From Gammaproteobacteria bacterium (GTDB lineage Bacteria; Pseudomonadota; Gammaproteobacteria; Eutrophobiales; Eutrophobiaceae): a stretch of DNA of 41,136 nt. Below, in pieces: positions 1 to 41,136 of this stretch (position 1 is its first letter; the number at the start of each line of letters is the position of its first letter). The notes beneath the pieces are model-generated. The model ran no database searches and was not told the origin of the DNA. It was given only the letters and a program-made list of their open reading frames with translations. The stretch is from positions 1 through 41,136 of the forward strand of contig JABHFC010000440.1 of the NCBI GenBank assembly GCA_018676275.1, read 5' to 3'. The position numbers and the translations under genes were made by a program.

Positions 1-54
1 AAGGCCTACACGGCCAGCTGCACCAAAAATCAATACTTTTTTTGTACTTTTCAC
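1..54 (-). CDS. 5' fragment (18 codons) of an NAD(P)-binding Rossmann-fold protein; the rest lies off the left edge
   Basis: The minus strand reads VKSTKKVLIFGAAGRVGL, a GxxGxxG dinucleotide-binding start. An AGGAAG Shine-Dalgarno (complement of 61-66) sits 6 nt upstream of the GTG at 54-52. The fragment is too short for a family call. Confidence 0.4.
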   Translation of the reverse strand, partial: MKSTKKVLIFGAAGRVGL

Positions 55-283
55 AAATATCTTCCTAAGGGTTGATACTCAATTTTATTATCGGCAGCTC
101 ATTAGTTTTGCCGTTATTTCGTTAATCTGCAATAGCAAAAGAAAGTTGAAGGCTAATATGTTATGGAAGTTGAACGTCCACTTTTGCAGAGGTAGAGCAG
201 ACGATTAGAATCAACAAAATTACCCTCTGCTTACGTCAGCTTTATGCCAAAAGCGGACAGATAGTTTCTCAGAAGGCCGTGGT

Positions 284-1393
284 CTATTCTCGCTGATAGC
301 CGCCCGAAACACCTTCCTTAGAAAAAACCAATTGCCATAACTGCAGCTGTCGACTGCGGAAGGCTCCGGCGTTGGTCATCAGAAAATAGCGCCACATGCG
401 GTAGAATCGCTCATCGTATTGCTCGGCAAGCTCTGGCCAGTGCCGCTCGAAGTTCTCAAGCCAGGCCATCAGCGTGGTATCGTAGTAGGCGCCAAAGTTA
501 TGCATATCTTCCATGACAAACACTTTTTCGGTGGCGCGGGAGATATCTGCCATGGACGGTAATTGAGCATTGGGGAAGATATATTTGTGCGACCAGGGCT
601 CGGCGGCGTTGCGGCTTTTCAATCGGCCGATGGTATGCAGTAGGAACAGGCCCCCGGGTTTCAGGCAACGGCGTGCCACCTGCATGAACTCGCGATAATT
701 CTTGCGGCCCACATGTTCGAACATACCGATGGAAACCACATGGTCAAACTCGCCTTGTAGTTCTCGATAATCCTGTACCAATGCCCGCACCGGTAGACCG
801 GCGTAGCGTTCCTCCACCCACTTGCCCTGCTCCTTCGATACAGTTACCCCGAATACTTCCGCGCCATAACGCTCGGCGGCGAAGCCAGCAAAACTTCCCC
901 AGCCGCAACCTATATCCAGTACCCGCTGGCCTGATTTCAAACCTATCTTACGGCAAATCAGATCCAGCTTGGCCTCTTGGGCAGCATCAAGATTATCCGA
1001 GTCTTTCCAGTAGGCACAGGAGTAAGCCATGCGCTTGTCGAGCATACGCTCAAACAGATCATTGCCGAGATCGTAGTGGGCCTCGCCCACCTGAAAGGCC
1101 CGTCCCATACTTTGCAGGTTGATCAAGTGCGCCTGCAACGTCGGCAAGAGCAGGGAAAGAGGCGCGATCTTCCTACGCAGTTTGGCGTGAATGACATTGG
1201 TAATAAACTGGTCAACACTGTCACAGTCCCACCAGCCCTCCATGTACGCCTCCCCCAGTCCCAGTGTGCCTTTGACCAAGATACGTTGATATAAACGATC
1301 ATCATGAACCTGCATGTCCCATGGCCGGTCACCGTCAATCCGGACATCTGCCAACATCAGTAATTCTTTAATTTTCTTGTGTGCAGTATTCAT
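284..1393 (-). CDS. cfa: cyclopropane-fatty-acyl-phospholipid synthase (SAM-dependent)
   Basis: 369-aa ORF with the SAM-binding motif VLDIGCGWG. Length and overall sequence are typical of the CFA synthase / mycolic acid cyclopropane synthase family (YDLGNDLFERMLD, YSCAYW, HMFEHVG-like FEHVGRKNY). Confidence 0.9.
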   Translation of the reverse strand: MNTAHKKIKELLMLADVRIDGDRPWDMQVHDDRLYQRILVKGTLGLGEAYMEGWWDCDSVDQFITNVIHAKLRRKIAPLSLLLPTLQAHLINLQSMGRAFQVGEAHYDLGNDLFERMLDKRMAYSCAYWKDSDNLDAAQEAKLDLICRKIGLKSGQRVLDIGCGWGSFAGFAAERYGAEVFGVTVSKEQGKWVEERYAGLPVRALVQDYRELQGEFDHVVSIGMFEHVGRKNYREFMQVARRCLKPGGLFLLHTIGRLKSRNAAEPWSHKYIFPNAQLPSMADISRATEKVFVMEDMHNFGAYYDTTLMAWLENFERHWPELAEQYDERFYRMWRYFLMTNAGAFRSRQLQLWQLVFSKEGVSGGYQRE

Positions 1394-1572
1394 TAAGGTT
1401 AAGGCAACACCGGTTCACCGGAAGGGATTAGTTTATCAGGCTTCCTGAAAATCAATAGGGAGAATTGTTATTAATGCGGATGTCTCCTGTGGGTCGTTAG
1501 CGGACCTTCATTCTGAAACCTGTTCGCTTGAATGCATTCCATTATGTGTGACGATATTTGGTTGACTGTTCA

Positions 1573-2781
1573 CTAATTATCTTTATTGAAGCCATTGCTC
1601 TTCCAAAACTCTTTTTGTGCTTCTGTGACTTTGAAAAGGTAACGGCGGGATTCCTGGCTTGGATGTTTGTTGATTAATTGATCATAAACCTGGTTTGAAG
1701 ATAACTGGTTTATTTTGTCAATTGCTTTGGAACGGTCCCCAGAAAAGGTCTTTAATACGTTACCTGCACCGCCATTGTAGGCAGAAATAACAGAATAACG
1801 ACGGGCATTATTGTCTCGAACTTTTACCAGGTATCGTTCCTGCAAAATTTTCAGATAGGCAGTACCCGTATCAATATTATTTTCAGGATCGTACAAATAT
1901 TGAGGACTGGGTTGCCCCGGTTTTTGTTTTATTTTCTCGAAAACATCTCGTCCTGCTGTTCGCGGGACTATCTGCATCAGTCCATAAGCCGGAGCATGGC
2001 TGACAGCAAAAGGATTAAAGCTGCTTTCTGTCTTTATTACGCCGTATATAAGACTTTCGGTGACGTTATATTTCTTGCTATATTTCTGTACCAGGGAAGC
2101 ATATTTATAAGCACGCACCTGCTGATGCGTGGCGACAAGAGGAAATTGGACTCGTAAGCCATCATGTTTACCCAGACGTACTTTTTCCAGCTTGTTATTT
2201 ACCAGATATTCAGCGTAGCGCTTCGCGCGCCACTCCCAGGCGATGGCCTGACCTTCGTGATCAAGCACCTGGTCAAAGAGAAATGGTTTACCTGATTTTT
2301 CCGATTTGGGAGCTGCGTCGGAATAAAGATCTACTTCTCTTGGATCATCAGGGGTAAGCAAAGTGGTGATGATCGCTTTTTTCAGATAGTTGTGTTGTTC
2401 GCTCGGCGCAACTGTCTCGACAGTTACCCGTCCCGCCTCAAAATCTATATGGGCTCGGTTATAGTACTTATCGGTGTACTTAACATAGTCTTTTGGACCG
2501 GGTTCCTGTGGGTCCTCTTCTCCCCATATTTCATCAACAATGCGTTTAAACTTTTTCAGCTTCGCTTTTAGTGCTTTGAGTTCTTGCGGCAGGTTTTCCG
2601 GGTTGCTAACAATTGCGCGCCCTTTTTGTTTCAGTACTTTTCCGGCGCGGTCTACAGGATCACCGGATCTGGCAATATCAGTAATATCCCGAATGTTTTG
2701 ACTATTGCAGCCGGAGAGCAATAGCAGCGTCACTAATAAAAAATAGCGATGTCGTTTTTGGTTTTGTATTTGAAAAATCAC
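1573..2781 (-). CDS. mltC: membrane-bound lytic murein transglycosylase C-like lipoprotein
   Basis: SLT catalytic region (GVIKTESSFNPFAVSHAPAYGLMQIVP) preceded by an MltC-type N-terminal domain (KYTDKYYNRAHIDFEAGRVTVETV). The track ORF runs to 2874, but I prefer a GTG start at 2781. That start gives a standard lipoprotein signal (KRHRYFLLVTLLLLSGC); the longer form would have a 56-aa leader. Confidence 0.8.
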   Translation of the reverse strand: MIFQIQNQKRHRYFLLVTLLLLSGCNSQNIRDITDIARSGDPVDRAGKVLKQKGRAIVSNPENLPQELKALKAKLKKFKRIVDEIWGEEDPQEPGPKDYVKYTDKYYNRAHIDFEAGRVTVETVAPSEQHNYLKKAIITTLLTPDDPREVDLYSDAAPKSEKSGKPFLFDQVLDHEGQAIAWEWRAKRYAEYLVNNKLEKVRLGKHDGLRVQFPLVATHQQVRAYKYASLVQKYSKKYNVTESLIYGVIKTESSFNPFAVSHAPAYGLMQIVPRTAGRDVFEKIKQKPGQPSPQYLYDPENNIDTGTAYLKILQERYLVKVRDNNARRYSVISAYNGGAGNVLKTFSGDRSKAIDKINQLSSNQVYDQLINKHPSQESRRYLFKVTEAQKEFWKSNGFNKDN

Positions 2782-2976
2782 CTGCTCATTTCCCGGTTTA
2801 AAGCTCGTTCCTATATTACTTCCTGTTAGCTGATAAATACATTTTTGCCAGAAAATAGCATTTCGTCTCTTCAATCATTCGTTTCATCGAACTTAACTTT
2901 CCATTTAATAAAAACTGTTTAGTCTTGGCAGCACTTAAACACACACACAATTTTAAATTTTACAGAGGGAAAAACA

Positions 2977-3303
2977 ATGAACATTTTTAATAAACAAAAT
3001 TTACTGACTTTAGCTCTTGTCACCACATTTGCTGTTCCAGCTATTAGTACCGCAGCTGCTATGAATACAGGCAGAAATGTAAATCCGGTTACAGTTTCAT
3101 TTGCAGATCTGAATTTGACTGAGGATAAAGGCGTAGAAACACTTTATGGTCGCCTCAAAGTTGGCGCTAAACAATCCTGTGGAACAGTAAGCGCTAGACA
3201 GCTTAATCTTTTCAGGTCCAACAAGGAATGTTTGGAGACTGCGTTGACCGATGCGGTTGAAAGTATTAATAACGAGAAACTGTCCGAGCTTCACTCTTCA
3301 TAA
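2977..3303 (+). CDS. UrcA-family secreted protein
   Basis: 108 aa with a signal peptide (LALVTTFAVPAISTAAA). It has the characteristic VTVSFADLNLTEDKGVETLYGRLKVGAKQSCG block and a second Cys (ECLETALTDAVESIN), as in UrcA-family proteins. Confidence 0.65.
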   Translation: MNIFNKQNLLTLALVTTFAVPAISTAAAMNTGRNVNPVTVSFADLNLTEDKGVETLYGRLKVGAKQSCGTVSARQLNLFRSNKECLETALTDAVESINNEKLSELHSS

Positions 3304-3323
3304 AACCGGAAAGTTATCATAAT

Positions 3324-3355
3324 CAGGACACGTTCAAAGAGTTGAGCGTGTCCTG
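3324..3355. terminator. bidirectional rho-independent terminator between convergent genes
   Basis: CAGGACACGTTCAA-AGAG-TTGAGCGTGTCCTG: a 14-bp stem with one mismatch and a 4-nt loop. It is followed by TTATTT on the + strand and flanked by an AT-rich run on the other side. It lies between the stops at 3303 (+) and 3367 (-). Confidence 0.7.
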
Positions 3356-3366
3356 TTATTTCAAAG

Positions 3367-4494
3367 CTAAAGAATATTATTAAGAGCCTGTTCCAGGTTG
3401 CCGATGGTGCGGTCAACATTATTCAGTTTTTCAAGACCAAAAAGACCAAGACGAAAAGTCTGGAAATCTGCAGGCTCGTCACATTGTAGTGGTACTCCGG
3501 CAGCAATCTGCAAGCCTTCCCCCAGAAACTTCTTGCCGGATTGAATTTCAGCATCCTCGGTGTAGCTTACGACGACTCCCGGTGCCTGGAAACCTTCAGC
3601 AGCGACACTTTTAATACCTTTGCCTTCGAGTAACGCTCGTACTCCCTTACCAAGAGCCAGTTGGTCATCACGCGCCTTATCCAATCCATAGCTTATAGTT
3701 TCATTCATAACATTACGAAAACGGGTAAGGCTGTCTGTAGGCATTGTGGCGTGGTATGCATGAGCCCCATTCTCATAAGCTTGCATTATTTGTAACCATT
3801 TTTTTAAATCGCAGGCAAAGCTGGTACTGGTGGTTGATTCGATTTTTTCCCTGGCGGTTTCATTTAGCATGACCAGGGCACAACAGGGGGAGCCACTCCA
3901 GCCTTTTTGTGGAGCACTGATAAGGATATCAACGCCAGTCTTTTGCATATCGACCCAAAGTGCTCCGGATGCAATGCAATCCAGCACAAACATACCACCA
4001 ACAGCGTGAACCGCATCAGCAATAGCTTTGAGGTAGTCATCTGGTAATAACATACCAGAGGCTGTTTCAACATGAGGAGCGAAGACGAGATCCGGTTTCT
4101 CTGATTCGATAGTTGCGATAACTTCTTCAATAGGAGCGGGCGCAAAAGCGGCGTGTTTGCTGTCATCTACCCGCCTGGCTTTTAGTACAGTGGTGGATGC
4201 AGCAATGCTGCCCATATCCAGAATTTGGCTCCAGCGAAAACTAAACCAGCCGTTTCGAATCACCAGACATTTCTTGTCATTGGCGAACTGGCGTGCCACC
4301 GCTTCCATACCAAAGGTGCCGCTGCCGGGTACAACAACTACAGCGTTGGCGGCGTAGACCTGTTTTAAAGTGGCGGAAATATCATTCATCACTGTCTGAA
4401 ACGACTGCGACATATGGTTTAGAGAGCGGTCTGTATAGACCACCGAATATTCGAGTAGTCCCTCTGGATCTACATCGGGTAATAAGCCTGGCAT
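3367..4494 (-). CDS. class-V (AGXT/AEP-transaminase-like) PLP-dependent aminotransferase
   Basis: 375 aa with N-terminal YTDRSLNHMS, PGSGTFGMEA and a PLP-lysine context SAPQKGW. These are typical of serine-pyruvate / alanine-glyoxylate / 2-aminoethylphosphonate aminotransferases. Substrate is not assignable. Confidence 0.75.
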   Translation of the reverse strand: MPGLLPDVDPEGLLEYSVVYTDRSLNHMSQSFQTVMNDISATLKQVYAANAVVVVPGSGTFGMEAVARQFANDKKCLVIRNGWFSFRWSQILDMGSIAASTTVLKARRVDDSKHAAFAPAPIEEVIATIESEKPDLVFAPHVETASGMLLPDDYLKAIADAVHAVGGMFVLDCIASGALWVDMQKTGVDILISAPQKGWSGSPCCALVMLNETAREKIESTTSTSFACDLKKWLQIMQAYENGAHAYHATMPTDSLTRFRNVMNETISYGLDKARDDQLALGKGVRALLEGKGIKSVAAEGFQAPGVVVSYTEDAEIQSGKKFLGEGLQIAAGVPLQCDEPADFQTFRLGLFGLEKLNNVDRTIGNLEQALNNIL

Positions 4495-4592
4495 GTTTTA
4501 CTCCTGCTGGAAAAGCAGCGGATATTGTCTGAACTTGGCTTGCAAGGCAAGAGCTTAGTTTGTCTCCGTGTCCATGATGAGCTGTAGACTTA

Positions 4593-5771
4593 TTATCCGA
4601 AGGTAAAGTGCTGAGTTTGATGTGCGTCTATATAGTCCCAGTCGTAACTGACACCAAGACCGGGCCCGTCTGGTACCGGCACATAACCATCAGAAGGCAT
4701 GTCTTCGGTTTGGTCAGAATAGCCACAGGTGTAGACAGGCGGCACCATATTCGGCATATCCGGGCCGACCAGAGCCAATTCATACATGAGGGTATTACGC
4801 ATTGCCGAGATGCACAGGCGATGAGCCGGGCCTACTGCGTGTAATTGAAGGTCAAGCCCCAGGGCTTCGCAAAAATGGGCAATTTTCATCACACCAGTGA
4901 TACCCATATCATATTCCGGATCCGCATGGATCATGTCGCAGCCACCATTAATAAGAAATGACGCTTTTTGTTCGAGACCGCGGACATGTTCACTTATTAG
5001 CAATGGTGTTTTCAACTTTTCTCTGAGACGCTGATGACCAAAAGCGGACACTGACAGATCACGGTAAGGATCTTCATACCAGAGGCAGTTAACTTCGTCT
5101 GCTACTTTGCCAAGTGCAAGCGCATCCATCCAGGTACGTAACATACAGGCAGGATCGATCATCAGGGCATAATCATCACCGACTCGTTCACGAACACCAC
5201 GCAGGTTAAGCGCTTCCCGGTTTACATCACCAGTTTTCCAGCCATGGATCTTAAACCCATGAAAACCGATTTTCTTACAGTGTTCGGCATAATCTGCGTA
5301 ATCCTCAGCAGTGTTCAGGCCGCCTTTACTTTCCTGTCCACCGTATGTGCTGGCATAAGTTGGCAAACGATCTCGATAACCCCCGAGCATGGATTTGATC
5401 GATACATTGTGCATTCTACCAACCAGATCCCAGATAGCGATATCGAGCGCACCGTGGCCCATATGATCATAGGCGCGTATTTCCCACTTAAGCATATCGT
5501 AGATTTCTTCACGCAATTCAGGATCGCGACCAAGTAGTAATGGCGCCAGCATACATGCCTGTCCGAATGAGGAGGGCGTGCCAACCCAATTGGTGACATA
5601 GCCACCTTCGATGCCTTCATCATTTTTGATACGTACGGCCCAGCGTTTCGGCGAGAATTTCGAACCTTTAACGTAGGCCATATTGCCGACGCCAGCAGCA
5701 GCTGTTTCGAGCCCGATATTTTCGACACTGAAACTAAATTCAGTTAACGAGACTGATGTGATTTTCGTCAT
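4593..5771 (-). CDS. enolase-superfamily enzyme (mandelate racemase / muconate lactonizing enzyme family), paralogue 1
   Basis: MR/MLE-like barrel with candidate metal ligands in MIDPA, WYEDP and ISEH contexts. I chose the ATG at 5771 because AGGGGA lies 7-12 nt upstream. The track's longer form starts at a GTG at 5789 inside that Shine-Dalgarno. Confidence 0.85.
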   Translation of the reverse strand: MTKITSVSLTEFSFSVENIGLETAAAGVGNMAYVKGSKFSPKRWAVRIKNDEGIEGGYVTNWVGTPSSFGQACMLAPLLLGRDPELREEIYDMLKWEIRAYDHMGHGALDIAIWDLVGRMHNVSIKSMLGGYRDRLPTYASTYGGQESKGGLNTAEDYADYAEHCKKIGFHGFKIHGWKTGDVNREALNLRGVRERVGDDYALMIDPACMLRTWMDALALGKVADEVNCLWYEDPYRDLSVSAFGHQRLREKLKTPLLISEHVRGLEQKASFLINGGCDMIHADPEYDMGITGVMKIAHFCEALGLDLQLHAVGPAHRLCISAMRNTLMYELALVGPDMPNMVPPVYTCGYSDQTEDMPSDGYVPVPDGPGLGVSYDWDYIDAHQTQHFTFG

Positions 5772-5796
5772 GTGCAATCCCCTGACCACATAATTT

Positions 5797-6705
5797 CTAT
5801 TTTCCTATGTTTATATCCAGCCAGTAATTTTCGTCATCACTTAAATGCCTGATATAACCAGCGGTAGGTGTCGGAAAATGTGTGCCAATAATTAGTACAT
5901 CGGAATCGACATATTTTGAAAACATTTCTTTGCGTGTCTGTAGTCCTTTACTCTGGTCATCATCTGCCGAGCTACACCAGTGAGGCCGTGACATCTGCAC
6001 AGGATGGTGAACAAAGTCACCTGTTATCACGGCTTCTTTGCCTTCTGAACTTATGTGTACGCTGACATGACCTGGGGTGTGCCCGGGTGTGGGTATCAAA
6101 TTTACTCCTGCGCATACCTGATGTTCGCAATCAACCAGATCCATTAAACCGGCCTCTACAACAGGACGCACCGATTGTTGCATTACCGGGCCGATTTCGA
6201 TTTCATCTTCATGAGCATTCCAGTGATTCCATTCTTCTTTTGCAAACAAATAACGTGCATTGCTGAATGTTGGAACCCACTTATCATCCACGAGCATCGT
6301 ATTCCAACCAACATGATCAACATGTAAATGTGTGCAAAGTACGGTATCAATCGATTCGGCAGGATACCCGGCATCTTCCAGATCGCTGAGGAAACCTGTC
6401 TGCATCTTATCCCAGTCAGGAACGGCGAGTTGCTTGTCATTACCAATACAGGTGTCAACCATTATTCTTTTTTCACCTGTATCGATGATCAATGCATGTA
6501 CACTGAGAATAAGATCACCATCATCATTCATGAAATGTGGCTTCATCCAGTCAAGAGATAAGCACAGATCATTTTCAGCATCAGGTAAAACAAAAGCATT
6601 ATTGCCACTGACAACTAATTCGACGATACGTGTTATTTTAATCTTACCGATTTGCCATTGTGTAGAGTTGTCTCTATCAGTAATACATTCTTTAAATGCC
6701 ATCAT
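5797..6705 (-). CDS. MBL-fold metallo-hydrolase (lactonase-like)
   Basis: 302 aa with the HxHxDH motif (THLHVDHVGW), downstream His (TPGHTPGH) and Asp/His ligands, as in AHL-lactonase-like metallo-beta-lactamase fold proteins. Confidence 0.85.
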   Translation of the reverse strand: MMAFKECITDRDNSTQWQIGKIKITRIVELVVSGNNAFVLPDAENDLCLSLDWMKPHFMNDDGDLILSVHALIIDTGEKRIMVDTCIGNDKQLAVPDWDKMQTGFLSDLEDAGYPAESIDTVLCTHLHVDHVGWNTMLVDDKWVPTFSNARYLFAKEEWNHWNAHEDEIEIGPVMQQSVRPVVEAGLMDLVDCEHQVCAGVNLIPTPGHTPGHVSVHISSEGKEAVITGDFVHHPVQMSRPHWCSSADDDQSKGLQTRKEMFSKYVDSDVLIIGTHFPTPTAGYIRHLSDDENYWLDINIGK

Positions 6706-6726
6706 AGCGTTTCTCCCGATTTATAA

Positions 6727-8007
6727 TTAATCAAACAAGCGCTTGCCCGAGGCAAACAGCAAATAAAATATCAGCCCAAAAAAATAAACGGCAGCAGCGA
6801 CTTGAAAAACCAGCGCCCAAGAACCTGTCCAACCGAGAATCAGACCACTGATATAAATACCGATAATGCCGGGGATAGTGCCAGCGGTATTTGATAAACC
6901 CATTAATACTCCAGCGTAACGCGGCGCAATGTCGAGATGGTTGACGATAAAACCACCAGCAGAAAAAGCGATAAAAACATTTGCCAGGGTCATTAATGCA
7001 ATGGCTGCGGGAGCACTTTGTACATAGCCAACGAACATTAATATTATTGCCGGACCGCCAAAGCCTATCGCTTGCATAGACTTACGAATAGTTGTTGTTT
7101 GCCAGCCGCGCTGAGCCAATTTATCCGCAATCACTCCCGCTATATTAAAAAATAGAAAGGCGGCTATGTAGGGAAACATTGCAAAAATTCCGACAGAAGC
7201 AAAATCAACGTTTAAACCCTTGTTTACGTAAGTTGGTAACCAGGCGAGCAGGACATAAGTACCCCAGTTGGAACAAAAATGTCCAATGATGATGGCCCAG
7301 ACTGCAGGTGATGAAAGTAAAACTTTCCAGGGAGGCGCTTCGGTTGCGTCACTAGGAGCGGCGTCTTTACTTATCAGCTCGCGTTCCTGTTTGCTAATGC
7401 CAGGGTGATTATCCGGGTAGGAAGTGACCGCGTATTGCCAGATGGCAAACCATATTACGCCAAACAAACCAAAGGAATAAAAAGCCCATTGCCAGCCATA
7501 GTTGAGTACGATCCATGGCGTTACTAATAAGCCAAACACAACTCCTAAAGGGATAGCCGAAAAAGTCGCGCCAATGGCACGAGCGCGTTCCTGTTGTGGC
7601 AACCAGCGACCATAGATGCTGTAGATTGCCGGTAGCGCAACTCCTTCACCTGCACCCATTCCAATTCGAGCGAGGATAAGACCAGTGACTCCGGCCAGCG
7701 CGGCAAAAGGTGTAATAAAGGTAAATATCGACCAGATAAGAACCGCGAACCCGAGTATTAACTTGCCACCAAAACGATCTGCGAGTCGCCCACCTATAAC
7801 CTGTGTCAATAAATAGCCGACAAAAAATGAGGATAATATTGTGCCCTGAACTTCCGGTTGCCATCCGAGTTCTTTGGACATAGGGATGATGGCTACAGAA
7901 ATATTCACGCGATCCATGTAGCAGACGAACATGGCTGCGATGGACAGGCCGGTAAGTGTAAAACGTTTTGGCCAGTATTCTCTCAGGGACAGAGCCTGTT
8001 GAGTCAT
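6727..8007 (-). CDS. MFS transporter, anion:cation symporter (ACS) type
   Basis: 426 aa, about 12 predicted TM segments, and an MFS loop motif GGRLADRFGGK. It resembles the organic-acid / sugar-acid permease subfamily. Confidence 0.85.
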   Translation of the reverse strand: MTQQALSLREYWPKRFTLTGLSIAAMFVCYMDRVNISVAIIPMSKELGWQPEVQGTILSSFFVGYLLTQVIGGRLADRFGGKLILGFAVLIWSIFTFITPFAALAGVTGLILARIGMGAGEGVALPAIYSIYGRWLPQQERARAIGATFSAIPLGVVFGLLVTPWIVLNYGWQWAFYSFGLFGVIWFAIWQYAVTSYPDNHPGISKQERELISKDAAPSDATEAPPWKVLLSSPAVWAIIIGHFCSNWGTYVLLAWLPTYVNKGLNVDFASVGIFAMFPYIAAFLFFNIAGVIADKLAQRGWQTTTIRKSMQAIGFGGPAIILMFVGYVQSAPAAIALMTLANVFIAFSAGGFIVNHLDIAPRYAGVLMGLSNTAGTIPGIIGIYISGLILGWTGSWALVFQVAAAVYFFGLIFYLLFASGKRLFD

Positions 8008-8057
8008 AATGAGGTTTAACTATCCTTTAGTGACAAGATTGAGAGTTTAGATCTTCG

Positions 8058-9164
8058 CTAGGGCATTCTTAATATTGGTTTGATTACCTCACCTGTACCG
8101 GCACTGTCATGAACGGCCTGGTTGATATCGGCGAAATCATAGAATTTCACAAAACGATCATAAGGTAGCCTTCCAGCGCGGAATAATTCAGCCAGGTAAG
8201 GTACAAAATTCTGTACGTTGGCTTCGCCCATAACGACACCACGAATACCACGACCGAACACCACCTGGTCCATTTCCAGGGGTACAGTTATTCCTGATGG
8301 CGTAACACCTACCTGTGCGCACCAGCCTGGTGGTGTTAAGCAATTAACAGCTTGTATTACGACTTCGGGCACACCGGTGCATTCGACGGAATAATTTGCA
8401 CCGCCGCCGGTTATGGACTGAATGTTTTCAACAACATCTTCCTCTTGTGCATTAACGATCGCTGTTGCGCCAATTTCCATTGCCATTTCAAGTCGTGATG
8501 GATTCACATCAATAACAATAATTTTCTCACAGCCCGCTAAACGCGCGCCCATAGCTGCCGAAAGTCCAACAGTACCGGCACCGAAAATTGCGATACTTGA
8601 GCCGGGGTTTGGTTTTAGAGCATTCATAACGGTACCAACACCGGTAGTCAGACCGCAGCCCAGTGGACCCAATAATTCCAGCGGTAAATCCTTTGGAACT
8701 TTGATAACACCGGGAGCCGATGCAATAACGTTTGTGGAGAATGATGATTGTCCCACAAAGCGACCACGCATTGGTTCGCCATTGCAAACAAGACATGAAC
8801 TACCGTCTACTCTTTCGCCAGTTAGATTACGTTCGACAAATTCTTTGCAGTAAAAAGGTAAGCCCTGATGACAGTTACTACAGTGTCCACAGGAGTCACC
8901 ACATAACACTACATGATCGCCGACCTTAACATGAGTAATAGCGCCACCTACTTCCTCGACGACGCCAGCACCTTCGTGACCGAGAACCATAGGCAAAGGT
9001 AGTGCGAAAGATTGTTCTTTGACGGCGATGTCAGTATGGCAGATACCGGTTGCCTTGATTTTGACTCTTACTTCATTGGCCAGCGGAGGTAGTAAGTCCA
9101 TTTCGACGAGTTCGAAAGGTTCTTCTGGTGAGCGTGCGACCGCGGCAAGTGTCTGTATTGTCAT
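8058..9164 (-). CDS. Zn-dependent NAD(P) alcohol dehydrogenase (aryl/benzyl-alcohol-DH-like MDR)
   Basis: GICHTD and GHEGAG catalytic-Zn motifs, the structural-Zn cysteine cluster CGHCSNCHQG, and a Rossmann GAGTVG. Confidence 0.85.
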   Translation of the reverse strand: MTIQTLAAVARSPEEPFELVEMDLLPPLANEVRVKIKATGICHTDIAVKEQSFALPLPMVLGHEGAGVVEEVGGAITHVKVGDHVVLCGDSCGHCSNCHQGLPFYCKEFVERNLTGERVDGSSCLVCNGEPMRGRFVGQSSFSTNVIASAPGVIKVPKDLPLELLGPLGCGLTTGVGTVMNALKPNPGSSIAIFGAGTVGLSAAMGARLAGCEKIIVIDVNPSRLEMAMEIGATAIVNAQEEDVVENIQSITGGGANYSVECTGVPEVVIQAVNCLTPPGWCAQVGVTPSGITVPLEMDQVVFGRGIRGVVMGEANVQNFVPYLAELFRAGRLPYDRFVKFYDFADINQAVHDSAGTGEVIKPILRMP

Positions 9165-9252
9165 TTCTATATCTCTTTACTGGGACCTTACAACAAAATT
9201 CATTTCTATAGCAGACCTGGTTAAGAACAAGCATGTTCGAAGCTTCAGTAAA

Positions 9253-9318
9253 AGTATAGAGGAGCTGATCTGTGTGACTTTTACTGTGGATGCCAGCTTT
9301 TTATCTTTTGGTGCCAAA
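9253..9318 (-). promoter_or_regulatory. activator-type promoter module, copy 1: 41-bp conserved element (9278-9318) plus -10 TATACT (complement of 9253-9258)
   Basis: CTTTTACTGTGGATGCCAGCTTTTTATCTTTTGGTGCCAAA matches the copy at 23040-23080 at 37/41 positions (hand count). It contains TGCCA twice, 21 bp apart. The -10-like hexamer sits 25 bp from the element edge, exactly as in the other two copies. It faces the ADH-MFS-MBL-enolase-aminotransferase operon. Confidence 0.6.
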
Positions 9319-9327
9319 GCTGGTATT

Positions 9328-10383
9328 ATGAAAACATCAATGTTCACCTACTCCTTAACAAATAGCTGGCTCTCAGCCCTGGTCAGGGCGGTAGAGACCT
9401 ATGGCATTGACCCACATGATTTACTGGTTGGTGAACTGAAATCGGATGATCTTAGTGATCCAGTCAATGCCAGAATTGATCATTATTCCATGACCAGAAT
9501 ATGGAGGCGGGCTGCGGTAATTACCAATGATCCAGCGATTGGGCTCGTTGCTGCGAGTTTTGTTGGTCCTGCTACATTTGGTTCAGTGTCATTTGCCATG
9601 AATGCCAGTGACTGTTCATCGACCGCTCTACGAACTCTGGTTCGTTACAATCAGCTCGGATCCAATGCAGCAACATGGACCTTTCGACAGGATGAAAAAT
9701 ATGTCGAGCTGACCCAGAAAATGAGAGGTCCAATAGGGGCACCGGAACAAAAAGATGCAAATGTAGCGGCGATATTAAGTATTTGTCGAAGTCTGGGTGA
9801 CCCAAGTCTTCGTTATGAAAAACTTGTCATTGGCAGACCGGCGCCAAAGGATATCTCCCGATGGCGGGATTATTTTTCACTCATTCCTGAATTTCAGGAC
9901 AACGGAACCAGCTTTATGCGCTTGCCGCGAGAGTCTGTCGATAAACGCTGGCCAAATTATGAACCAGAATTATTTGAATTGAGCATTTCAATACTGGAAA
10001 GGCAATTGAAACAAGTTGGCAAGTCATCTTTTCTGGCTCAGGTGAAAGCAGAAATAATTGAAGGAATGGAACAGGGTAATATCCATATTGATCTGGTAGC
10101 AGAAAAACTTGGTATTAGTCGGCGGACATTGCAAAGACGCCTCTGGTCCGAAAGTAACTACACTTACAGCAACTTGTTTCAGGCAGTTCGGCGTTCACTT
10201 GCCAACCGATACCTTGTCAGTTCATCTCGAACTATAGAAGAAATCAGTGATCTGCTTGGATATTCGAATGTTTCAAGTTTCAGTCGAAGTTTTCGCCAGA
10301 GTTTTGGTGTCACTCCTTCGAAATACAGACGTGAATCTAATAGTTCAGATATAGAAATACTGGAGCCGATAGGGCCTCTCTGA
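9328..10383 (+). CDS. AraC/XylS-family transcriptional regulator
   Basis: C-terminal double-HTH signature (ISRRTLQRRL ... IEEISDLLGYSNVSSFSRSFRQSFGVTPSKYR) and an N-terminal AraC-type effector-binding-like domain. The track ORF begins at 9019, but that part overlaps the divergent ADH gene. I take the first ATG clear of that overlap, 9328 (MKTSMFTYS). Confidence 0.85.
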   Translation: MKTSMFTYSLTNSWLSALVRAVETYGIDPHDLLVGELKSDDLSDPVNARIDHYSMTRIWRRAAVITNDPAIGLVAASFVGPATFGSVSFAMNASDCSSTALRTLVRYNQLGSNAATWTFRQDEKYVELTQKMRGPIGAPEQKDANVAAILSICRSLGDPSLRYEKLVIGRPAPKDISRWRDYFSLIPEFQDNGTSFMRLPRESVDKRWPNYEPELFELSISILERQLKQVGKSSFLAQVKAEIIEGMEQGNIHIDLVAEKLGISRRTLQRRLWSESNYTYSNLFQAVRRSLANRYLVSSSRTIEEISDLLGYSNVSSFSRSFRQSFGVTPSKYRRESNSSDIEILEPIGPL

Positions 10384-10395
10384 TTTTTGCTTCGC

Positions 10396-11409
10396 TCAGG
10401 GGTTTACCTGCACTTTAATCGAAAGCTGTTTTTTATCTTCTGCTGCGGAAAACGCTTCAACAATTTGATCAAGCTTGAATCGGTGTGTAATAAGCAGTTC
10501 AAGTTTTTCAGCATGCTTATTAACAAGCTCACCTGCCACTTTAAAATCAGAATTCTGGTTTTCATGCCCGTGACAATTTGAAGCGACCAGTGATAACTCA
10601 TTGGTAAGAAATCGTAACGCGGGTAATTCCGGGTTACCCCTGAATGCTCCAAGCATTAGAATCGTCCCGCCGGTTTTGGCAAGCAGAACTGAATCAGACA
10701 ATGTAGTGGCATTACCGCCAACTGTTTCCACAACCACATCTATATATTGGTCACCAAGTTCATTTAGCAATTCATCTGAATTTGCAAAAACTCTGGTGGC
10801 ACCAAAATGTTTAGCAACTTCCTGTTGATGTGGATGGCGTGCACTAATGAAAACTTCATTTGCCCCTCCTGCATAGGAACTCAGAATGGAAAGAAGACCA
10901 ATTGAACCTGCACCAAGTATAGCGACGCGAGCACCTATATTAATTTTCGCGCGTCTTGTACCGCGTACACAGACGGCCATGGGTTCAGTTAGTGCAGAGA
11001 CATTAGCTGAAAGAGTAGTATTCAGTGGATAGACGAGTGATTCCGGAATCTGAATGAGTTCTGCCAATCCACCTGGTTGCGAGTAGCCAAAAAAATCCTT
11101 CGTCGCACAACGATTGGGACTGCCACTGTTACAATGCTGGCAATGACCACATCCGAACACCGGTTCAATAGCAACCGCAGTACCGGTAGCAAGATTAACA
11201 TTGTCGCCAACTACATCGATTACTCCTGCTATTTCATGCCCGGGTCGAATACCTTCCGGTGAACCCAGTTCGCCATTCTTAATATGCAAATCAGTACCAC
11301 AAATTCCTACTGCCGTGACCGCCAGCTGCAACCACCCCGGTTGCAGTTCCGGGATGTCGACGTTTTTAAGGTTTACACTACCGTCTGCAGAATATACTGC
11401 CGCTTTCAT
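10396..11409 (-). CDS. Zn-dependent MDR dehydrogenase (sorbitol / threonine-dehydrogenase-like)
   Basis: 337 aa with GICGTDLH, GHEIAG, CGHCQHCNSG and a Rossmann GAGSIG. Confidence 0.85.
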   Translation of the reverse strand: MKAAVYSADGSVNLKNVDIPELQPGWLQLAVTAVGICGTDLHIKNGELGSPEGIRPGHEIAGVIDVVGDNVNLATGTAVAIEPVFGCGHCQHCNSGSPNRCATKDFFGYSQPGGLAELIQIPESLVYPLNTTLSANVSALTEPMAVCVRGTRRAKINIGARVAILGAGSIGLLSILSSYAGGANEVFISARHPHQQEVAKHFGATRVFANSDELLNELGDQYIDVVVETVGGNATTLSDSVLLAKTGGTILMLGAFRGNPELPALRFLTNELSLVASNCHGHENQNSDFKVAGELVNKHAEKLELLITHRFKLDQIVEAFSAAEDKKQLSIKVQVNP

Positions 11410-11423
11410 ATCGAGGCAGGAGC

Positions 11424-12548
11424 CTAGTCTTCAAGCACCAGATCGGGATCAATTTCCACACCAAGACCAGGAGCCTGGGGCATATTCATATAACCCTCAG
11501 CATCAACAACCGGTGGATTGGTTAGTATGGACAGGAAGTTCTGGTAGGCTCCAATTGGTGGGTCATTTACCAGTTCGATGTATGGAGCGTGAGTCCAACT
11601 GGCGACCATATGCATGTGTGCAATCAATCCCAGCTTGACGTAACCGTTGTGCGGAACCACTTGTTTATTGTGTTTTCTGGCGAGCTCACCTACTTTCAGT
11701 GTCTCAGTAATACCCGTCAATACCAGGCATTCAGGTTGTAAAATACTGTAGACGTTTCGCTCGCACATCTGTTCGAACTCATACAGGATGCCACTATTTT
11801 CACCGCCGGCTATTGGTATCTCTAAGGCCTCACCTAAACTTATCAGTTCTTCTAAAGCGTAACGTGGTCTGGGTTCTTCAAGCCAGGCACAATTCAGATT
11901 TTGTAATTCAAGACCGGTTTCATAAGCACGCTGATAATCCCATCTCACTCCCGGTTGCCAGTCACCTTTTGATTGTGCCTGATTGGCATCAACCATAATT
12001 TGCATATCATCACCGACAGCTTCGCGTACACAGGTGACTGTGCGAATATCTTCCTGCATGGTTTCATGATGTAAACGTACTTTTATTGCCTGCCAGCCAT
12101 CTGCTTTTAGTTTCAGTGCCATTTCTGCGCGTTCTTCAGGTGTTGATAACAACACCATAGCTGCATAAGGAACAATCTTGTCCTTTGTGCCACCCCAAAG
12201 CTTGTAAAGTGGCTGACCTTTCGCTTTGCCTACGATATCCCATAAGGCAATATCAACGCCGGCAACATGTTGATAGTGAGTTCCGTATGGCAGGTAGTAT
12301 TCTAATTGTGCACTTAATTGCTCGACATCCAGCGGGTTTTTACCAATCAGGATTTTTTCCAAAGCAGGGAGGAAGCGATCATCAATTTCAGGACCAATGC
12401 CGCAAATGCCTTCGTCCGTCTGTATCTCGACATAGCTACCACCGCCTAATTGAACCGGTAATTTGTCACCCGGGCTCCAGGCCAGATCCAGTGTGCCAAT
12501 TTCTTCAATCACGCGTAAGCGTCGAATCCGTACGTTTGAAATTTTCAT
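11424..12548 (-). CDS. enolase-superfamily enzyme (MR/MLE family), paralogue 2
   Basis: 374 aa with an N-terminal capping domain and a barrel carrying IKVRL, MVDANQ, WLEEP, AGGEN and PHNG contexts, typical of acid-sugar dehydratase / racemase members. Confidence 0.85.
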   Translation of the reverse strand: MKISNVRIRRLRVIEEIGTLDLAWSPGDKLPVQLGGGSYVEIQTDEGICGIGPEIDDRFLPALEKILIGKNPLDVEQLSAQLEYYLPYGTHYQHVAGVDIALWDIVGKAKGQPLYKLWGGTKDKIVPYAAMVLLSTPEERAEMALKLKADGWQAIKVRLHHETMQEDIRTVTCVREAVGDDMQIMVDANQAQSKGDWQPGVRWDYQRAYETGLELQNLNCAWLEEPRPRYALEELISLGEALEIPIAGGENSGILYEFEQMCERNVYSILQPECLVLTGITETLKVGELARKHNKQVVPHNGYVKLGLIAHMHMVASWTHAPYIELVNDPPIGAYQNFLSILTNPPVVDAEGYMNMPQAPGLGVEIDPDLVLED

Positions 12549-12586
12549 GCTAGGCCTTTTATATATTTCTCATTGAATAAACATAT

Positions 12587-14797
12587 CTATTGATTAGACA
12601 GCCAGGTTAACCTGGCACTTTCTTTATTTCCCAAAACGACAGCTCGATCTTCATAAGCGCGTGCGCGTACGTAATGGTGAATTTTTTCTACTTCATCCAG
12701 GGAAAGCACATCGTCGAAAGCCGCCATGCCATTCGTAGCTAATAGGCCTTCAAGCACAACACGGCTAAAAATTTCATGCTTTCCGTCTGTGAGTAAACGT
12801 AAATCAGGGATAGAACCACCGGAGCGTGCCAGTAGACCATGACACATCGCGCAATAATTGTTGTACAGTCCTTCACCCTCTCCAATAATATTTTCACTAA
12901 CAACAACGACTGATTGCTGCGGAATTATTCTGTCTATAGCATTTGGAACAGGTAATTTTTCATTGCCGCCAATTTTAAAAACTAACAAGCGACCTAAGTT
13001 GCCATACTTTGTTGATGCAGTTTCAGTTTCACCACCGAATAGATCTGCACCGCCACCACCGGTTAAGACTGAAACGTATTGAGTATCATCAAGTTGAAAT
13101 GTAACTGGTGGTGCCAACATAGAGGTGTAAGTATTAAACTGCCATAACAAGTCTCCATTTTCCTTGTCATAGGCGCTAAACATGCCGGCAGCATCGCCCT
13201 GAAAAACCAGGCCACCTGAGGTTGCCAGCACACCACCATTCCAGTAATAGGGGTTTCTGACTGTCCATTTTGTCTCGCCAGTGAGTGGATCAAAAGCCTT
13301 GAGTGCGCCGCCCGGGGTGGGTTGCTCAGCAACATTGTCTATAAACAGCTGTGCAAGTCTTCCCATTTCCAGACCAATGTTCCATCTACCTGGGTTGCGT
13401 TTATAACTACTGAATTGTTTCCATTCATCGGCAATGGCAAAAATAAGCGGACTTTCCTGTGTTGGGATGTAAACAAGTCCCGCCTCAGTATCAACGGACA
13501 TAGCTTGCCAGTTATGTGCACCGGCTGACCCTGGCAAGACCCATTTCTCTTTTTCAAGATAACTATAGTCGGGGTTTTCTACCGGGCGGCCACTCTCCAG
13601 ATCAACATGGGTAGCCCAGGTGACAAGACTATATGGGTGGGCTCGTAATAATTTTCCATTGCTGCGATCCAGAACATAAAAAAAGCCATTCTTTGGTGCC
13701 TGCATTAATACCTTACGTTGTTCACCGTCAACTTCTATTTCCGCCAGAGCAATGTCCTGTACTGCGGTGTAGTCCCAGTTATCTCCCGGAGTGGTCTGGT
13801 AATACCAGTTCATTTTGCCGCTGTCGGCATCCAAAGCAACTATGGAAGACAGAAACAGATTGTCGCCACCATCAGGTGATCGAATGGCGCGTGTCCACGG
13901 TGAACCATTACCTACGCCAATATATAGTTGATTGAAATCAGGATCGTAAACAATGGAATTCCATACTGTACCGCCACCACCAAATTTCCAGTACTCGTTA
14001 CCGCTCCAGCTGGCGGCGGCCAGTTCCAGTTCAGGATGCTCAAATGGTAAGGCAGGGTCGCCGGGTACGGTAAAGAAACGCCATGCCTGTTTTCCTGTTT
14101 TCGCGTCGTAGGCAGTTACATATCCCCGCACACCAAATTCTGCGCCACCATTTCCAATGAAGACTTTACCTTTGGCAACTCGTGGGGCTCCGGTGATTGT
14201 GTAGAAGCGATTACGGTCAATAAGCGTATCTACCTGCCAGACTTCTTCACCACTACCTGCGTCCAGTGCAATAAGTCGACCATCAAGAGTTCCCACATAC
14301 ACGTGTCCCTGGTATACGGCAACACCACGATTAACGGCGTCACAGCAGGCGCGACGAGACCAGTCCTTTGGAACATCAGGGTCATATTGCCAGAGTATTT
14401 CACCTGTCTTTGCTTTAATCGCAAAAACTTTACTCCAGGCACTACTGACAAACATGATGCCATCTACAACAATTGGGGTGGCCTCCTGGGCGCGGTTAGT
14501 GCCCATGTCGAGGTGCCATTCCAGACCAAGTTTTTTGATCGTGTTTTTGTTGATCTTTTTTAGTGGAGAAAAACGTTGTTCTTCATATCCAAGACCATAA
14601 GACATCCAGTTATTGGGTTCACCATCATGATTTATTATTCTTTCATCAGTAATGTTGCCGACAATGCTGGTTTCATTTTGTTTGGCTTCAGGTTTTTGCG
14701 CAGCTTGATCAGTAGAGGTCGAATTGTCACAAGCACCAAGACTTAGCAATACAGAAATCACGGCTATCTTCATTATTGAAAAATGCCTGATTGTCAT
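12587..14797 (-). CDS. quinohaemoprotein (type II) PQQ-dependent alcohol dehydrogenase, possibly lipid-anchored
   Basis: 736 aa with a PQQ beta-propeller and the vicinal Cys-Cys (SRRACCDAVNRG). The C-terminal cytochrome c domain has CAMCHG. The N-terminus MKIAVISVLLSLGAC has a lipobox-like LGAC. Confidence 0.9.
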   Translation of the reverse strand: MTIRHFSIMKIAVISVLLSLGACDNSTSTDQAAQKPEAKQNETSIVGNITDERIINHDGEPNNWMSYGLGYEEQRFSPLKKINKNTIKKLGLEWHLDMGTNRAQEATPIVVDGIMFVSSAWSKVFAIKAKTGEILWQYDPDVPKDWSRRACCDAVNRGVAVYQGHVYVGTLDGRLIALDAGSGEEVWQVDTLIDRNRFYTITGAPRVAKGKVFIGNGGAEFGVRGYVTAYDAKTGKQAWRFFTVPGDPALPFEHPELELAAASWSGNEYWKFGGGGTVWNSIVYDPDFNQLYIGVGNGSPWTRAIRSPDGGDNLFLSSIVALDADSGKMNWYYQTTPGDNWDYTAVQDIALAEIEVDGEQRKVLMQAPKNGFFYVLDRSNGKLLRAHPYSLVTWATHVDLESGRPVENPDYSYLEKEKWVLPGSAGAHNWQAMSVDTEAGLVYIPTQESPLIFAIADEWKQFSSYKRNPGRWNIGLEMGRLAQLFIDNVAEQPTPGGALKAFDPLTGETKWTVRNPYYWNGGVLATSGGLVFQGDAAGMFSAYDKENGDLLWQFNTYTSMLAPPVTFQLDDTQYVSVLTGGGGADLFGGETETASTKYGNLGRLLVFKIGGNEKLPVPNAIDRIIPQQSVVVVSENIIGEGEGLYNNYCAMCHGLLARSGGSIPDLRLLTDGKHEIFSRVVLEGLLATNGMAAFDDVLSLDEVEKIHHYVRARAYEDRAVVLGNKESARLTWLSNQ

Positions 14798-14869
14798 TGC
14801 TCAAACTCTGCCACGGAAAGTTCTTCAATGCTTAATTTAACTGGATATATTGCTGAATTCATTACACTA

Positions 14870-14935
14870 ATGATAGAGAAGCCGGTGTAATGTGCTTTTG
14901 CAGTGGATGCCACTTTTTTACCATTTGGTGTCATT
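14870..14935 (-). promoter_or_regulatory. activator-type promoter module, copy 2: 41-bp element (14895-14935) plus -10 TATCAT (complement of 14870-14875)
   Basis: CTTTTGCAGTGGATGCCACTTTTTTACCATTTGGTGTCATT matches the 23040 copy at 35/41 positions (hand count). TGCCA / TGTCA are 21 bp apart and the offset to the -10 is the same 25 bp. It faces the PQQ-ADH / enolase / Zn-ADH operon. Confidence 0.55.
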
Positions 14936-14989
14936 ATGGAGAATGGAAAATAGCCATTTTAATCCTTGAATCCCCTTACGGGGACACCA

Positions 14990-16852
14990 TCAACTCTTAA
15001 TGGCTTCAAAATCCTGAAGACGTCCTAAATCACGGACAGCACCTTCAGATGCGGATGTGGCCATAAGTCCATACATGCGTAAAGCCGTTGATACTTTACG
15101 TTGACGTACTGGTTGCCATGCTTTTGCGCCTTTTGCCAATTCAATCTCTCGACGCTGTGTTATTTCGACTTCGGAGACAAGTAATGAGATGGATTTATTC
15201 TCAACATTAATATGAATTTGATCACCATCTTTGATCAGGGCAATCAAACCACCGGCAGCGGCTTCAGGTGAAATGTGACCGATGGAAAGTCCGGAAGTCG
15301 CGCCGGAAAATCGACCGTCAGTAATCAAAGCGCATACCTTACCCAAACCATGCGCTTTCAATATGCCGGTTGGTGCAATCATTTCCTGCATCCCTGGACC
15401 GCCACGAGGACCTTCATAACGGATTACAACCACATGCCCTGCTTTCACTGTTCCATTTTTTATCGCATTGACAGAGTCATCCTTGCTATCGAAACAGATC
15501 GCACTACCTTCAAAATCAAAACAATTCGGGTCGACGGCAGCAGTTTTCAGCACACAACCTTTTTCAGCCAGGTTACCGTGCAATACAGCAATACCACCTG
15601 ATTGATAAAAGGCATTTTGCCTGTTACGTATAACCCCTTCCTCACGATCATTGTCGACAGTCTCAAAGCGTTCGTTTTGTGTAAAGGCACCGAGACTAAA
15701 TCTGCCACCCGGTGCCGCGCGATATAAATTTATGGCTTCATCATCATCAGATTCAGTTATATCCCACTTTTTCAGTGCAGACTTTAGTGTCTTTTCGTGT
15801 ACTGTCATTACATCCGTATTTATCAGCTGTGCGCGATTAAGTTCTCCAAGAACACTCATCACTCCTCCGGCCCGGTGCAGGTCTTCGATGAATACCTGTT
15901 CAGCGGCTGGTGTGACTTTACATAAGTAAGGTGTCTCATCCGCAATACGACCAATATCATCCATCGTGAAATCGACACCTGCCTCACGTGCTATGGCAAG
16001 AACGTGCAAAACAGTATTGGTTGACCCACCCATAGCAATCGAAACACGCATAGCATTTTCAATTGCGGCATAACTTGCAATTGATCGAGGTAATACATTC
16101 TGGTTTTCGTCGTCGTAATAAGCATTCGCCAACTCGACTATGCGTTTACCAGCCTGTCGAAACAGGCCTTCTCGAGCTTTATGTGTTGCTAACAACGTTC
16201 CATTACCGGGTAAGGCCATGCCCAGGGCTTCTGATACACAGTTCATGGAGTTAGCTGTGCCCATAAGTGCGCAGGAACCACAGGTTGGGCAGGCAGAGCG
16301 CTCAACATCCAGTATGTCATCAGCACTGGACTCGGGATTACCACTTACAATCAGGGTATCAATAACGTCAATCTTGATAGTCTTACCACTCACAGTCGCT
16401 CTGCCGGATTCCATTGGTCCGCCTGAAACAAAAATGGCGGGTATATTTAGTCGCATTGCTGCCATCAACATTCCCGGCGTGATCTTGTCGCAATTGGAAA
16501 TACAAAGAAGCGCATCGGCACAATGCGCGTTGACCATATACTCGACTGAGTCCGCAATCAGATCACGTGAAGGTAATGAATAAAGCATGCCGTCATGGGA
16601 CATTGCAATACCATCGTCAACGGCAATGGTGTTGAATTCTTTGGGCACACCACCGGCTGCCTTAATCTCATCCGCGACCAGTCTACCCAGTTCTTTCAAA
16701 TGTACATGTCCAGGTACAAACTCGGTAAAGGAATTGGCAATAGCAATAATCGGTTTGCCAAAATCTTCTTCGCGCGTACCGGTAGCACGCCATAGTGCTC
16801 TGGCAGCAGTACCTAAAGTACCCTCAGTAGTTTTACTGGAATTCAGTTTCAT
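14990..16852 (-). CDS. ilvD: dihydroxy-acid dehydratase
   Basis: 620 aa. Long blocks look like enterobacterial IlvD as I recall it ([78 protein letters not shown]). Confidence 0.9.
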
Positions 16853-16870
16853 TAAGTATCTCCGTTAAAA

Positions 16871-17878
16871 TTAGACAAAGTCTTCAAGCCGTTGAATAAC
16901 CCAGAATGCGGCAATAGAACCAATAACAGGTGAGAAGATCTTTTCCTGATACGAGAAGGTTTGTTTGCCTTGCCATGCGAATTGCTTTTGGAGCAGGTGA
17001 ATAAAAGCACCAATCAAAAGTAAAAGAAGAATAAAAGCGATTTGCCCCAGCTCCACACCAATATTAAAAAATAACAAGCCAAGCCCTAATGCTGTTTGGG
17101 GTAAGCCGAGTTCCAGTAGCACGTTGGCAAATCCAAGACCATGAAACAAGCCGAAAAAAGAAGACACAAGAAAAGGTTTTTGATAACTCAGAGATTGTTT
17201 GTTTCCACGTACAATTTCTGCGGCAAGAAACACAATGCTCAGTGCGATACAGGTCTCCACATAGGCAGTTGGAAGACGCACTAAATTCAATACAGATGCT
17301 GCCAGGCTGATACTGTGGGCAACAGTGAAACCCGTTATCGTCCACAACAGCAGTTTGTAGTTTTGCACAAGGATCATCAGGCAAACAATGAATAGAAGAT
17401 GATCCACGCCGAAAGCAATATGCTTGATACCGAGCACTGTGTAGGATTGGATGATAGTTGTCTTGTTTTCCTTTTCCGGGATTAAATACTCCGGAGAAAT
17501 ATTTAATAAGATCTTTGTGTGGGTTTGACCGGATAAAAAAGAAATTCGGACAAAGGCAGAAATACCAATATTTAAATCCAGACCATTAACACTAATCCTT
17601 TTACCGGCAAGTCCTCCTTCACAGTAAAGAAGCTGATTACTTACCCTGGCATAGGAAAGATCCGAATTGGCAGAAGTTTTTTTTGCACAGGACTCGGGAA
17701 ATACCGGATAAAGCTTGCCCTTCATCAGACCACCTTCTGGGCTTTTCCAAAGCACGCTATACGTGTCGGATTGAATCTCCTTAATTTCGAGTAAAAAAGG
17801 TCGACTTTCGTGGGCAATTACACTTGTTGTGGCAAACAGCAAAAATATAAGCAGCAAGCTGTAGAAAGGCCTATTCAT
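16871..17878 (-). CDS. HupE/UreJ-family membrane protein with an N-terminal periplasmic extension
   Basis: C-terminal six-TM region with the GIKHIAFGVDHLLFIV motif. The ATG at 17878 gives a signal peptide (MNRPFYSLLLIFLLFATTSVIAHE) and overlaps the upstream stop by 8 nt (ATGAATAG). The track's start at 17947 would overlap the upstream gene by 77 nt. Confidence 0.75.
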   Translation of the reverse strand: MNRPFYSLLLIFLLFATTSVIAHESRPFLLEIKEIQSDTYSVLWKSPEGGLMKGKLYPVFPESCAKKTSANSDLSYARVSNQLLYCEGGLAGKRISVNGLDLNIGISAFVRISFLSGQTHTKILLNISPEYLIPEKENKTTIIQSYTVLGIKHIAFGVDHLLFIVCLMILVQNYKLLLWTITGFTVAHSISLAASVLNLVRLPTAYVETCIALSIVFLAAEIVRGNKQSLSYQKPFLVSSFFGLFHGLGFANVLLELGLPQTALGLGLLFFNIGVELGQIAFILLLLLIGAFIHLLQKQFAWQGKQTFSYQEKIFSPVIGSIAAFWVIQRLEDFV

Positions 17879-18749
17879 ATTCTCTGAGTACTGAGTACTT
17901 CTCAATAATACTCTGTCGCGAAAGCTTGTTGAGGCGTTGTTTTTCACGATACGTATAGGAGTTCGCGACTAAATCGCGAATGGATTCGAACGAGGGGATG
18001 TATCCTGGTTCTTTACTATTGATATATACCAGATGGTAACCGTAGCCGGACTCTATAGGCCCTTGCCAGTGATCTTCGGGTTCAAGTTTGAATAAGGAAT
18101 CAGTGAATTTAATGCCAAAATGTGATTTCGATTGAGTCGGTGTGATTTTTGTATATTTATGATTTAAGGGAAAGCGATCGCCATGAGACAGGGCTTCTTT
18201 TATTTCCAGCTGTTTGTTGTTTAATAGTTTTAGTGTGTTCTCGGCTTTTGTTATTGTGTTTTTCCCATGTTGATCTGAACTTAAATAAACATGAGCGAAA
18301 GAGACTTTATCATCTGTCTTGAATTCTTCACTGTTAGTTTCGTAATAAGCCAGCAAGTTATCATGACTGGTATCAATTTTGCCGGTGTTAAGATCCTCAA
18401 GTAAAAATGATAGCTTTTGAATCATTCGTCGTTTAATGATGAAATCATTTTCATTAAGTCCCATTTCCAATGCCATACGATAAAGAGCTTCTTCTTCAAT
18501 ATATTCCATCGCGAGCACTTCTTTTTCTTTCTCATCCAGTGAAGCGAGTGCAGCATTTACATTGAACTGACCTTCCGGATTTTTACTACGAACATTGAGC
18601 ATGTTCTTCAGGATAGAATCGTTTACGACGATTGTGTTGTCGTTATAACTATCTGCAGGAACAGGATTAAGAAACTGATAGGCAAGGTAGAGTAGGGCTC
18701 CTGCGAGGAGAAAATGGAATATAGGTTCCTTAACGATCTTACTAAACAT
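17871..18749 (-). CDS. membrane-anchored parvulin-like peptidyl-prolyl isomerase domain protein
   Basis: 292 aa with an N-terminal TM anchor (IFHFLLAGALLYLAY) and a C-terminal PpiC/rotamase-like segment (FKLEPEDHWQGPIESGYGYHLVYI). Confidence 0.65.
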   Translation of the reverse strand: MFSKIVKEPIFHFLLAGALLYLAYQFLNPVPADSYNDNTIVVNDSILKNMLNVRSKNPEGQFNVNAALASLDEKEKEVLAMEYIEEEALYRMALEMGLNENDFIIKRRMIQKLSFLLEDLNTGKIDTSHDNLLAYYETNSEEFKTDDKVSFAHVYLSSDQHGKNTITKAENTLKLLNNKQLEIKEALSHGDRFPLNHKYTKITPTQSKSHFGIKFTDSLFKLEPEDHWQGPIESGYGYHLVYINSKEPGYIPSFESIRDLVANSYTYREKQRLNKLSRQSIIEKYSVLREYE

Positions 18750-18772
18750 ACTGAGTGCTACAGCTCATTTTT

Positions 18773-20536
18773 TCAGGGAGAATACCAGATAGGACTGGTA
18801 TAGGCTCTGTCTTGAATTGTATGAGGCACTTTTCCATCAAATTCAACATTAAGTCGTCGGGCATCTATGCTTGTCCACCTGGGCTTGGGTATCTCCAGAA
18901 CCCGGGCATAATAAAAAGCTTTTTGTTGGCGATCAAAATCAGGATCCTGCCATTGAGTGAGTAATTCAGGTTTGCCTGTTTTTGAGCTGGCAACATCATA
19001 TACCGTTTCATGAGTATCGCCCTTATTGTCCAGCCAACCTTTGATAATTTGCACACGTTCCAGGTTCACACCGTCGGGGTCCTTAACTACCTTGATAATA
19101 AATGTGGGTGTTTTAGCTTCTGTTGCAATAGTAAGCCTGCCACCCATAGGCACACCTTTGCTGTAACCAATGGTTGAAAAATTCCTGTCTTCAGCATCTT
19201 CTTTTGTAAATTCCCATCCGGCAAAGACCTGAACCCTGATGCGTGGACCGGTGGTGGCATAAGTTTCCTTACGTTTCATTGCGTCGAAAAGGGCGGCACG
19301 AGTATTTTCTGTTGCCCAAACCGCTGCATAACCTGAAGCCGAAATTTCATAAGCCCAGAGATCGTAGGCTTTACCCAGTTTTCCTTTAACGACCGGATGA
19401 TGATTAAGTCGGTGCAAACCAGGCTCGTAGACAGAAAACTTGCCCCAGAAATTATCTTCTCTTGCCGTGGATAAGCCGGTATGCGCATCTGTGCTGCCAA
19501 TCATGCCGAATTGATATGGGTTAGTACCAACCTTGTTTTCAATACTCAATCCGATCCTTAAAGCAGATCGTGCATATTCATATTGCAACATCCAGTCTTC
19601 TTTGGCGGCGCTGGCGGTTAAATTTCCTTTATCCCAGTTTTCAAATTCAGCAAAAGGATCTTCTGGTGAAAGTAAGGGATGAGTTTCACCGTCTCCTTTT
19701 ATTTGACTGACTTCATACAGGGGTTCCCAGCGATTTCTAGTCTGCGCATACTGCTGACCAATGGGGTTGCCATCAAAGTCTGTCGTTTGAAACATTAAGC
19801 CATTACTCATATTGCCATTGTGAGCAATTGCCAATATTTCACCGCCAGTACGTTTTTCATAGTCAGCAAGAAAACCCCATAGTTTTTCCGGGTCTTCGCT
19901 ATCGAAAGAAGAGAAGGGCAGCATCTGACTGGCTCTGCTTCCATCGTCCTTGTAAATCACAACCCGATGAAGATTATTTCCCTTTGGCATCGAGGTCCAT
20001 TCATAGCCGATAAAGGCAGTGAATTTGTTTGCCTGGTTATACTTGTCTGCAGCTTCTATTATTCGTGCCCAGGCGGAACGCATTATGCTGTTATCTTTGA
20101 AACTGGGTTTATTCACTTCAATATCGTGCAGAACTTCGAACATCGCCTTCCAGGTATTTTCTTCTTTGCCGCTGGCAATCAGATCGCCCCAGCGCCTGGT
20201 TATTTTATTTTTCATCAGCAGAGGATCTTTTGCGCGGATCCTTGGAAGTAAACCCAGGTATTCGGCATGGTCGGCGACAACCAGGAAATCTAATGGTCTG
20301 TGTAACTTTGCAATCTGACCACTGTGTCCTTCTATGGCTTCACCTCTTGCAAATCTGAATGCCTCTTCCGGCCCAATTTTGGTATTACCATTTAAGGAAG
20401 CATCAGGCGAATAGGACGTGTGCAGGTGTGTATCACCCCAATAAAGTTGGGTAGATGGATTTACTTCACCGGCATAAGTTGAACTAATACCGGAAATAAC
20501 AAGAGCGAGAAGGTAAAAAGGTTTTGTATAACGCAT
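18773..20536 (-). CDS. secreted DUF3604-family protein (PHP-like metal-dependent hydrolase fold)
   Basis: 587 aa with a signal peptide (LLALVISGISSTYAGE) followed by the family-typical YWGDTHLHTSYSPDA His-rich motif. Confidence 0.8.
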   Translation of the reverse strand: MRYTKPFYLLALVISGISSTYAGEVNPSTQLYWGDTHLHTSYSPDASLNGNTKIGPEEAFRFARGEAIEGHSGQIAKLHRPLDFLVVADHAEYLGLLPRIRAKDPLLMKNKITRRWGDLIASGKEENTWKAMFEVLHDIEVNKPSFKDNSIMRSAWARIIEAADKYNQANKFTAFIGYEWTSMPKGNNLHRVVIYKDDGSRASQMLPFSSFDSEDPEKLWGFLADYEKRTGGEILAIAHNGNMSNGLMFQTTDFDGNPIGQQYAQTRNRWEPLYEVSQIKGDGETHPLLSPEDPFAEFENWDKGNLTASAAKEDWMLQYEYARSALRIGLSIENKVGTNPYQFGMIGSTDAHTGLSTAREDNFWGKFSVYEPGLHRLNHHPVVKGKLGKAYDLWAYEISASGYAAVWATENTRAALFDAMKRKETYATTGPRIRVQVFAGWEFTKEDAEDRNFSTIGYSKGVPMGGRLTIATEAKTPTFIIKVVKDPDGVNLERVQIIKGWLDNKGDTHETVYDVASSKTGKPELLTQWQDPDFDRQQKAFYYARVLEIPKPRWTSIDARRLNVEFDGKVPHTIQDRAYTSPIWYSP

Positions 20537-20630
20537 GAGCCCTCCATCTATTGAACGTCAGTTATTCTAAAAATTGAATATCAAGTCAGTAGGCTTTATT
20601 GCGCACAAGTTAAATCGAGTGTGTTAGCGC

Positions 20631-20668
20631 AAAGAAAAAAAGAGATGCCATTAGGGCACCTCTTTTTT
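20631..20668 (-). terminator. rho-independent terminator after the TonB-dependent receptor gene
   Basis: AGAGATGCC-ATTAG-GGCACCTCT (9-bp stem, one A.C mismatch), flanked by AAAGAAAAAA and TTTTTT. On the minus strand the hairpin is followed by a U-run, 38 nt after the stop at 20706. Confidence 0.7.
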
Positions 20669-20705
20669 GAGAAGGAGCTAAATAAATTTCTTTGACTTGT
20701 AATTT

Positions 20706-22982
20706 TTAGAAGTTCATTTCAGCCTGAATTGCGACTACACGAGGTGGGTCAGCGAAAGCTGAACCACCCTTACCACCATAGAAATTTGCCAATGGAATAT
20801 CATTCTTCTGGTGAGAAGTCTGTTCATCATTCAGGTTTTTTCCAATGACAGAGAAGCGGTATTTCCCATCCGGTGAGGTGAGGCTAAGCGTGGCATTAAC
20901 TTTTGCATAGCTCTTCTGCACATAGTCGGGATCCAGGTCACCGGCGAGGAAAAATTTGTCGGAATAAGTGAGATCACCACCTATACCCATCTCCCAGCCA
21001 TTCATAACACTCCAGGTATAATCAGCATAGATGTTGGCTTCAAAATCCGGCGCGTACTGTAAGGGTTGCCCCGACAAGTCACAAAATTGGGCAATGGCAT
21101 TTCCCGCACTGTCCAGTACGCATGGGCCATTGGTATAGGAATCGAATTCGGCATCCAGCACAACGAAGGCTGCGCCGACGCCCAGTTGATCACTAACCTG
21201 CCAACGCGCATCAACGTCAAGTCCCTGAGAAGTCGCTGCTGCTGCGTTACCGACAAGGAAGCTGGCTACTGAGAAGGTCGATACTTGTAGGTTCGTGTAT
21301 TCGGAATGGAAATACTCGGCATTAATATAAGCTGCGCCACCGAGAAGCGACCATTTTGCCCCGAAGGCATAGGCTTTCACACCCTCATCATCAAACTCGA
21401 AATCAGCTAATACACCAGAGGTAAAATCTTCATCAAAGCCACCGGCCTTGAATCCTTCTTTGTAATAGCCATAAACCATCAGGTCATCTGTTGCGTCCCA
21501 TTCACCGGTAATGGCAAAAGGCACATCGTCAGTTTTGCGTTTGACACCGATCAGATTGTGTTCAGTACCGAAAACAAAATTATAGGCACCTTGTACCACG
21601 GGATCTGGCACGGCATTATCGAGTGTTGAAATATCAGAATACCAGAGTCGTTTATTCGTTGTTTTCCGATCTTCTGTATAGCGGACACCCAGAATCAAAC
21701 GAATATCATCCGTAAAGTTAAACGTTGCCTGGCCAAAAATAGCCCAGGTTTCACCACTTTGAGTGGTTGACTGGTTTCGTCCAAGACGATCCGTTCCGAA
21801 TGCGCCCGCCAGAACAGACTGACTCAGGTCAACAGAAGCCTGTAAACGCGTCTTATATTTATCATCGGAATAATAGAAGCCAGCAATGTACTCCAGAAAC
21901 TGATCCGTGGTCGAGGCAAGACGGATTTCCTGAGACATTGTTTGCGAATCCTGCCGTTGTGGTCCGGCAACGACTTGCAGGTTGGTGTGATCGTTATTTG
22001 TAAGAGCTTCGAAATCGAAAGCAACATAGCTGCTAACAGAAGTGATTTGATGATTACCCACATCCCAATCCAGGGTGAGAGTCATGTTTTGTGTATTGGT
22101 GTTGTTAAACAATCCGTCAAACAAAGGATCCGATCCAACTGGCGAAGGGACTGATACATTATAATCAAAACTGGCTTCGGCATTGGGATCATTGGCCTGC
22201 GTCAGTGCCAGATGGGCGGGTGACAAAAAGCCCGGCTGGGTCGCATAACCGCCCTTTATATCGTACTCACTGATTTCAGTTTTAAGGGTGGCGGTGAATT
22301 CCGGTGTAATGTCCCACTGAACGGTACCACGGATCTGATATTGCTCACGGGCATATGGGTCAGGTGCACCCGGAAGTGAATTTTCCAGGTAGCCATCAAC
22401 ATCTGAATATCTGGCGGCAACGCGAATACCGACATCATCGGAAACTGGTCCGGAAACAACACCGCTAAATTCCACACCGTCATATTCAGGATCATAGTAA
22501 GCGGTAACTGAATTTTCCCACTCTTCCGTCGGTTTGCGTGATGAGACATTGAAGGCACCACTGACTACGTTTTTACCAAAAAGCACGGTTTGTGGTCCTT
22601 TTAAAACTTCAACTCGTTCAACATCAAAGAAGGGGTTGCGATAGGCACGACTTCGACTGAAATAAGCGCCGTCAATAAACATACCAACCGATTGCTCGAA
22701 ACCGTAGTTCTGACCTGAGCCAACTCCACGGATAAAGATGTTAGTCGCTGCCTGTGCTTCAGACATCATGACTGAAGGCATACGAAGTGTTAATTCTTGA
22801 AGATTATTTATAGATCCATTGTCCAGCGTTACTCCACTGATAACAGACACAGCTACTGGTACTTCCAGCAGACTTTCTTCACGTTTGGTTGCGGTAACAA
22901 TTATTTCTTCAATAATCGCAGCATTTAGACTTGAACAGCTGATGATGATCAGCATGTAGATAAACTGTTTTACATATTTCAT
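20706..22982 (-). CDS. TonB-dependent outer-membrane receptor
   Basis: 758 aa with a signal peptide, a plug region (EEIIVTATKREESLLEVPVAVSV, VEVLKGPQ), a long beta-barrel and a terminal aromatic residue (EMNF). Confidence 0.9.
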   Translation of the reverse strand: MKYVKQFIYMLIIISCSSLNAAIIEEIIVTATKREESLLEVPVAVSVISGVTLDNGSINNLQELTLRMPSVMMSEAQAATNIFIRGVGSGQNYGFEQSVGMFIDGAYFSRSRAYRNPFFDVERVEVLKGPQTVLFGKNVVSGAFNVSSRKPTEEWENSVTAYYDPEYDGVEFSGVVSGPVSDDVGIRVAARYSDVDGYLENSLPGAPDPYAREQYQIRGTVQWDITPEFTATLKTEISEYDIKGGYATQPGFLSPAHLALTQANDPNAEASFDYNVSVPSPVGSDPLFDGLFNNTNTQNMTLTLDWDVGNHQITSVSSYVAFDFEALTNNDHTNLQVVAGPQRQDSQTMSQEIRLASTTDQFLEYIAGFYYSDDKYKTRLQASVDLSQSVLAGAFGTDRLGRNQSTTQSGETWAIFGQATFNFTDDIRLILGVRYTEDRKTTNKRLWYSDISTLDNAVPDPVVQGAYNFVFGTEHNLIGVKRKTDDVPFAITGEWDATDDLMVYGYYKEGFKAGGFDEDFTSGVLADFEFDDEGVKAYAFGAKWSLLGGAAYINAEYFHSEYTNLQVSTFSVASFLVGNAAAATSQGLDVDARWQVSDQLGVGAAFVVLDAEFDSYTNGPCVLDSAGNAIAQFCDLSGQPLQYAPDFEANIYADYTWSVMNGWEMGIGGDLTYSDKFFLAGDLDPDYVQKSYAKVNATLSLTSPDGKYRFSVIGKNLNDEQTSHQKNDIPLANFYGGKGGSAFADPPRVVAIQAEMNF

Positions 22983-23014
22983 TTTAAGGAGCTCCCCGAT
23001 TGAACAGTTTGCAA

Positions 23015-23080
23015 AGTATAGTAGAGAGGCACCAGCCTACTTTTGCAGTGGATGCCAGCTTTTTAACATTTGGTGCCAAA
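23015..23080 (-). promoter_or_regulatory. activator-type promoter module, copy 3: 41-bp element (23040-23080) plus -10 TATACT (complement of 23015-23020)
   Basis: CTTTTGCAGTGGATGCCAGCTTTTTAACATTTGGTGCCAAA. TGCCA occurs at 23053 and 23074 (21 bp apart). The -10 sits 25 bp from the element edge and about 33 nt upstream of the receptor ATG at 22982. The element lies in the divergent region shared with the + strand enolase/aldolase operon. Confidence 0.6.
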
Positions 23081-23188
23081 AAACACAGAGACTGGTGTGG
23101 CATTGAAGAGACAATATATAGTAACTTTTAACGCTGGAAAGACCTATGCTTGAGCCTGAACTAAGACAAATGCGAGTCCATATTACTC

Positions 23189-24400
23189 ATGAATGACACA
23201 ATTATCACTGCAATAGAGACGCTTCGTTTGACCTCATATGGCAATTTGCTCTGGGTCAAAGTACATACAAATCAGGGCGAATCCGGATTGGGTGAGACAT
23301 TTCTGGGGCCGGAATCTGTCGAATCTCATATTCACGAGACTGTTGCACCTTATTTATTAGGTAAGAACCCACTGCAAAGAGATCTGCACTGGAAGCAACT
23401 GAGAGGCTATCTTGGTTTCCGCAGTTCCGGTGCTGAAATGCGCGCGCTATCTGCGATTGATATTGCTTTATGGGATCTCTGGGGTCGAATGAGCAAGCAA
23501 CCTCTGTACGATTTACTTGGTGGAAAATCACGTGATGCCATCCGTGTTTACAACACCTGTGCAGGTTACACCTACATTCGGTCAAACGAAGGTCAAAAAA
23601 CATCCAACTGGGGAATTAATAAGGAGGAGTCGCAGGGACCCTATGAAGATCTGGATGCGTTTTTGAATCGAGCTGACGAGCTGGCACAAAGCCTGCTCGA
23701 TGAGGGTATAACTGCAATGAAAATATGGCCGTTCGATTTTGCCGCAGAAAGATCTCTTGGCAATGACATAACCGCAGCTGAATTAAACAAGGCACTGGAA
23801 CCATTCGAGAAAATTCGAAATGCGGTAGGTGACAAAATAGACATTATGGTCGAGTGTCATTCGCTCTGGAATCTAAGCACAGCAATTAAAATTTCCAGAG
23901 CACTGGAACAATTCAATCCCTACTTTATAGAAGATCCGATTAAGGCAGATAGTCTGGAAAATCTTGCCGAGTTTCGATCGCGTACCAGTATCCCGGTTTG
24001 TGCCAGTGAAACACTGGCAACGCGTTGGGGTTATCGTGATTTACTCGAAAAGCGAGCTGCAGATATTGCCATGCCAGATCTAGGTTGGGTCGGTGGTGTT
24101 TCGGAAGCGAAAAAGATTGCGAGCATGGCAGAAACATTTGGTGTTCCTGTTGCGCCCCATGACTGTACCGGTCCGATCGTGTGGGCGGCTTCTGTGCATT
24201 TATCACTAAATGCTGTTAACGCAGTATTCCAGGAGTCGGTGCGTGCTTTGTACACGGGCTGGTATAAAGATGTCGTCTGCAATTTACCGCAGGTAGAAAA
24301 CGGCATGGTTTCGGTGGAAGCGAGGCCGGGCTTAGGAACTGAGTTACTACCCGATCTGGATAAGCGTGATGATGCTGTTGTTCGTATTTCGCGTCTGTAG
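23189..24400 (+). CDS. enolase-superfamily acid-sugar dehydratase (galactonate/mannonate-dehydratase-like), paralogue 3
   Basis: 403 aa with AMKIWPFD, IMVECHS, FIEDP, CASE and APHDC contexts, typical of the D-galactonate dehydratase-family branch of the MR subgroup. Confidence 0.85.
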   Translation: MNDTIITAIETLRLTSYGNLLWVKVHTNQGESGLGETFLGPESVESHIHETVAPYLLGKNPLQRDLHWKQLRGYLGFRSSGAEMRALSAIDIALWDLWGRMSKQPLYDLLGGKSRDAIRVYNTCAGYTYIRSNEGQKTSNWGINKEESQGPYEDLDAFLNRADELAQSLLDEGITAMKIWPFDFAAERSLGNDITAAELNKALEPFEKIRNAVGDKIDIMVECHSLWNLSTAIKISRALEQFNPYFIEDPIKADSLENLAEFRSRTSIPVCASETLATRWGYRDLLEKRAADIAMPDLGWVGGVSEAKKIASMAETFGVPVAPHDCTGPIVWAASVHLSLNAVNAVFQESVRALYTGWYKDVVCNLPQVENGMVSVEARPGLGTELLPDLDKRDDAVVRISRL

Positions 24401-24447
24401 CCTCTTCTTTTAATCGATTTGAATTTTTAACCAGAGATATATTCTTA

Positions 24448-25209
24448 ATGAGTGATTTGAAACTTCCATTGGCTGAAAGAATTCGTAAAGGCGAGTTACT
24501 ACTAGGTACTGTAATCAGCATCCAATCAGCGGAAATGACAGAAGTGCTTGCCCTGTCCGGATTTGACTGGTTGTTTATTGATGCAGAGCACGGAGGTTTT
24601 GCACCGAATGATGCCTTACCTTTGTTACAGGCAGCTGGAACCTGTCCTTGTTTAATTCGCGTACCTGCTCACGATGAAGTTTGGTTAAAAAAGGCATTAG
24701 ACATTGGCCCTGCCGGCATTGTTGTGCCGCAGGTGAATAGTGCAGATGAAGCGCAAAAAATAATTGATCTTTGCCGCTACCCACCCGCAGGGACGCGAGG
24801 CATGGGCGTTTCGCGCGCATCACAATACGGATTGAATCTTGGTGACTACATAAAGACCGCAAATACCAACACTGCGATCGTACTGCAGGCCGAACATAAA
24901 GATGCGGCAGCCAATATTGAGGACATCGTAAAAGTAGAAGGTATCGATGCCATTCTCGTCGGACCGTTCGATATGTCAGCAAGTTTTGGTAAACCAGGTC
25001 AGGTAGCTGATCCTGAAGTTGTGGCGGCGATTGATACAGTTACACAGACTTGTCAAAAGGCAGGTCTGGCATTAGGAACAGCAGTTGCCGGTGCCGATGA
25101 CGCAAGGACGTATATTGAGAAAGGTTATTCATTGGTGTCAGCAGGCGTGGATTCCCTACATTTGATAAATAGTGCGAAGCAAACATTGGCAGGAATGCGC
25201 TCGAATTAA
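24448..25209 (+). CDS. HpcH/HpaI-family 2-keto-3-deoxy-acid aldolase
   Basis: 253 aa with DWLFIDAEHG, the R/P-rich loop YPPAGTRG and LVGPFDMS, as in GarL/RhmA/HpaI class II aldolases. It lies 47 nt downstream of the dehydratase paralogue. Confidence 0.85.
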   Translation: MSDLKLPLAERIRKGELLLGTVISIQSAEMTEVLALSGFDWLFIDAEHGGFAPNDALPLLQAAGTCPCLIRVPAHDEVWLKKALDIGPAGIVVPQVNSADEAQKIIDLCRYPPAGTRGMGVSRASQYGLNLGDYIKTANTNTAIVLQAEHKDAAANIEDIVKVEGIDAILVGPFDMSASFGKPGQVADPEVVAAIDTVTQTCQKAGLALGTAVAGADDARTYIEKGYSLVSAGVDSLHLINSAKQTLAGMRSN

Positions 25210-25251
25210 AAAAAAGAGCGGAAACTTATCCTGGTAAGTGGTGGGCATTAG

Positions 25252-26016
25252 CTAATTACTTTTTATTAGCAAACCGGATAAGGGTAAAAATTCAGTATTT
25301 TTGGCCAGCTTTTCTTTTATGTAATTTCCTTTATGCCAGTAAACCTTCCATGCGTTTTTATATTTCATTGAGGTGATAATACGGTATTCGTCATCGACAA
25401 TTTCAATTGCCGTACAATTTTCCAGGGCAATAGCCACACCTTTGGTGTTCTTCATCATCGCTTTTAATGCAGGCTGACGATGTTTCTCTACATCATAATG
25501 AGGACAAACAAGCGCATCGACGTAATCAAGACCACTGACCTTTATCAAAGTCTTATCGCTTTCATTTGCAAACTTTCTGGAATCGCTATTGCCCTGTCGA
25601 AACCAGCAAATAGAACCTGCGCTCAAACCGGATAATACAGTTCCCTGGAGTCGAGCTCGATTCATTAGCTTGTCAATTCCTAATTGACGCCAGAGGTTCA
25701 TCATTCTTAATGTGTTACCGCCACCGACATAAATAATATCTGTATTCAGAATTAGTTGTTTGATTCGCTTTGCAGAAGGTTTGTCGCGATAGAGTAATAA
25801 TGATTCAACACGACATTTAAGGCGATTGCCAAAATGATCATTAATCCTTTCACAATAAGCTTCATCATCAAGGCTTGCTGTAGGAATAAACAGTAATCGC
25901 GGTTTTGGCTTCCCGCTAAGGTTGACTATCTCTTCGTCAATAGCCAGGGTTTGGGGAACTCTGCCCTTCGGTAGCATGATGCGACCACCACCGATGGAGA
26001 CAATCTTTCTTTTCAT
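25252..26016 (-). CDS. peptidase E-like (S51 / class-I glutamine-amidotransferase-like) protein
   Basis: LLFIPTAS, YVGGGNTLRM and LSGLSAGS motifs. I chose the ATG at 26016 (MKRKIVSIGGG) because the longer track ORF (to 26097) would overlap the djlA 3' end. Confidence 0.7.
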   Translation of the reverse strand: MKRKIVSIGGGRIMLPKGRVPQTLAIDEEIVNLSGKPKPRLLFIPTASLDDEAYCERINDHFGNRLKCRVESLLLYRDKPSAKRIKQLILNTDIIYVGGGNTLRMMNLWRQLGIDKLMNRARLQGTVLSGLSAGSICWFRQGNSDSRKFANESDKTLIKVSGLDYVDALVCPHYDVEKHRQPALKAMMKNTKGVAIALENCTAIEIVDDEYRIITSMKYKNAWKVYWHKGNYIKEKLAKNTEFLPLSGLLIKSN

Positions 26017-26029
26017 TTGGGTGTTATTT

Positions 26030-26827
26030 TTAAAAACCGCGTTTGTCTTTGATTTTCTCGTAAGCTTGTCTAATCTCGTGCGTACGGTCGGTAGCAATTT
26101 TCATCATTTCTTCCGGCAGACCTTTGGAGACGAGTTTATCCGGGTGATGCTGGCTAAGCAGGCGTCGATAAGCACGTTTTATTTCAGCATCGGTAGCCTT
26201 GTCTTTAACATTGAGAATGGCATAGGCATCTTTTAATGTCATTCCAGCGGGTTTGCCAGCCTGACCAGAACTCTGGTGATGAAATTGAGCGCGGATGGCG
26301 GCATCAATTTGTTGAAACTCACGCTGTGGAAACCTGAGGATCTCACAAACCTGTCGCAATAGCCTGAGTTCATCTTTATGCATAACGCCGTCTGCGTATG
26401 CCGCATAAAGTTGTATTTCAATAAACATGCGCTGCAGGTTTGGCCGAAAACCAATTTCCCGCTTTAGCTGTTGTATGACATCCACCAGCGGAAAATCGTT
26501 CTTTTTGCCCTCATTAAACAAGGCCATCGCTGTCTTTTTTTGCTCTGGTGACAGCTGCATCTGGCCCATTACCTGTTTGGCGATGGCTATTTCATCTTCG
26601 CTTACCTGGCCGTCGGCCTTGCAGACTGCGCCCATGACGGAAAAAGAAGCGGTAAAAAATGCTGTCTGCACGCGCTGTTGATCGCCACGCTGAAAACCGC
26701 CTGTTCCATCGGACATTTGCAGGCCTTTGTCGAAGTTGTGTCCAAGCGCTGCACCCATTAGCGCGCCCAGCGGTCCACCCAACATGAAGCCAAAAGTACC
26801 GCCCAGTAGTTTGCCCCACCAACTCAT
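26030..26827 (-). CDS. djlA: co-chaperone DjlA (membrane-anchored J-domain protein)
   Basis: Gly-rich TM start MSWWGKLLGGTFGFMLGGPLGALMGAALG, a TerB-like middle and a C-terminal J domain (AYAILNV..., YRRLLSQHHPDKL). The track ORF extends to 27112 across the divergent promoter. I take the ATG at 26827. Confidence 0.85.
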   Translation of the reverse strand: MSWWGKLLGGTFGFMLGGPLGALMGAALGHNFDKGLQMSDGTGGFQRGDQQRVQTAFFTASFSVMGAVCKADGQVSEDEIAIAKQVMGQMQLSPEQKKTAMALFNEGKKNDFPLVDVIQQLKREIGFRPNLQRMFIEIQLYAAYADGVMHKDELRLLRQVCEILRFPQREFQQIDAAIRAQFHHQSSGQAGKPAGMTLKDAYAILNVKDKATDAEIKRAYRRLLSQHHPDKLVSKGLPEEMMKIATDRTHEIRQAYEKIKDKRGF

Positions 26828-26916
26828 TTCATTGATCCTTTTTAATAGTGAGTTCTGATTATATCGGTATAATGCGCAGCGATTATTATTCATTTTAACT
26901 ACAAAAGAAAAGTGGC

Positions 26917-27744
26917 ATGGGAAGAGGCAATAAAAACAAGCGAAAAAACAGCGGTCCGTCCCTGGCGGATAAGGCTGACAGACACGTTTTGTACGAAGCT
27001 GCTGTGCAGTGTGCAGAGTCAGAAATTGATTTTGTTGACCAGACTTTCCAGAAACTGAGCAATCGCCAGGCGGTAAAATTGCGTGAGGATTTTTGCGGCA
27101 CGACCAATTCATCCTGCGAATGGGTCAGACGTCGCGATTCAAACCAGGCTTACTGCGTTGACCTTGATCCTGATGTGCTGGCCTGGGGTAAAGAGAATCA
27201 CATTAAGAAATTGTCGGATGATGAACAAAAACGCATAAATATTTTCACGGCAGATGTCATGGATGCCGTTGCTACATCCATGGACATTGTTTTGGCGATG
27301 AACTTCAGTTACTGGATATTCAAAGATCGACAGACAATGGTTCGCTATTTTCGTAGCGTATATGAGAGTCTGGTGGATGATGGTGTTTTTTTTCTTGATA
27401 GCTTTGGTGGCTATGAATCTTTCAAGGAGATGGAAGAAAGTACAAAGCACGATGGTTTTACCTATATCTGGGATCAATCATTTTACAATCCGATTACTGG
27501 CGACGGTCGATTCTATATTCATTTTAAATTCAAAGATGGCTCAAGTATTAAAAAGGCCTTTACCTACGAATGGCGTGTCTGGACCTTACCGGAGATAACA
27601 GAGATGTTGACTGAAGCTGGTTTCAAAGCCGAGGTTTATTGGGAAGGCGAAGATGAAGATGGTGAAGGCAACGGTGAGTTTGAAGCAACTACGGATGGCG
27701 AAGCCGATGCAGGCTGGATTGCTTATATCGTTGCGCAGAAATAG
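26917..27744 (+). CDS. class I SAM-dependent methyltransferase
   Basis: 275 aa with a basic N-terminus (MGRGNKNKRK), a Rossmann-like EDFCGT ... CVDLD ... FTADV core and an acidic C-terminal tail. Confidence 0.7.
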   Translation: MGRGNKNKRKNSGPSLADKADRHVLYEAAVQCAESEIDFVDQTFQKLSNRQAVKLREDFCGTTNSSCEWVRRRDSNQAYCVDLDPDVLAWGKENHIKKLSDDEQKRINIFTADVMDAVATSMDIVLAMNFSYWIFKDRQTMVRYFRSVYESLVDDGVFFLDSFGGYESFKEMEESTKHDGFTYIWDQSFYNPITGDGRFYIHFKFKDGSSIKKAFTYEWRVWTLPEITEMLTEAGFKAEVYWEGEDEDGEGNGEFEATTDGEADAGWIAYIVAQK

Positions 27745-27800
27745 TAGCGACATTATTCATCTGTAAATATCTCATTTCCGCAATTTCGAAATAATAATTC

Positions 27801-27821
27801 GGCCTGTTATTCAAACAGGCC
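27801..27821 (+). terminator. possible terminator hairpin after the methyltransferase gene
   Basis: GGCCTGTT-ATTCA-AACAGGCC: a perfect 8-bp stem, 57 nt after the stop. The downstream U-tract is weak (ATCTATC). Confidence 0.35.
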
Positions 27822-27989
27822 ATCTATCACCTTGCTGGCAATTTAGTAATGTTGTAAATATGTGCAGGTGGAATCCGCATGATTTACCAACCATCAAAAT
27901 AATCTTACTAATTCAATATCTTGCCAAATAAAAGAACAGTGAAGAAAAAGGGATCTACGACTGGATAACTACGGCCAAGGTCACTGATA

Positions 27990-28018
27990 TTGGCACCAAA
28001 AAAAAGCACAGCTATACT
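27990..28018 (+). promoter_or_regulatory. near-consensus sigma-70 promoter facing the cassette array
   Basis: TTGGCA (27990-27995), a 17-nt spacer, then TATACT (28013-28018). Each hexamer matches its consensus at 5/6. It is the only such match I saw between the methyltransferase gene and the first cassette ORF. Confidence 0.45.
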
Positions 28019-28067
28019 CAATTGATTGAAAAGGAGAAACCGGGAGTTATTCCTCTCATGTACATCA

Positions 28068-28120
28068 CTACAACAAGCGCCAAATAACTACGGCCATGGC
28101 CATAGAATAAACCGTTATGA
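28068..28120 (+). repeat. left-boundary attC-like / attI-like remnant
   Basis: It begins CTACAAC-AAG and ends CC-GTTATGA. The centre is CTACGGCCATGGCCATAG, with a perfect GGCCATGGCC palindrome. The arms pair poorly and it is shorter than the other sites. Confidence 0.35.
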
Positions 28121-28138
28121 TTCAAGCAACACATCGAC

Positions 28139-28672
28139 ATGATTGATAATATCCTTGGCGTTTTAGCGACTACTGCAGTAACAATTGGAGGGTTCACTGT
28201 AATAGCAAGTGTGCTGGGCGCACAACTTATTGGTTCGCGTACAGGCGAGGCGTGGTTAGCCTTTTTTATCGTTACAGAAAGTCTATATTCGTTAATCGTA
28301 GTCCTTTTGCCTCTAATTCTCAGTACTTATCCCGTTGATAATAGCCTTGTTTGGCAAATATCCAGCATTCTATCCATTGTGATTAATATTCCGTTTTATC
28401 TGATGCTTACAAGATTTGCTGAATTTCACAAAAATAATGTAAGAAAGCGATTGCTAGAGACAATCACCTATAGCTTCATTATTTTTATTGATGTAGTTGC
28501 AATGCTTATTTTTTTATTTTTGGCAATAGGAGTATGGGTAAAGGAAGAATGGGGTATCGCATTATACGTCACTGCCGCCTCACTGTTGCTACTGGAGGCC
28601 ATTTGGGCGGTAGTGTTATTGGTGCTGAGAACATTTATGAGTGTAGTGGATGAGAGCACAAATGAATCATAA
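28139..28672 (+). CDS. cassette 1: polytopic membrane protein, no recognisable family
   Basis: 177 aa with about 5 hydrophobic segments. The stop codon TAA is part of the inverse core TCATAAC of the following attC. Confidence 0.6.
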   Translation: MIDNILGVLATTAVTIGGFTVIASVLGAQLIGSRTGEAWLAFFIVTESLYSLIVVLLPLILSTYPVDNSLVWQISSILSIVINIPFYLMLTRFAEFHKNNVRKRLLETITYSFIIFIDVVAMLIFLFLAIGVWVKEEWGIALYVTAASLLLLEAIWAVVLLVLRTFMSVVDESTNES

Positions 28673-28729
28673 CGAATGGCTCCAGAACGACGCGCAAAAA
28701 ACGCGCGCGTCTGAGCCTAGACGTTAGCT
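28667..28729 (+). repeat. attC site 1 (63 bp)
   Basis: TCATAAC...GTTAGCT. The arms GGCTC(C)AGA(A)CG(A)CGCGC and GCGCGCGTCTGAGCC pair with three unpaired bases on one arm. Confidence 0.8.
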
Positions 28730-28732
28730 GTC

Positions 28733-29047
28733 TTGAAAAATAGTATTACAAAAATCATAGGAACTAGTGGAGCCTTAATCACTTTTGTGCTCTTTTTAAG
28801 TGGTTGCGATGATGGGCATTTGAGAGGAAAGGTTACAGAGTCATCTGATGGAGAAACGTACTTTGCAGTAATTGATAATAATGGAGGTCATTGTGGGCCG
28901 ATATTACTAGATGGCATAGAATGGATTCATCCTGTAGGTGAAAAGGCTAAAATCATCCCAGGAAGACACACAATTAAATGTGGATCGACGATTTCATTTG
29001 AGGTTCCATCAGGGGTACTTTACGAATTTGATTATTGGGGTCCATGA
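28733..29047 (+). CDS. cassette 2: small lipoprotein, no recognisable family
   Basis: 104 aa from a TTG start 4 nt past the attC core. The signal has the lipobox FLSGC and the mature part contains 2 further Cys. Confidence 0.55.
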   Translation: MKNSITKIIGTSGALITFVLFLSGCDDGHLRGKVTESSDGETYFAVIDNNGGHCGPILLDGIEWIHPVGEKAKIIPGRHTIKCGSTISFEVPSGVLYEFDYWGP

Positions 29048-29054
29048 CAGAAAC

Positions 29055-29135
29055 AGCTAACAAGGCAATCGAGGTCGACTGGGCAAAGTGCCGCTTCGCT
29101 TTACTTTCCCCAGCGGCTCATCGCAGACGTTATGT
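29055..29135 (+). repeat. attC site 2 (81 bp)
   Basis: AGCTAAC-AAG...GAC-GTTATGT. Inner arms GCAATCGAG / CTCATCGC and GTCGACTGGG / CCCCAGCGGC pair imperfectly. Confidence 0.65.
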
Positions 29136-29147
29136 GATACAGATAGA

Positions 29148-29456
29148 ATGAAAAAACTAGTTTTATTCCTGAGAAACTTACTTCTTCCTGCTTTCATACA
29201 CTTTCTGATTGTTGGTGCCTTTAGTACTATAGATCCATGTAATAATAATCCAGGTTGCATGGCAGGATCATCTACATTCTATTTCCTTTTGCTGATCACG
29301 ACTCCTGTAATGCTTGTTCTTTTTGTTGGTAGTATTATTCAGCTGATGATAGAAGAACCAAATTATTCGAAATATTTGATAATTAACCTAGGGATTGCAC
29401 TAATTCCAATTCCATTAGTGGCAGGCATAATATATGGAATCAGAACATTCACATAA
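29148..29456 (+). CDS. cassette 3: small membrane protein, no recognisable family
   Basis: 102 aa from the ATG at 29148 (MKKLVLFL...), with about 3 TM segments. The track's start at 29088 lies inside attC 2 and I rejected it. The stop TAA lies in the inverse core ACATAAC. Confidence 0.55.
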   Translation: MKKLVLFLRNLLLPAFIHFLIVGAFSTIDPCNNNPGCMAGSSTFYFLLLITTPVMLVLFVGSIIQLMIEEPNYSKYLIINLGIALIPIPLVAGIIYGIRTFT

Positions 29457-29527
29457 CAAGACAGTCAACCCGTCGCGCTCTTTAGTAATGGCGCTGCGCG
29501 ATAACAATTATAACGCGGGCGTTATGT
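29451..29527 (+). repeat. attC site 3 (77 bp, less regular)
   Basis: ACATAAC-AAG...GGC-GTTATGT, with GC-rich inner arms (CCCGTCGCGC / GCGCTGCGCG / CGCGGG). Its pairing is less clean than in sites 1, 4 and 6. Confidence 0.5.
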
Positions 29528-29545
29528 GTCTAAAAGAGTTCAATT

Positions 29546-29959
29546 ATGACTGACTTAGAAGTAATTTATCAGCTTTCTGAAGTTTACAACCGCGTCTGGA
29601 ATATGAGTCAGTGGTGGGCGAGTATTTCTTTCATGATTATTGCGATATCCCATTTCACTTCTCATAAACTAAATAAGTTTTTAGTTGGAATTATACTAAT
29701 TCTATATATGGCATTTTCAATTTGGCTATATAGATTTTCCACCTATAACGTTTCAATAATTTTTGGCTTATTACAAGATCTTCAGAACCTTATCGACTCA
29801 GGAGTACCGCTATCTCAGGGTGCTATTCGATATTTGGCAGTAAAAGAAGACTGGATTACGCCAATATTCATTAACATCGCTCAAGCTGGAACTTTCATTG
29901 CGACTATTTCGTACGTAATCTATTGTCAGTTGGATATAAGTAAAAAAAGTGACGGATGA
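29546..29959 (+). CDS. cassette 4: membrane protein, no recognisable family
   Basis: 137 aa with about 3 TM segments. AAGAG lies 7-11 nt upstream of the ATG. Confidence 0.6.
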   Translation: MTDLEVIYQLSEVYNRVWNMSQWWASISFMIIAISHFTSHKLNKFLVGIILILYMAFSIWLYRFSTYNVSIIFGLLQDLQNLIDSGVPLSQGAIRYLAVKEDWITPIFINIAQAGTFIATISYVIYCQLDISKKSDG

Positions 29960-29966
29960 TGAACAC

Positions 29967-30027
29967 ACATATCAAGTGCCTCCAGATCGACGCCAAAAAG
30001 CGGTGCGACTGAGCCAAGACGTTATGC
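29967..30027 (+). repeat. attC site 4 (61 bp)
   Basis: ACATATC-AAG-TGCCTCCAGATCGACGCCAAAAAGCGGTGCGACTGAGCCAAGAC-GTTATGC. It is the same family as sites 1, 6 and 7. Confidence 0.75.
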
Positions 30028-30089
30028 ACACTGAATTATATCGCTTGAAAAAAATTGAATTGAATTTTTAATTATTATGTTTTCATTGA

Positions 30090-30332
30090 ATGTCAGTTGA
30101 ATCTCTTATGCTTATGGGCATTATTTTTATCGGTGTGATTTTGATTGCCTCGATTAAAAGTATCCATTGTCCATATTGGCAACTACCTCTTGGGGCTAGT
30201 TTATTAATTGGAAGCGTAATCCTAAGTTTAATAGCGCCGGTCACCTGGGTTGAAGTGGGATTATCTTGGTTTTTCGGTGCCGGGACTGCTATCTTGGCTG
30301 TTGTAGTTCGCGCATACCAAGATAGCAGGTGA
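30090..30332 (+). CDS. cassette 5: small membrane protein, no recognisable family
   Basis: 80 aa with 2-3 hydrophobic segments. Confidence 0.5.
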   Translation: MSVESLMLMGIIFIGVILIASIKSIHCPYWQLPLGASLLIGSVILSLIAPVTWVEVGLSWFFGAGTAILAVVVRAYQDSR

Positions 30333-30354
30333 AGTGATTATCGCGACGTTATGA
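30312..30354 (+). repeat. short / internally deleted attC-like site 5 (43 bp)
   Basis: GCATACC-AAG...CGAC-GTTATGA. Both ends resemble the array consensus, but the central arms are missing. Confidence 0.35.
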
Positions 30355-30411
30355 TCTAGATACAATCTGGCTAAGGGTGTTTGATAATTAACAAATAGTA
30401 AGGAGAGAATT

Positions 30412-30516
30412 ATGGCTAAAGGTCGAGATGCAAAAAAAGCAGTTAAAAGGAAGTCTGAAAAGACTTTGAAAGAAAAACGTCAGGAAAAAAAGGAAAAGAA
30501 AGCCAATAGAAAATAA
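30412..30516 (+). CDS. cassette 6: 34-aa lysine-rich basic peptide (below the ORF-track cutoff)
   Basis: MAKGRDAKKAVKRKSEKTLKEKRQEKKEKKANRK. TAAGGAGAG lies 5-13 nt upstream of the ATG at 30412. It sits between attC-like site 5 and attC 6. Confidence 0.4.
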   Translation: MAKGRDAKKAVKRKSEKTLKEKRQEKKEKKANRK

Positions 30517-30564
30517 ACATGGTTTCTGAATATAATATTTAGAAATTGTTTTTTGAGATGCAAA

Positions 30565-30623
30565 ACATAACAAGCTCTTCCAGCGCGACGCCAATAGCGG
30601 TACGCCTGAGGCAAACGTTATGC
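30565..30623 (+). repeat. attC site 6 (59 bp)
   Basis: ACATAAC-AAG-CTCTTCCAGCGCGACGCCAATAGCGGTACGCCTGAGGCAAAC-GTTATGC. Confidence 0.75.
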
Positions 30624-30637
30624 ATAAAGAGTGAGAC

Positions 30638-31048
30638 ATGAAATCTATTTTTTTCTACGGGCTTTTTATGGATGAGGTGCTTCTTAAAAAGAACGGAGTA
30701 AATCCATCAAATTCAACTCAAGCCCGTATTGATGGTTATGGTTTGAGAATTGGAAAACGGGCAACACTCGTTGAATCAGAAGCCGAGAGTGTATATGGAG
30801 TGATTATGTCGCTGAGCACAGAGGGCGTAAATAATCTTTATAGTGCAGATAGCGTCTCAGATTATATTCCAGAAGATCTGATCGCGATTACTCCAGACAA
30901 TGAAACTTTGCCAGTAATTTCTTACAATCTGCCATTAGTAAAATTGACCGGTCAAAACAAAGAATATGCTAAATCACTATGTCTCGTGGCAAAAAAGGTC
31001 GGCCTCCCATCTGAGTATGTAAAAGAAATAGAGAAATGGACAGTTTGA
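30638..31048 (+). CDS. cassette 7: gamma-glutamylcyclotransferase (AIG2/GGCT-like) family protein
   Basis: 136 aa. The N-terminal IFFYGLFMDEVLLKK...ARIDGYGLRIG...VYGVIMSL pattern resembles the GGCT-like fold signature (YGxLM ... G ... xGxxY). Confidence 0.5.
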   Translation: MKSIFFYGLFMDEVLLKKNGVNPSNSTQARIDGYGLRIGKRATLVESEAESVYGVIMSLSTEGVNNLYSADSVSDYIPEDLIAITPDNETLPVISYNLPLVKLTGQNKEYAKSLCLVAKKVGLPSEYVKEIEKWTV

Positions 31049-31052
31049 AAAT

Positions 31053-31112
31053 GCCTAACAAGTTGCTCCAGAGTAACTCCAAAAAGCTTCTCAACAGAGG
31101 CAAACGTTATGA
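31053..31112 (+). repeat. attC site 7 (60 bp)
   Basis: GCCTAAC-AAG-TTGCTCCAGAG...CAGAGGCAAAC-GTTATGA. Confidence 0.65.
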
Positions 31113-31126
31113 ATCCAGGATGAAAT

Positions 31127-31675
31127 ATGGGCGATAGATTTGAAAAACTCAGTGAGAAACACATCGATTTTATCTCACGGCAGCATATGTTTTTTGTTGG
31201 CACTGCAGGTACTGAAGGCTTCGTAAATGTCTCACCGAAAGGAATGGATACCTTTCGAGTTATAAATGATACGAACGTAGCCTGGTTAAATTTGACTGGA
31301 AGCGGTAACGAAACAGCTGCTCATGTACTGGAAAGCGACCGCATGACGATTATGTTTTGTTCTTTTGATAAGCATCCAATAATTTTGAGATTGTATGGTA
31401 ATGCATCGGTCACTCATCCTCGAGACCAGAAGTGGGATGAACTCATTCGTTTATTTCCGGAATACCCGGGTGCGCGTCAAATCTTTGAACTCAATCTGGA
31501 ACTGGTTTTAGCATCTTGTGGTTATGCTGTTCCATATTATGAGCTGAAAGGTGAGCGCCCGACACTTGGAAAATGGGCAGATAGCAAAGGCAGAGATGGG
31601 ATCGAGGAATATTGGCAGGAGAGAAACACAGAAAGTCTCAATAAAAAACCTACCGGAATAGAAGACGATGCATAA
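31127..31675 (+). CDS. cassette 8: pyridoxamine 5'-phosphate oxidase-family (FMN-binding split-barrel) protein
   Basis: 182 aa. FFVGTAGTEGFVNVSPKG...LNLTGSGNET..H......MTIMFCSF is typical of PNPOx-like proteins. AGGA lies 7 nt upstream of the ATG. The stop TAA lies in GCATAAC. Confidence 0.7.
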   Translation: MGDRFEKLSEKHIDFISRQHMFFVGTAGTEGFVNVSPKGMDTFRVINDTNVAWLNLTGSGNETAAHVLESDRMTIMFCSFDKHPIILRLYGNASVTHPRDQKWDELIRLFPEYPGARQIFELNLELVLASCGYAVPYYELKGERPTLGKWADSKGRDGIEEYWQERNTESLNKKPTGIEDDA

Positions 31676-31713
31676 CAAACGAATGCAGTCCGACATACCA
31701 CTCGTAGTTTAGC
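31670..31713 (+). repeat. terminal degenerate attC remnant
   Basis: A good inverse core GCATAAC-AAAC, but only a degenerate core-like GTTTAGC at 31707. It is too short for a functional attC. Confidence 0.3.
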
Positions 31714-31727
31714 TCTGGTGCGAGACC

Positions 31728-32429
31728 TTACTCAGGGTTAACCTTCTTTTCCATCTCTTCAATGGTGAGATGTCTTACATCTTTTCCTTCAACAAAATAA
31801 ACAACATATTCGCAAATGTTGCGGGCATGATCACCAATACGTTCAAGTGACCTTACGGTCCAGACTGCATCAATGACGGCGCTGATACTGCGTGGATCTT
31901 CCATCATGTAAGTGATCAGTTGTCGGAGAATTGCGGCATATTGTTCGTCCGACTCTGGTTCCCTGGCCGCTGTTTTTACGGCTGCTGCAGAGTCCATACG
32001 GGCGAAAGCGTCCAATGCATCGCGAACCATTTCACTTACATAGTTACCCATGGCGTTGATACCGACATAGTAAGACTTTGTGCCTTGTTTCTCGGTAAGA
32101 TAGATAGCCATCTGCGCAACCTTTTCGGCTTCATCACCGATACGTTCCAGATCGGTAATTGTTTTGATAACCGCAGTGATTAGCCGGAGATCTTTTGCCG
32201 CAGGTTGTCTACGTGCGAGTATCTGTGTGCATTCTTCGTCGATGGATACTTCGTAAGAATTAACGCTGGGTTCATTGGTGATTACTGTCTGCCCCAATTC
32301 GATATCTGAATCAGTTAAAGCCTGCAACGCGTCAGTGATTTGCTTTTCAACAAGACCACCCATTGCCATTACCCTGCCACGGATATTATCTAGCTCGTTA
32401 TCAAATTGTTTGGATATGTGTTGACTCAT
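31728..32429 (-). CDS. phoU: phosphate signalling complex protein PhoU
   Basis: 233 aa with two PhoU repeats (ERIGDEAEKVA and ERIGDHARNICE), immediately downstream of pstB. Confidence 0.9.
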   Translation of the reverse strand: MSQHISKQFDNELDNIRGRVMAMGGLVEKQITDALQALTDSDIELGQTVITNEPSVNSYEVSIDEECTQILARRQPAAKDLRLITAVIKTITDLERIGDEAEKVAQMAIYLTEKQGTKSYYVGINAMGNYVSEMVRDALDAFARMDSAAAVKTAAREPESDEQYAAILRQLITYMMEDPRSISAVIDAVWTVRSLERIGDHARNICEYVVYFVEGKDVRHLTIEEMEKKVNPE

Positions 32430-32449
32430 AGTGTTTCTCCGGGTCAGTC

Positions 32450-33319
32450 CTAACCGTAACGACCTGTAATATAATCTTCAGTCATTTTTTGTGCCGGTTT
32501 TGTAAATATAGTATTGGTGTCATTGAATTCAATTAACTCGCCCAGGTACATGTAGGCAGTATAGTCAGATACTCGTGCGGCCTGTTGCATGTTATGCGTA
32601 ACGATAACAATGGTGTAATCCGATTTCAGTTCATATATCAATTCTTCAATCTTCAAAGTTGAAATAGGATCAAGTGCAGAGGCTGGTTCATCGAGAAGTA
32701 GTACCTCAGGTTCAATTGCGATAGCTCGAGCGATTACCAGGCGCTGTTGTTGACCACCAGAGAGTCCCATGGCGTTGTCTTCCAGGCGATCTTTAACTTC
32801 ATCCCACAATGCTGCATGTTTTAATGATTTTTCTACTGCTTCATCCAGCACACGTCGACTTTTGACACCCTGTATTCGTAAACCATAGGCGACATTCTCA
32901 TAAATGGACTTGGGAAAGGGGTTGGGTTTCTGGAATACCATACCGATACGACGGCGTAGTTCCGCAACGTTAACGGTCTTTTCGTAGATGTTATTATCGT
33001 GTAACTTTATTGAGCCCCTGATATCGACATCAGTGATCAAATCATTCATACGGTTAAAGCAACGTAACAAGGTTGATTTGCCACAACCACTGGGACCGAT
33101 AAATGCTGTCACCCGTTTTTCCGGGATCTGCATAGTGATATTGTTTAGTGCCTGTTTCTCACTATAAAATAAATTTAAATCATCCACGTGCAAACAGATA
33201 GCTTCATTGGCAAGCACCATTGGCCCATCATTTTGTGTCAGACCACTCATATCGAAGGCGTGTGTGGGCGTGTCACGAGTGACAGTATCAGCTTCTGTTT
33301 CAATATTATTCGGCTGCAC
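32450..33319 (-). CDS. pstB: phosphate ABC transporter ATP-binding protein PstB
   Basis: Walker [10 protein letters not shown], signature LSGGQQQR, Walker B LLLDEP and a PstB-typical C-terminus ([10 protein letters not shown]). Confidence 0.9.
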
Positions 33320-34964
33320 GGTATTTTTCTCTTAGATTATTGCGAATTCTGATCGCGGTAAGATTGAGTACAATTATTATTAAAATCAATAGCAGGGCGG
33401 TGGCGTACACCAGTGGTCGGGCTGCTTCTACATTCGGACTCTGGAATCCCACATCATAAATATGAAAACCCAGGTGCATGAATTTTCTTTCCATGTGCAG
33501 GTAAGGAAAATTAGCATCCAGTGGCAGGGTTGGTGCCAGCTTCACCACGCCTACTAACATAAGCGGAGCCACTTCACCGGCGGCTCGGGCAATAGCCAAT
33601 ATCATGCCGGTCATTATGGCCGAGGCTGTCATTGGCATGACGGTTCGCCAGAGGGTTTCCGCCTTGGTCGCGCCCAGGGCCAAACTACCCTCGCGCAATG
33701 CTCGTGGCACACGCGAAAGTCCCTCTTCTGTTGCGACAATGACCACTGGGACGGTCAATATAGCCAGTGTCAATGAAGCCCACATTAAACCCGGGGTGCC
33801 GAAGGTTGGCGTCGGCAGAGCCTCAGGATAAAAGAGTTCATCGATAGAGCCACCAAGGAAGTAGACAAAAAAACCAAGGCCAAAAACGCCATAGACAACA
33901 GACGGAACACCAGCAAGGTTATTTACGGCGATACGTATAAGTCGAGTCAGTGGTCCCTGTTTCGCATACTCGTGTAAATAAACTGCTGCGACAACGCCAA
34001 AGGGTGTAACTATAAGCGCCATCAACATCACCATTAATACAGTACCGAAGATAGCTGGGAAGATGCCCCCTTCCGTATTAGCTTCACGTGGATCATCACT
34101 CATGAATTCCCAGAGTTTAATAAAATAAAATCCGAAACGCTGAAGCTGGGACATTGCGTTAGGGCGATAGGCGCGAACTATTTTTGAGAGGGGTATTTCT
34201 ACAGTATTACCTTCGGCAGTAGTGGCAGTAATAGAGGCCTTGTTAAATTGCAGGTATAGCTTTTCCAGTTTTTTAGTGAGCACGTCGTAATCATCTTGCA
34301 ATGATTGTCTTTTAGTCTTGATTTCATCGTAAGGCGCTTTTGCCTTGATCTCTTTAAGCTCAAGCCCACGTTGTTGCAGACGCAAACGCTCCATCTCATA
34401 ATTGATTTTGCCAATCAGGTCTTTTTCTATGTGTCTTATTTCATCGTGAATAATGTCATTACTATCAAGATAGGATTGAAACAGATCCCAGTCATTTTCT
34501 TTACCGGTAACAACTTCATTATCTTCTTTTACGTTTTGCAGGTATCCGTAGAAATTCCCCCACTCGCGTCGTTCAAGGATCATTAGTTCAACTGGAAATG
34601 ACTGTTCGCCAATAGACGATTTCAGCACCCAGCGAAAATCAAGCCCGGTGATATCGCGATTACCGGTTTTAAATAAATAGCGATCGACAGTTTTGCCATC
34701 GTGATCTGCATTTGTGCCGCCACTTACACGAGCCATTGGTACAGTCTCTTCATCGACAAGCTCACCAACTATTATGCTGGTGCTGCCATCATTTTCCAGA
34801 TAATCAAACAGGCTTACCTGGCTTGGCCAGAAGTGCCCCATACCGCGTACTGCAATCAGGCCAATCAAGCCAATGACCATCAGCACCGAGATGCTTACTG
34901 CACCGGCGTTTAGCCAGATGTAGGGAGTGCCGGTATCAAACCAGTTTTTTAGATTAGTGAACAT
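33306..34964 (-). CDS. pstA: phosphate ABC transporter permease PstA (long form)
   Basis: 552 aa. The C-terminal permease core has the EAA-like region ([18 protein letters not shown]). An insert of about 250 aa follows TM1. The start overlaps the pstC stop (TAATG). Confidence 0.9.
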
Positions 34965-37243
34965 TAGAGTGAACTATATTTTTCACGCAGGCGTTGGCGC
35001 ACAAGTTCTGCGACAGTGTTGACGACAAATGTAGCAGCGAACAAAACCAGTCCGGCTAGAAAAAGAATACGATAATGCGTACTGTTAACTTCTGCCTCCG
35101 GCATTTCCACGGCAATGTTTGCAGATAGTGCCCGAAAGCCCTGAAACATATTCATGTCCATAATGGCAGTATTGCCAGTAGCCATCACCACGATCATGGT
35201 TTCACCGACGGCACGTCCAAGACCTATCATGACCGCGGAAAATATGCCCGGGCTGGCGGTAAGCAGAATTACTTTAATCATGGTTTGCCAGGGAGTTGCC
35301 CCCAAAGCCAGAGAGCCCATGGTCAGGTGTCGCGGTACGGCGTAAATTGCATCTTCGCTTATCGAAAAAATAGTCGGGATGACTGCAAAACCAATAGCAA
35401 TTCCGACAATTAGTGAATTGCGTTGGTCATAAGTGATACCAAAATTTTCGGTTATCCATAAAGGTGTATTTCCATCAAATAGTAATAATTCCACCGGCTG
35501 ACTCAGCCAGATGCTAAACATTATTGCCAGGATAATAATCGGTGTAAGTATTGCAGCTTCCCAACCATCGGGAACGGACTTGCGTAAATTTTCAGGTAAT
35601 GACTGCCAAATGCGTGCACTCGCCAATATTGCCAGGGGTACCAGTAGCATAACCAGAAAAAAACCAGGTAGATGTTGTTCAATAAAGGGCGCAAACCAGA
35701 GTCCTGCCATAAAACCGAGAATAACTGTGGGTAAGGCTGCCATGATTTCAATAGTCGGTTTGACAACATTACGCATGCGCGCAGACATAAAGTAGGCAGT
35801 GTAGATTGCGCCCATTATTGCCAAAGGCACAGCAAACAACATGGCATACAGGGCTGCTTTCAATGTACCAAATGCCAATGGTGTAAGACTGAACTTCGGC
35901 TCAAAATCACTGCTTGCAGAGGAGGATTGCCAGATGAACTCAGCTTTTTCCCGGCTTTCGTACCAGACTTTTCCCCAAATGGATTGCCAGGAGATTTCGG
36001 GATGTTCGTTATCAAGCAAAAAGAATTTCAAGCCACCTGAGTTGTTCTCTACCAGCATGGCATTCGCCCTTGGTGCAACGGCCAACTGGGTAAGTGCTTC
36101 TTCAGAAATTTGCTCTAGCTTGACCGTACGATGGGCGGTGGTGTGATAGATCCCCACAGTCCCCTGTTTATCTATTGCGAGAAATCCTTTACGAAAATAC
36201 TCAGCAGCGATACCTGTAATACTTTCTTTTTGTGAATCGAAATGGCGAATATGTTGGAGCGTATAATTGTTTTCAGCATCCCGTACCGGGAACCACTGGG
36301 CAATACGTCCACTACTATCTCCAACCAGGATGGAGATTCCGCCACCCAGAAATTTAAGACTGGATACCCGGCGATCTTCTGAGACTGCATGTACACGCTG
36401 AATTAATCTTGGTGCAGTTTTATCAGTGAGATTGTAATAGGAGATAAAGCCCTCAGCATCGGCGATGTATAATTCATTTTGTTCAATATCCAGAACTACG
36501 TGAGTGAGTTCGTGTTGAAAAGGAATCAGGCTCTGTGTGCGAATGATTTCAACTTCATCACTGAGGAAAGATTCCTCCCTGCTAAAATTGGTTAAAGATA
36601 TTATTGAATCATTTGTTACTGCGACAATAGTTGCCTGCTCACCATCCCACTGTGCTGTTAGATGTTTAATCGCTGCATTAGCGGGGCTGATTAGTAAAGG
36701 TTCATTGCCAAGAGGAAATTCGATCACCGGCGTAATAAGTCGAACATCATTGGGGTAGCTAATCCGGTAATTATGGGAAGCCAATACAACAGTACCGTCA
36801 CTCAGGCCAAGTGAAAGCAATCTTTCTGTTGGATCGCCGGCAGAAAAAGCGGTGATTGCCTGGTCTGTAGTTTCAATAAGCGCTTTTTGTTTAACAGTAC
36901 TCCCCGAAAGTGTGTCAAAAAAGATTGCCTGTCCAGCAGTAGTGACGCGTAATCCAATTTCATGCTGTTCTTCCATGGCGTAATAGAGTGATTCTTCAGA
37001 ATCATTTCCCGGCAATTGATAGCTGGCTGCAAGCTCAATATCAGCCGGCTTGAACATGGGTAGTACAACATAGAGCAGATAAAAAGCGATGAGGACGATG
37101 GCGATTATGACGCTGATGCCACCAATTGCCATCAGGTAACGTGTAGTCGTGTCTGTGATATTACGCCAGTGTCGATGACGCAAAGCGGCTGCGGAATTAA
37201 AATCCGGTAAAAGTGAATCTGTGTTGGTTTCAGCCTGTGACAT
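34964..37243 (-). CDS. pstC: phosphate ABC transporter permease PstC (long form)
   Basis: 759 aa. The C-terminal permease core has [20 protein letters not shown] domain of about 390 aa lies between TM1 and the core. Confidence 0.9.
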   Translation of the reverse strand: MSQAETNTDSLLPDFNSAAALRHRHWRNITDTTTRYLMAIGGISVIIAIVLIAFYLLYVVLPMFKPADIELAASYQLPGNDSEESLYYAMEEQHEIGLRVTTAGQAIFFDTLSGSTVKQKALIETTDQAITAFSAGDPTERLLSLGLSDGTVVLASHNYRISYPNDVRLITPVIEFPLGNEPLLISPANAAIKHLTAQWDGEQATIVAVTNDSIISLTNFSREESFLSDEVEIIRTQSLIPFQHELTHVVLDIEQNELYIADAEGFISYYNLTDKTAPRLIQRVHAVSEDRRVSSLKFLGGGISILVGDSSGRIAQWFPVRDAENNYTLQHIRHFDSQKESITGIAAEYFRKGFLAIDKQGTVGIYHTTAHRTVKLEQISEEALTQLAVAPRANAMLVENNSGGLKFFLLDNEHPEISWQSIWGKVWYESREKAEFIWQSSSASSDFEPKFSLTPLAFGTLKAALYAMLFAVPLAIMGAIYTAYFMSARMRNVVKPTIEIMAALPTVILGFMAGLWFAPFIEQHLPGFFLVMLLVPLAILASARIWQSLPENLRKSVPDGWEAAILTPIIILAIMFSIWLSQPVELLLFDGNTPLWITENFGITYDQRNSLIVGIAIGFAVIPTIFSISEDAIYAVPRHLTMGSLALGATPWQTMIKVILLTASPGIFSAVMIGLGRAVGETMIVVMATGNTAIMDMNMFQGFRALSANIAVEMPEAEVNSTHYRILFLAGLVLFAATFVVNTVAELVRQRLREKYSSL

Positions 37244-37314
37244 TCGGGCAGTGTAAAGGGCAATTGTGACAGTATTGTTAAGGCGCTAATAATTTGTAGA
37301 GGAAGGTACATCAT

Positions 37315-37377
37315 GCCCCGCAAAATGCGGGGCTTGATGTGTGACAGGAGGTATACCGGAGGAGTGAAATACCTCCT
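37315..37377 (-). terminator. two intercistronic stem-loops between pstS and pstC (partial terminator / mRNA stabiliser)
   Basis: AGGAGGTAT-N14-ATACCTCCT (37346-37377) and GCCCCGC-AAAAT-GCGGGGC (37315-37333). Neither has a clear U-tract. Confidence 0.4.
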
Positions 37378-37383
37378 TGCAGC

Positions 37384-38367
37384 TTATTTTCCAGCTAAGT
37401 CCAGATCGGCTAATTGCTTAGCAGCGACTTTACCTGGCAGAGGGATGTAGCCATCTTTCACCACTACTTTCTGGCCAGCCTGAGATAGCACCATTTTGAC
37501 AAATTCGCTTTCCAGCGGAGCAAGTGGCTTGTTCGGATGCTTATTGACATAGACATAAAGGAAGCGCCCGAGTGGGTATTTACCACTAGATGCATTCTCC
37601 GGGGTGGCATCAATGAATACTGAGTCAGGCTTTTTCGCCAATGCGACTGCACGTACACCCGATGTCTTATAGCCAATACCGGAATAACCAATACCATTAA
37701 TAGATTTGGTAATACCCTGTACAACAGAAGCAGAACCGGGCTGTTCGTTTACGGTATTTTTGAAGTCACCTTTACATAGCGCTTTTTTCTTGAAGTAGCC
37801 ATAGGTGCCGGAAACCGAATTGCGTCCATATAATTGAACCGGACGATTCGACCAGTCTCCACTTAAACCTAACTGTCCCCAGGTGTTCAGATCTTCACTG
37901 TAGGCGCATTTTCTTGTAGCGGAAAAAAGAGCGTCAACCTGAGGAATGGTAAGTCCTTTTATCGGGTTGTCTTTATTCACATAAACTGCCAATGCATCAA
38001 TAGCAACTGCAATTGCCGTAGGCTTGTAGCCATATTTTGATTCGAAAGATGCCAGTTCCTTGTCTTTCATTTTGCGGCTCATCGGACCGAAATTGGAGGT
38101 GCCTTCAGTCAGGGCTGGTGGCGCAGTGGATGAACCTGCTGCCTGGATTTGGACATTAACATTAGGGTATAGCCTTTTGAATTCCTCTGCCCACAGAGTC
38201 ATCAGGTTCGCCAATGTATCTGAGCCGACGCTGATGATACTGCCGGATACACCGCTGGCCTTTTCATATTGCGGCAAGGTCGAATCGACCATCGATTCGG
38301 AGTAGGTGGTTGGTGCTATTAGACCTAATATCAGCACACCCAATAATAGTTGAATTTGTTTTTTCAT
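37384..38367 (-). CDS. pstS: phosphate ABC transporter substrate-binding protein PstS
   Basis: Signal peptide [23 protein letters not shown], then [16 protein letters not shown] and SGTYGYF motifs of PstS/PBP-like_2 proteins. I prefer the ATG at 38367 to the TTG at 38385 used by the track. Confidence 0.85.
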
Positions 38368-38427
38368 TTGCTCAAGCTTCTCCAAAAATAGTGTTATGAA
38401 TGTCAGCGTCGAAGTTGCCAGCCATCA

Positions 38428-38466
38428 ATGACACAAATATTAACGAAATATGACAGTTTCAAGACA
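38428..38466 (-). promoter_or_regulatory. Pho boxes of the pstS promoter
   Basis: The minus strand reads TGTCTT-N5-TGTCAT-N5-GTTAAT-N5-TGTCAT: four half-sites with an exact 11-bp period, 61-99 nt upstream of the pstS ATG. Confidence 0.7.
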
Positions 38467-38491
38467 AGGCCGAAAAGAGCTGTTGCCGGGG

Positions 38492-39808
38492 TCAAATGCT
38501 GAGGGGAATTGAATCAGGTTGAACAATTAGATCTACAGGAAAGTCACAACGAAAAGTACTACCCCGACCTATAGCACTTTCAATCTCCAGTGTTGCCCTA
38601 TGCTTTACCAACACATGTTTGACAATGGCAAGGCCGAGGCCGGTGCCACCTTTATCGCGAGAACGACCCGGGTCAACCCGATAAAAACGTTCAGTCAGGC
38701 GTGAGATATGCTCGGGGGCAATACCTTCACCACTATCAGTCGCGGCAAAATGGGCTCCGTTGTTGTCCTGGTACCAGTCAATCTGAATATCAGATCCTTT
38801 GGGTGAATATTTTACGGCATTAAAAACCAGGTTAGAAAAAGCACTGTGCAGGTCTTTTTCGTCACCTTTTAGCCATAGCTCAGGGTCTATGTCGAAAGTG
38901 ATCTTGTGCGGGTTGAGACCACCACTTAATTGAATCGCCTCCTGACAGATGGATGTAATTATATCGGGTACATTAATCCGCTTCTCTGAACTGGGTTTTT
39001 GTTCCGACTCTAACGATGCCAGTTTCAGCAGACTTTCAATCATAGTTCGCATCCTGTCCGCCTGTCTGCGCATTCGTGAGATCTGATCCTGCCAGACTGT
39101 TGGCGAACCGTTATCGTCATCACTAAAGGCTTCAAGATAGCCCGATATGACGGTTAGCGGCGTACGTAATTCGTGCGAAGCGTTGGCGATGAAGTCGGTT
39201 CGCATTTGATTAATACGATGGAGTTTCGTTATGTTGCGTGCCACCAGCAATCGTTGGTTGTTACCATAAGGAGAAACACGAATCTCCAGTTGTAACTCAG
39301 CATCAGCTGGCGCAACTATTTCTATGTGTTTTTCCGGTGAATGTTTACTTGCATCTTCCAGGAAAGATAACAATTCGGGGTAACGGATTAGGTTTGAAAT
39401 ACGTTGTTCAGAATCCTGTGGCCAGCGTACACCGATATATTTGCGGGCTTTTTCGTTAGCCCATTCAATTTTGTCATTTTCACCCAGGACAACTATTGCA
39501 TCAGGAAGTGCAGCAACGGCTTTCTGAAAACGTTTCAGATAGTTTGATAATTTTTTTTTGCGTTTATTGTGACGCGAACGGCGGTAGTCAAATTCCCTGG
39601 CGATTTGGTCAACCAGGCCGGAGTGTTCTGGAGTTTCGTGTTGACTGCGTTTTTGTAGCCATAGCAGCAATTGTTTGAACGCCCGATATTGCCAGTAAAC
39701 ATAGCCGGATAGACCTGTGAGTAGACAAAGAAGAATTTGCCCTGTGAGTAGTCCGATAATGAAACTACCAGACATGACAGCAAGTAATCGCCAGAGATCC
39801 TCTTTCAT
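38492..39808 (-). CDS. phoR: phosphate regulon sensor histidine kinase PhoR
   Basis: 438 aa with two N-terminal TM segments, a PAS-like region, the H-box FIANASHELRTPLT, and N/G boxes (NAVKYSP, DSGEGI, GGTGLGLAIV). It lies 3 nt downstream of phoB. Confidence 0.9.
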   Translation of the reverse strand: MKEDLWRLLAVMSGSFIIGLLTGQILLCLLTGLSGYVYWQYRAFKQLLLWLQKRSQHETPEHSGLVDQIAREFDYRRSRHNKRKKKLSNYLKRFQKAVAALPDAIVVLGENDKIEWANEKARKYIGVRWPQDSEQRISNLIRYPELLSFLEDASKHSPEKHIEIVAPADAELQLEIRVSPYGNNQRLLVARNITKLHRINQMRTDFIANASHELRTPLTVISGYLEAFSDDDNGSPTVWQDQISRMRRQADRMRTMIESLLKLASLESEQKPSSEKRINVPDIITSICQEAIQLSGGLNPHKITFDIDPELWLKGDEKDLHSAFSNLVFNAVKYSPKGSDIQIDWYQDNNGAHFAATDSGEGIAPEHISRLTERFYRVDPGRSRDKGGTGLGLAIVKHVLVKHRATLEIESAIGRGSTFRCDFPVDLIVQPDSIPLSI

Positions 39809-39811
39809 AAA

Positions 39812-40498
39812 CTATTTACTGGAAAAGCGATACCCTACGCTGCGAACCGTCTGGATGAACTTGTCGTAGTTATAGGGAGCAAGTGTTTGTCGGAGCCTTC
39901 GAATGTGTACATCAACAGTACGTTCTTCAACATAGACATTTTGTCCCCAGACCTGGTCCAGTAGTTGTGTACGGCTATATACCCGTTCCGGGTGGGTAAT
40001 AAAAAACTGTAGCAGACGAAATTCAGTGGGACTGATTTCAATAGTTTCTTCATTCGCTGTGACCCGGTAGGTTTCCGGATCCAGCGTTAATCCTTCAACC
40101 TGGATCAGTCCCTGTGCTTTATCTTGATCAGAGCGCCGCAATACTGCACGTATTCTTGCCAAAAGTTCTTTTGTTGAAAAAGGCTTGGTGATGTAATCGT
40201 CGGCACCGATGTCCAGGGCACGCACTTTATCCGTCTCATCACTTCTGGCGGTTAACATGATGATGGGAATGGATTTGGTTTCCGGGTTATTCCTTAAACG
40301 GCGTGCGTAATCAACACCACTAACGCCAGGTAACATCCAGTCAAGCAAAATCAGATCGGGTTTATCTCGTGAAATTATTTCCTGGGCCTGATCAACATCG
40401 GCAGCTTCTTCGAATGCATAGGCGTTTTTCATCAGGGTATAGCCCAGCATCTCGCGGATGGCGGCCTCATCCTCGACGATGAGAATTTTTCCTTTCAT
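39812..40498 (-). CDS. phoB: phosphate regulon response regulator PhoB
   Basis: Receiver domain (KILIVEDE ... DLILLDWMLPG) plus an OmpR/PhoB winged helix (VDVHIRRLR ... IQTVRSVGYRF). I chose the ATG at 40498 (228 aa). The track's GTG at 40522 would sit at the predicted transcription start of the Pho-box promoter. Confidence 0.9.
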   Translation of the reverse strand: MKGKILIVEDEAAIREMLGYTLMKNAYAFEEAADVDQAQEIISRDKPDLILLDWMLPGVSGVDYARRLRNNPETKSIPIIMLTARSDETDKVRALDIGADDYITKPFSTKELLARIRAVLRRSDQDKAQGLIQVEGLTLDPETYRVTANEETIEISPTEFRLLQFFITHPERVYSRTQLLDQVWGQNVYVEERTVDVHIRRLRQTLAPYNYDKFIQTVRSVGYRFSSK

Positions 40499-40545
40499 GG
40501 ATTTAGCATTTTGGTCAAACACCCGAAATATTAAACAGTGCCGAT

Positions 40546-40562
40546 GTTACAGTTTAATGACA
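40546..40562 (-). promoter_or_regulatory. Pho box of the phoBR promoter
   Basis: The minus strand reads TGTCAT-TAAAC-TGTAAC, followed 12 bp later by the -10-like TAATAT (complement of 40528-40533). Confidence 0.65.
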
Positions 40563-40625
40563 AGGACGTAATTGTGTCCGGTTAAAAGTCCAGTATTCCC
40601 CTCTTTTTCGGAAAAGCCGGGTTTT

Positions 40626-40675
40626 TGTCATATTTTTGTCACATATATTTCATTTATTTGTAACGCAAGAGTCAT
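40626..40675 (+). promoter_or_regulatory. array of five phased Pho half-sites upstream of the porin gene
   Basis: TGTCAT-ATTTT-TGTCAC-ATATA-TTTCAT-TTATT-TGTAAC-GCAAG-AGTCAT: hexamers at 40626, 40637, 40648, 40659 and 40670 (exact 11-bp period). Confidence 0.7.
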
Positions 40676-40782
40676 TTCGTCTTAACAGATCGCCATTAAT
40701 CTTCTCTTCCAGATTTCACATCTTTATTCCAATTCGGATATGAAGATAACAAATTGATTATAGACTTAAGAGGAGATATTTG

Positions 40783-41136
40783 GTGAGAATTAACTATAGA
40801 TTAAAGACAGCTTTAATAACGGTAGTAATGGGGTTTGTATTGTCACTTTCAGGTCCTGCATATGCGATGAATGATGCGATGCTGGATTTGCTAAAGATAT
40901 TAAGAGACAAAGGCAGTTTAACTAATGATGAATACAGCTTGCTGGTTAATGCTGCAAAGGCAGATACCGAAAAAGCTGAGGCAGCTACCACTAAACTGGT
41001 TGCAAAGGTGGATGAGACAAGCCAGAGCCTGCCGAAGATTACGACAAAAGGGAAACTGAAAATTGAGTCAGCAGACGGTCAACATTCCTTTCAGCCAATA
41101 GGTCGGGTTTTCTGGGACACGGTCAGGGTTGACGAT
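40783..41136 (+). CDS. phosphate-selective porin O/P family protein, 5' part (runs off the right edge)
   Basis: GTG start 6 nt after AGGAGA. It has a signal peptide (LITVVMGFVLSLSGPAYA) and an N-terminal LLKILRDKGSLTNDEY helix. This is followed by TTKGKLKIESADGQHSFQPIGRVFWD, typical of OprO/OprP-type porins. It lies directly downstream of Pho boxes. Confidence 0.7.
   Translation, partial: MRINYRLKTALITVVMGFVLSLSGPAYAMNDAMLDLLKILRDKGSLTNDEYSLLVNAAKADTEKAEAATTKLVAKVDETSQSLPKITTKGKLKIESADGQHSFQPIGRVFWDTVRVDD

What the first reader, a model, noticed from the sequence alone, without database searches (positions are those of the whole stretch)
9253..9318. Conserved 41-bp promoter element, copy 1: likely operator of the adjacent AraC-family regulator, ending 9 nt before its start codon
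The same 41-bp sequence occurs three times in the window (9278-9318, 14895-14935, 23040-23080), always in this orientation and always in a promoter region of a minus-strand catabolic operon. Copy 1 matches copy 3 at 37/41 positions. Each copy contains two TGCCA-type half-sites 21 bp apart (two helical turns, direct repeat). Each is followed, at exactly the same 25-bp offset, by a -10-like hexamer on the minus strand (TATACT here). If the hexamer is -12..-7, the element covers about -32 to -72. That is the classic layout of AraC/XylS-family class II activator sites. Copy 1 faces the ADH-MFS-MBL-enolase-aminotransferase operon and ends only 9 nt before the AraC gene ATG at 9328. Occupancy should therefore also autoregulate the regulator. 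I do not recognise this site from any described regulon.
Basis: partly seen in the sequence, partly recalled or inferred. Interest (0 to 1): 0.65.

Follow-up and report, generated by a model that had tools for sequence, protein, structure and literature searches.

The report
AraC-type operator shared by three promoters
A 41-bp tandem-repeat DNA site occurs three times in this marine bacterial gene cluster and is very probably where the neighbouring AraC-family regulator binds to switch on three catabolic operons and control its own gene; it is a well-supported but ordinary example of a textbook arrangement.

Summary
Three copies of a 41-bp element (9278-9318, 14895-14935, 23040-23080) share one orientation. 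Each lies upstream of a minus-strand operon: Zn-ADH/MFS/lactonase/enolase, quinohemoprotein ADH/enolase/ADH, and TonB receptor/DUF3604/IlvD. A matrix trained only on sites from other loci finds exactly these three in 41 kb (54-64 bits; best shuffle 21.5).

The element is two bipartite half-sites (TGGCAYC..TG..AAA) repeated every 21 bp. It is conserved at the same promoters in 13 related metagenomic loci, at 81-89% identity against 47-69% for flanks. It follows a relocated target gene and flips strand with a flipped operon. A TAnnnT -10 hexamer lies 19 nt downstream in 18 of 19 sites, and there is no -35. This puts the site at -32 to -72, the class II AraC/XylS layout.

New here: an invariant extended -10 (TGnTATTAT, 9321-9329) faces the regulator gene, 2 nt beyond the element's right edge (9318). 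The site therefore covers -18 to -58 of the regulator's own promoter. The true start codon is probably 9340, not 9328.

The dispersed-repeat, sigma-54, RNA and coding readings all fail. Binding, transcription starts and the inducer remain untested. It is a new member of a known kind.

The parts
9278..9318 (-). Copy 1 of the 41-bp operator. Read on the minus strand it is TTTGGCACCAAAAGATAAAAAGCTGGCATCCACAGTAAAAG. The distal half-site is at 9298-9318 and the proximal half-site at 9278-9297. It lies between the divergent Zn-ADH operon and the AraC gene.
   Evidence: orthologous copies in L001, L003, L005, L008, L009, L010, L013, L015
9253..9258 (-). -10-like hexamer TATACT of the predicted Zn-ADH operon promoter, 19 nt downstream of the element. 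Predicted transcription start is near 9246.
   Evidence: Invariant A.TATA block in alignment A3. Same offset in 18 of 19 sites, and substitutions keep TAnnnT.
9321..9329 (+). Extended -10 TGgTATTAT of the predicted promoter of the regulator gene. The hexamer starts 8 nt beyond the distal core, and 2 nt separate the element's edge from the TG. Predicted start is near 9336, so the element covers -18 to -58 of this promoter.
   Evidence: CTGnTATTAT is invariant in six orthologous loci. CATAAT sits at the same offset in the 47-48% identity group. This holds whether the start codon is 10, about 30, 79-93 or about 223 nt beyond the hexamer.
9340..10383 (+). AraC/XylS-family regulator (Arabinose_bd PF12625 plus HTH_18/HTH_AraC). 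The probable start is ATG 9340 (MFTY..., aligning with the conserved MSTY of orthologs). The ATG at 9328 lies inside the -10 hexamer.
4593..9164 (-). Target operon 1: Zn-ADH (8058-9164), MFS transporter (6727-8007), MBL-fold lactonase-like hydrolase (5797-6705) and an enolase-superfamily enzyme (4593-5789). The class V aminotransferase (3367-4494) follows after a 99-nt gap and is present only in some orthologous loci.
   Evidence: synteny
14895..14935 (-). Copy 2 of the operator, upstream of the quinohemoprotein dehydrogenase operon. It lies between two minus-strand genes, so it can only serve a minus-strand promoter.
14870..14875 (-). -10-like hexamer TATCAT of the predicted promoter for copy 2. 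It is TATTAT or TATGAT in orthologs.
10396..14797 (-). Target operon 2: type II quinohemoprotein (PQQ plus cytochrome c) alcohol dehydrogenase (12587-14797), an enolase-superfamily enzyme (11424-12548) and a Zn-ADH (10396-11409).
23040..23080 (-). Copy 3 of the operator, between the TonB-dependent receptor operon (-) and the enolase/aldolase pair (+).
23015..23020 (-). -10-like hexamer TATACT of the predicted TonB-receptor operon promoter.
14990..22982 (-). Target operon 3: TonB-dependent receptor (20706-22982), DUF3604 (18773-20536), PpiC-type rotamase (17871-18749), HupE/UreJ (16871-17947) and an IlvD/Edd-family dehydratase (14990-16852).
   Evidence: synteny
23117..23122 (+). Candidate -10 (TATAGT) for the divergent enolase/HpcH-aldolase pair, at +39 to +44 from the distal core. 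This would put the element at about -50 to -90, an upstream class I-like position. This part is tentative.
   Evidence: Same offset in L016, L017 and L005, and a TATTAT at the same offset before the POR gene in L008 and L010. L004 does not fit.
23189..25209 (+). Possible fourth transcription unit: an enolase-superfamily enzyme (23189-24400) and an HpcH/HpaI-type aldolase (24448-25209).

Best explanation
The 41-bp element is the operator of the adjacent AraC/XylS-family regulator (9340-10383). It has two bipartite half-sites (TGGCAYC-n-A-n-TG-nn-AAA) repeated in tandem every 21 bp, so two regulator subunits can sit on the same face of the helix, each using its two helix-turn-helix motifs. At three promoters the promoter-proximal half-site ends 19 nt upstream of a -10 hexamer, and its last 4 nt occupy the place of a missing -35 hexamer. 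The site therefore spans about -32 to -72. In this position an effector-bound dimer is expected to recruit RNA polymerase through sigma-70 region 4 and the alpha subunit (class II activation). That would switch on the Zn-ADH/MFS/lactonase/enolase operon, the quinohemoprotein-ADH/enolase/ADH operon and the TonB-receptor/DUF3604/IlvD operon. At copy 1 the same bound protein covers -18 to -58 of the regulator's own extended -10 promoter, which fires in the opposite direction, so it also autoregulates, most likely by repression as AraC does at its own promoter. Shown here: the repeat structure, the copy number, the conservation, the fixed geometry and the link to the regulator gene. Inferred: binding, activation, the transcription start sites, the sign of autoregulation and the effector.
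For: Exactly three sites in 41 kb using a matrix trained on other loci. A 21-bp tandem period. 19 sites (15 distinct) in the window and 10 related loci, all intergenic and all upstream of the same gene types. Element identity is 81-89% against 47-69% for the aligned flanks. The invariant blocks in three footprint alignments are only the element and the -10 hexamers. In L005 the Zn-ADH gene has moved 4 kb from the regulator and still carries a site. In L006 and L007 the operon is on the other strand and the site is inverted with it. In L004 the PQQ gene is fused into the TonB-receptor operon and only one site is present. The half-site core changes from TGGCAYC to TGGCGYC in loci whose regulator is only 46-48% identical. 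The -10 hexamer is at a fixed offset and its substitutions preserve consensus. No sigma-70 -35 was found. The regulator has the AraC/XylS double HTH, with recognition-helix residues invariant across 29 orthologs. It is the only regulator gene in the cluster. The layout matches XylS at Pm and MtlR at PmtlE as described in PMC5481539 and PMC4514859.
Against: No binding or expression data exist, and metatranscriptomes gave no coverage, so the transcription starts are only predicted from hexamers. The assignment to this particular regulator rests on adjacency and co-variation. In L004 the ADH|AraC intergenic site is badly degenerate although the regulator is intact. In L007 the site upstream of the regulator has no -10 at the expected offset. 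Whether the regulator represses or activates its own promoter cannot be decided from sequence.
Confidence: 0.8

Rival explanations
1. The element is a real operator, but for a different transcription factor encoded elsewhere in the genome. The adjacent AraC gene would then be just another member of that factor's regulon.
For: Only adjacency and co-variation link the site to this protein. One relative (L001) carries a second AraC-family gene 6 kb away.
Against: The site co-occurs with this regulator's orthologs in every locus examined. It abuts the regulator's own promoter in 8 loci. Its core sequence changes exactly where the regulator drops to 46-48% identity. The 21-bp tandem bipartite architecture is the AraC/XylS signature. 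The second AraC gene of L001 is absent from the window.
Confidence: 0.1
2. The adjacent AraC-family protein binds the element but acts mainly as a repressor of the three catabolic promoters, relieved by the substrate.
For: Some AraC-family proteins repress. At copy 1 the site overlaps the regulator's own promoter core.
Against: The catabolic promoters have a good -10 but nothing resembling a -35, and the site ends where a -35 would begin. This is an activator-dependent design. A repressor site would be expected to overlap the -10 or the start point, which it does not.
Confidence: 0.07
3. The element is a REP/MITE-like dispersed repeat, or a recombination scar, that happens to lie in intergenic DNA.
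For: Three near-identical copies lie within 14 kb.
Against: An exact-pattern scan of 241 million metagenome records found only 7 stretches. Five sites in four stretches are the orthologous promoters. The other three stretches are one unrelated tRNA 3' end in a 33% GC organism. A 1.17-Mb contig of a close relative has only two exact matches, both in this cluster. There is no hairpin potential (z from -0.9 to +1.3), there are no terminal inverted repeats, and orientation and distance to the -10 hexamers are fixed.
Confidence: 0.01
4. Copy 1 is coding sequence: the N-terminal extension of the regulator, as several automatic gene calls have it (369- and 365-aa products beginning VTFTVDASFLSFGAKA or MDASFLSFGAKA).
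For: The frame is open upstream of the gene, and gene callers chose GTG 9274 or an equivalent ATG in four orthologs.
Against: Most of the 28 orthologs start at or within a few residues of the conserved Met of MSTY, and only five gene calls carry the long extension. Copies 2 and 3 have the same DNA with no gene attached. In L003 the element is 236 nt from the start codon, and in L008 and L010 about 100 nt.
Confidence: 0.02

Closest known systems
XylS at the Pm promoter (TOL plasmid, Pseudomonas putida)
   Same: Both have two homologous direct-repeat half-sites, each with a 5' box and a 3' box read by the two recognition helices of one monomer. Both sit immediately upstream of, and touching, the -35 position of an activator-dependent promoter. 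XylS fills the proximal site first and then the distal site, followed by contact with RNA polymerase (PMC5481539).
   Different: The box sequences differ: TGCA-N6-GGTA for XylS against TGGCAYC..TG..AAA here. The effector domains are unrelated (XylS binds benzoates; this protein has the PF12625 Arabinose_bd-type domain). Here one site also covers the regulator's own divergent promoter.
AraC at araBAD/araC (Escherichia coli)
   Same: From my own knowledge of the system, not tested here: tandem 17-bp half-sites I1-I2 with a 21-bp period; the proximal one overlaps the -35 of pBAD by 4 bp, the same overlap as computed here; araC is transcribed divergently and autorepressed by AraC binding over its promoter.
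   Different: In E. coli autoregulation uses separate sites (O1, O2) and a DNA loop. Here a single 41-bp site sits between two start points only about 90 bp apart and would do both jobs. No second upstream site for looping was seen. NCBIfam AraC scores 29 bits against a cutoff of 208, so the protein is not an AraC ortholog.
MtlR at PmtlE (Pseudomonas fluorescens)
   Same: This AraC/XylS-type activator of a polyol operon has a footprint of two similar 15-bp blocks at -72 to -58 and -50 to -36, directly upstream of the -35 (PMC4514859). These are practically the coordinates predicted here (-72 to -32).
   Different: The sequence motif and the regulator subfamily are different. Three promoters share the site here.
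FeaR sites at tynA/feaB (E. coli)
   Same: From memory only, and the paper (PMC3811602) is not held so I could not verify it: FeaR is reported to recognise direct repeats of TGNCA-N8-AAA. The proximal half-site here reads TGGCA-N8-AAA.
   Different: The distal half-site fits only with N9. FeaR has a different N-terminal domain, and the NCBIfam FeaR model scores 44 bits against a cutoff of 199, over the HTH region only.

Membership tests
AraC/XylS-family activator operator (tandem direct repeat, class II position) | A cognate regulator with the C-terminal double helix-turn-helix domain of the family is encoded next to the site | tested here: met
   PF12833 HTH_18 (E = 1.5e-20) and PF00165 HTH_AraC (E = 2e-13), plus PF12625 Arabinose_bd. 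Recognition-helix residues are invariant in 29 orthologs.
AraC/XylS-family activator operator (tandem direct repeat, class II position) | Two half-sites in direct (not inverted) repeat with about two helical turns between them, each half-site bipartite | tested here: met
   Self-similarity is 0.54 at a shift of 21 against 0.18-0.32 elsewhere. Half-site is TGGCAYC-n-A-n-TG-nn-AAA. There is no inverted-repeat or hairpin character.
AraC/XylS-family activator operator (tandem direct repeat, class II position) | The proximal half-site abuts or overlaps the -35 position of a promoter that has a -10 but lacks a consensus -35 | tested here: met
   A TAnnnT hexamer lies 19 nt downstream in 18 of 19 sites. 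It is invariant in the footprint alignments. No TTGACA-like hexamer was found. Geometry was computed from hexamers, not from mapped start sites.
AraC/XylS-family activator operator (tandem direct repeat, class II position) | Transcription starts at the predicted positions | not testable with these tools
   No RNA run holds this sequence, and three metatranscriptomes gave no coverage.
AraC/XylS-family activator operator (tandem direct repeat, class II position) | The regulator binds the site and activates in response to an effector | not testable with these tools
   This needs EMSA or footprinting and reporter assays.
REP/MITE-like dispersed repeat | Many copies scattered through the genome, including non-promoter positions | tested here: not met
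   There are 3 sites in 41 kb and none weaker. There are 2 exact matches in a 1.17-Mb contig of a relative, and all genuine metagenome hits are orthologous promoters.
REP/MITE-like dispersed repeat | Palindromic or hairpin-forming unit, or terminal inverted repeats | tested here: not met
   Folding z-scores range from -0.94 to +1.29 on both strands.
Sigma-54 (-24/-12) promoter | TGGCAC-N5-TTGCW, with GG and GC exactly 10 nt apart | tested here: not met
   None of the three copies matches even with 2 mismatches. By reading, the GG..GC spacing is 8. No sigma-54 activator gene is in the cluster.
Known RNA family (leader or riboswitch) | Match to an Rfam covariance model | tested here: not met
   No family reached its gathering score anywhere in the window.
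QhpR / GliR / CypR / FeaR regulator equivalogs (NCBIfam) | Whole-protein score above the curated cutoff | tested here: not met
   QhpR 159.6 against 250, GliR 89 against 570, CypR 75 against 500, FeaR 44 against 199. The nearest solved structure is VirS at E = 9e-12.

The most novel reading that the evidence does not exclude
The motif defines a compact, previously undescribed regulon of about 16 genes in a widespread uncultured marine gammaproteobacterial lineage. In this reading an unknown alcohol, polyol or sugar-like substrate is taken up by a TonB-dependent receptor, oxidised in the periplasm by a type II quinohemoprotein dehydrogenase, and then processed by a lactonase, three enolase-superfamily enzymes, an IlvD-type dehydratase and an HpcH aldolase. 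A single 41-bp site at copy 1 would serve as activator site for one promoter and autoregulatory site for a near-leaderless regulator transcript starting only about 90 bp away.
Probability: 0.4. Interest if true: 0.5.

Novelty: new member of a known kind. Interest (0 to 1): 0.33.

Why it matters
The element gives a ready-made, testable handle on an uncharacterised catabolic gene cluster that recurs in many seawater metagenomes. A matrix built from the sites can define the regulon in any genome of the lineage. The regulator together with its promoter gives a way to screen candidate inducers and so identify the unknown substrate. Several enzymes of unknown role would be placed in one pathway: DUF3604, three enolase-superfamily proteins and a marine type II quinohemoprotein dehydrogenase. 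It also corrects the start of the regulator gene, which several automatic annotations extend through the operator. Mechanistically it adds nothing new to what is known of AraC/XylS activators.

Tried and rejected
1. My genome-contig scan used a pattern with one N too many (TTNGGTG instead of TTGGTG). It could not match even the window's own copies. Its single hit (Limnohabitans, L011) is what chance predicts for 20 specified bases. The scan is uninformative and could not be repeated, so no named cultured relative was identified.
2. RNA evidence for transcription starts: no RNA run holds the sequence, and laying three metatranscriptomes from a study whose DNA runs hold it gave only a few 35-45-nt partial matches at 90-95% identity.
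3. Literature: searches for DUF3604, QhpR and quinohemoprotein plus AraC found nothing relevant. The first FeaR search was swamped by the word 'fear'. The FeaR paper itself is not held, so that resemblance stays a recollection.
4. Sigma-54 promoter: rejected on spacing.
5. Hairpin, terminator or REP reading: rejected. The terminator-like hairpin the scan reports inside copy 2 (14902-14914) depends on a GC-to-CT change found only in copy 2 and L009 (it is absent from copies 1 and 3), and there is nothing upstream on that strand to terminate.
6. Rfam: no match.
7. Assigning a substrate from the enolase-superfamily proteins: the closest solved structures are structural-genomics entries without a function (2pod, 4dx3), so no substrate can be named.
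8. The complete sigma-70 promoters reported by the consensus scan at 14962-14933 and 23140-23113 lie upstream of the element on the minus strand. They occur at about the rate seen in shuffles, so I gave them no weight.

Full report
OBSERVATION.
- Copy 1: CTTTTACTGTGGATGCCAGCTTTTTATCTTTTGGTGCCAAA
- Copy 2: CTTTTGCAGTGGATGCCACTTTTTTACCATTTGGTGTCATT
- Copy 3: CTTTTGCAGTGGATGCCAGCTTTTTAACATTTGGTGCCAAA
Copies 1 and 3 differ at 4 positions. The core pattern occurs three times, where dinucleotide-preserving shuffles give 0.13 or 0.00. To avoid circularity I built a position matrix from 12 sites in other loci only. It finds exactly these three places in the 41-kb window (54.5, 55.2 and 63.6 bits) and nothing else at 10 bits or more. 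The best score in 200 shuffles was 21.5.

CONTEXT. Pfam and NCBIfam scans give a run of minus-strand operons.
- Operon 1: Zn-ADH 8058-9164, MFS 6727-8007, MBL-fold lactonase-like protein 5797-6705, enolase-superfamily protein 4593-5789, then a class V aminotransferase 3367-4494 after a 99-nt gap.
- Regulator: the AraC-family gene on the + strand.
- Operon 2: Zn-ADH 10396-11409, enolase-superfamily protein 11424-12548, PQQ/cytochrome c dehydrogenase 12587-14797. The last is a type II quinohemoprotein alcohol dehydrogenase (PDB 1kv9, E = 1e-221).
- Operon 3: IlvD/Edd-family dehydratase 14990-16852, HupE/UreJ, PpiC rotamase, DUF3604, TonB-dependent receptor 20706-22982.
- Divergent pair: an enolase-superfamily protein 23189-24400 and an HpcH-type aldolase 24448-25209 on the + strand.
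Copies 1, 2 and 3 lie 114, 98 and 58 nt upstream of the start codons of the Zn-ADH, the PQQ dehydrogenase and the TonB receptor. Copy 2 sits between two minus-strand genes, so it can only serve a minus-strand promoter.

ANATOMY. I collected 19 sites (15 distinct sequences) from the window and related loci. Read in the direction of the operons, the consensus is ttTGgCACCAAATGatAAAAAgcTGGCATCcaCTGCAAAag, with about 56 bits of information. Self-similarity peaks sharply at a shift of 21 nt (0.54 against 0.18-0.32 at other shifts). The unit is therefore a tandem direct repeat of a bipartite half-site, TGGCAYC-n-A-n-TG-nn-AAA. A TAnnnT hexamer starts exactly 19 nt after the element in 18 of 19 sites, and 20 nt after it in the other. 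Its variants (TATACT, TATCAT, TATAAT, TATTAT, TATGAT, TATAGT, TATATT, TAGTGT, TAGTCT) all keep the T-A...T positions that define a -10. The -35 position falls on the last four bases of the element plus two more (AAAGTC, AAAGCA, AAAGTA), which is nothing like TTGACA. The consensus scan finds no complete sigma-70 promoter at these positions.

CONSERVATION. The regulator has about 28 orthologs at 46-100% identity, and then identity drops abruptly to about 32%. All of them come from metagenomes. The window's sequence is held by many seawater metagenome runs. I fetched 10 orthologous loci by protein look-up and five more sites through an exact-pattern scan of the metagenome collection.
- The element is present at the orthologous promoters: Zn-ADH|AraC in L001, L003, L008, L009, L010, L013 and L015; upstream of the PQQ dehydrogenase in L001, L003, L005, L009 and L016; and TonB receptor|enolase in L004, L016 and L017.
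- In alignments of the three intergenic regions, the only invariant blocks are the element and the -10 hexamers. Pairwise identity is 81-89% in the element against 47-69% in the aligned flanks.

Three rearrangements are especially informative.
- In L005 the Zn-ADH gene lies 4 kb away from the regulator and still has its own copy of the element, while the regulator-proximal copy now faces the lactonase gene.
- In L004 the PQQ gene is fused into the TonB-receptor operon, and there is one site instead of two.
- In L006 and L007 a TonB-receptor/PQQ/enolase/ADH/MFS operon runs on the opposite strand. The element is inverted with it and keeps the same distance class to a TAGATT hexamer.
In the loci whose regulator is only 46-48% identical, the half-site core is TGGCGYC instead of TGGCAYC, still with the 21-bp period. 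This is the behaviour expected of a regulator and its operator evolving together.

NOT A DISPERSED REPEAT. The exact pattern (20 specified bases) matched 7 stretches in 241 million metagenome records. Four stretches (five sites) are the orthologous promoters. The other three are one and the same unrelated locus from a 33% GC organism, where a tRNA 3' end (...GGGGATGCCA) followed by a T-run happens to fit. A 1.17-Mb contig of a close relative has only two exact matches, both in this cluster. The element has no hairpin potential, no match to the sigma-54 consensus and no Rfam match.

THE REGULATOR'S OWN PROMOTER (new relative to the finding). On the + strand, an extended -10, TGnTATTAT (window 9321-9329), begins 2 nt to the right of copy 1; its hexamer starts 8 nt beyond the distal core.
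- It is invariant in six orthologous loci, and in the 47-48% identity group it is replaced by CATAAT at the same offset.
- It keeps its position relative to the element whether the start codon lies 10 nt beyond the hexamer (window, L001, L009, L015), about 30 nt (L005), 79-93 nt (L010, L008) or about 223 nt (L003, where a hairpin-repeat insertion has landed in the leader).
- This is what a promoter does and what a ribosome-binding region does not do.
The predicted start is near 9336, so the ATG at 9328 lies inside the -10 hexamer (TATT-ATG) and upstream of the transcript. Most of the 28 orthologs begin at or within a few residues of a conserved Met (MSTY...), which aligns with ATG 9340 (MFTY...). 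The real start is therefore probably 9340, with a leader of about 4 nt. The 365- to 369-aa gene calls in five database entries (VTFTVDASFLSFGAKA...) are the operator read through as protein. Relative to this promoter the element covers -18 to -58. A bound dimer therefore occupies the polymerase's upstream contact region, which supports autoregulation. The two predicted start points, 9246(-) and 9336(+), are only about 90 bp apart with the single site between them.

A POSSIBLE FOURTH UNIT. On the + strand, a TATAGT hexamer lies at +39 to +44 from the distal core of copy 3. The same hexamer sits at the same offset in L016, L017 and L005, and a TATTAT sits at that offset in front of a 1144-aa POR-family oxidoreductase gene in L008 and L010. 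This would place the element at about -50 to -90 of the enolase/aldolase promoter, an upstream class I-like position in reverse orientation. I consider this tentative, because three of the four supporting loci for the enolase are close relatives and L004 does not fit.

MECHANISM. The adjacent AraC/XylS-family protein binds as two subunits to the tandem half-sites, each subunit using its two helix-turn-helix motifs on the TGGCAYC and AAA boxes. With the proximal subunit touching the -35 position, it activates three promoters that have no -35 of their own. At copy 1 it also controls its own divergent promoter, most likely negatively. The architecture matches XylS at Pm (two 15-bp direct repeats, each with a box A and a box B read by helices 3 and 6, proximal site filled first; PMC5481539). 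It also matches MtlR at PmtlE (blocks at -72 to -58 and -50 to -36; PMC4514859). From my own knowledge it resembles AraC at araBAD/araC (I1-I2 with a 21-bp period, a 4-bp overlap of the -35, and divergent autoregulation). The steps that are shown are the sequence features and their conservation. Binding, activation, start sites, the sign of autoregulation and the effector are inferred.

MEMBERSHIP AND NOVELTY. The protein is a member of the AraC/XylS family by domain content, but it is not an ortholog of any named regulator. Its best NCBIfam equivalog, QhpR, scores 160 bits against a cutoff of 250, and the nearest solved structure is VirS at E = 9e-12. I found no description of this motif or regulon. 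A remembered similarity of the proximal half-site to the FeaR motif TGNCA-N8-AAA could not be checked because the paper is not held. The finding is therefore a new member of a well-known kind. The physiological role of the regulon is open. The gene content suggests uptake through the outer membrane, periplasmic oxidation of an alcohol, polyol or sugar-like compound, then lactone hydrolysis, dehydration and aldol cleavage. However, the closest structures for the enolase-superfamily proteins have no assigned function.

LIMITS. One collection scan was wasted on a mistyped pattern, so no named cultured relative was found. No transcript data exist for this organism. The site in the L004 ADH|AraC spacer is degenerate. 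The site upstream of the L007 regulator lacks the expected -10.

VERDICT. Confidence in the operator reading is 0.8. Interest is modest (0.33), because the arrangement is textbook even though this instance is undescribed.

Noticed in passing
window 28655-31131 (repeat units at about 28667-28730, 29967-30030, 30565-30628 and 31053-31115): Four copies of a roughly 60-nt imperfect palindrome, each directly after a small + strand ORF (104-182 aa; two have no Pfam match, one is AIG2-like, one PNPOx-like). Each begins with an RYYYAAC-like box (CATAAC or GCCTAAC) and ends with ACGTTATGC or ACGTTAGC. This looks like integron attC sites, that is, a gene-cassette array. No integrase gene was recognised among the window ORFs I scanned, so it may be an attC cluster without an integrase.
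   Followed up: partly
window 9274-9339, and database proteins P0001, P0003, P0004, P0006, P0007: Automatic gene calls extend the AraC-family protein by 14-18 residues (VTFTVDASFLSFGAKAGI.. or MDASFLSFGAKA..) by reading through the operator. The conserved start is the Met that aligns with window 9340.
   Followed up: yes
L003 9780-9990: An insertion of roughly 225 bp sits between the regulator's -10 and its start codon. It holds two similar hairpin-forming units (GCCGTCATTCCCGTAAAAACGGGAATCCAGTTAAT.. and GCCGTCATTCTGGCGAAGGCCAGAATCCAGTTAAT..), so it looks REP/MITE-like. It shows that the -10 stays with the operator, not with the start codon.
   Followed up: partly
L006 6349-6376, L008 1681-1708, L010 1707-1734, L007 9862-9889: In the distant group (regulator 46-48% identical) perfect TGGCGYC-N14-TGGCGYC sites also lie upstream of a 1144-aa POR/DUF6537 (indolepyruvate-ferredoxin-oxidoreductase-like) gene that is absent from the window. 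The regulon therefore appears to differ between lineages.
   Followed up: partly
L004 9797-10000: The Zn-ADH|AraC spacer of this relative (regulator 71% identical) holds only a decayed version of the element (TTGGTAACA.., with one deletion in the proximal core), while its TonB-receptor site is retained. This could mean loss or weakening of control of that operon.
   Followed up: no
L012 5992-6019, L014 4673-4700, L018 922-949: The only off-target matches of the 20-base pattern in the metagenome collection are one locus of a 33% GC organism, where a tRNA 3' end (GGTTCGAATCCCCTTGGGGATGCCA) followed by a T-run mimics the motif. This is a chance match.
   Followed up: yes
window 14902-14924: Copy 2 alone contains a 5-bp stem (AGTGG/CCACT) followed by a T-run on the + strand, which the scan scores as terminator-like. 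It depends on a GC-to-CT change found only in copy 2 and L009 (absent from copies 1 and 3), and no + strand gene lies upstream, so it is probably fortuitous.
   Followed up: partly
window 31728-38385: A pst-type phosphate ABC transporter operon (PhoU, ATPase, two permeases, periplasmic binding protein) with unusually long permeases (552 and 759 aa). It is unrelated to the finding.
   Followed up: no

Follow-up and report, generated by a model that had tools for sequence, protein, structure and literature searches.

A probable CALIN, partly fossilised, between a methyltransferase gene and phoU in an uncultured marine gammaproteobacterium

What kind of element separates a conserved methyltransferase gene from phoU in an uncultured marine gammaproteobacterium, and how did it come to lie there? 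In the window (the whole 41,136-nucleotide stretch of DNA that was analysed), eight integron-type cassettes are sited between these genes on one strand of the chromosome, with GTTRRRY cores as their bounds. The array is very probably a CALIN, i.e., an integron cassette cluster without an adjoining integrase, that is partly fossilised. A preliminary description of the locus had put forward two readings, a CALIN or the decayed remnant of a sedentary chromosomal integron; the former is supported by (i) the scores of attC covariance models, (ii) comparison with relatives and (iii) the absence of an integrase. CALINs are a well-documented kind of element, and the case is real but ordinary.

The left flank is a conserved SAM-dependent methyltransferase-like gene (26917-27744, + strand; weak Pfam matches to Methyltransf_11/12/25), the partner of djlA; 536 genome stretches encode a relative, in most cases beside djlA. 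Between its stop codon and the first core, a sequence scan finds a non-coding leader (27745-28113) of 369 bp, not the approximately 320 bp estimated earlier. The leader includes a hairpin (27800-27822), a 19-nt direct repeat (ATAACTACGGCCA.GG.CA, at 27965 and 28084) and a sigma-70-like site (TTGGCA-17-TATACT, 27990-28018) from which the array may be expressed. No attI or intI remnant is recognisable in the leader, no attC site is found there by either covariance model (class-1-trained or marine), and among all fetched loci the leader is similar only to an identical contig (L118). The left edge of the array, previously set at 28068, is a bare GTTATGA core without upstream attC arms (28114-28120, + strand). 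The right flank is phoU (31728-32429, - strand; Pfam PF01895 and synteny in relatives), the last gene of a phoB-phoR-pstSCAB-phoU cluster, which is convergent with the array; the last cassette site overlaps the phoU stop codon, and the proposed gap of 15-50 bp thus does not exist. The G+C content is 39% (39.3%) in the array versus 45% in each flank. Samples that contain the array all have it at 100% identity; population data are therefore uninformative on whether it is static.

A unit of the array is a single ORF that lacks a promoter of its own, with an attC site after it. All gene-sized ORFs between 28139 and 31675 are on the + strand, as first noted and in agreement with the gene calls of the source metagenome, and none of the eight cassette ORFs is disrupted, which gives no hint of an element that died long ago. 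Most of the cargo has no assigned function, and there are no resistance genes in it; the roles named below are putative. Cassette 1 (ORF 28139-28672, 177 aa) encodes a hydrophobic and, judged by eye, probable membrane protein that has no match in Pfam, NCBIfam or PADLOC and, among 5.8 billion proteins, finds only itself and no other homologue. Cassette 2 (28733-29047, 104 aa) encodes a lipoprotein-like product with a putative N-terminal signal ending in LSGC (by eye). Hydrophobic proteins are encoded by cassettes 3 (29148-29456, 102 aa), 4 (29546-29959, 137 aa) and 5 (30090-30332, 80 aa); contigs of at least nine other samples encode the cassette 4 protein in identical form and amid the same neighbours. 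Cassette 6 spans 269 bp (30349-30617) and encodes a 34-aa lysine-rich peptide (30412-30516) preceded by a Shine-Dalgarno-like AAGGAG. The product of cassette 7 (30638-31048, 136 aa) is AIG2/GGACT-like (gamma-glutamylcyclotransferase fold; Pfam PF13772, 28.9 bits, barely over the cut-off), and that of cassette 8 (31127-31675, 182 aa) is a PNPOx-like, putatively FMN-binding protein (Pfam PF01243, 44 bits) with 53% identity to a cassette ORF of another array, L133.

The inverse cores reported in the preliminary description are all present (TCATAAC at 28667, AGCTAAC at 29055, ACATAAC at 29451, ACATATC at 29967, ACATAAC at 30565, GCCTAAC at 31053 and GCATAAC at 31670), as are the cores (GTTAGCT at 28723, GTTATGT at 29129 and 29521, GTTATGC at 30021 and 30617, and GTTATGA at 31106), to which two further GTTATGA cores are added (28114 and 30348). 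The TAA that stops the ORF is part of the inverse core in three cassettes (ORF ends 28672, 29456 and 31675), as described. The further claim that a palindrome follows every ORF stands for the six of the eight units that have a recognisable attC site, and fails for the 80-aa cassette and for the last site.

All sites lie on the + strand. Four of them, 59-63 nt in length, form one family (the 60-nt family), as had been recognised by eye; a strict pattern drawn from them matches four times in the window versus zero times in 100 shuffles. The first member, attC 1 (28667-28729, 63 nt), is well preserved (18.4 bits with the class-1 model; 34.7 bits, E 1.3e-6, with the marine model). Its bottom strand folds as in a classic attC, with a dG of -16.7 kcal/mol (z = -3.9), and the 3' arm alone carries three bulges of one base each (T, T and G), which bears out the unpaired bases noted earlier on a single arm; the same T, T, G bulges occur in intact members of the family, and T and G in attC-aadA2. 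The other three members are weakened: attC 4 (29967-30027, 61 nt; marine model 34.0 bits) has TATC as its R'' and several mismatches in the stem, and its dG of -6.9 kcal/mol is among the weakest 9% of the family; attC 6 (30565-30623, 59 nt; 34.0 bits) has a dG of -8.4 kcal/mol; and attC 7 (31053-31112, 60 nt; 16.9 bits, E 0.055), which is badly weakened, has a dG of -3.2 kcal/mol, in the weakest 1%. Two longer sites are attC 2 (29055-29135, 81 nt), the top scorer in both models (class-1, 28.8 bits, E 4.6e-5; marine, 46.2 bits, E 1.4e-9), which has 86-93% identity to four sites of a large array, L126, and attC 3 (29451-29527, 77 nt), which has an irregular stem (class-1, 12.8 bits; marine, 18.4 bits, E 0.022) and is 76-82% identical to three L126 sites. 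The remaining two are remnants. At attC 5 (30348-30354) the R' core GTTATGA stands alone, the arms are deleted, and there is neither a fold nor a match in either model. The attC 8 relic (31670-31733) retains an intact R'' (GCATAAC), with degenerate arms and CTTACTC at the position of the core; its TTA (31728-31730) is, read on the opposite strand, the phoU stop codon. The relic no longer folds and both models miss it; it can be aligned with the attC of the homologous L133 cassette, which is intact (TAACAAACG...GCGAGAC(G/C)TTA).

The two covariance models are home-built proxies for the attC model of IntegronFinder, and neither was trained on window sequence. The class-1 model, for which nine attC sites of class 1 integrons were the sole training set, has candidate sites as six of its seven best window matches, on the + strand and with exact ends. 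These six score 11-29 bits, the best of them (28.8 bits) on a level with a held-out true attC (28.7 bits); taken singly, four of the six are at noise level (11-14 bits versus a chance match of 13.2). Across 1.2 Mb of related genomes, the same model finds one match. The marine model was built from 89 marine attC sites, themselves detected by the class-1 model, and scores the six sites at 46.2, 34.7, 34.0, 34.0, 18.4 and 16.9 bits, with the top noise at 8.9 bits; it is independent for the 77- and 81-nt sites and not fully so for the 60-nt family, as its training loci were fetched with a window-derived pattern. In 1.2 Mb of relatives, it reaches 30 bits or more only at two sites of one locus (L044). 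Covariation in 84 distinct marine sites is consistent with this structure: compensatory changes occur in eight of nine L-box pairs, and 85% of cells are paired versus 22-42% when the partner column is slid. In the covariance scoring proposed earlier, six sites match with strand and ends as predicted, and these six are attC sites.

The same attC types tie the window to arrays that do have integrases. A family-specific pattern retrieves 119 metagenome stretches, in which 176 model matches in 407 kb form same-strand arrays, and the 60-nt family adjoins true integron integrases (TIGR02249, 461-463 bits against a cut-off of 265). Two of the arrays are of note: L140, with intI and approximately 10 attC sites, and L126, with approximately 25. 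All three length classes of the window match L126 sites (76-93% identity), and the G+C content of L126 is 39.7% versus 39.3% in the window array. Copies of cassette 6 occur in three further metagenomic contexts (L198/L172, L152 and L117; 84-86% identity), with a different upstream attC for each copy; the homology is bounded exactly by GTTA cores and starts at the core at 30348. The cassettes derive from a marine pool in which these attC types occur in long arrays and beside genuine integron integrases.

No integrase is seen near the array, as the preliminary description held. Pfam searches of all large ORFs find no integrase or integrase pseudogene in the window, a tblastn search of the window with three IntI proteins yields no match under E = 0.6, and the gene tables of the contig list no integrase for approximately 10 kb past the left end and 8.7 kb past the right end; together the search covers approximately 60 kb of the 151.6-kb contig. 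The genome may yet encode an integrase outside this region, one that could still work on the sites that are intact. At the corresponding locus of 80 related genomes, none of the eight ORFs is present and, thus, they are not conserved core genes. The empty spacer is 20 bp in one relative (L004) and 65 bp in another (L077), while some relatives carry sixA-ppx-ppk. In L002, the closest relative that keeps phoU here, the spacer contains a hicAB pair and one weak attC (18.9 bits, E 0.0056) and shares no sequence with that of the window.

The sites themselves are eroded: two are destroyed and three more weakened. The median dG of the 60-nt family is -18.3 kcal/mol (n = 108), and three of the four family sites of the window fall in the weakest tenth, for which the chance is approximately 0.004 if sites are independent. 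The erosion is also apparent cassette by cassette, as attC 6 (-8.4 kcal/mol) compares with -12.3 to -16.3 kcal/mol for its counterparts behind that cassette in other arrays, and the attC 8 relic (-5.0 kcal/mol) with -17.1 kcal/mol for the site of the homologous L133 cassette. With no integrase or attI within tens of kilobases, two sites destroyed and three weakened, the array is largely frozen and would be drifting to ordinary chromosomal DNA. No more than two or three sites (28667, 29055 and perhaps 29451) still look usable by an integrase in trans.

There is more than one account of how the cassettes arrived. An integron integrase excises a cassette as a circle, and re-insertion proceeds by a cut of the folded attC bottom strand between A and C of AAC, equivalent to G/TT on the top strand; because the integrase cuts at this point, the units start with TT(A)TG and end with the G of a GTTRRRY core. 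The cassettes lie in the short spacer of the convergent methyltransferase and phoU genes. Arrival by insertion at a genomic site other than attI, followed by attC x attC additions, is slightly favoured over loss of intI and attI in situ. The latter account, in which a complete chromosomal integron once occupied the spacer and was stripped of intI and attI with its cassettes left in place, is a tentative alternative. The leader far exceeds the 20-65-bp native spacer of relatives and, thus, is itself foreign or remnant DNA; its 19-nt repeat holds ATAAC and the boundary reads AATAAAC-C-GTTATGA, motifs that presumably recall, if loosely, the integrase-binding repeats and simple site of attI (attI1). 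A shared ancestral platform would also account for the weak attC and hicAB pair in the same spacer of L002. By contrast, IntI similarity is nil in the leader frames and in the window (best E = 0.6), the leader is unlike the attI-side DNA of the related integrons that were fetched, and the window and L002 spacers have no sequence in common. Integrase loss is the classical explanation of CALINs, yet 95% of CALINs have no intI pseudogene nearby, and in-place loss is, thus, not the default (PMC4889954).

Somewhat less likely still is a satellite array, whose cassettes are still exchanged by an active integron elsewhere in the genome and whose weak sites are natural variation. About half of CALINs are in genomes that encode IntI (PMC4889954), the match to L126 in attC classes and G+C fits a single lineage-specific pool (possibly of the same lineage), and the sites at 28667 and 29055 look fully functional; against this, the two destroyed sites and the clustering of family sites in the weakest tenth are poorly explained by natural variation, the window copies are the degraded ones when compared with the attC of the same or homologous cassettes elsewhere, and the approximately 60 kb inspected holds no integrase. 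That the sites are generic intergenic palindromes (REP-like repeats or terminators) with AAC/GTT ends by chance is highly improbable, for while they are placed at gene ends, as terminators are, and the folds of several are no more stable than those of shuffled sequence (z -0.4 to +0.5), models from experimentally known attC match them and, over the rest of the window and 1.2 Mb of related genomes, almost nothing, their bulges are strand-specific, the attC family adjoins integron integrases, cassette homology breaks at cores, T-tracts are absent after the hairpins, a terminator scan passes them over and Rfam gives no match.

Of the known systems, insertion off the integron platform (SALIN/attG) involves cassettes that IntI puts into the genome at sites other than att (Loot et al., bioRxiv 10.1101/2022.09.11.507474). 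The window likewise has cassettes off a platform, an empty site in relatives, a bare core without attC or attI arms at its left junction and an attC fused to host DNA at its right. By contrast, the published insertions are single, whereas the eight of the window would require repeated additions; the 369-bp leader goes beyond a simple insertion of this type, and the right junction has C before TT where G is expected. The attC sites of class 1 integrons (aadB, aadA2) share with those of the window a length of approximately 60 nt, the R''-spacer-L''...L'-spacer-R' layout, a bottom-strand 3' arm from which T and G bulge, a CGACGCC motif in the L'' arm and the possibility of a stop codon within R''. 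The window sites belong to a different sequence family, lack both resistance genes and a Tn402, sul1 or qacE setting and, unlike the mobile class 1 integrons, are chromosomal in an uncultured marine bacterium. Environmental chromosomal integrons (L140 and L126) share attC types with the window (60-nt family and 77-90 nt, 76-93% identity), one cassette (84-86% identity), small, often hydrophobic cargo of unassigned function and a G+C content below that of host core genes. Unlike them, the window has no integrase, attI or canonically placed Pc, has only eight cassettes and weaker hairpins, and its array is missing from the locus in nearly all relatives. The CALIN class (PMC4889954; IntegronFinder) fits best: two or more attC sites of the window share a strand and are spaced by under 4 kb, intI is absent within 4 kb and intI pseudogenes within 10 kb, and the cargo is mostly of unassigned function and free of resistance genes. 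Its eight cassettes compare with a reported mean of approximately 5 attC sites (PMC4889954), several of its sites are visibly eroded and the distal site abuts a housekeeping stop codon, while in every defining trait of the class the window agrees.

The array is set in the gene table of a 151.6-kb contig from JGI metagenome sample 3300072015 that holds the window sequence. The left block includes peptidase S51, djlA and a SAM-methyltransferase-like gene (26917-27744, + strand), and the right block is formed by phoB-phoR-pstS-pstC-pstA-pstB-phoU on the minus strand, with the phoU end at 31728. The insert between the methyltransferase gene and phoU spans 3.98 kb and has a G+C content of 39%, compared to 45% in both flanks. 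Eight + strand ORFs are found in it, encoding 177, 104, 102, 137, 80, 34, 136 and 182 aa (cassettes 1 to 8, from left to right); all are intact and are also predicted by the gene caller of the source metagenome. The ORFs start 10-69 nt past the preceding core and are all co-oriented with the attC top strand, as in clusters of cassettes without an adjacent integrase (CALINs). Promoter-like sites are not above chance in a promoter scan of the array.

The heptamers listed in the preliminary description are all found in place, including the inverse cores at 28667, 29055, 29451, 29967, 30565, 31053 and 31670 and the cores at 28723, 29129, 29521, 30021, 30617 and 31106; two more cores (GTTATGA) are present at 28114 and 30348. 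The stop codon lies within the inverse core in three cassettes, as had been proposed. The four sites of 59-63 nt (28667, 29967, 30565 and 31053, here the 60-nt family) do form one family, with a strict pattern that finds 4 matches in the window and 0 in 100 shuffles. The count of eight ORF + attC units stands in part: six units end in an attC, while the unit ending at 30348 is without a palindrome and the last site does not fold.

The site at 28667 (63 nt) provides the clearest fold. Its bottom strand forms one hairpin (-16.7 kcal/mol, z = -3.9) with a 5-bp terminal stem (R box), 3-4-nt spacers (short internal loop) and a long L stem. The unpaired bases are confined to one arm, as described from the sequence, and are single-base bulges (T, T and G) that all reside on the 3' arm of the bottom strand. 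The attC of aadA2 and the intact members of the 60-nt family fold like this site. The remaining five recognised sites, which include the 81-nt site at 29055 and the 77-nt site at 29451, keep their R boxes (one as TATC) but have partial L stems and fold more poorly than 28667.

Two attC covariance models, both proxies distinct from the model of IntegronFinder itself, detect six of the sites proposed as attC. The first model (R1) is based on class 1 integrons drawn from a plasmid collection by the IntI1 protein (100% identity). It was trained on an alignment of nine attC sites, those of aac(6')-29a, aac(6')-29b, blaVIM-2, arr-3, aacA4, aadB, aadA2, dfrA5 and dfrA27, with the R-box and L-box pairs modelled; the search of the window was unfiltered and covered both strands. 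Of the seven top R1 matches, six are predicted sites, all on the + strand and with ends exactly as predicted. They score 28.8 bits (E 4.6e-5), 18.4 bits (E 0.021), 13.8, 12.8, 11.2 and 11.0 bits; four sites have E values of 1 or less (4.6e-5, 0.021, 0.31 and 0.55), two are at 1.4-1.6 and one chance match is at 0.45. A 42-nt G+C-rich palindrome in an alcohol-dehydrogenase-like gene (8300-8341) gives R1 scores of 13.2 and 8.9 bits on opposite strands; it is absent from the output of the second model and is taken as chance. As controls of R1, a held-out genuine attC scores 28.7 bits, no false match at E ≤ 1 occurs in 125 kb of plasmid DNA except on the reverse strand of a true site, and one site only is found in 1.2 Mb of related genomes.

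The second model (R2) was trained on 89 attC sites of marine arrays found by R1 at E ≤ 5e-4. R2 scores the six window sites at 46.2, 34.7, 34.0, 34.0, 18.4 and 16.9 bits (E 1.4e-9 to 0.055), with the next best match at 8.9 bits; as its training loci were retrieved by a window-derived pattern, these scores are independent for the 77- and 81-nt sites and partly so for the 60-nt family. In the 1.2 Mb of relatives, R2 reaches 30 bits or more at two sites only, both at one locus (L044) of a related MAG. These two sites (minus strand, 5954-6016 and 6353-6407; R2 42.0 and 32.2 bits, R1 29.6 bits) lie upstream of the methyltransferase gene, at a distance of about 3.6-4 kb, and make up a small attC cluster of their own without an integrase. 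Among 84 distinct marine sites, compensatory changes are observed in 8 of 9 L-box pairs, and 85% of cells are paired compared to 22-42% after the partner column is shifted, in an alignment that is fitted to the model and so biased toward structure. By these proxies, the window holds the CALIN arrangement of at least two same-strand attC sites less than 4 kb apart at E ≤ 1, with neighbours 390-600 bp apart and all on the + strand. Rfam and tRNA scans of the window give no match.

The absence of a tyrosine recombinase or intI, stated in the preliminary description, is upheld within the window and the flanking gene tables. The Pfam scan covered the window ORFs of at least 100 aa, minus ORFs nested in longer ones and pstA/pstC, whose assignment (BPD_transp_1) was taken from the gene table of the contig. 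None of the scanned ORFs matches PF00589, and each one outside the array has a non-recombinase assignment. In tblastn searches of the six window frames, IntI1 and a pair of marine IntI proteins give a best E of 0.6 and no intI remnant, and no PF00589 entry is seen in the gene tables beyond the window (about 10 kb to the left and 8.7 kb to the right). The array is, thus, without an intI within 4 kb or an intI pseudogene within 10 kb, as expected of a CALIN, and lacks the set of intI, adjacent attI and Pc that makes a complete integron.

The 369-bp leader between the methyltransferase stop and the first core is not similar to the attI-side DNA of the fetched related integrons, and its promoter-like site (27990-28018) is within chance expectation. 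A mini-palindrome at 28082-28120 was rejected as attC or attI; it forms only a hairpin of 7 bp centred on GGCCATGGCC (-4.2 kcal/mol, z = -0.9), with no R1 or R2 match. The leader also has a 19-nt direct repeat, ATAACTACGGCCAAGGTCA at 27965-27983 and ATAACTACGGCCATGGCCA at 28084-28102, with the copies 119 bp apart and the second just 5' of the first core.

Family assignments are available for two cargo products only, an AIG2-like protein (PF13772, 28.9 bits) and a PNPOx-like protein (PF01243, 44 bits). The rest of the cargo includes several small hydrophobic proteins and a 34-aa lysine-rich peptide. PADLOC finds no defence match in the cargo, no resistance role is detected, and NCBIfam returns nothing above cut-off, with one weak sub-threshold PPOX match. 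The cassette 1 protein has no homologue in a database of 5.8 billion proteins; thus, the left boundary is not traceable by homologues.

Contigs from at least nine other samples carry the array at 100% identity, so the same strain is widespread; since all copies are identical, population variation is uninformative. The samples of L212 and L220 are among the carriers. One ENA contig with an identical copy of the array (L118, the same as L211) has a differing left flank that was discarded as a real variant; at 2.5x coverage, its join to ciliate DNA is almost certainly an assembly chimera. Its positions 1-1038 carry CCCCAAAA telomere-type repeats followed by a ciliate-like protein-kinase ORF with in-frame TAA/TAG, and this foreign part meets the bacterial sequence within a GAAGATGAAGATGG stretch of the methyltransferase gene.

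The attC sites and cassettes link the array to metagenomic integrons. The family pattern TCCAGNNYRACKC-N15-22-AGSC-N2-3-ACGTTA matches in 119 metagenome stretches, and the R'' heptamer, which is outside the search pattern, is xxxTAAC in most of the matched sites. The matched loci hold 176 R1 matches in 407 kb, as same-strand arrays, including one with about 25 attC sites (L126, WLWI01001628.1) and one in which a divergent integrase gene precedes ten sites (L140). Full-length homologues of IntI1 are detected by tblastn in L140 (51%) and a second array, L139 (52%), with partial homologues in L110, L157, L208, L169 and L154. The L140 and L139 integrases score 461 and 463 bits in the NCBIfam integron-integrase model TIGR02249 (cut-off 265). 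The location of family sites next to such integrases is indirect support for the window sites as putative integrase substrates. The L139 integrase gene (2976-3932) is co-directional with its attC sites (4537-13439), unlike the divergent genes of class 1 and L140.

At the level of single sites, the 81-nt site at 29055 is 86-93% identical to four sites of L126, and the 77-nt and 60-nt sites have L126 counterparts at 76-90% identity. Cassette 6 (30349-30617) shows the movement of a whole unit: window positions 30345-30622, which include the cassette and its attC, are 84-86% identical to L198/L172, L152 and L117, and the cassette follows a distinct upstream attC in each array context. The similarity runs from the GTTATG core to the GTTA of its own core, so that cassette 6 recurs elsewhere with its breakpoints at the cores, as expected of a mobile unit with crossover at G|TT. 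Such breakpoints are the signature of integrase-mediated cassette exchange. The sole ORF of this 269-bp cassette, in four arrays, is the 34-aa lysine-rich peptide MAKGRDAKKAVKRKSEKTLKEKRQEKKEKKANRK (30412-30516), with a good Shine-Dalgarno sequence upstream. A homologue of the PNPOx-like cassette 8 ORF, 53% identical, lies in another array (L133) with an intact family attC behind it, while the six cassettes other than 6 and 8 have no relative among the fetched loci. In this way, the window genome is connected to a pool of marine cassettes in which the 60-nt attC family is recognisable.

Not all sites of the array are intact. The 80-aa ORF of cassette 5 ends just 15 nt before the core at 30348 and its attC arms are gone; this core is a real cassette boundary because the homology of cassette 6 begins there. 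The cassette 8 site (31670-31733) aligns with the L133 attC (TAACAAACG...GCGAGAC(G/C)TTA) but its pairing is lost (-5.0 vs -17.1 kcal/mol for L133), and its core position reads CTTACTC. The TTA of this position (31728-31730) is the phoU stop codon read on the opposite strand; therefore, the array ends exactly at the phoU end. Among 108 distinct metagenome-array sites of the family, the bottom-strand free energy has a median of -18.3 kcal/mol (5th-95th percentiles -23.9 to -5.1). The window family sites are at -16.7, -6.9, -8.4 and -3.2 kcal/mol, and three of these four fall within the weakest 10%, for which the chance is about 0.004 by our own calculation. For the cassette 6 attC, the folding energy is -8.4 kcal/mol in the window compared to -16.3, -12.3 and -12.6 kcal/mol in the other arrays. 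Similarly, family members of 59-64 nt score about 16-40 bits by R1 in metagenome arrays (most 24-39) vs 11-18 bits in the window, and the G+C content of family sites is about 60-65% in metagenome arrays vs 43-54% in the window. These comparisons are direct sequence evidence of erosion in some attC sites while the cargo ORFs persist.

Comparison of the locus with relatives, a check raised in the preliminary description, was run on 80 loci of uncultured Gammaproteobacteria that were retrieved by a genome scan with the methyltransferase protein. About one third of these loci keep the order djlA-methyltransferase-(gap)-phoU-pstB. The window array is absent from the relatives at this locus: L004 and L077 have gaps of 20 and 65 bp, and the gap of 23 loci is occupied by a histidine-phosphatase (SixA-like) gene, ppx, ppk and at times extra genes. 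None of the eight window ORFs is present at any of the 80 loci, and no attC is found in the intact methyltransferase-phoU gaps of relatives save for one weak site in L002. The sixA-like, ppx and ppk genes, carried by L003 (10791-14966) and 22 more loci, are missing at this position from the window, L002, L004 and L077; this sub-lineage has, therefore, lost them from its phosphate locus or moved them out of it.

Among relatives with phoU retained at this position, L002 is the closest (phoU 88%, djlA 82% identity) and has a gap of 785 bp that has no sequence in common with the window insert. The weak attC-like site of L002 (10932-11022; R2 18.9 bits, E 0.0056) has a perfect R box and degenerate arms. 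Across the spacer (10829-11604), this decayed site precedes a hicA toxin gene and then a hicB-like ORF, a pair that is possibly a toxin-antitoxin cassette. A second L002 site, 3' of hicB (11476-11598), was dropped as it neither folds nor scores. The most similar methyltransferase (79%) is in L001, where a second array was considered and rejected: the genes are ordinary, the hairpins are terminator-like and there is no attC. In L001 (10826-15100), the methyltransferase gene is followed by genes for a ComEA-like HHH protein, GNAT, GFA, an MFS transporter and a DEAD-box helicase. Similar HHH, GFA, MFS and DEAD genes lie on the contig of the window beyond phoB and a porin gene. As the L001 methyltransferase gene is directly joined to these beyond-porin genes, the whole pst-pho cluster is missing or relocated there.

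The CALIN may have arisen by several routes. Cassettes may have been inserted at a genomic site by the attG route (Loot et al., 10.1101/2022.09.11.507474), to which the empty sites of L004 and L077, the bare core that forms the left end at 28114 and the fusion of the last attC to the phoU stop codon all point; however, this route leaves the 369 bp of leader unexplained, the base at the right junction is C and not G, and repeated additions are required for eight cassettes. An active integron may instead reside elsewhere in the genome, consistent with attC types near those of L126 and with the G+C content of the window array (39.3% vs 39.7% in L126). Finally, an integron platform may have been lost in situ with the cassettes left behind, as the very existence of the leader and the L002 insert in the same spacer would suggest, although neither the leader nor the window holds a trace of intI or attI.

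An extension of insertion by the attG route can be drawn, which we regard as rather unlikely: the methyltransferase-phoU spacer would be a recurrent attG-type hot spot at the phoU 3' end, where an integrase acting in trans builds an array de novo, the window and L002 would be independent fillings, and the ORFs would become domesticated as the attC sites erode. If true, this would be a natural multi-step case of an integrase-free route from integron cargo to ordinary chromosomal genes. The value of the locus lies in a clean, well-delimited integrase-less array, with boundaries known to the base, in an uncultured marine gammaproteobacterium. The boundaries, the attC erosion and the empty-site relatives together make the origin of this CALIN testable and provide material for the study of CALIN origin and integron cargo domestication.

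The initial reading of the array as a CALIN is borne out on every testable point of the definition of Cury et al. (PMC4889954), with the attC sites recognised by proxy models. The array belongs to this known class and leaves the knowledge of integrons unchanged. An average CALIN has about 5 attC sites; half of all CALINs come from genomes that lack IntI, and for 95% no intI pseudogene is nearby (PMC4889954).
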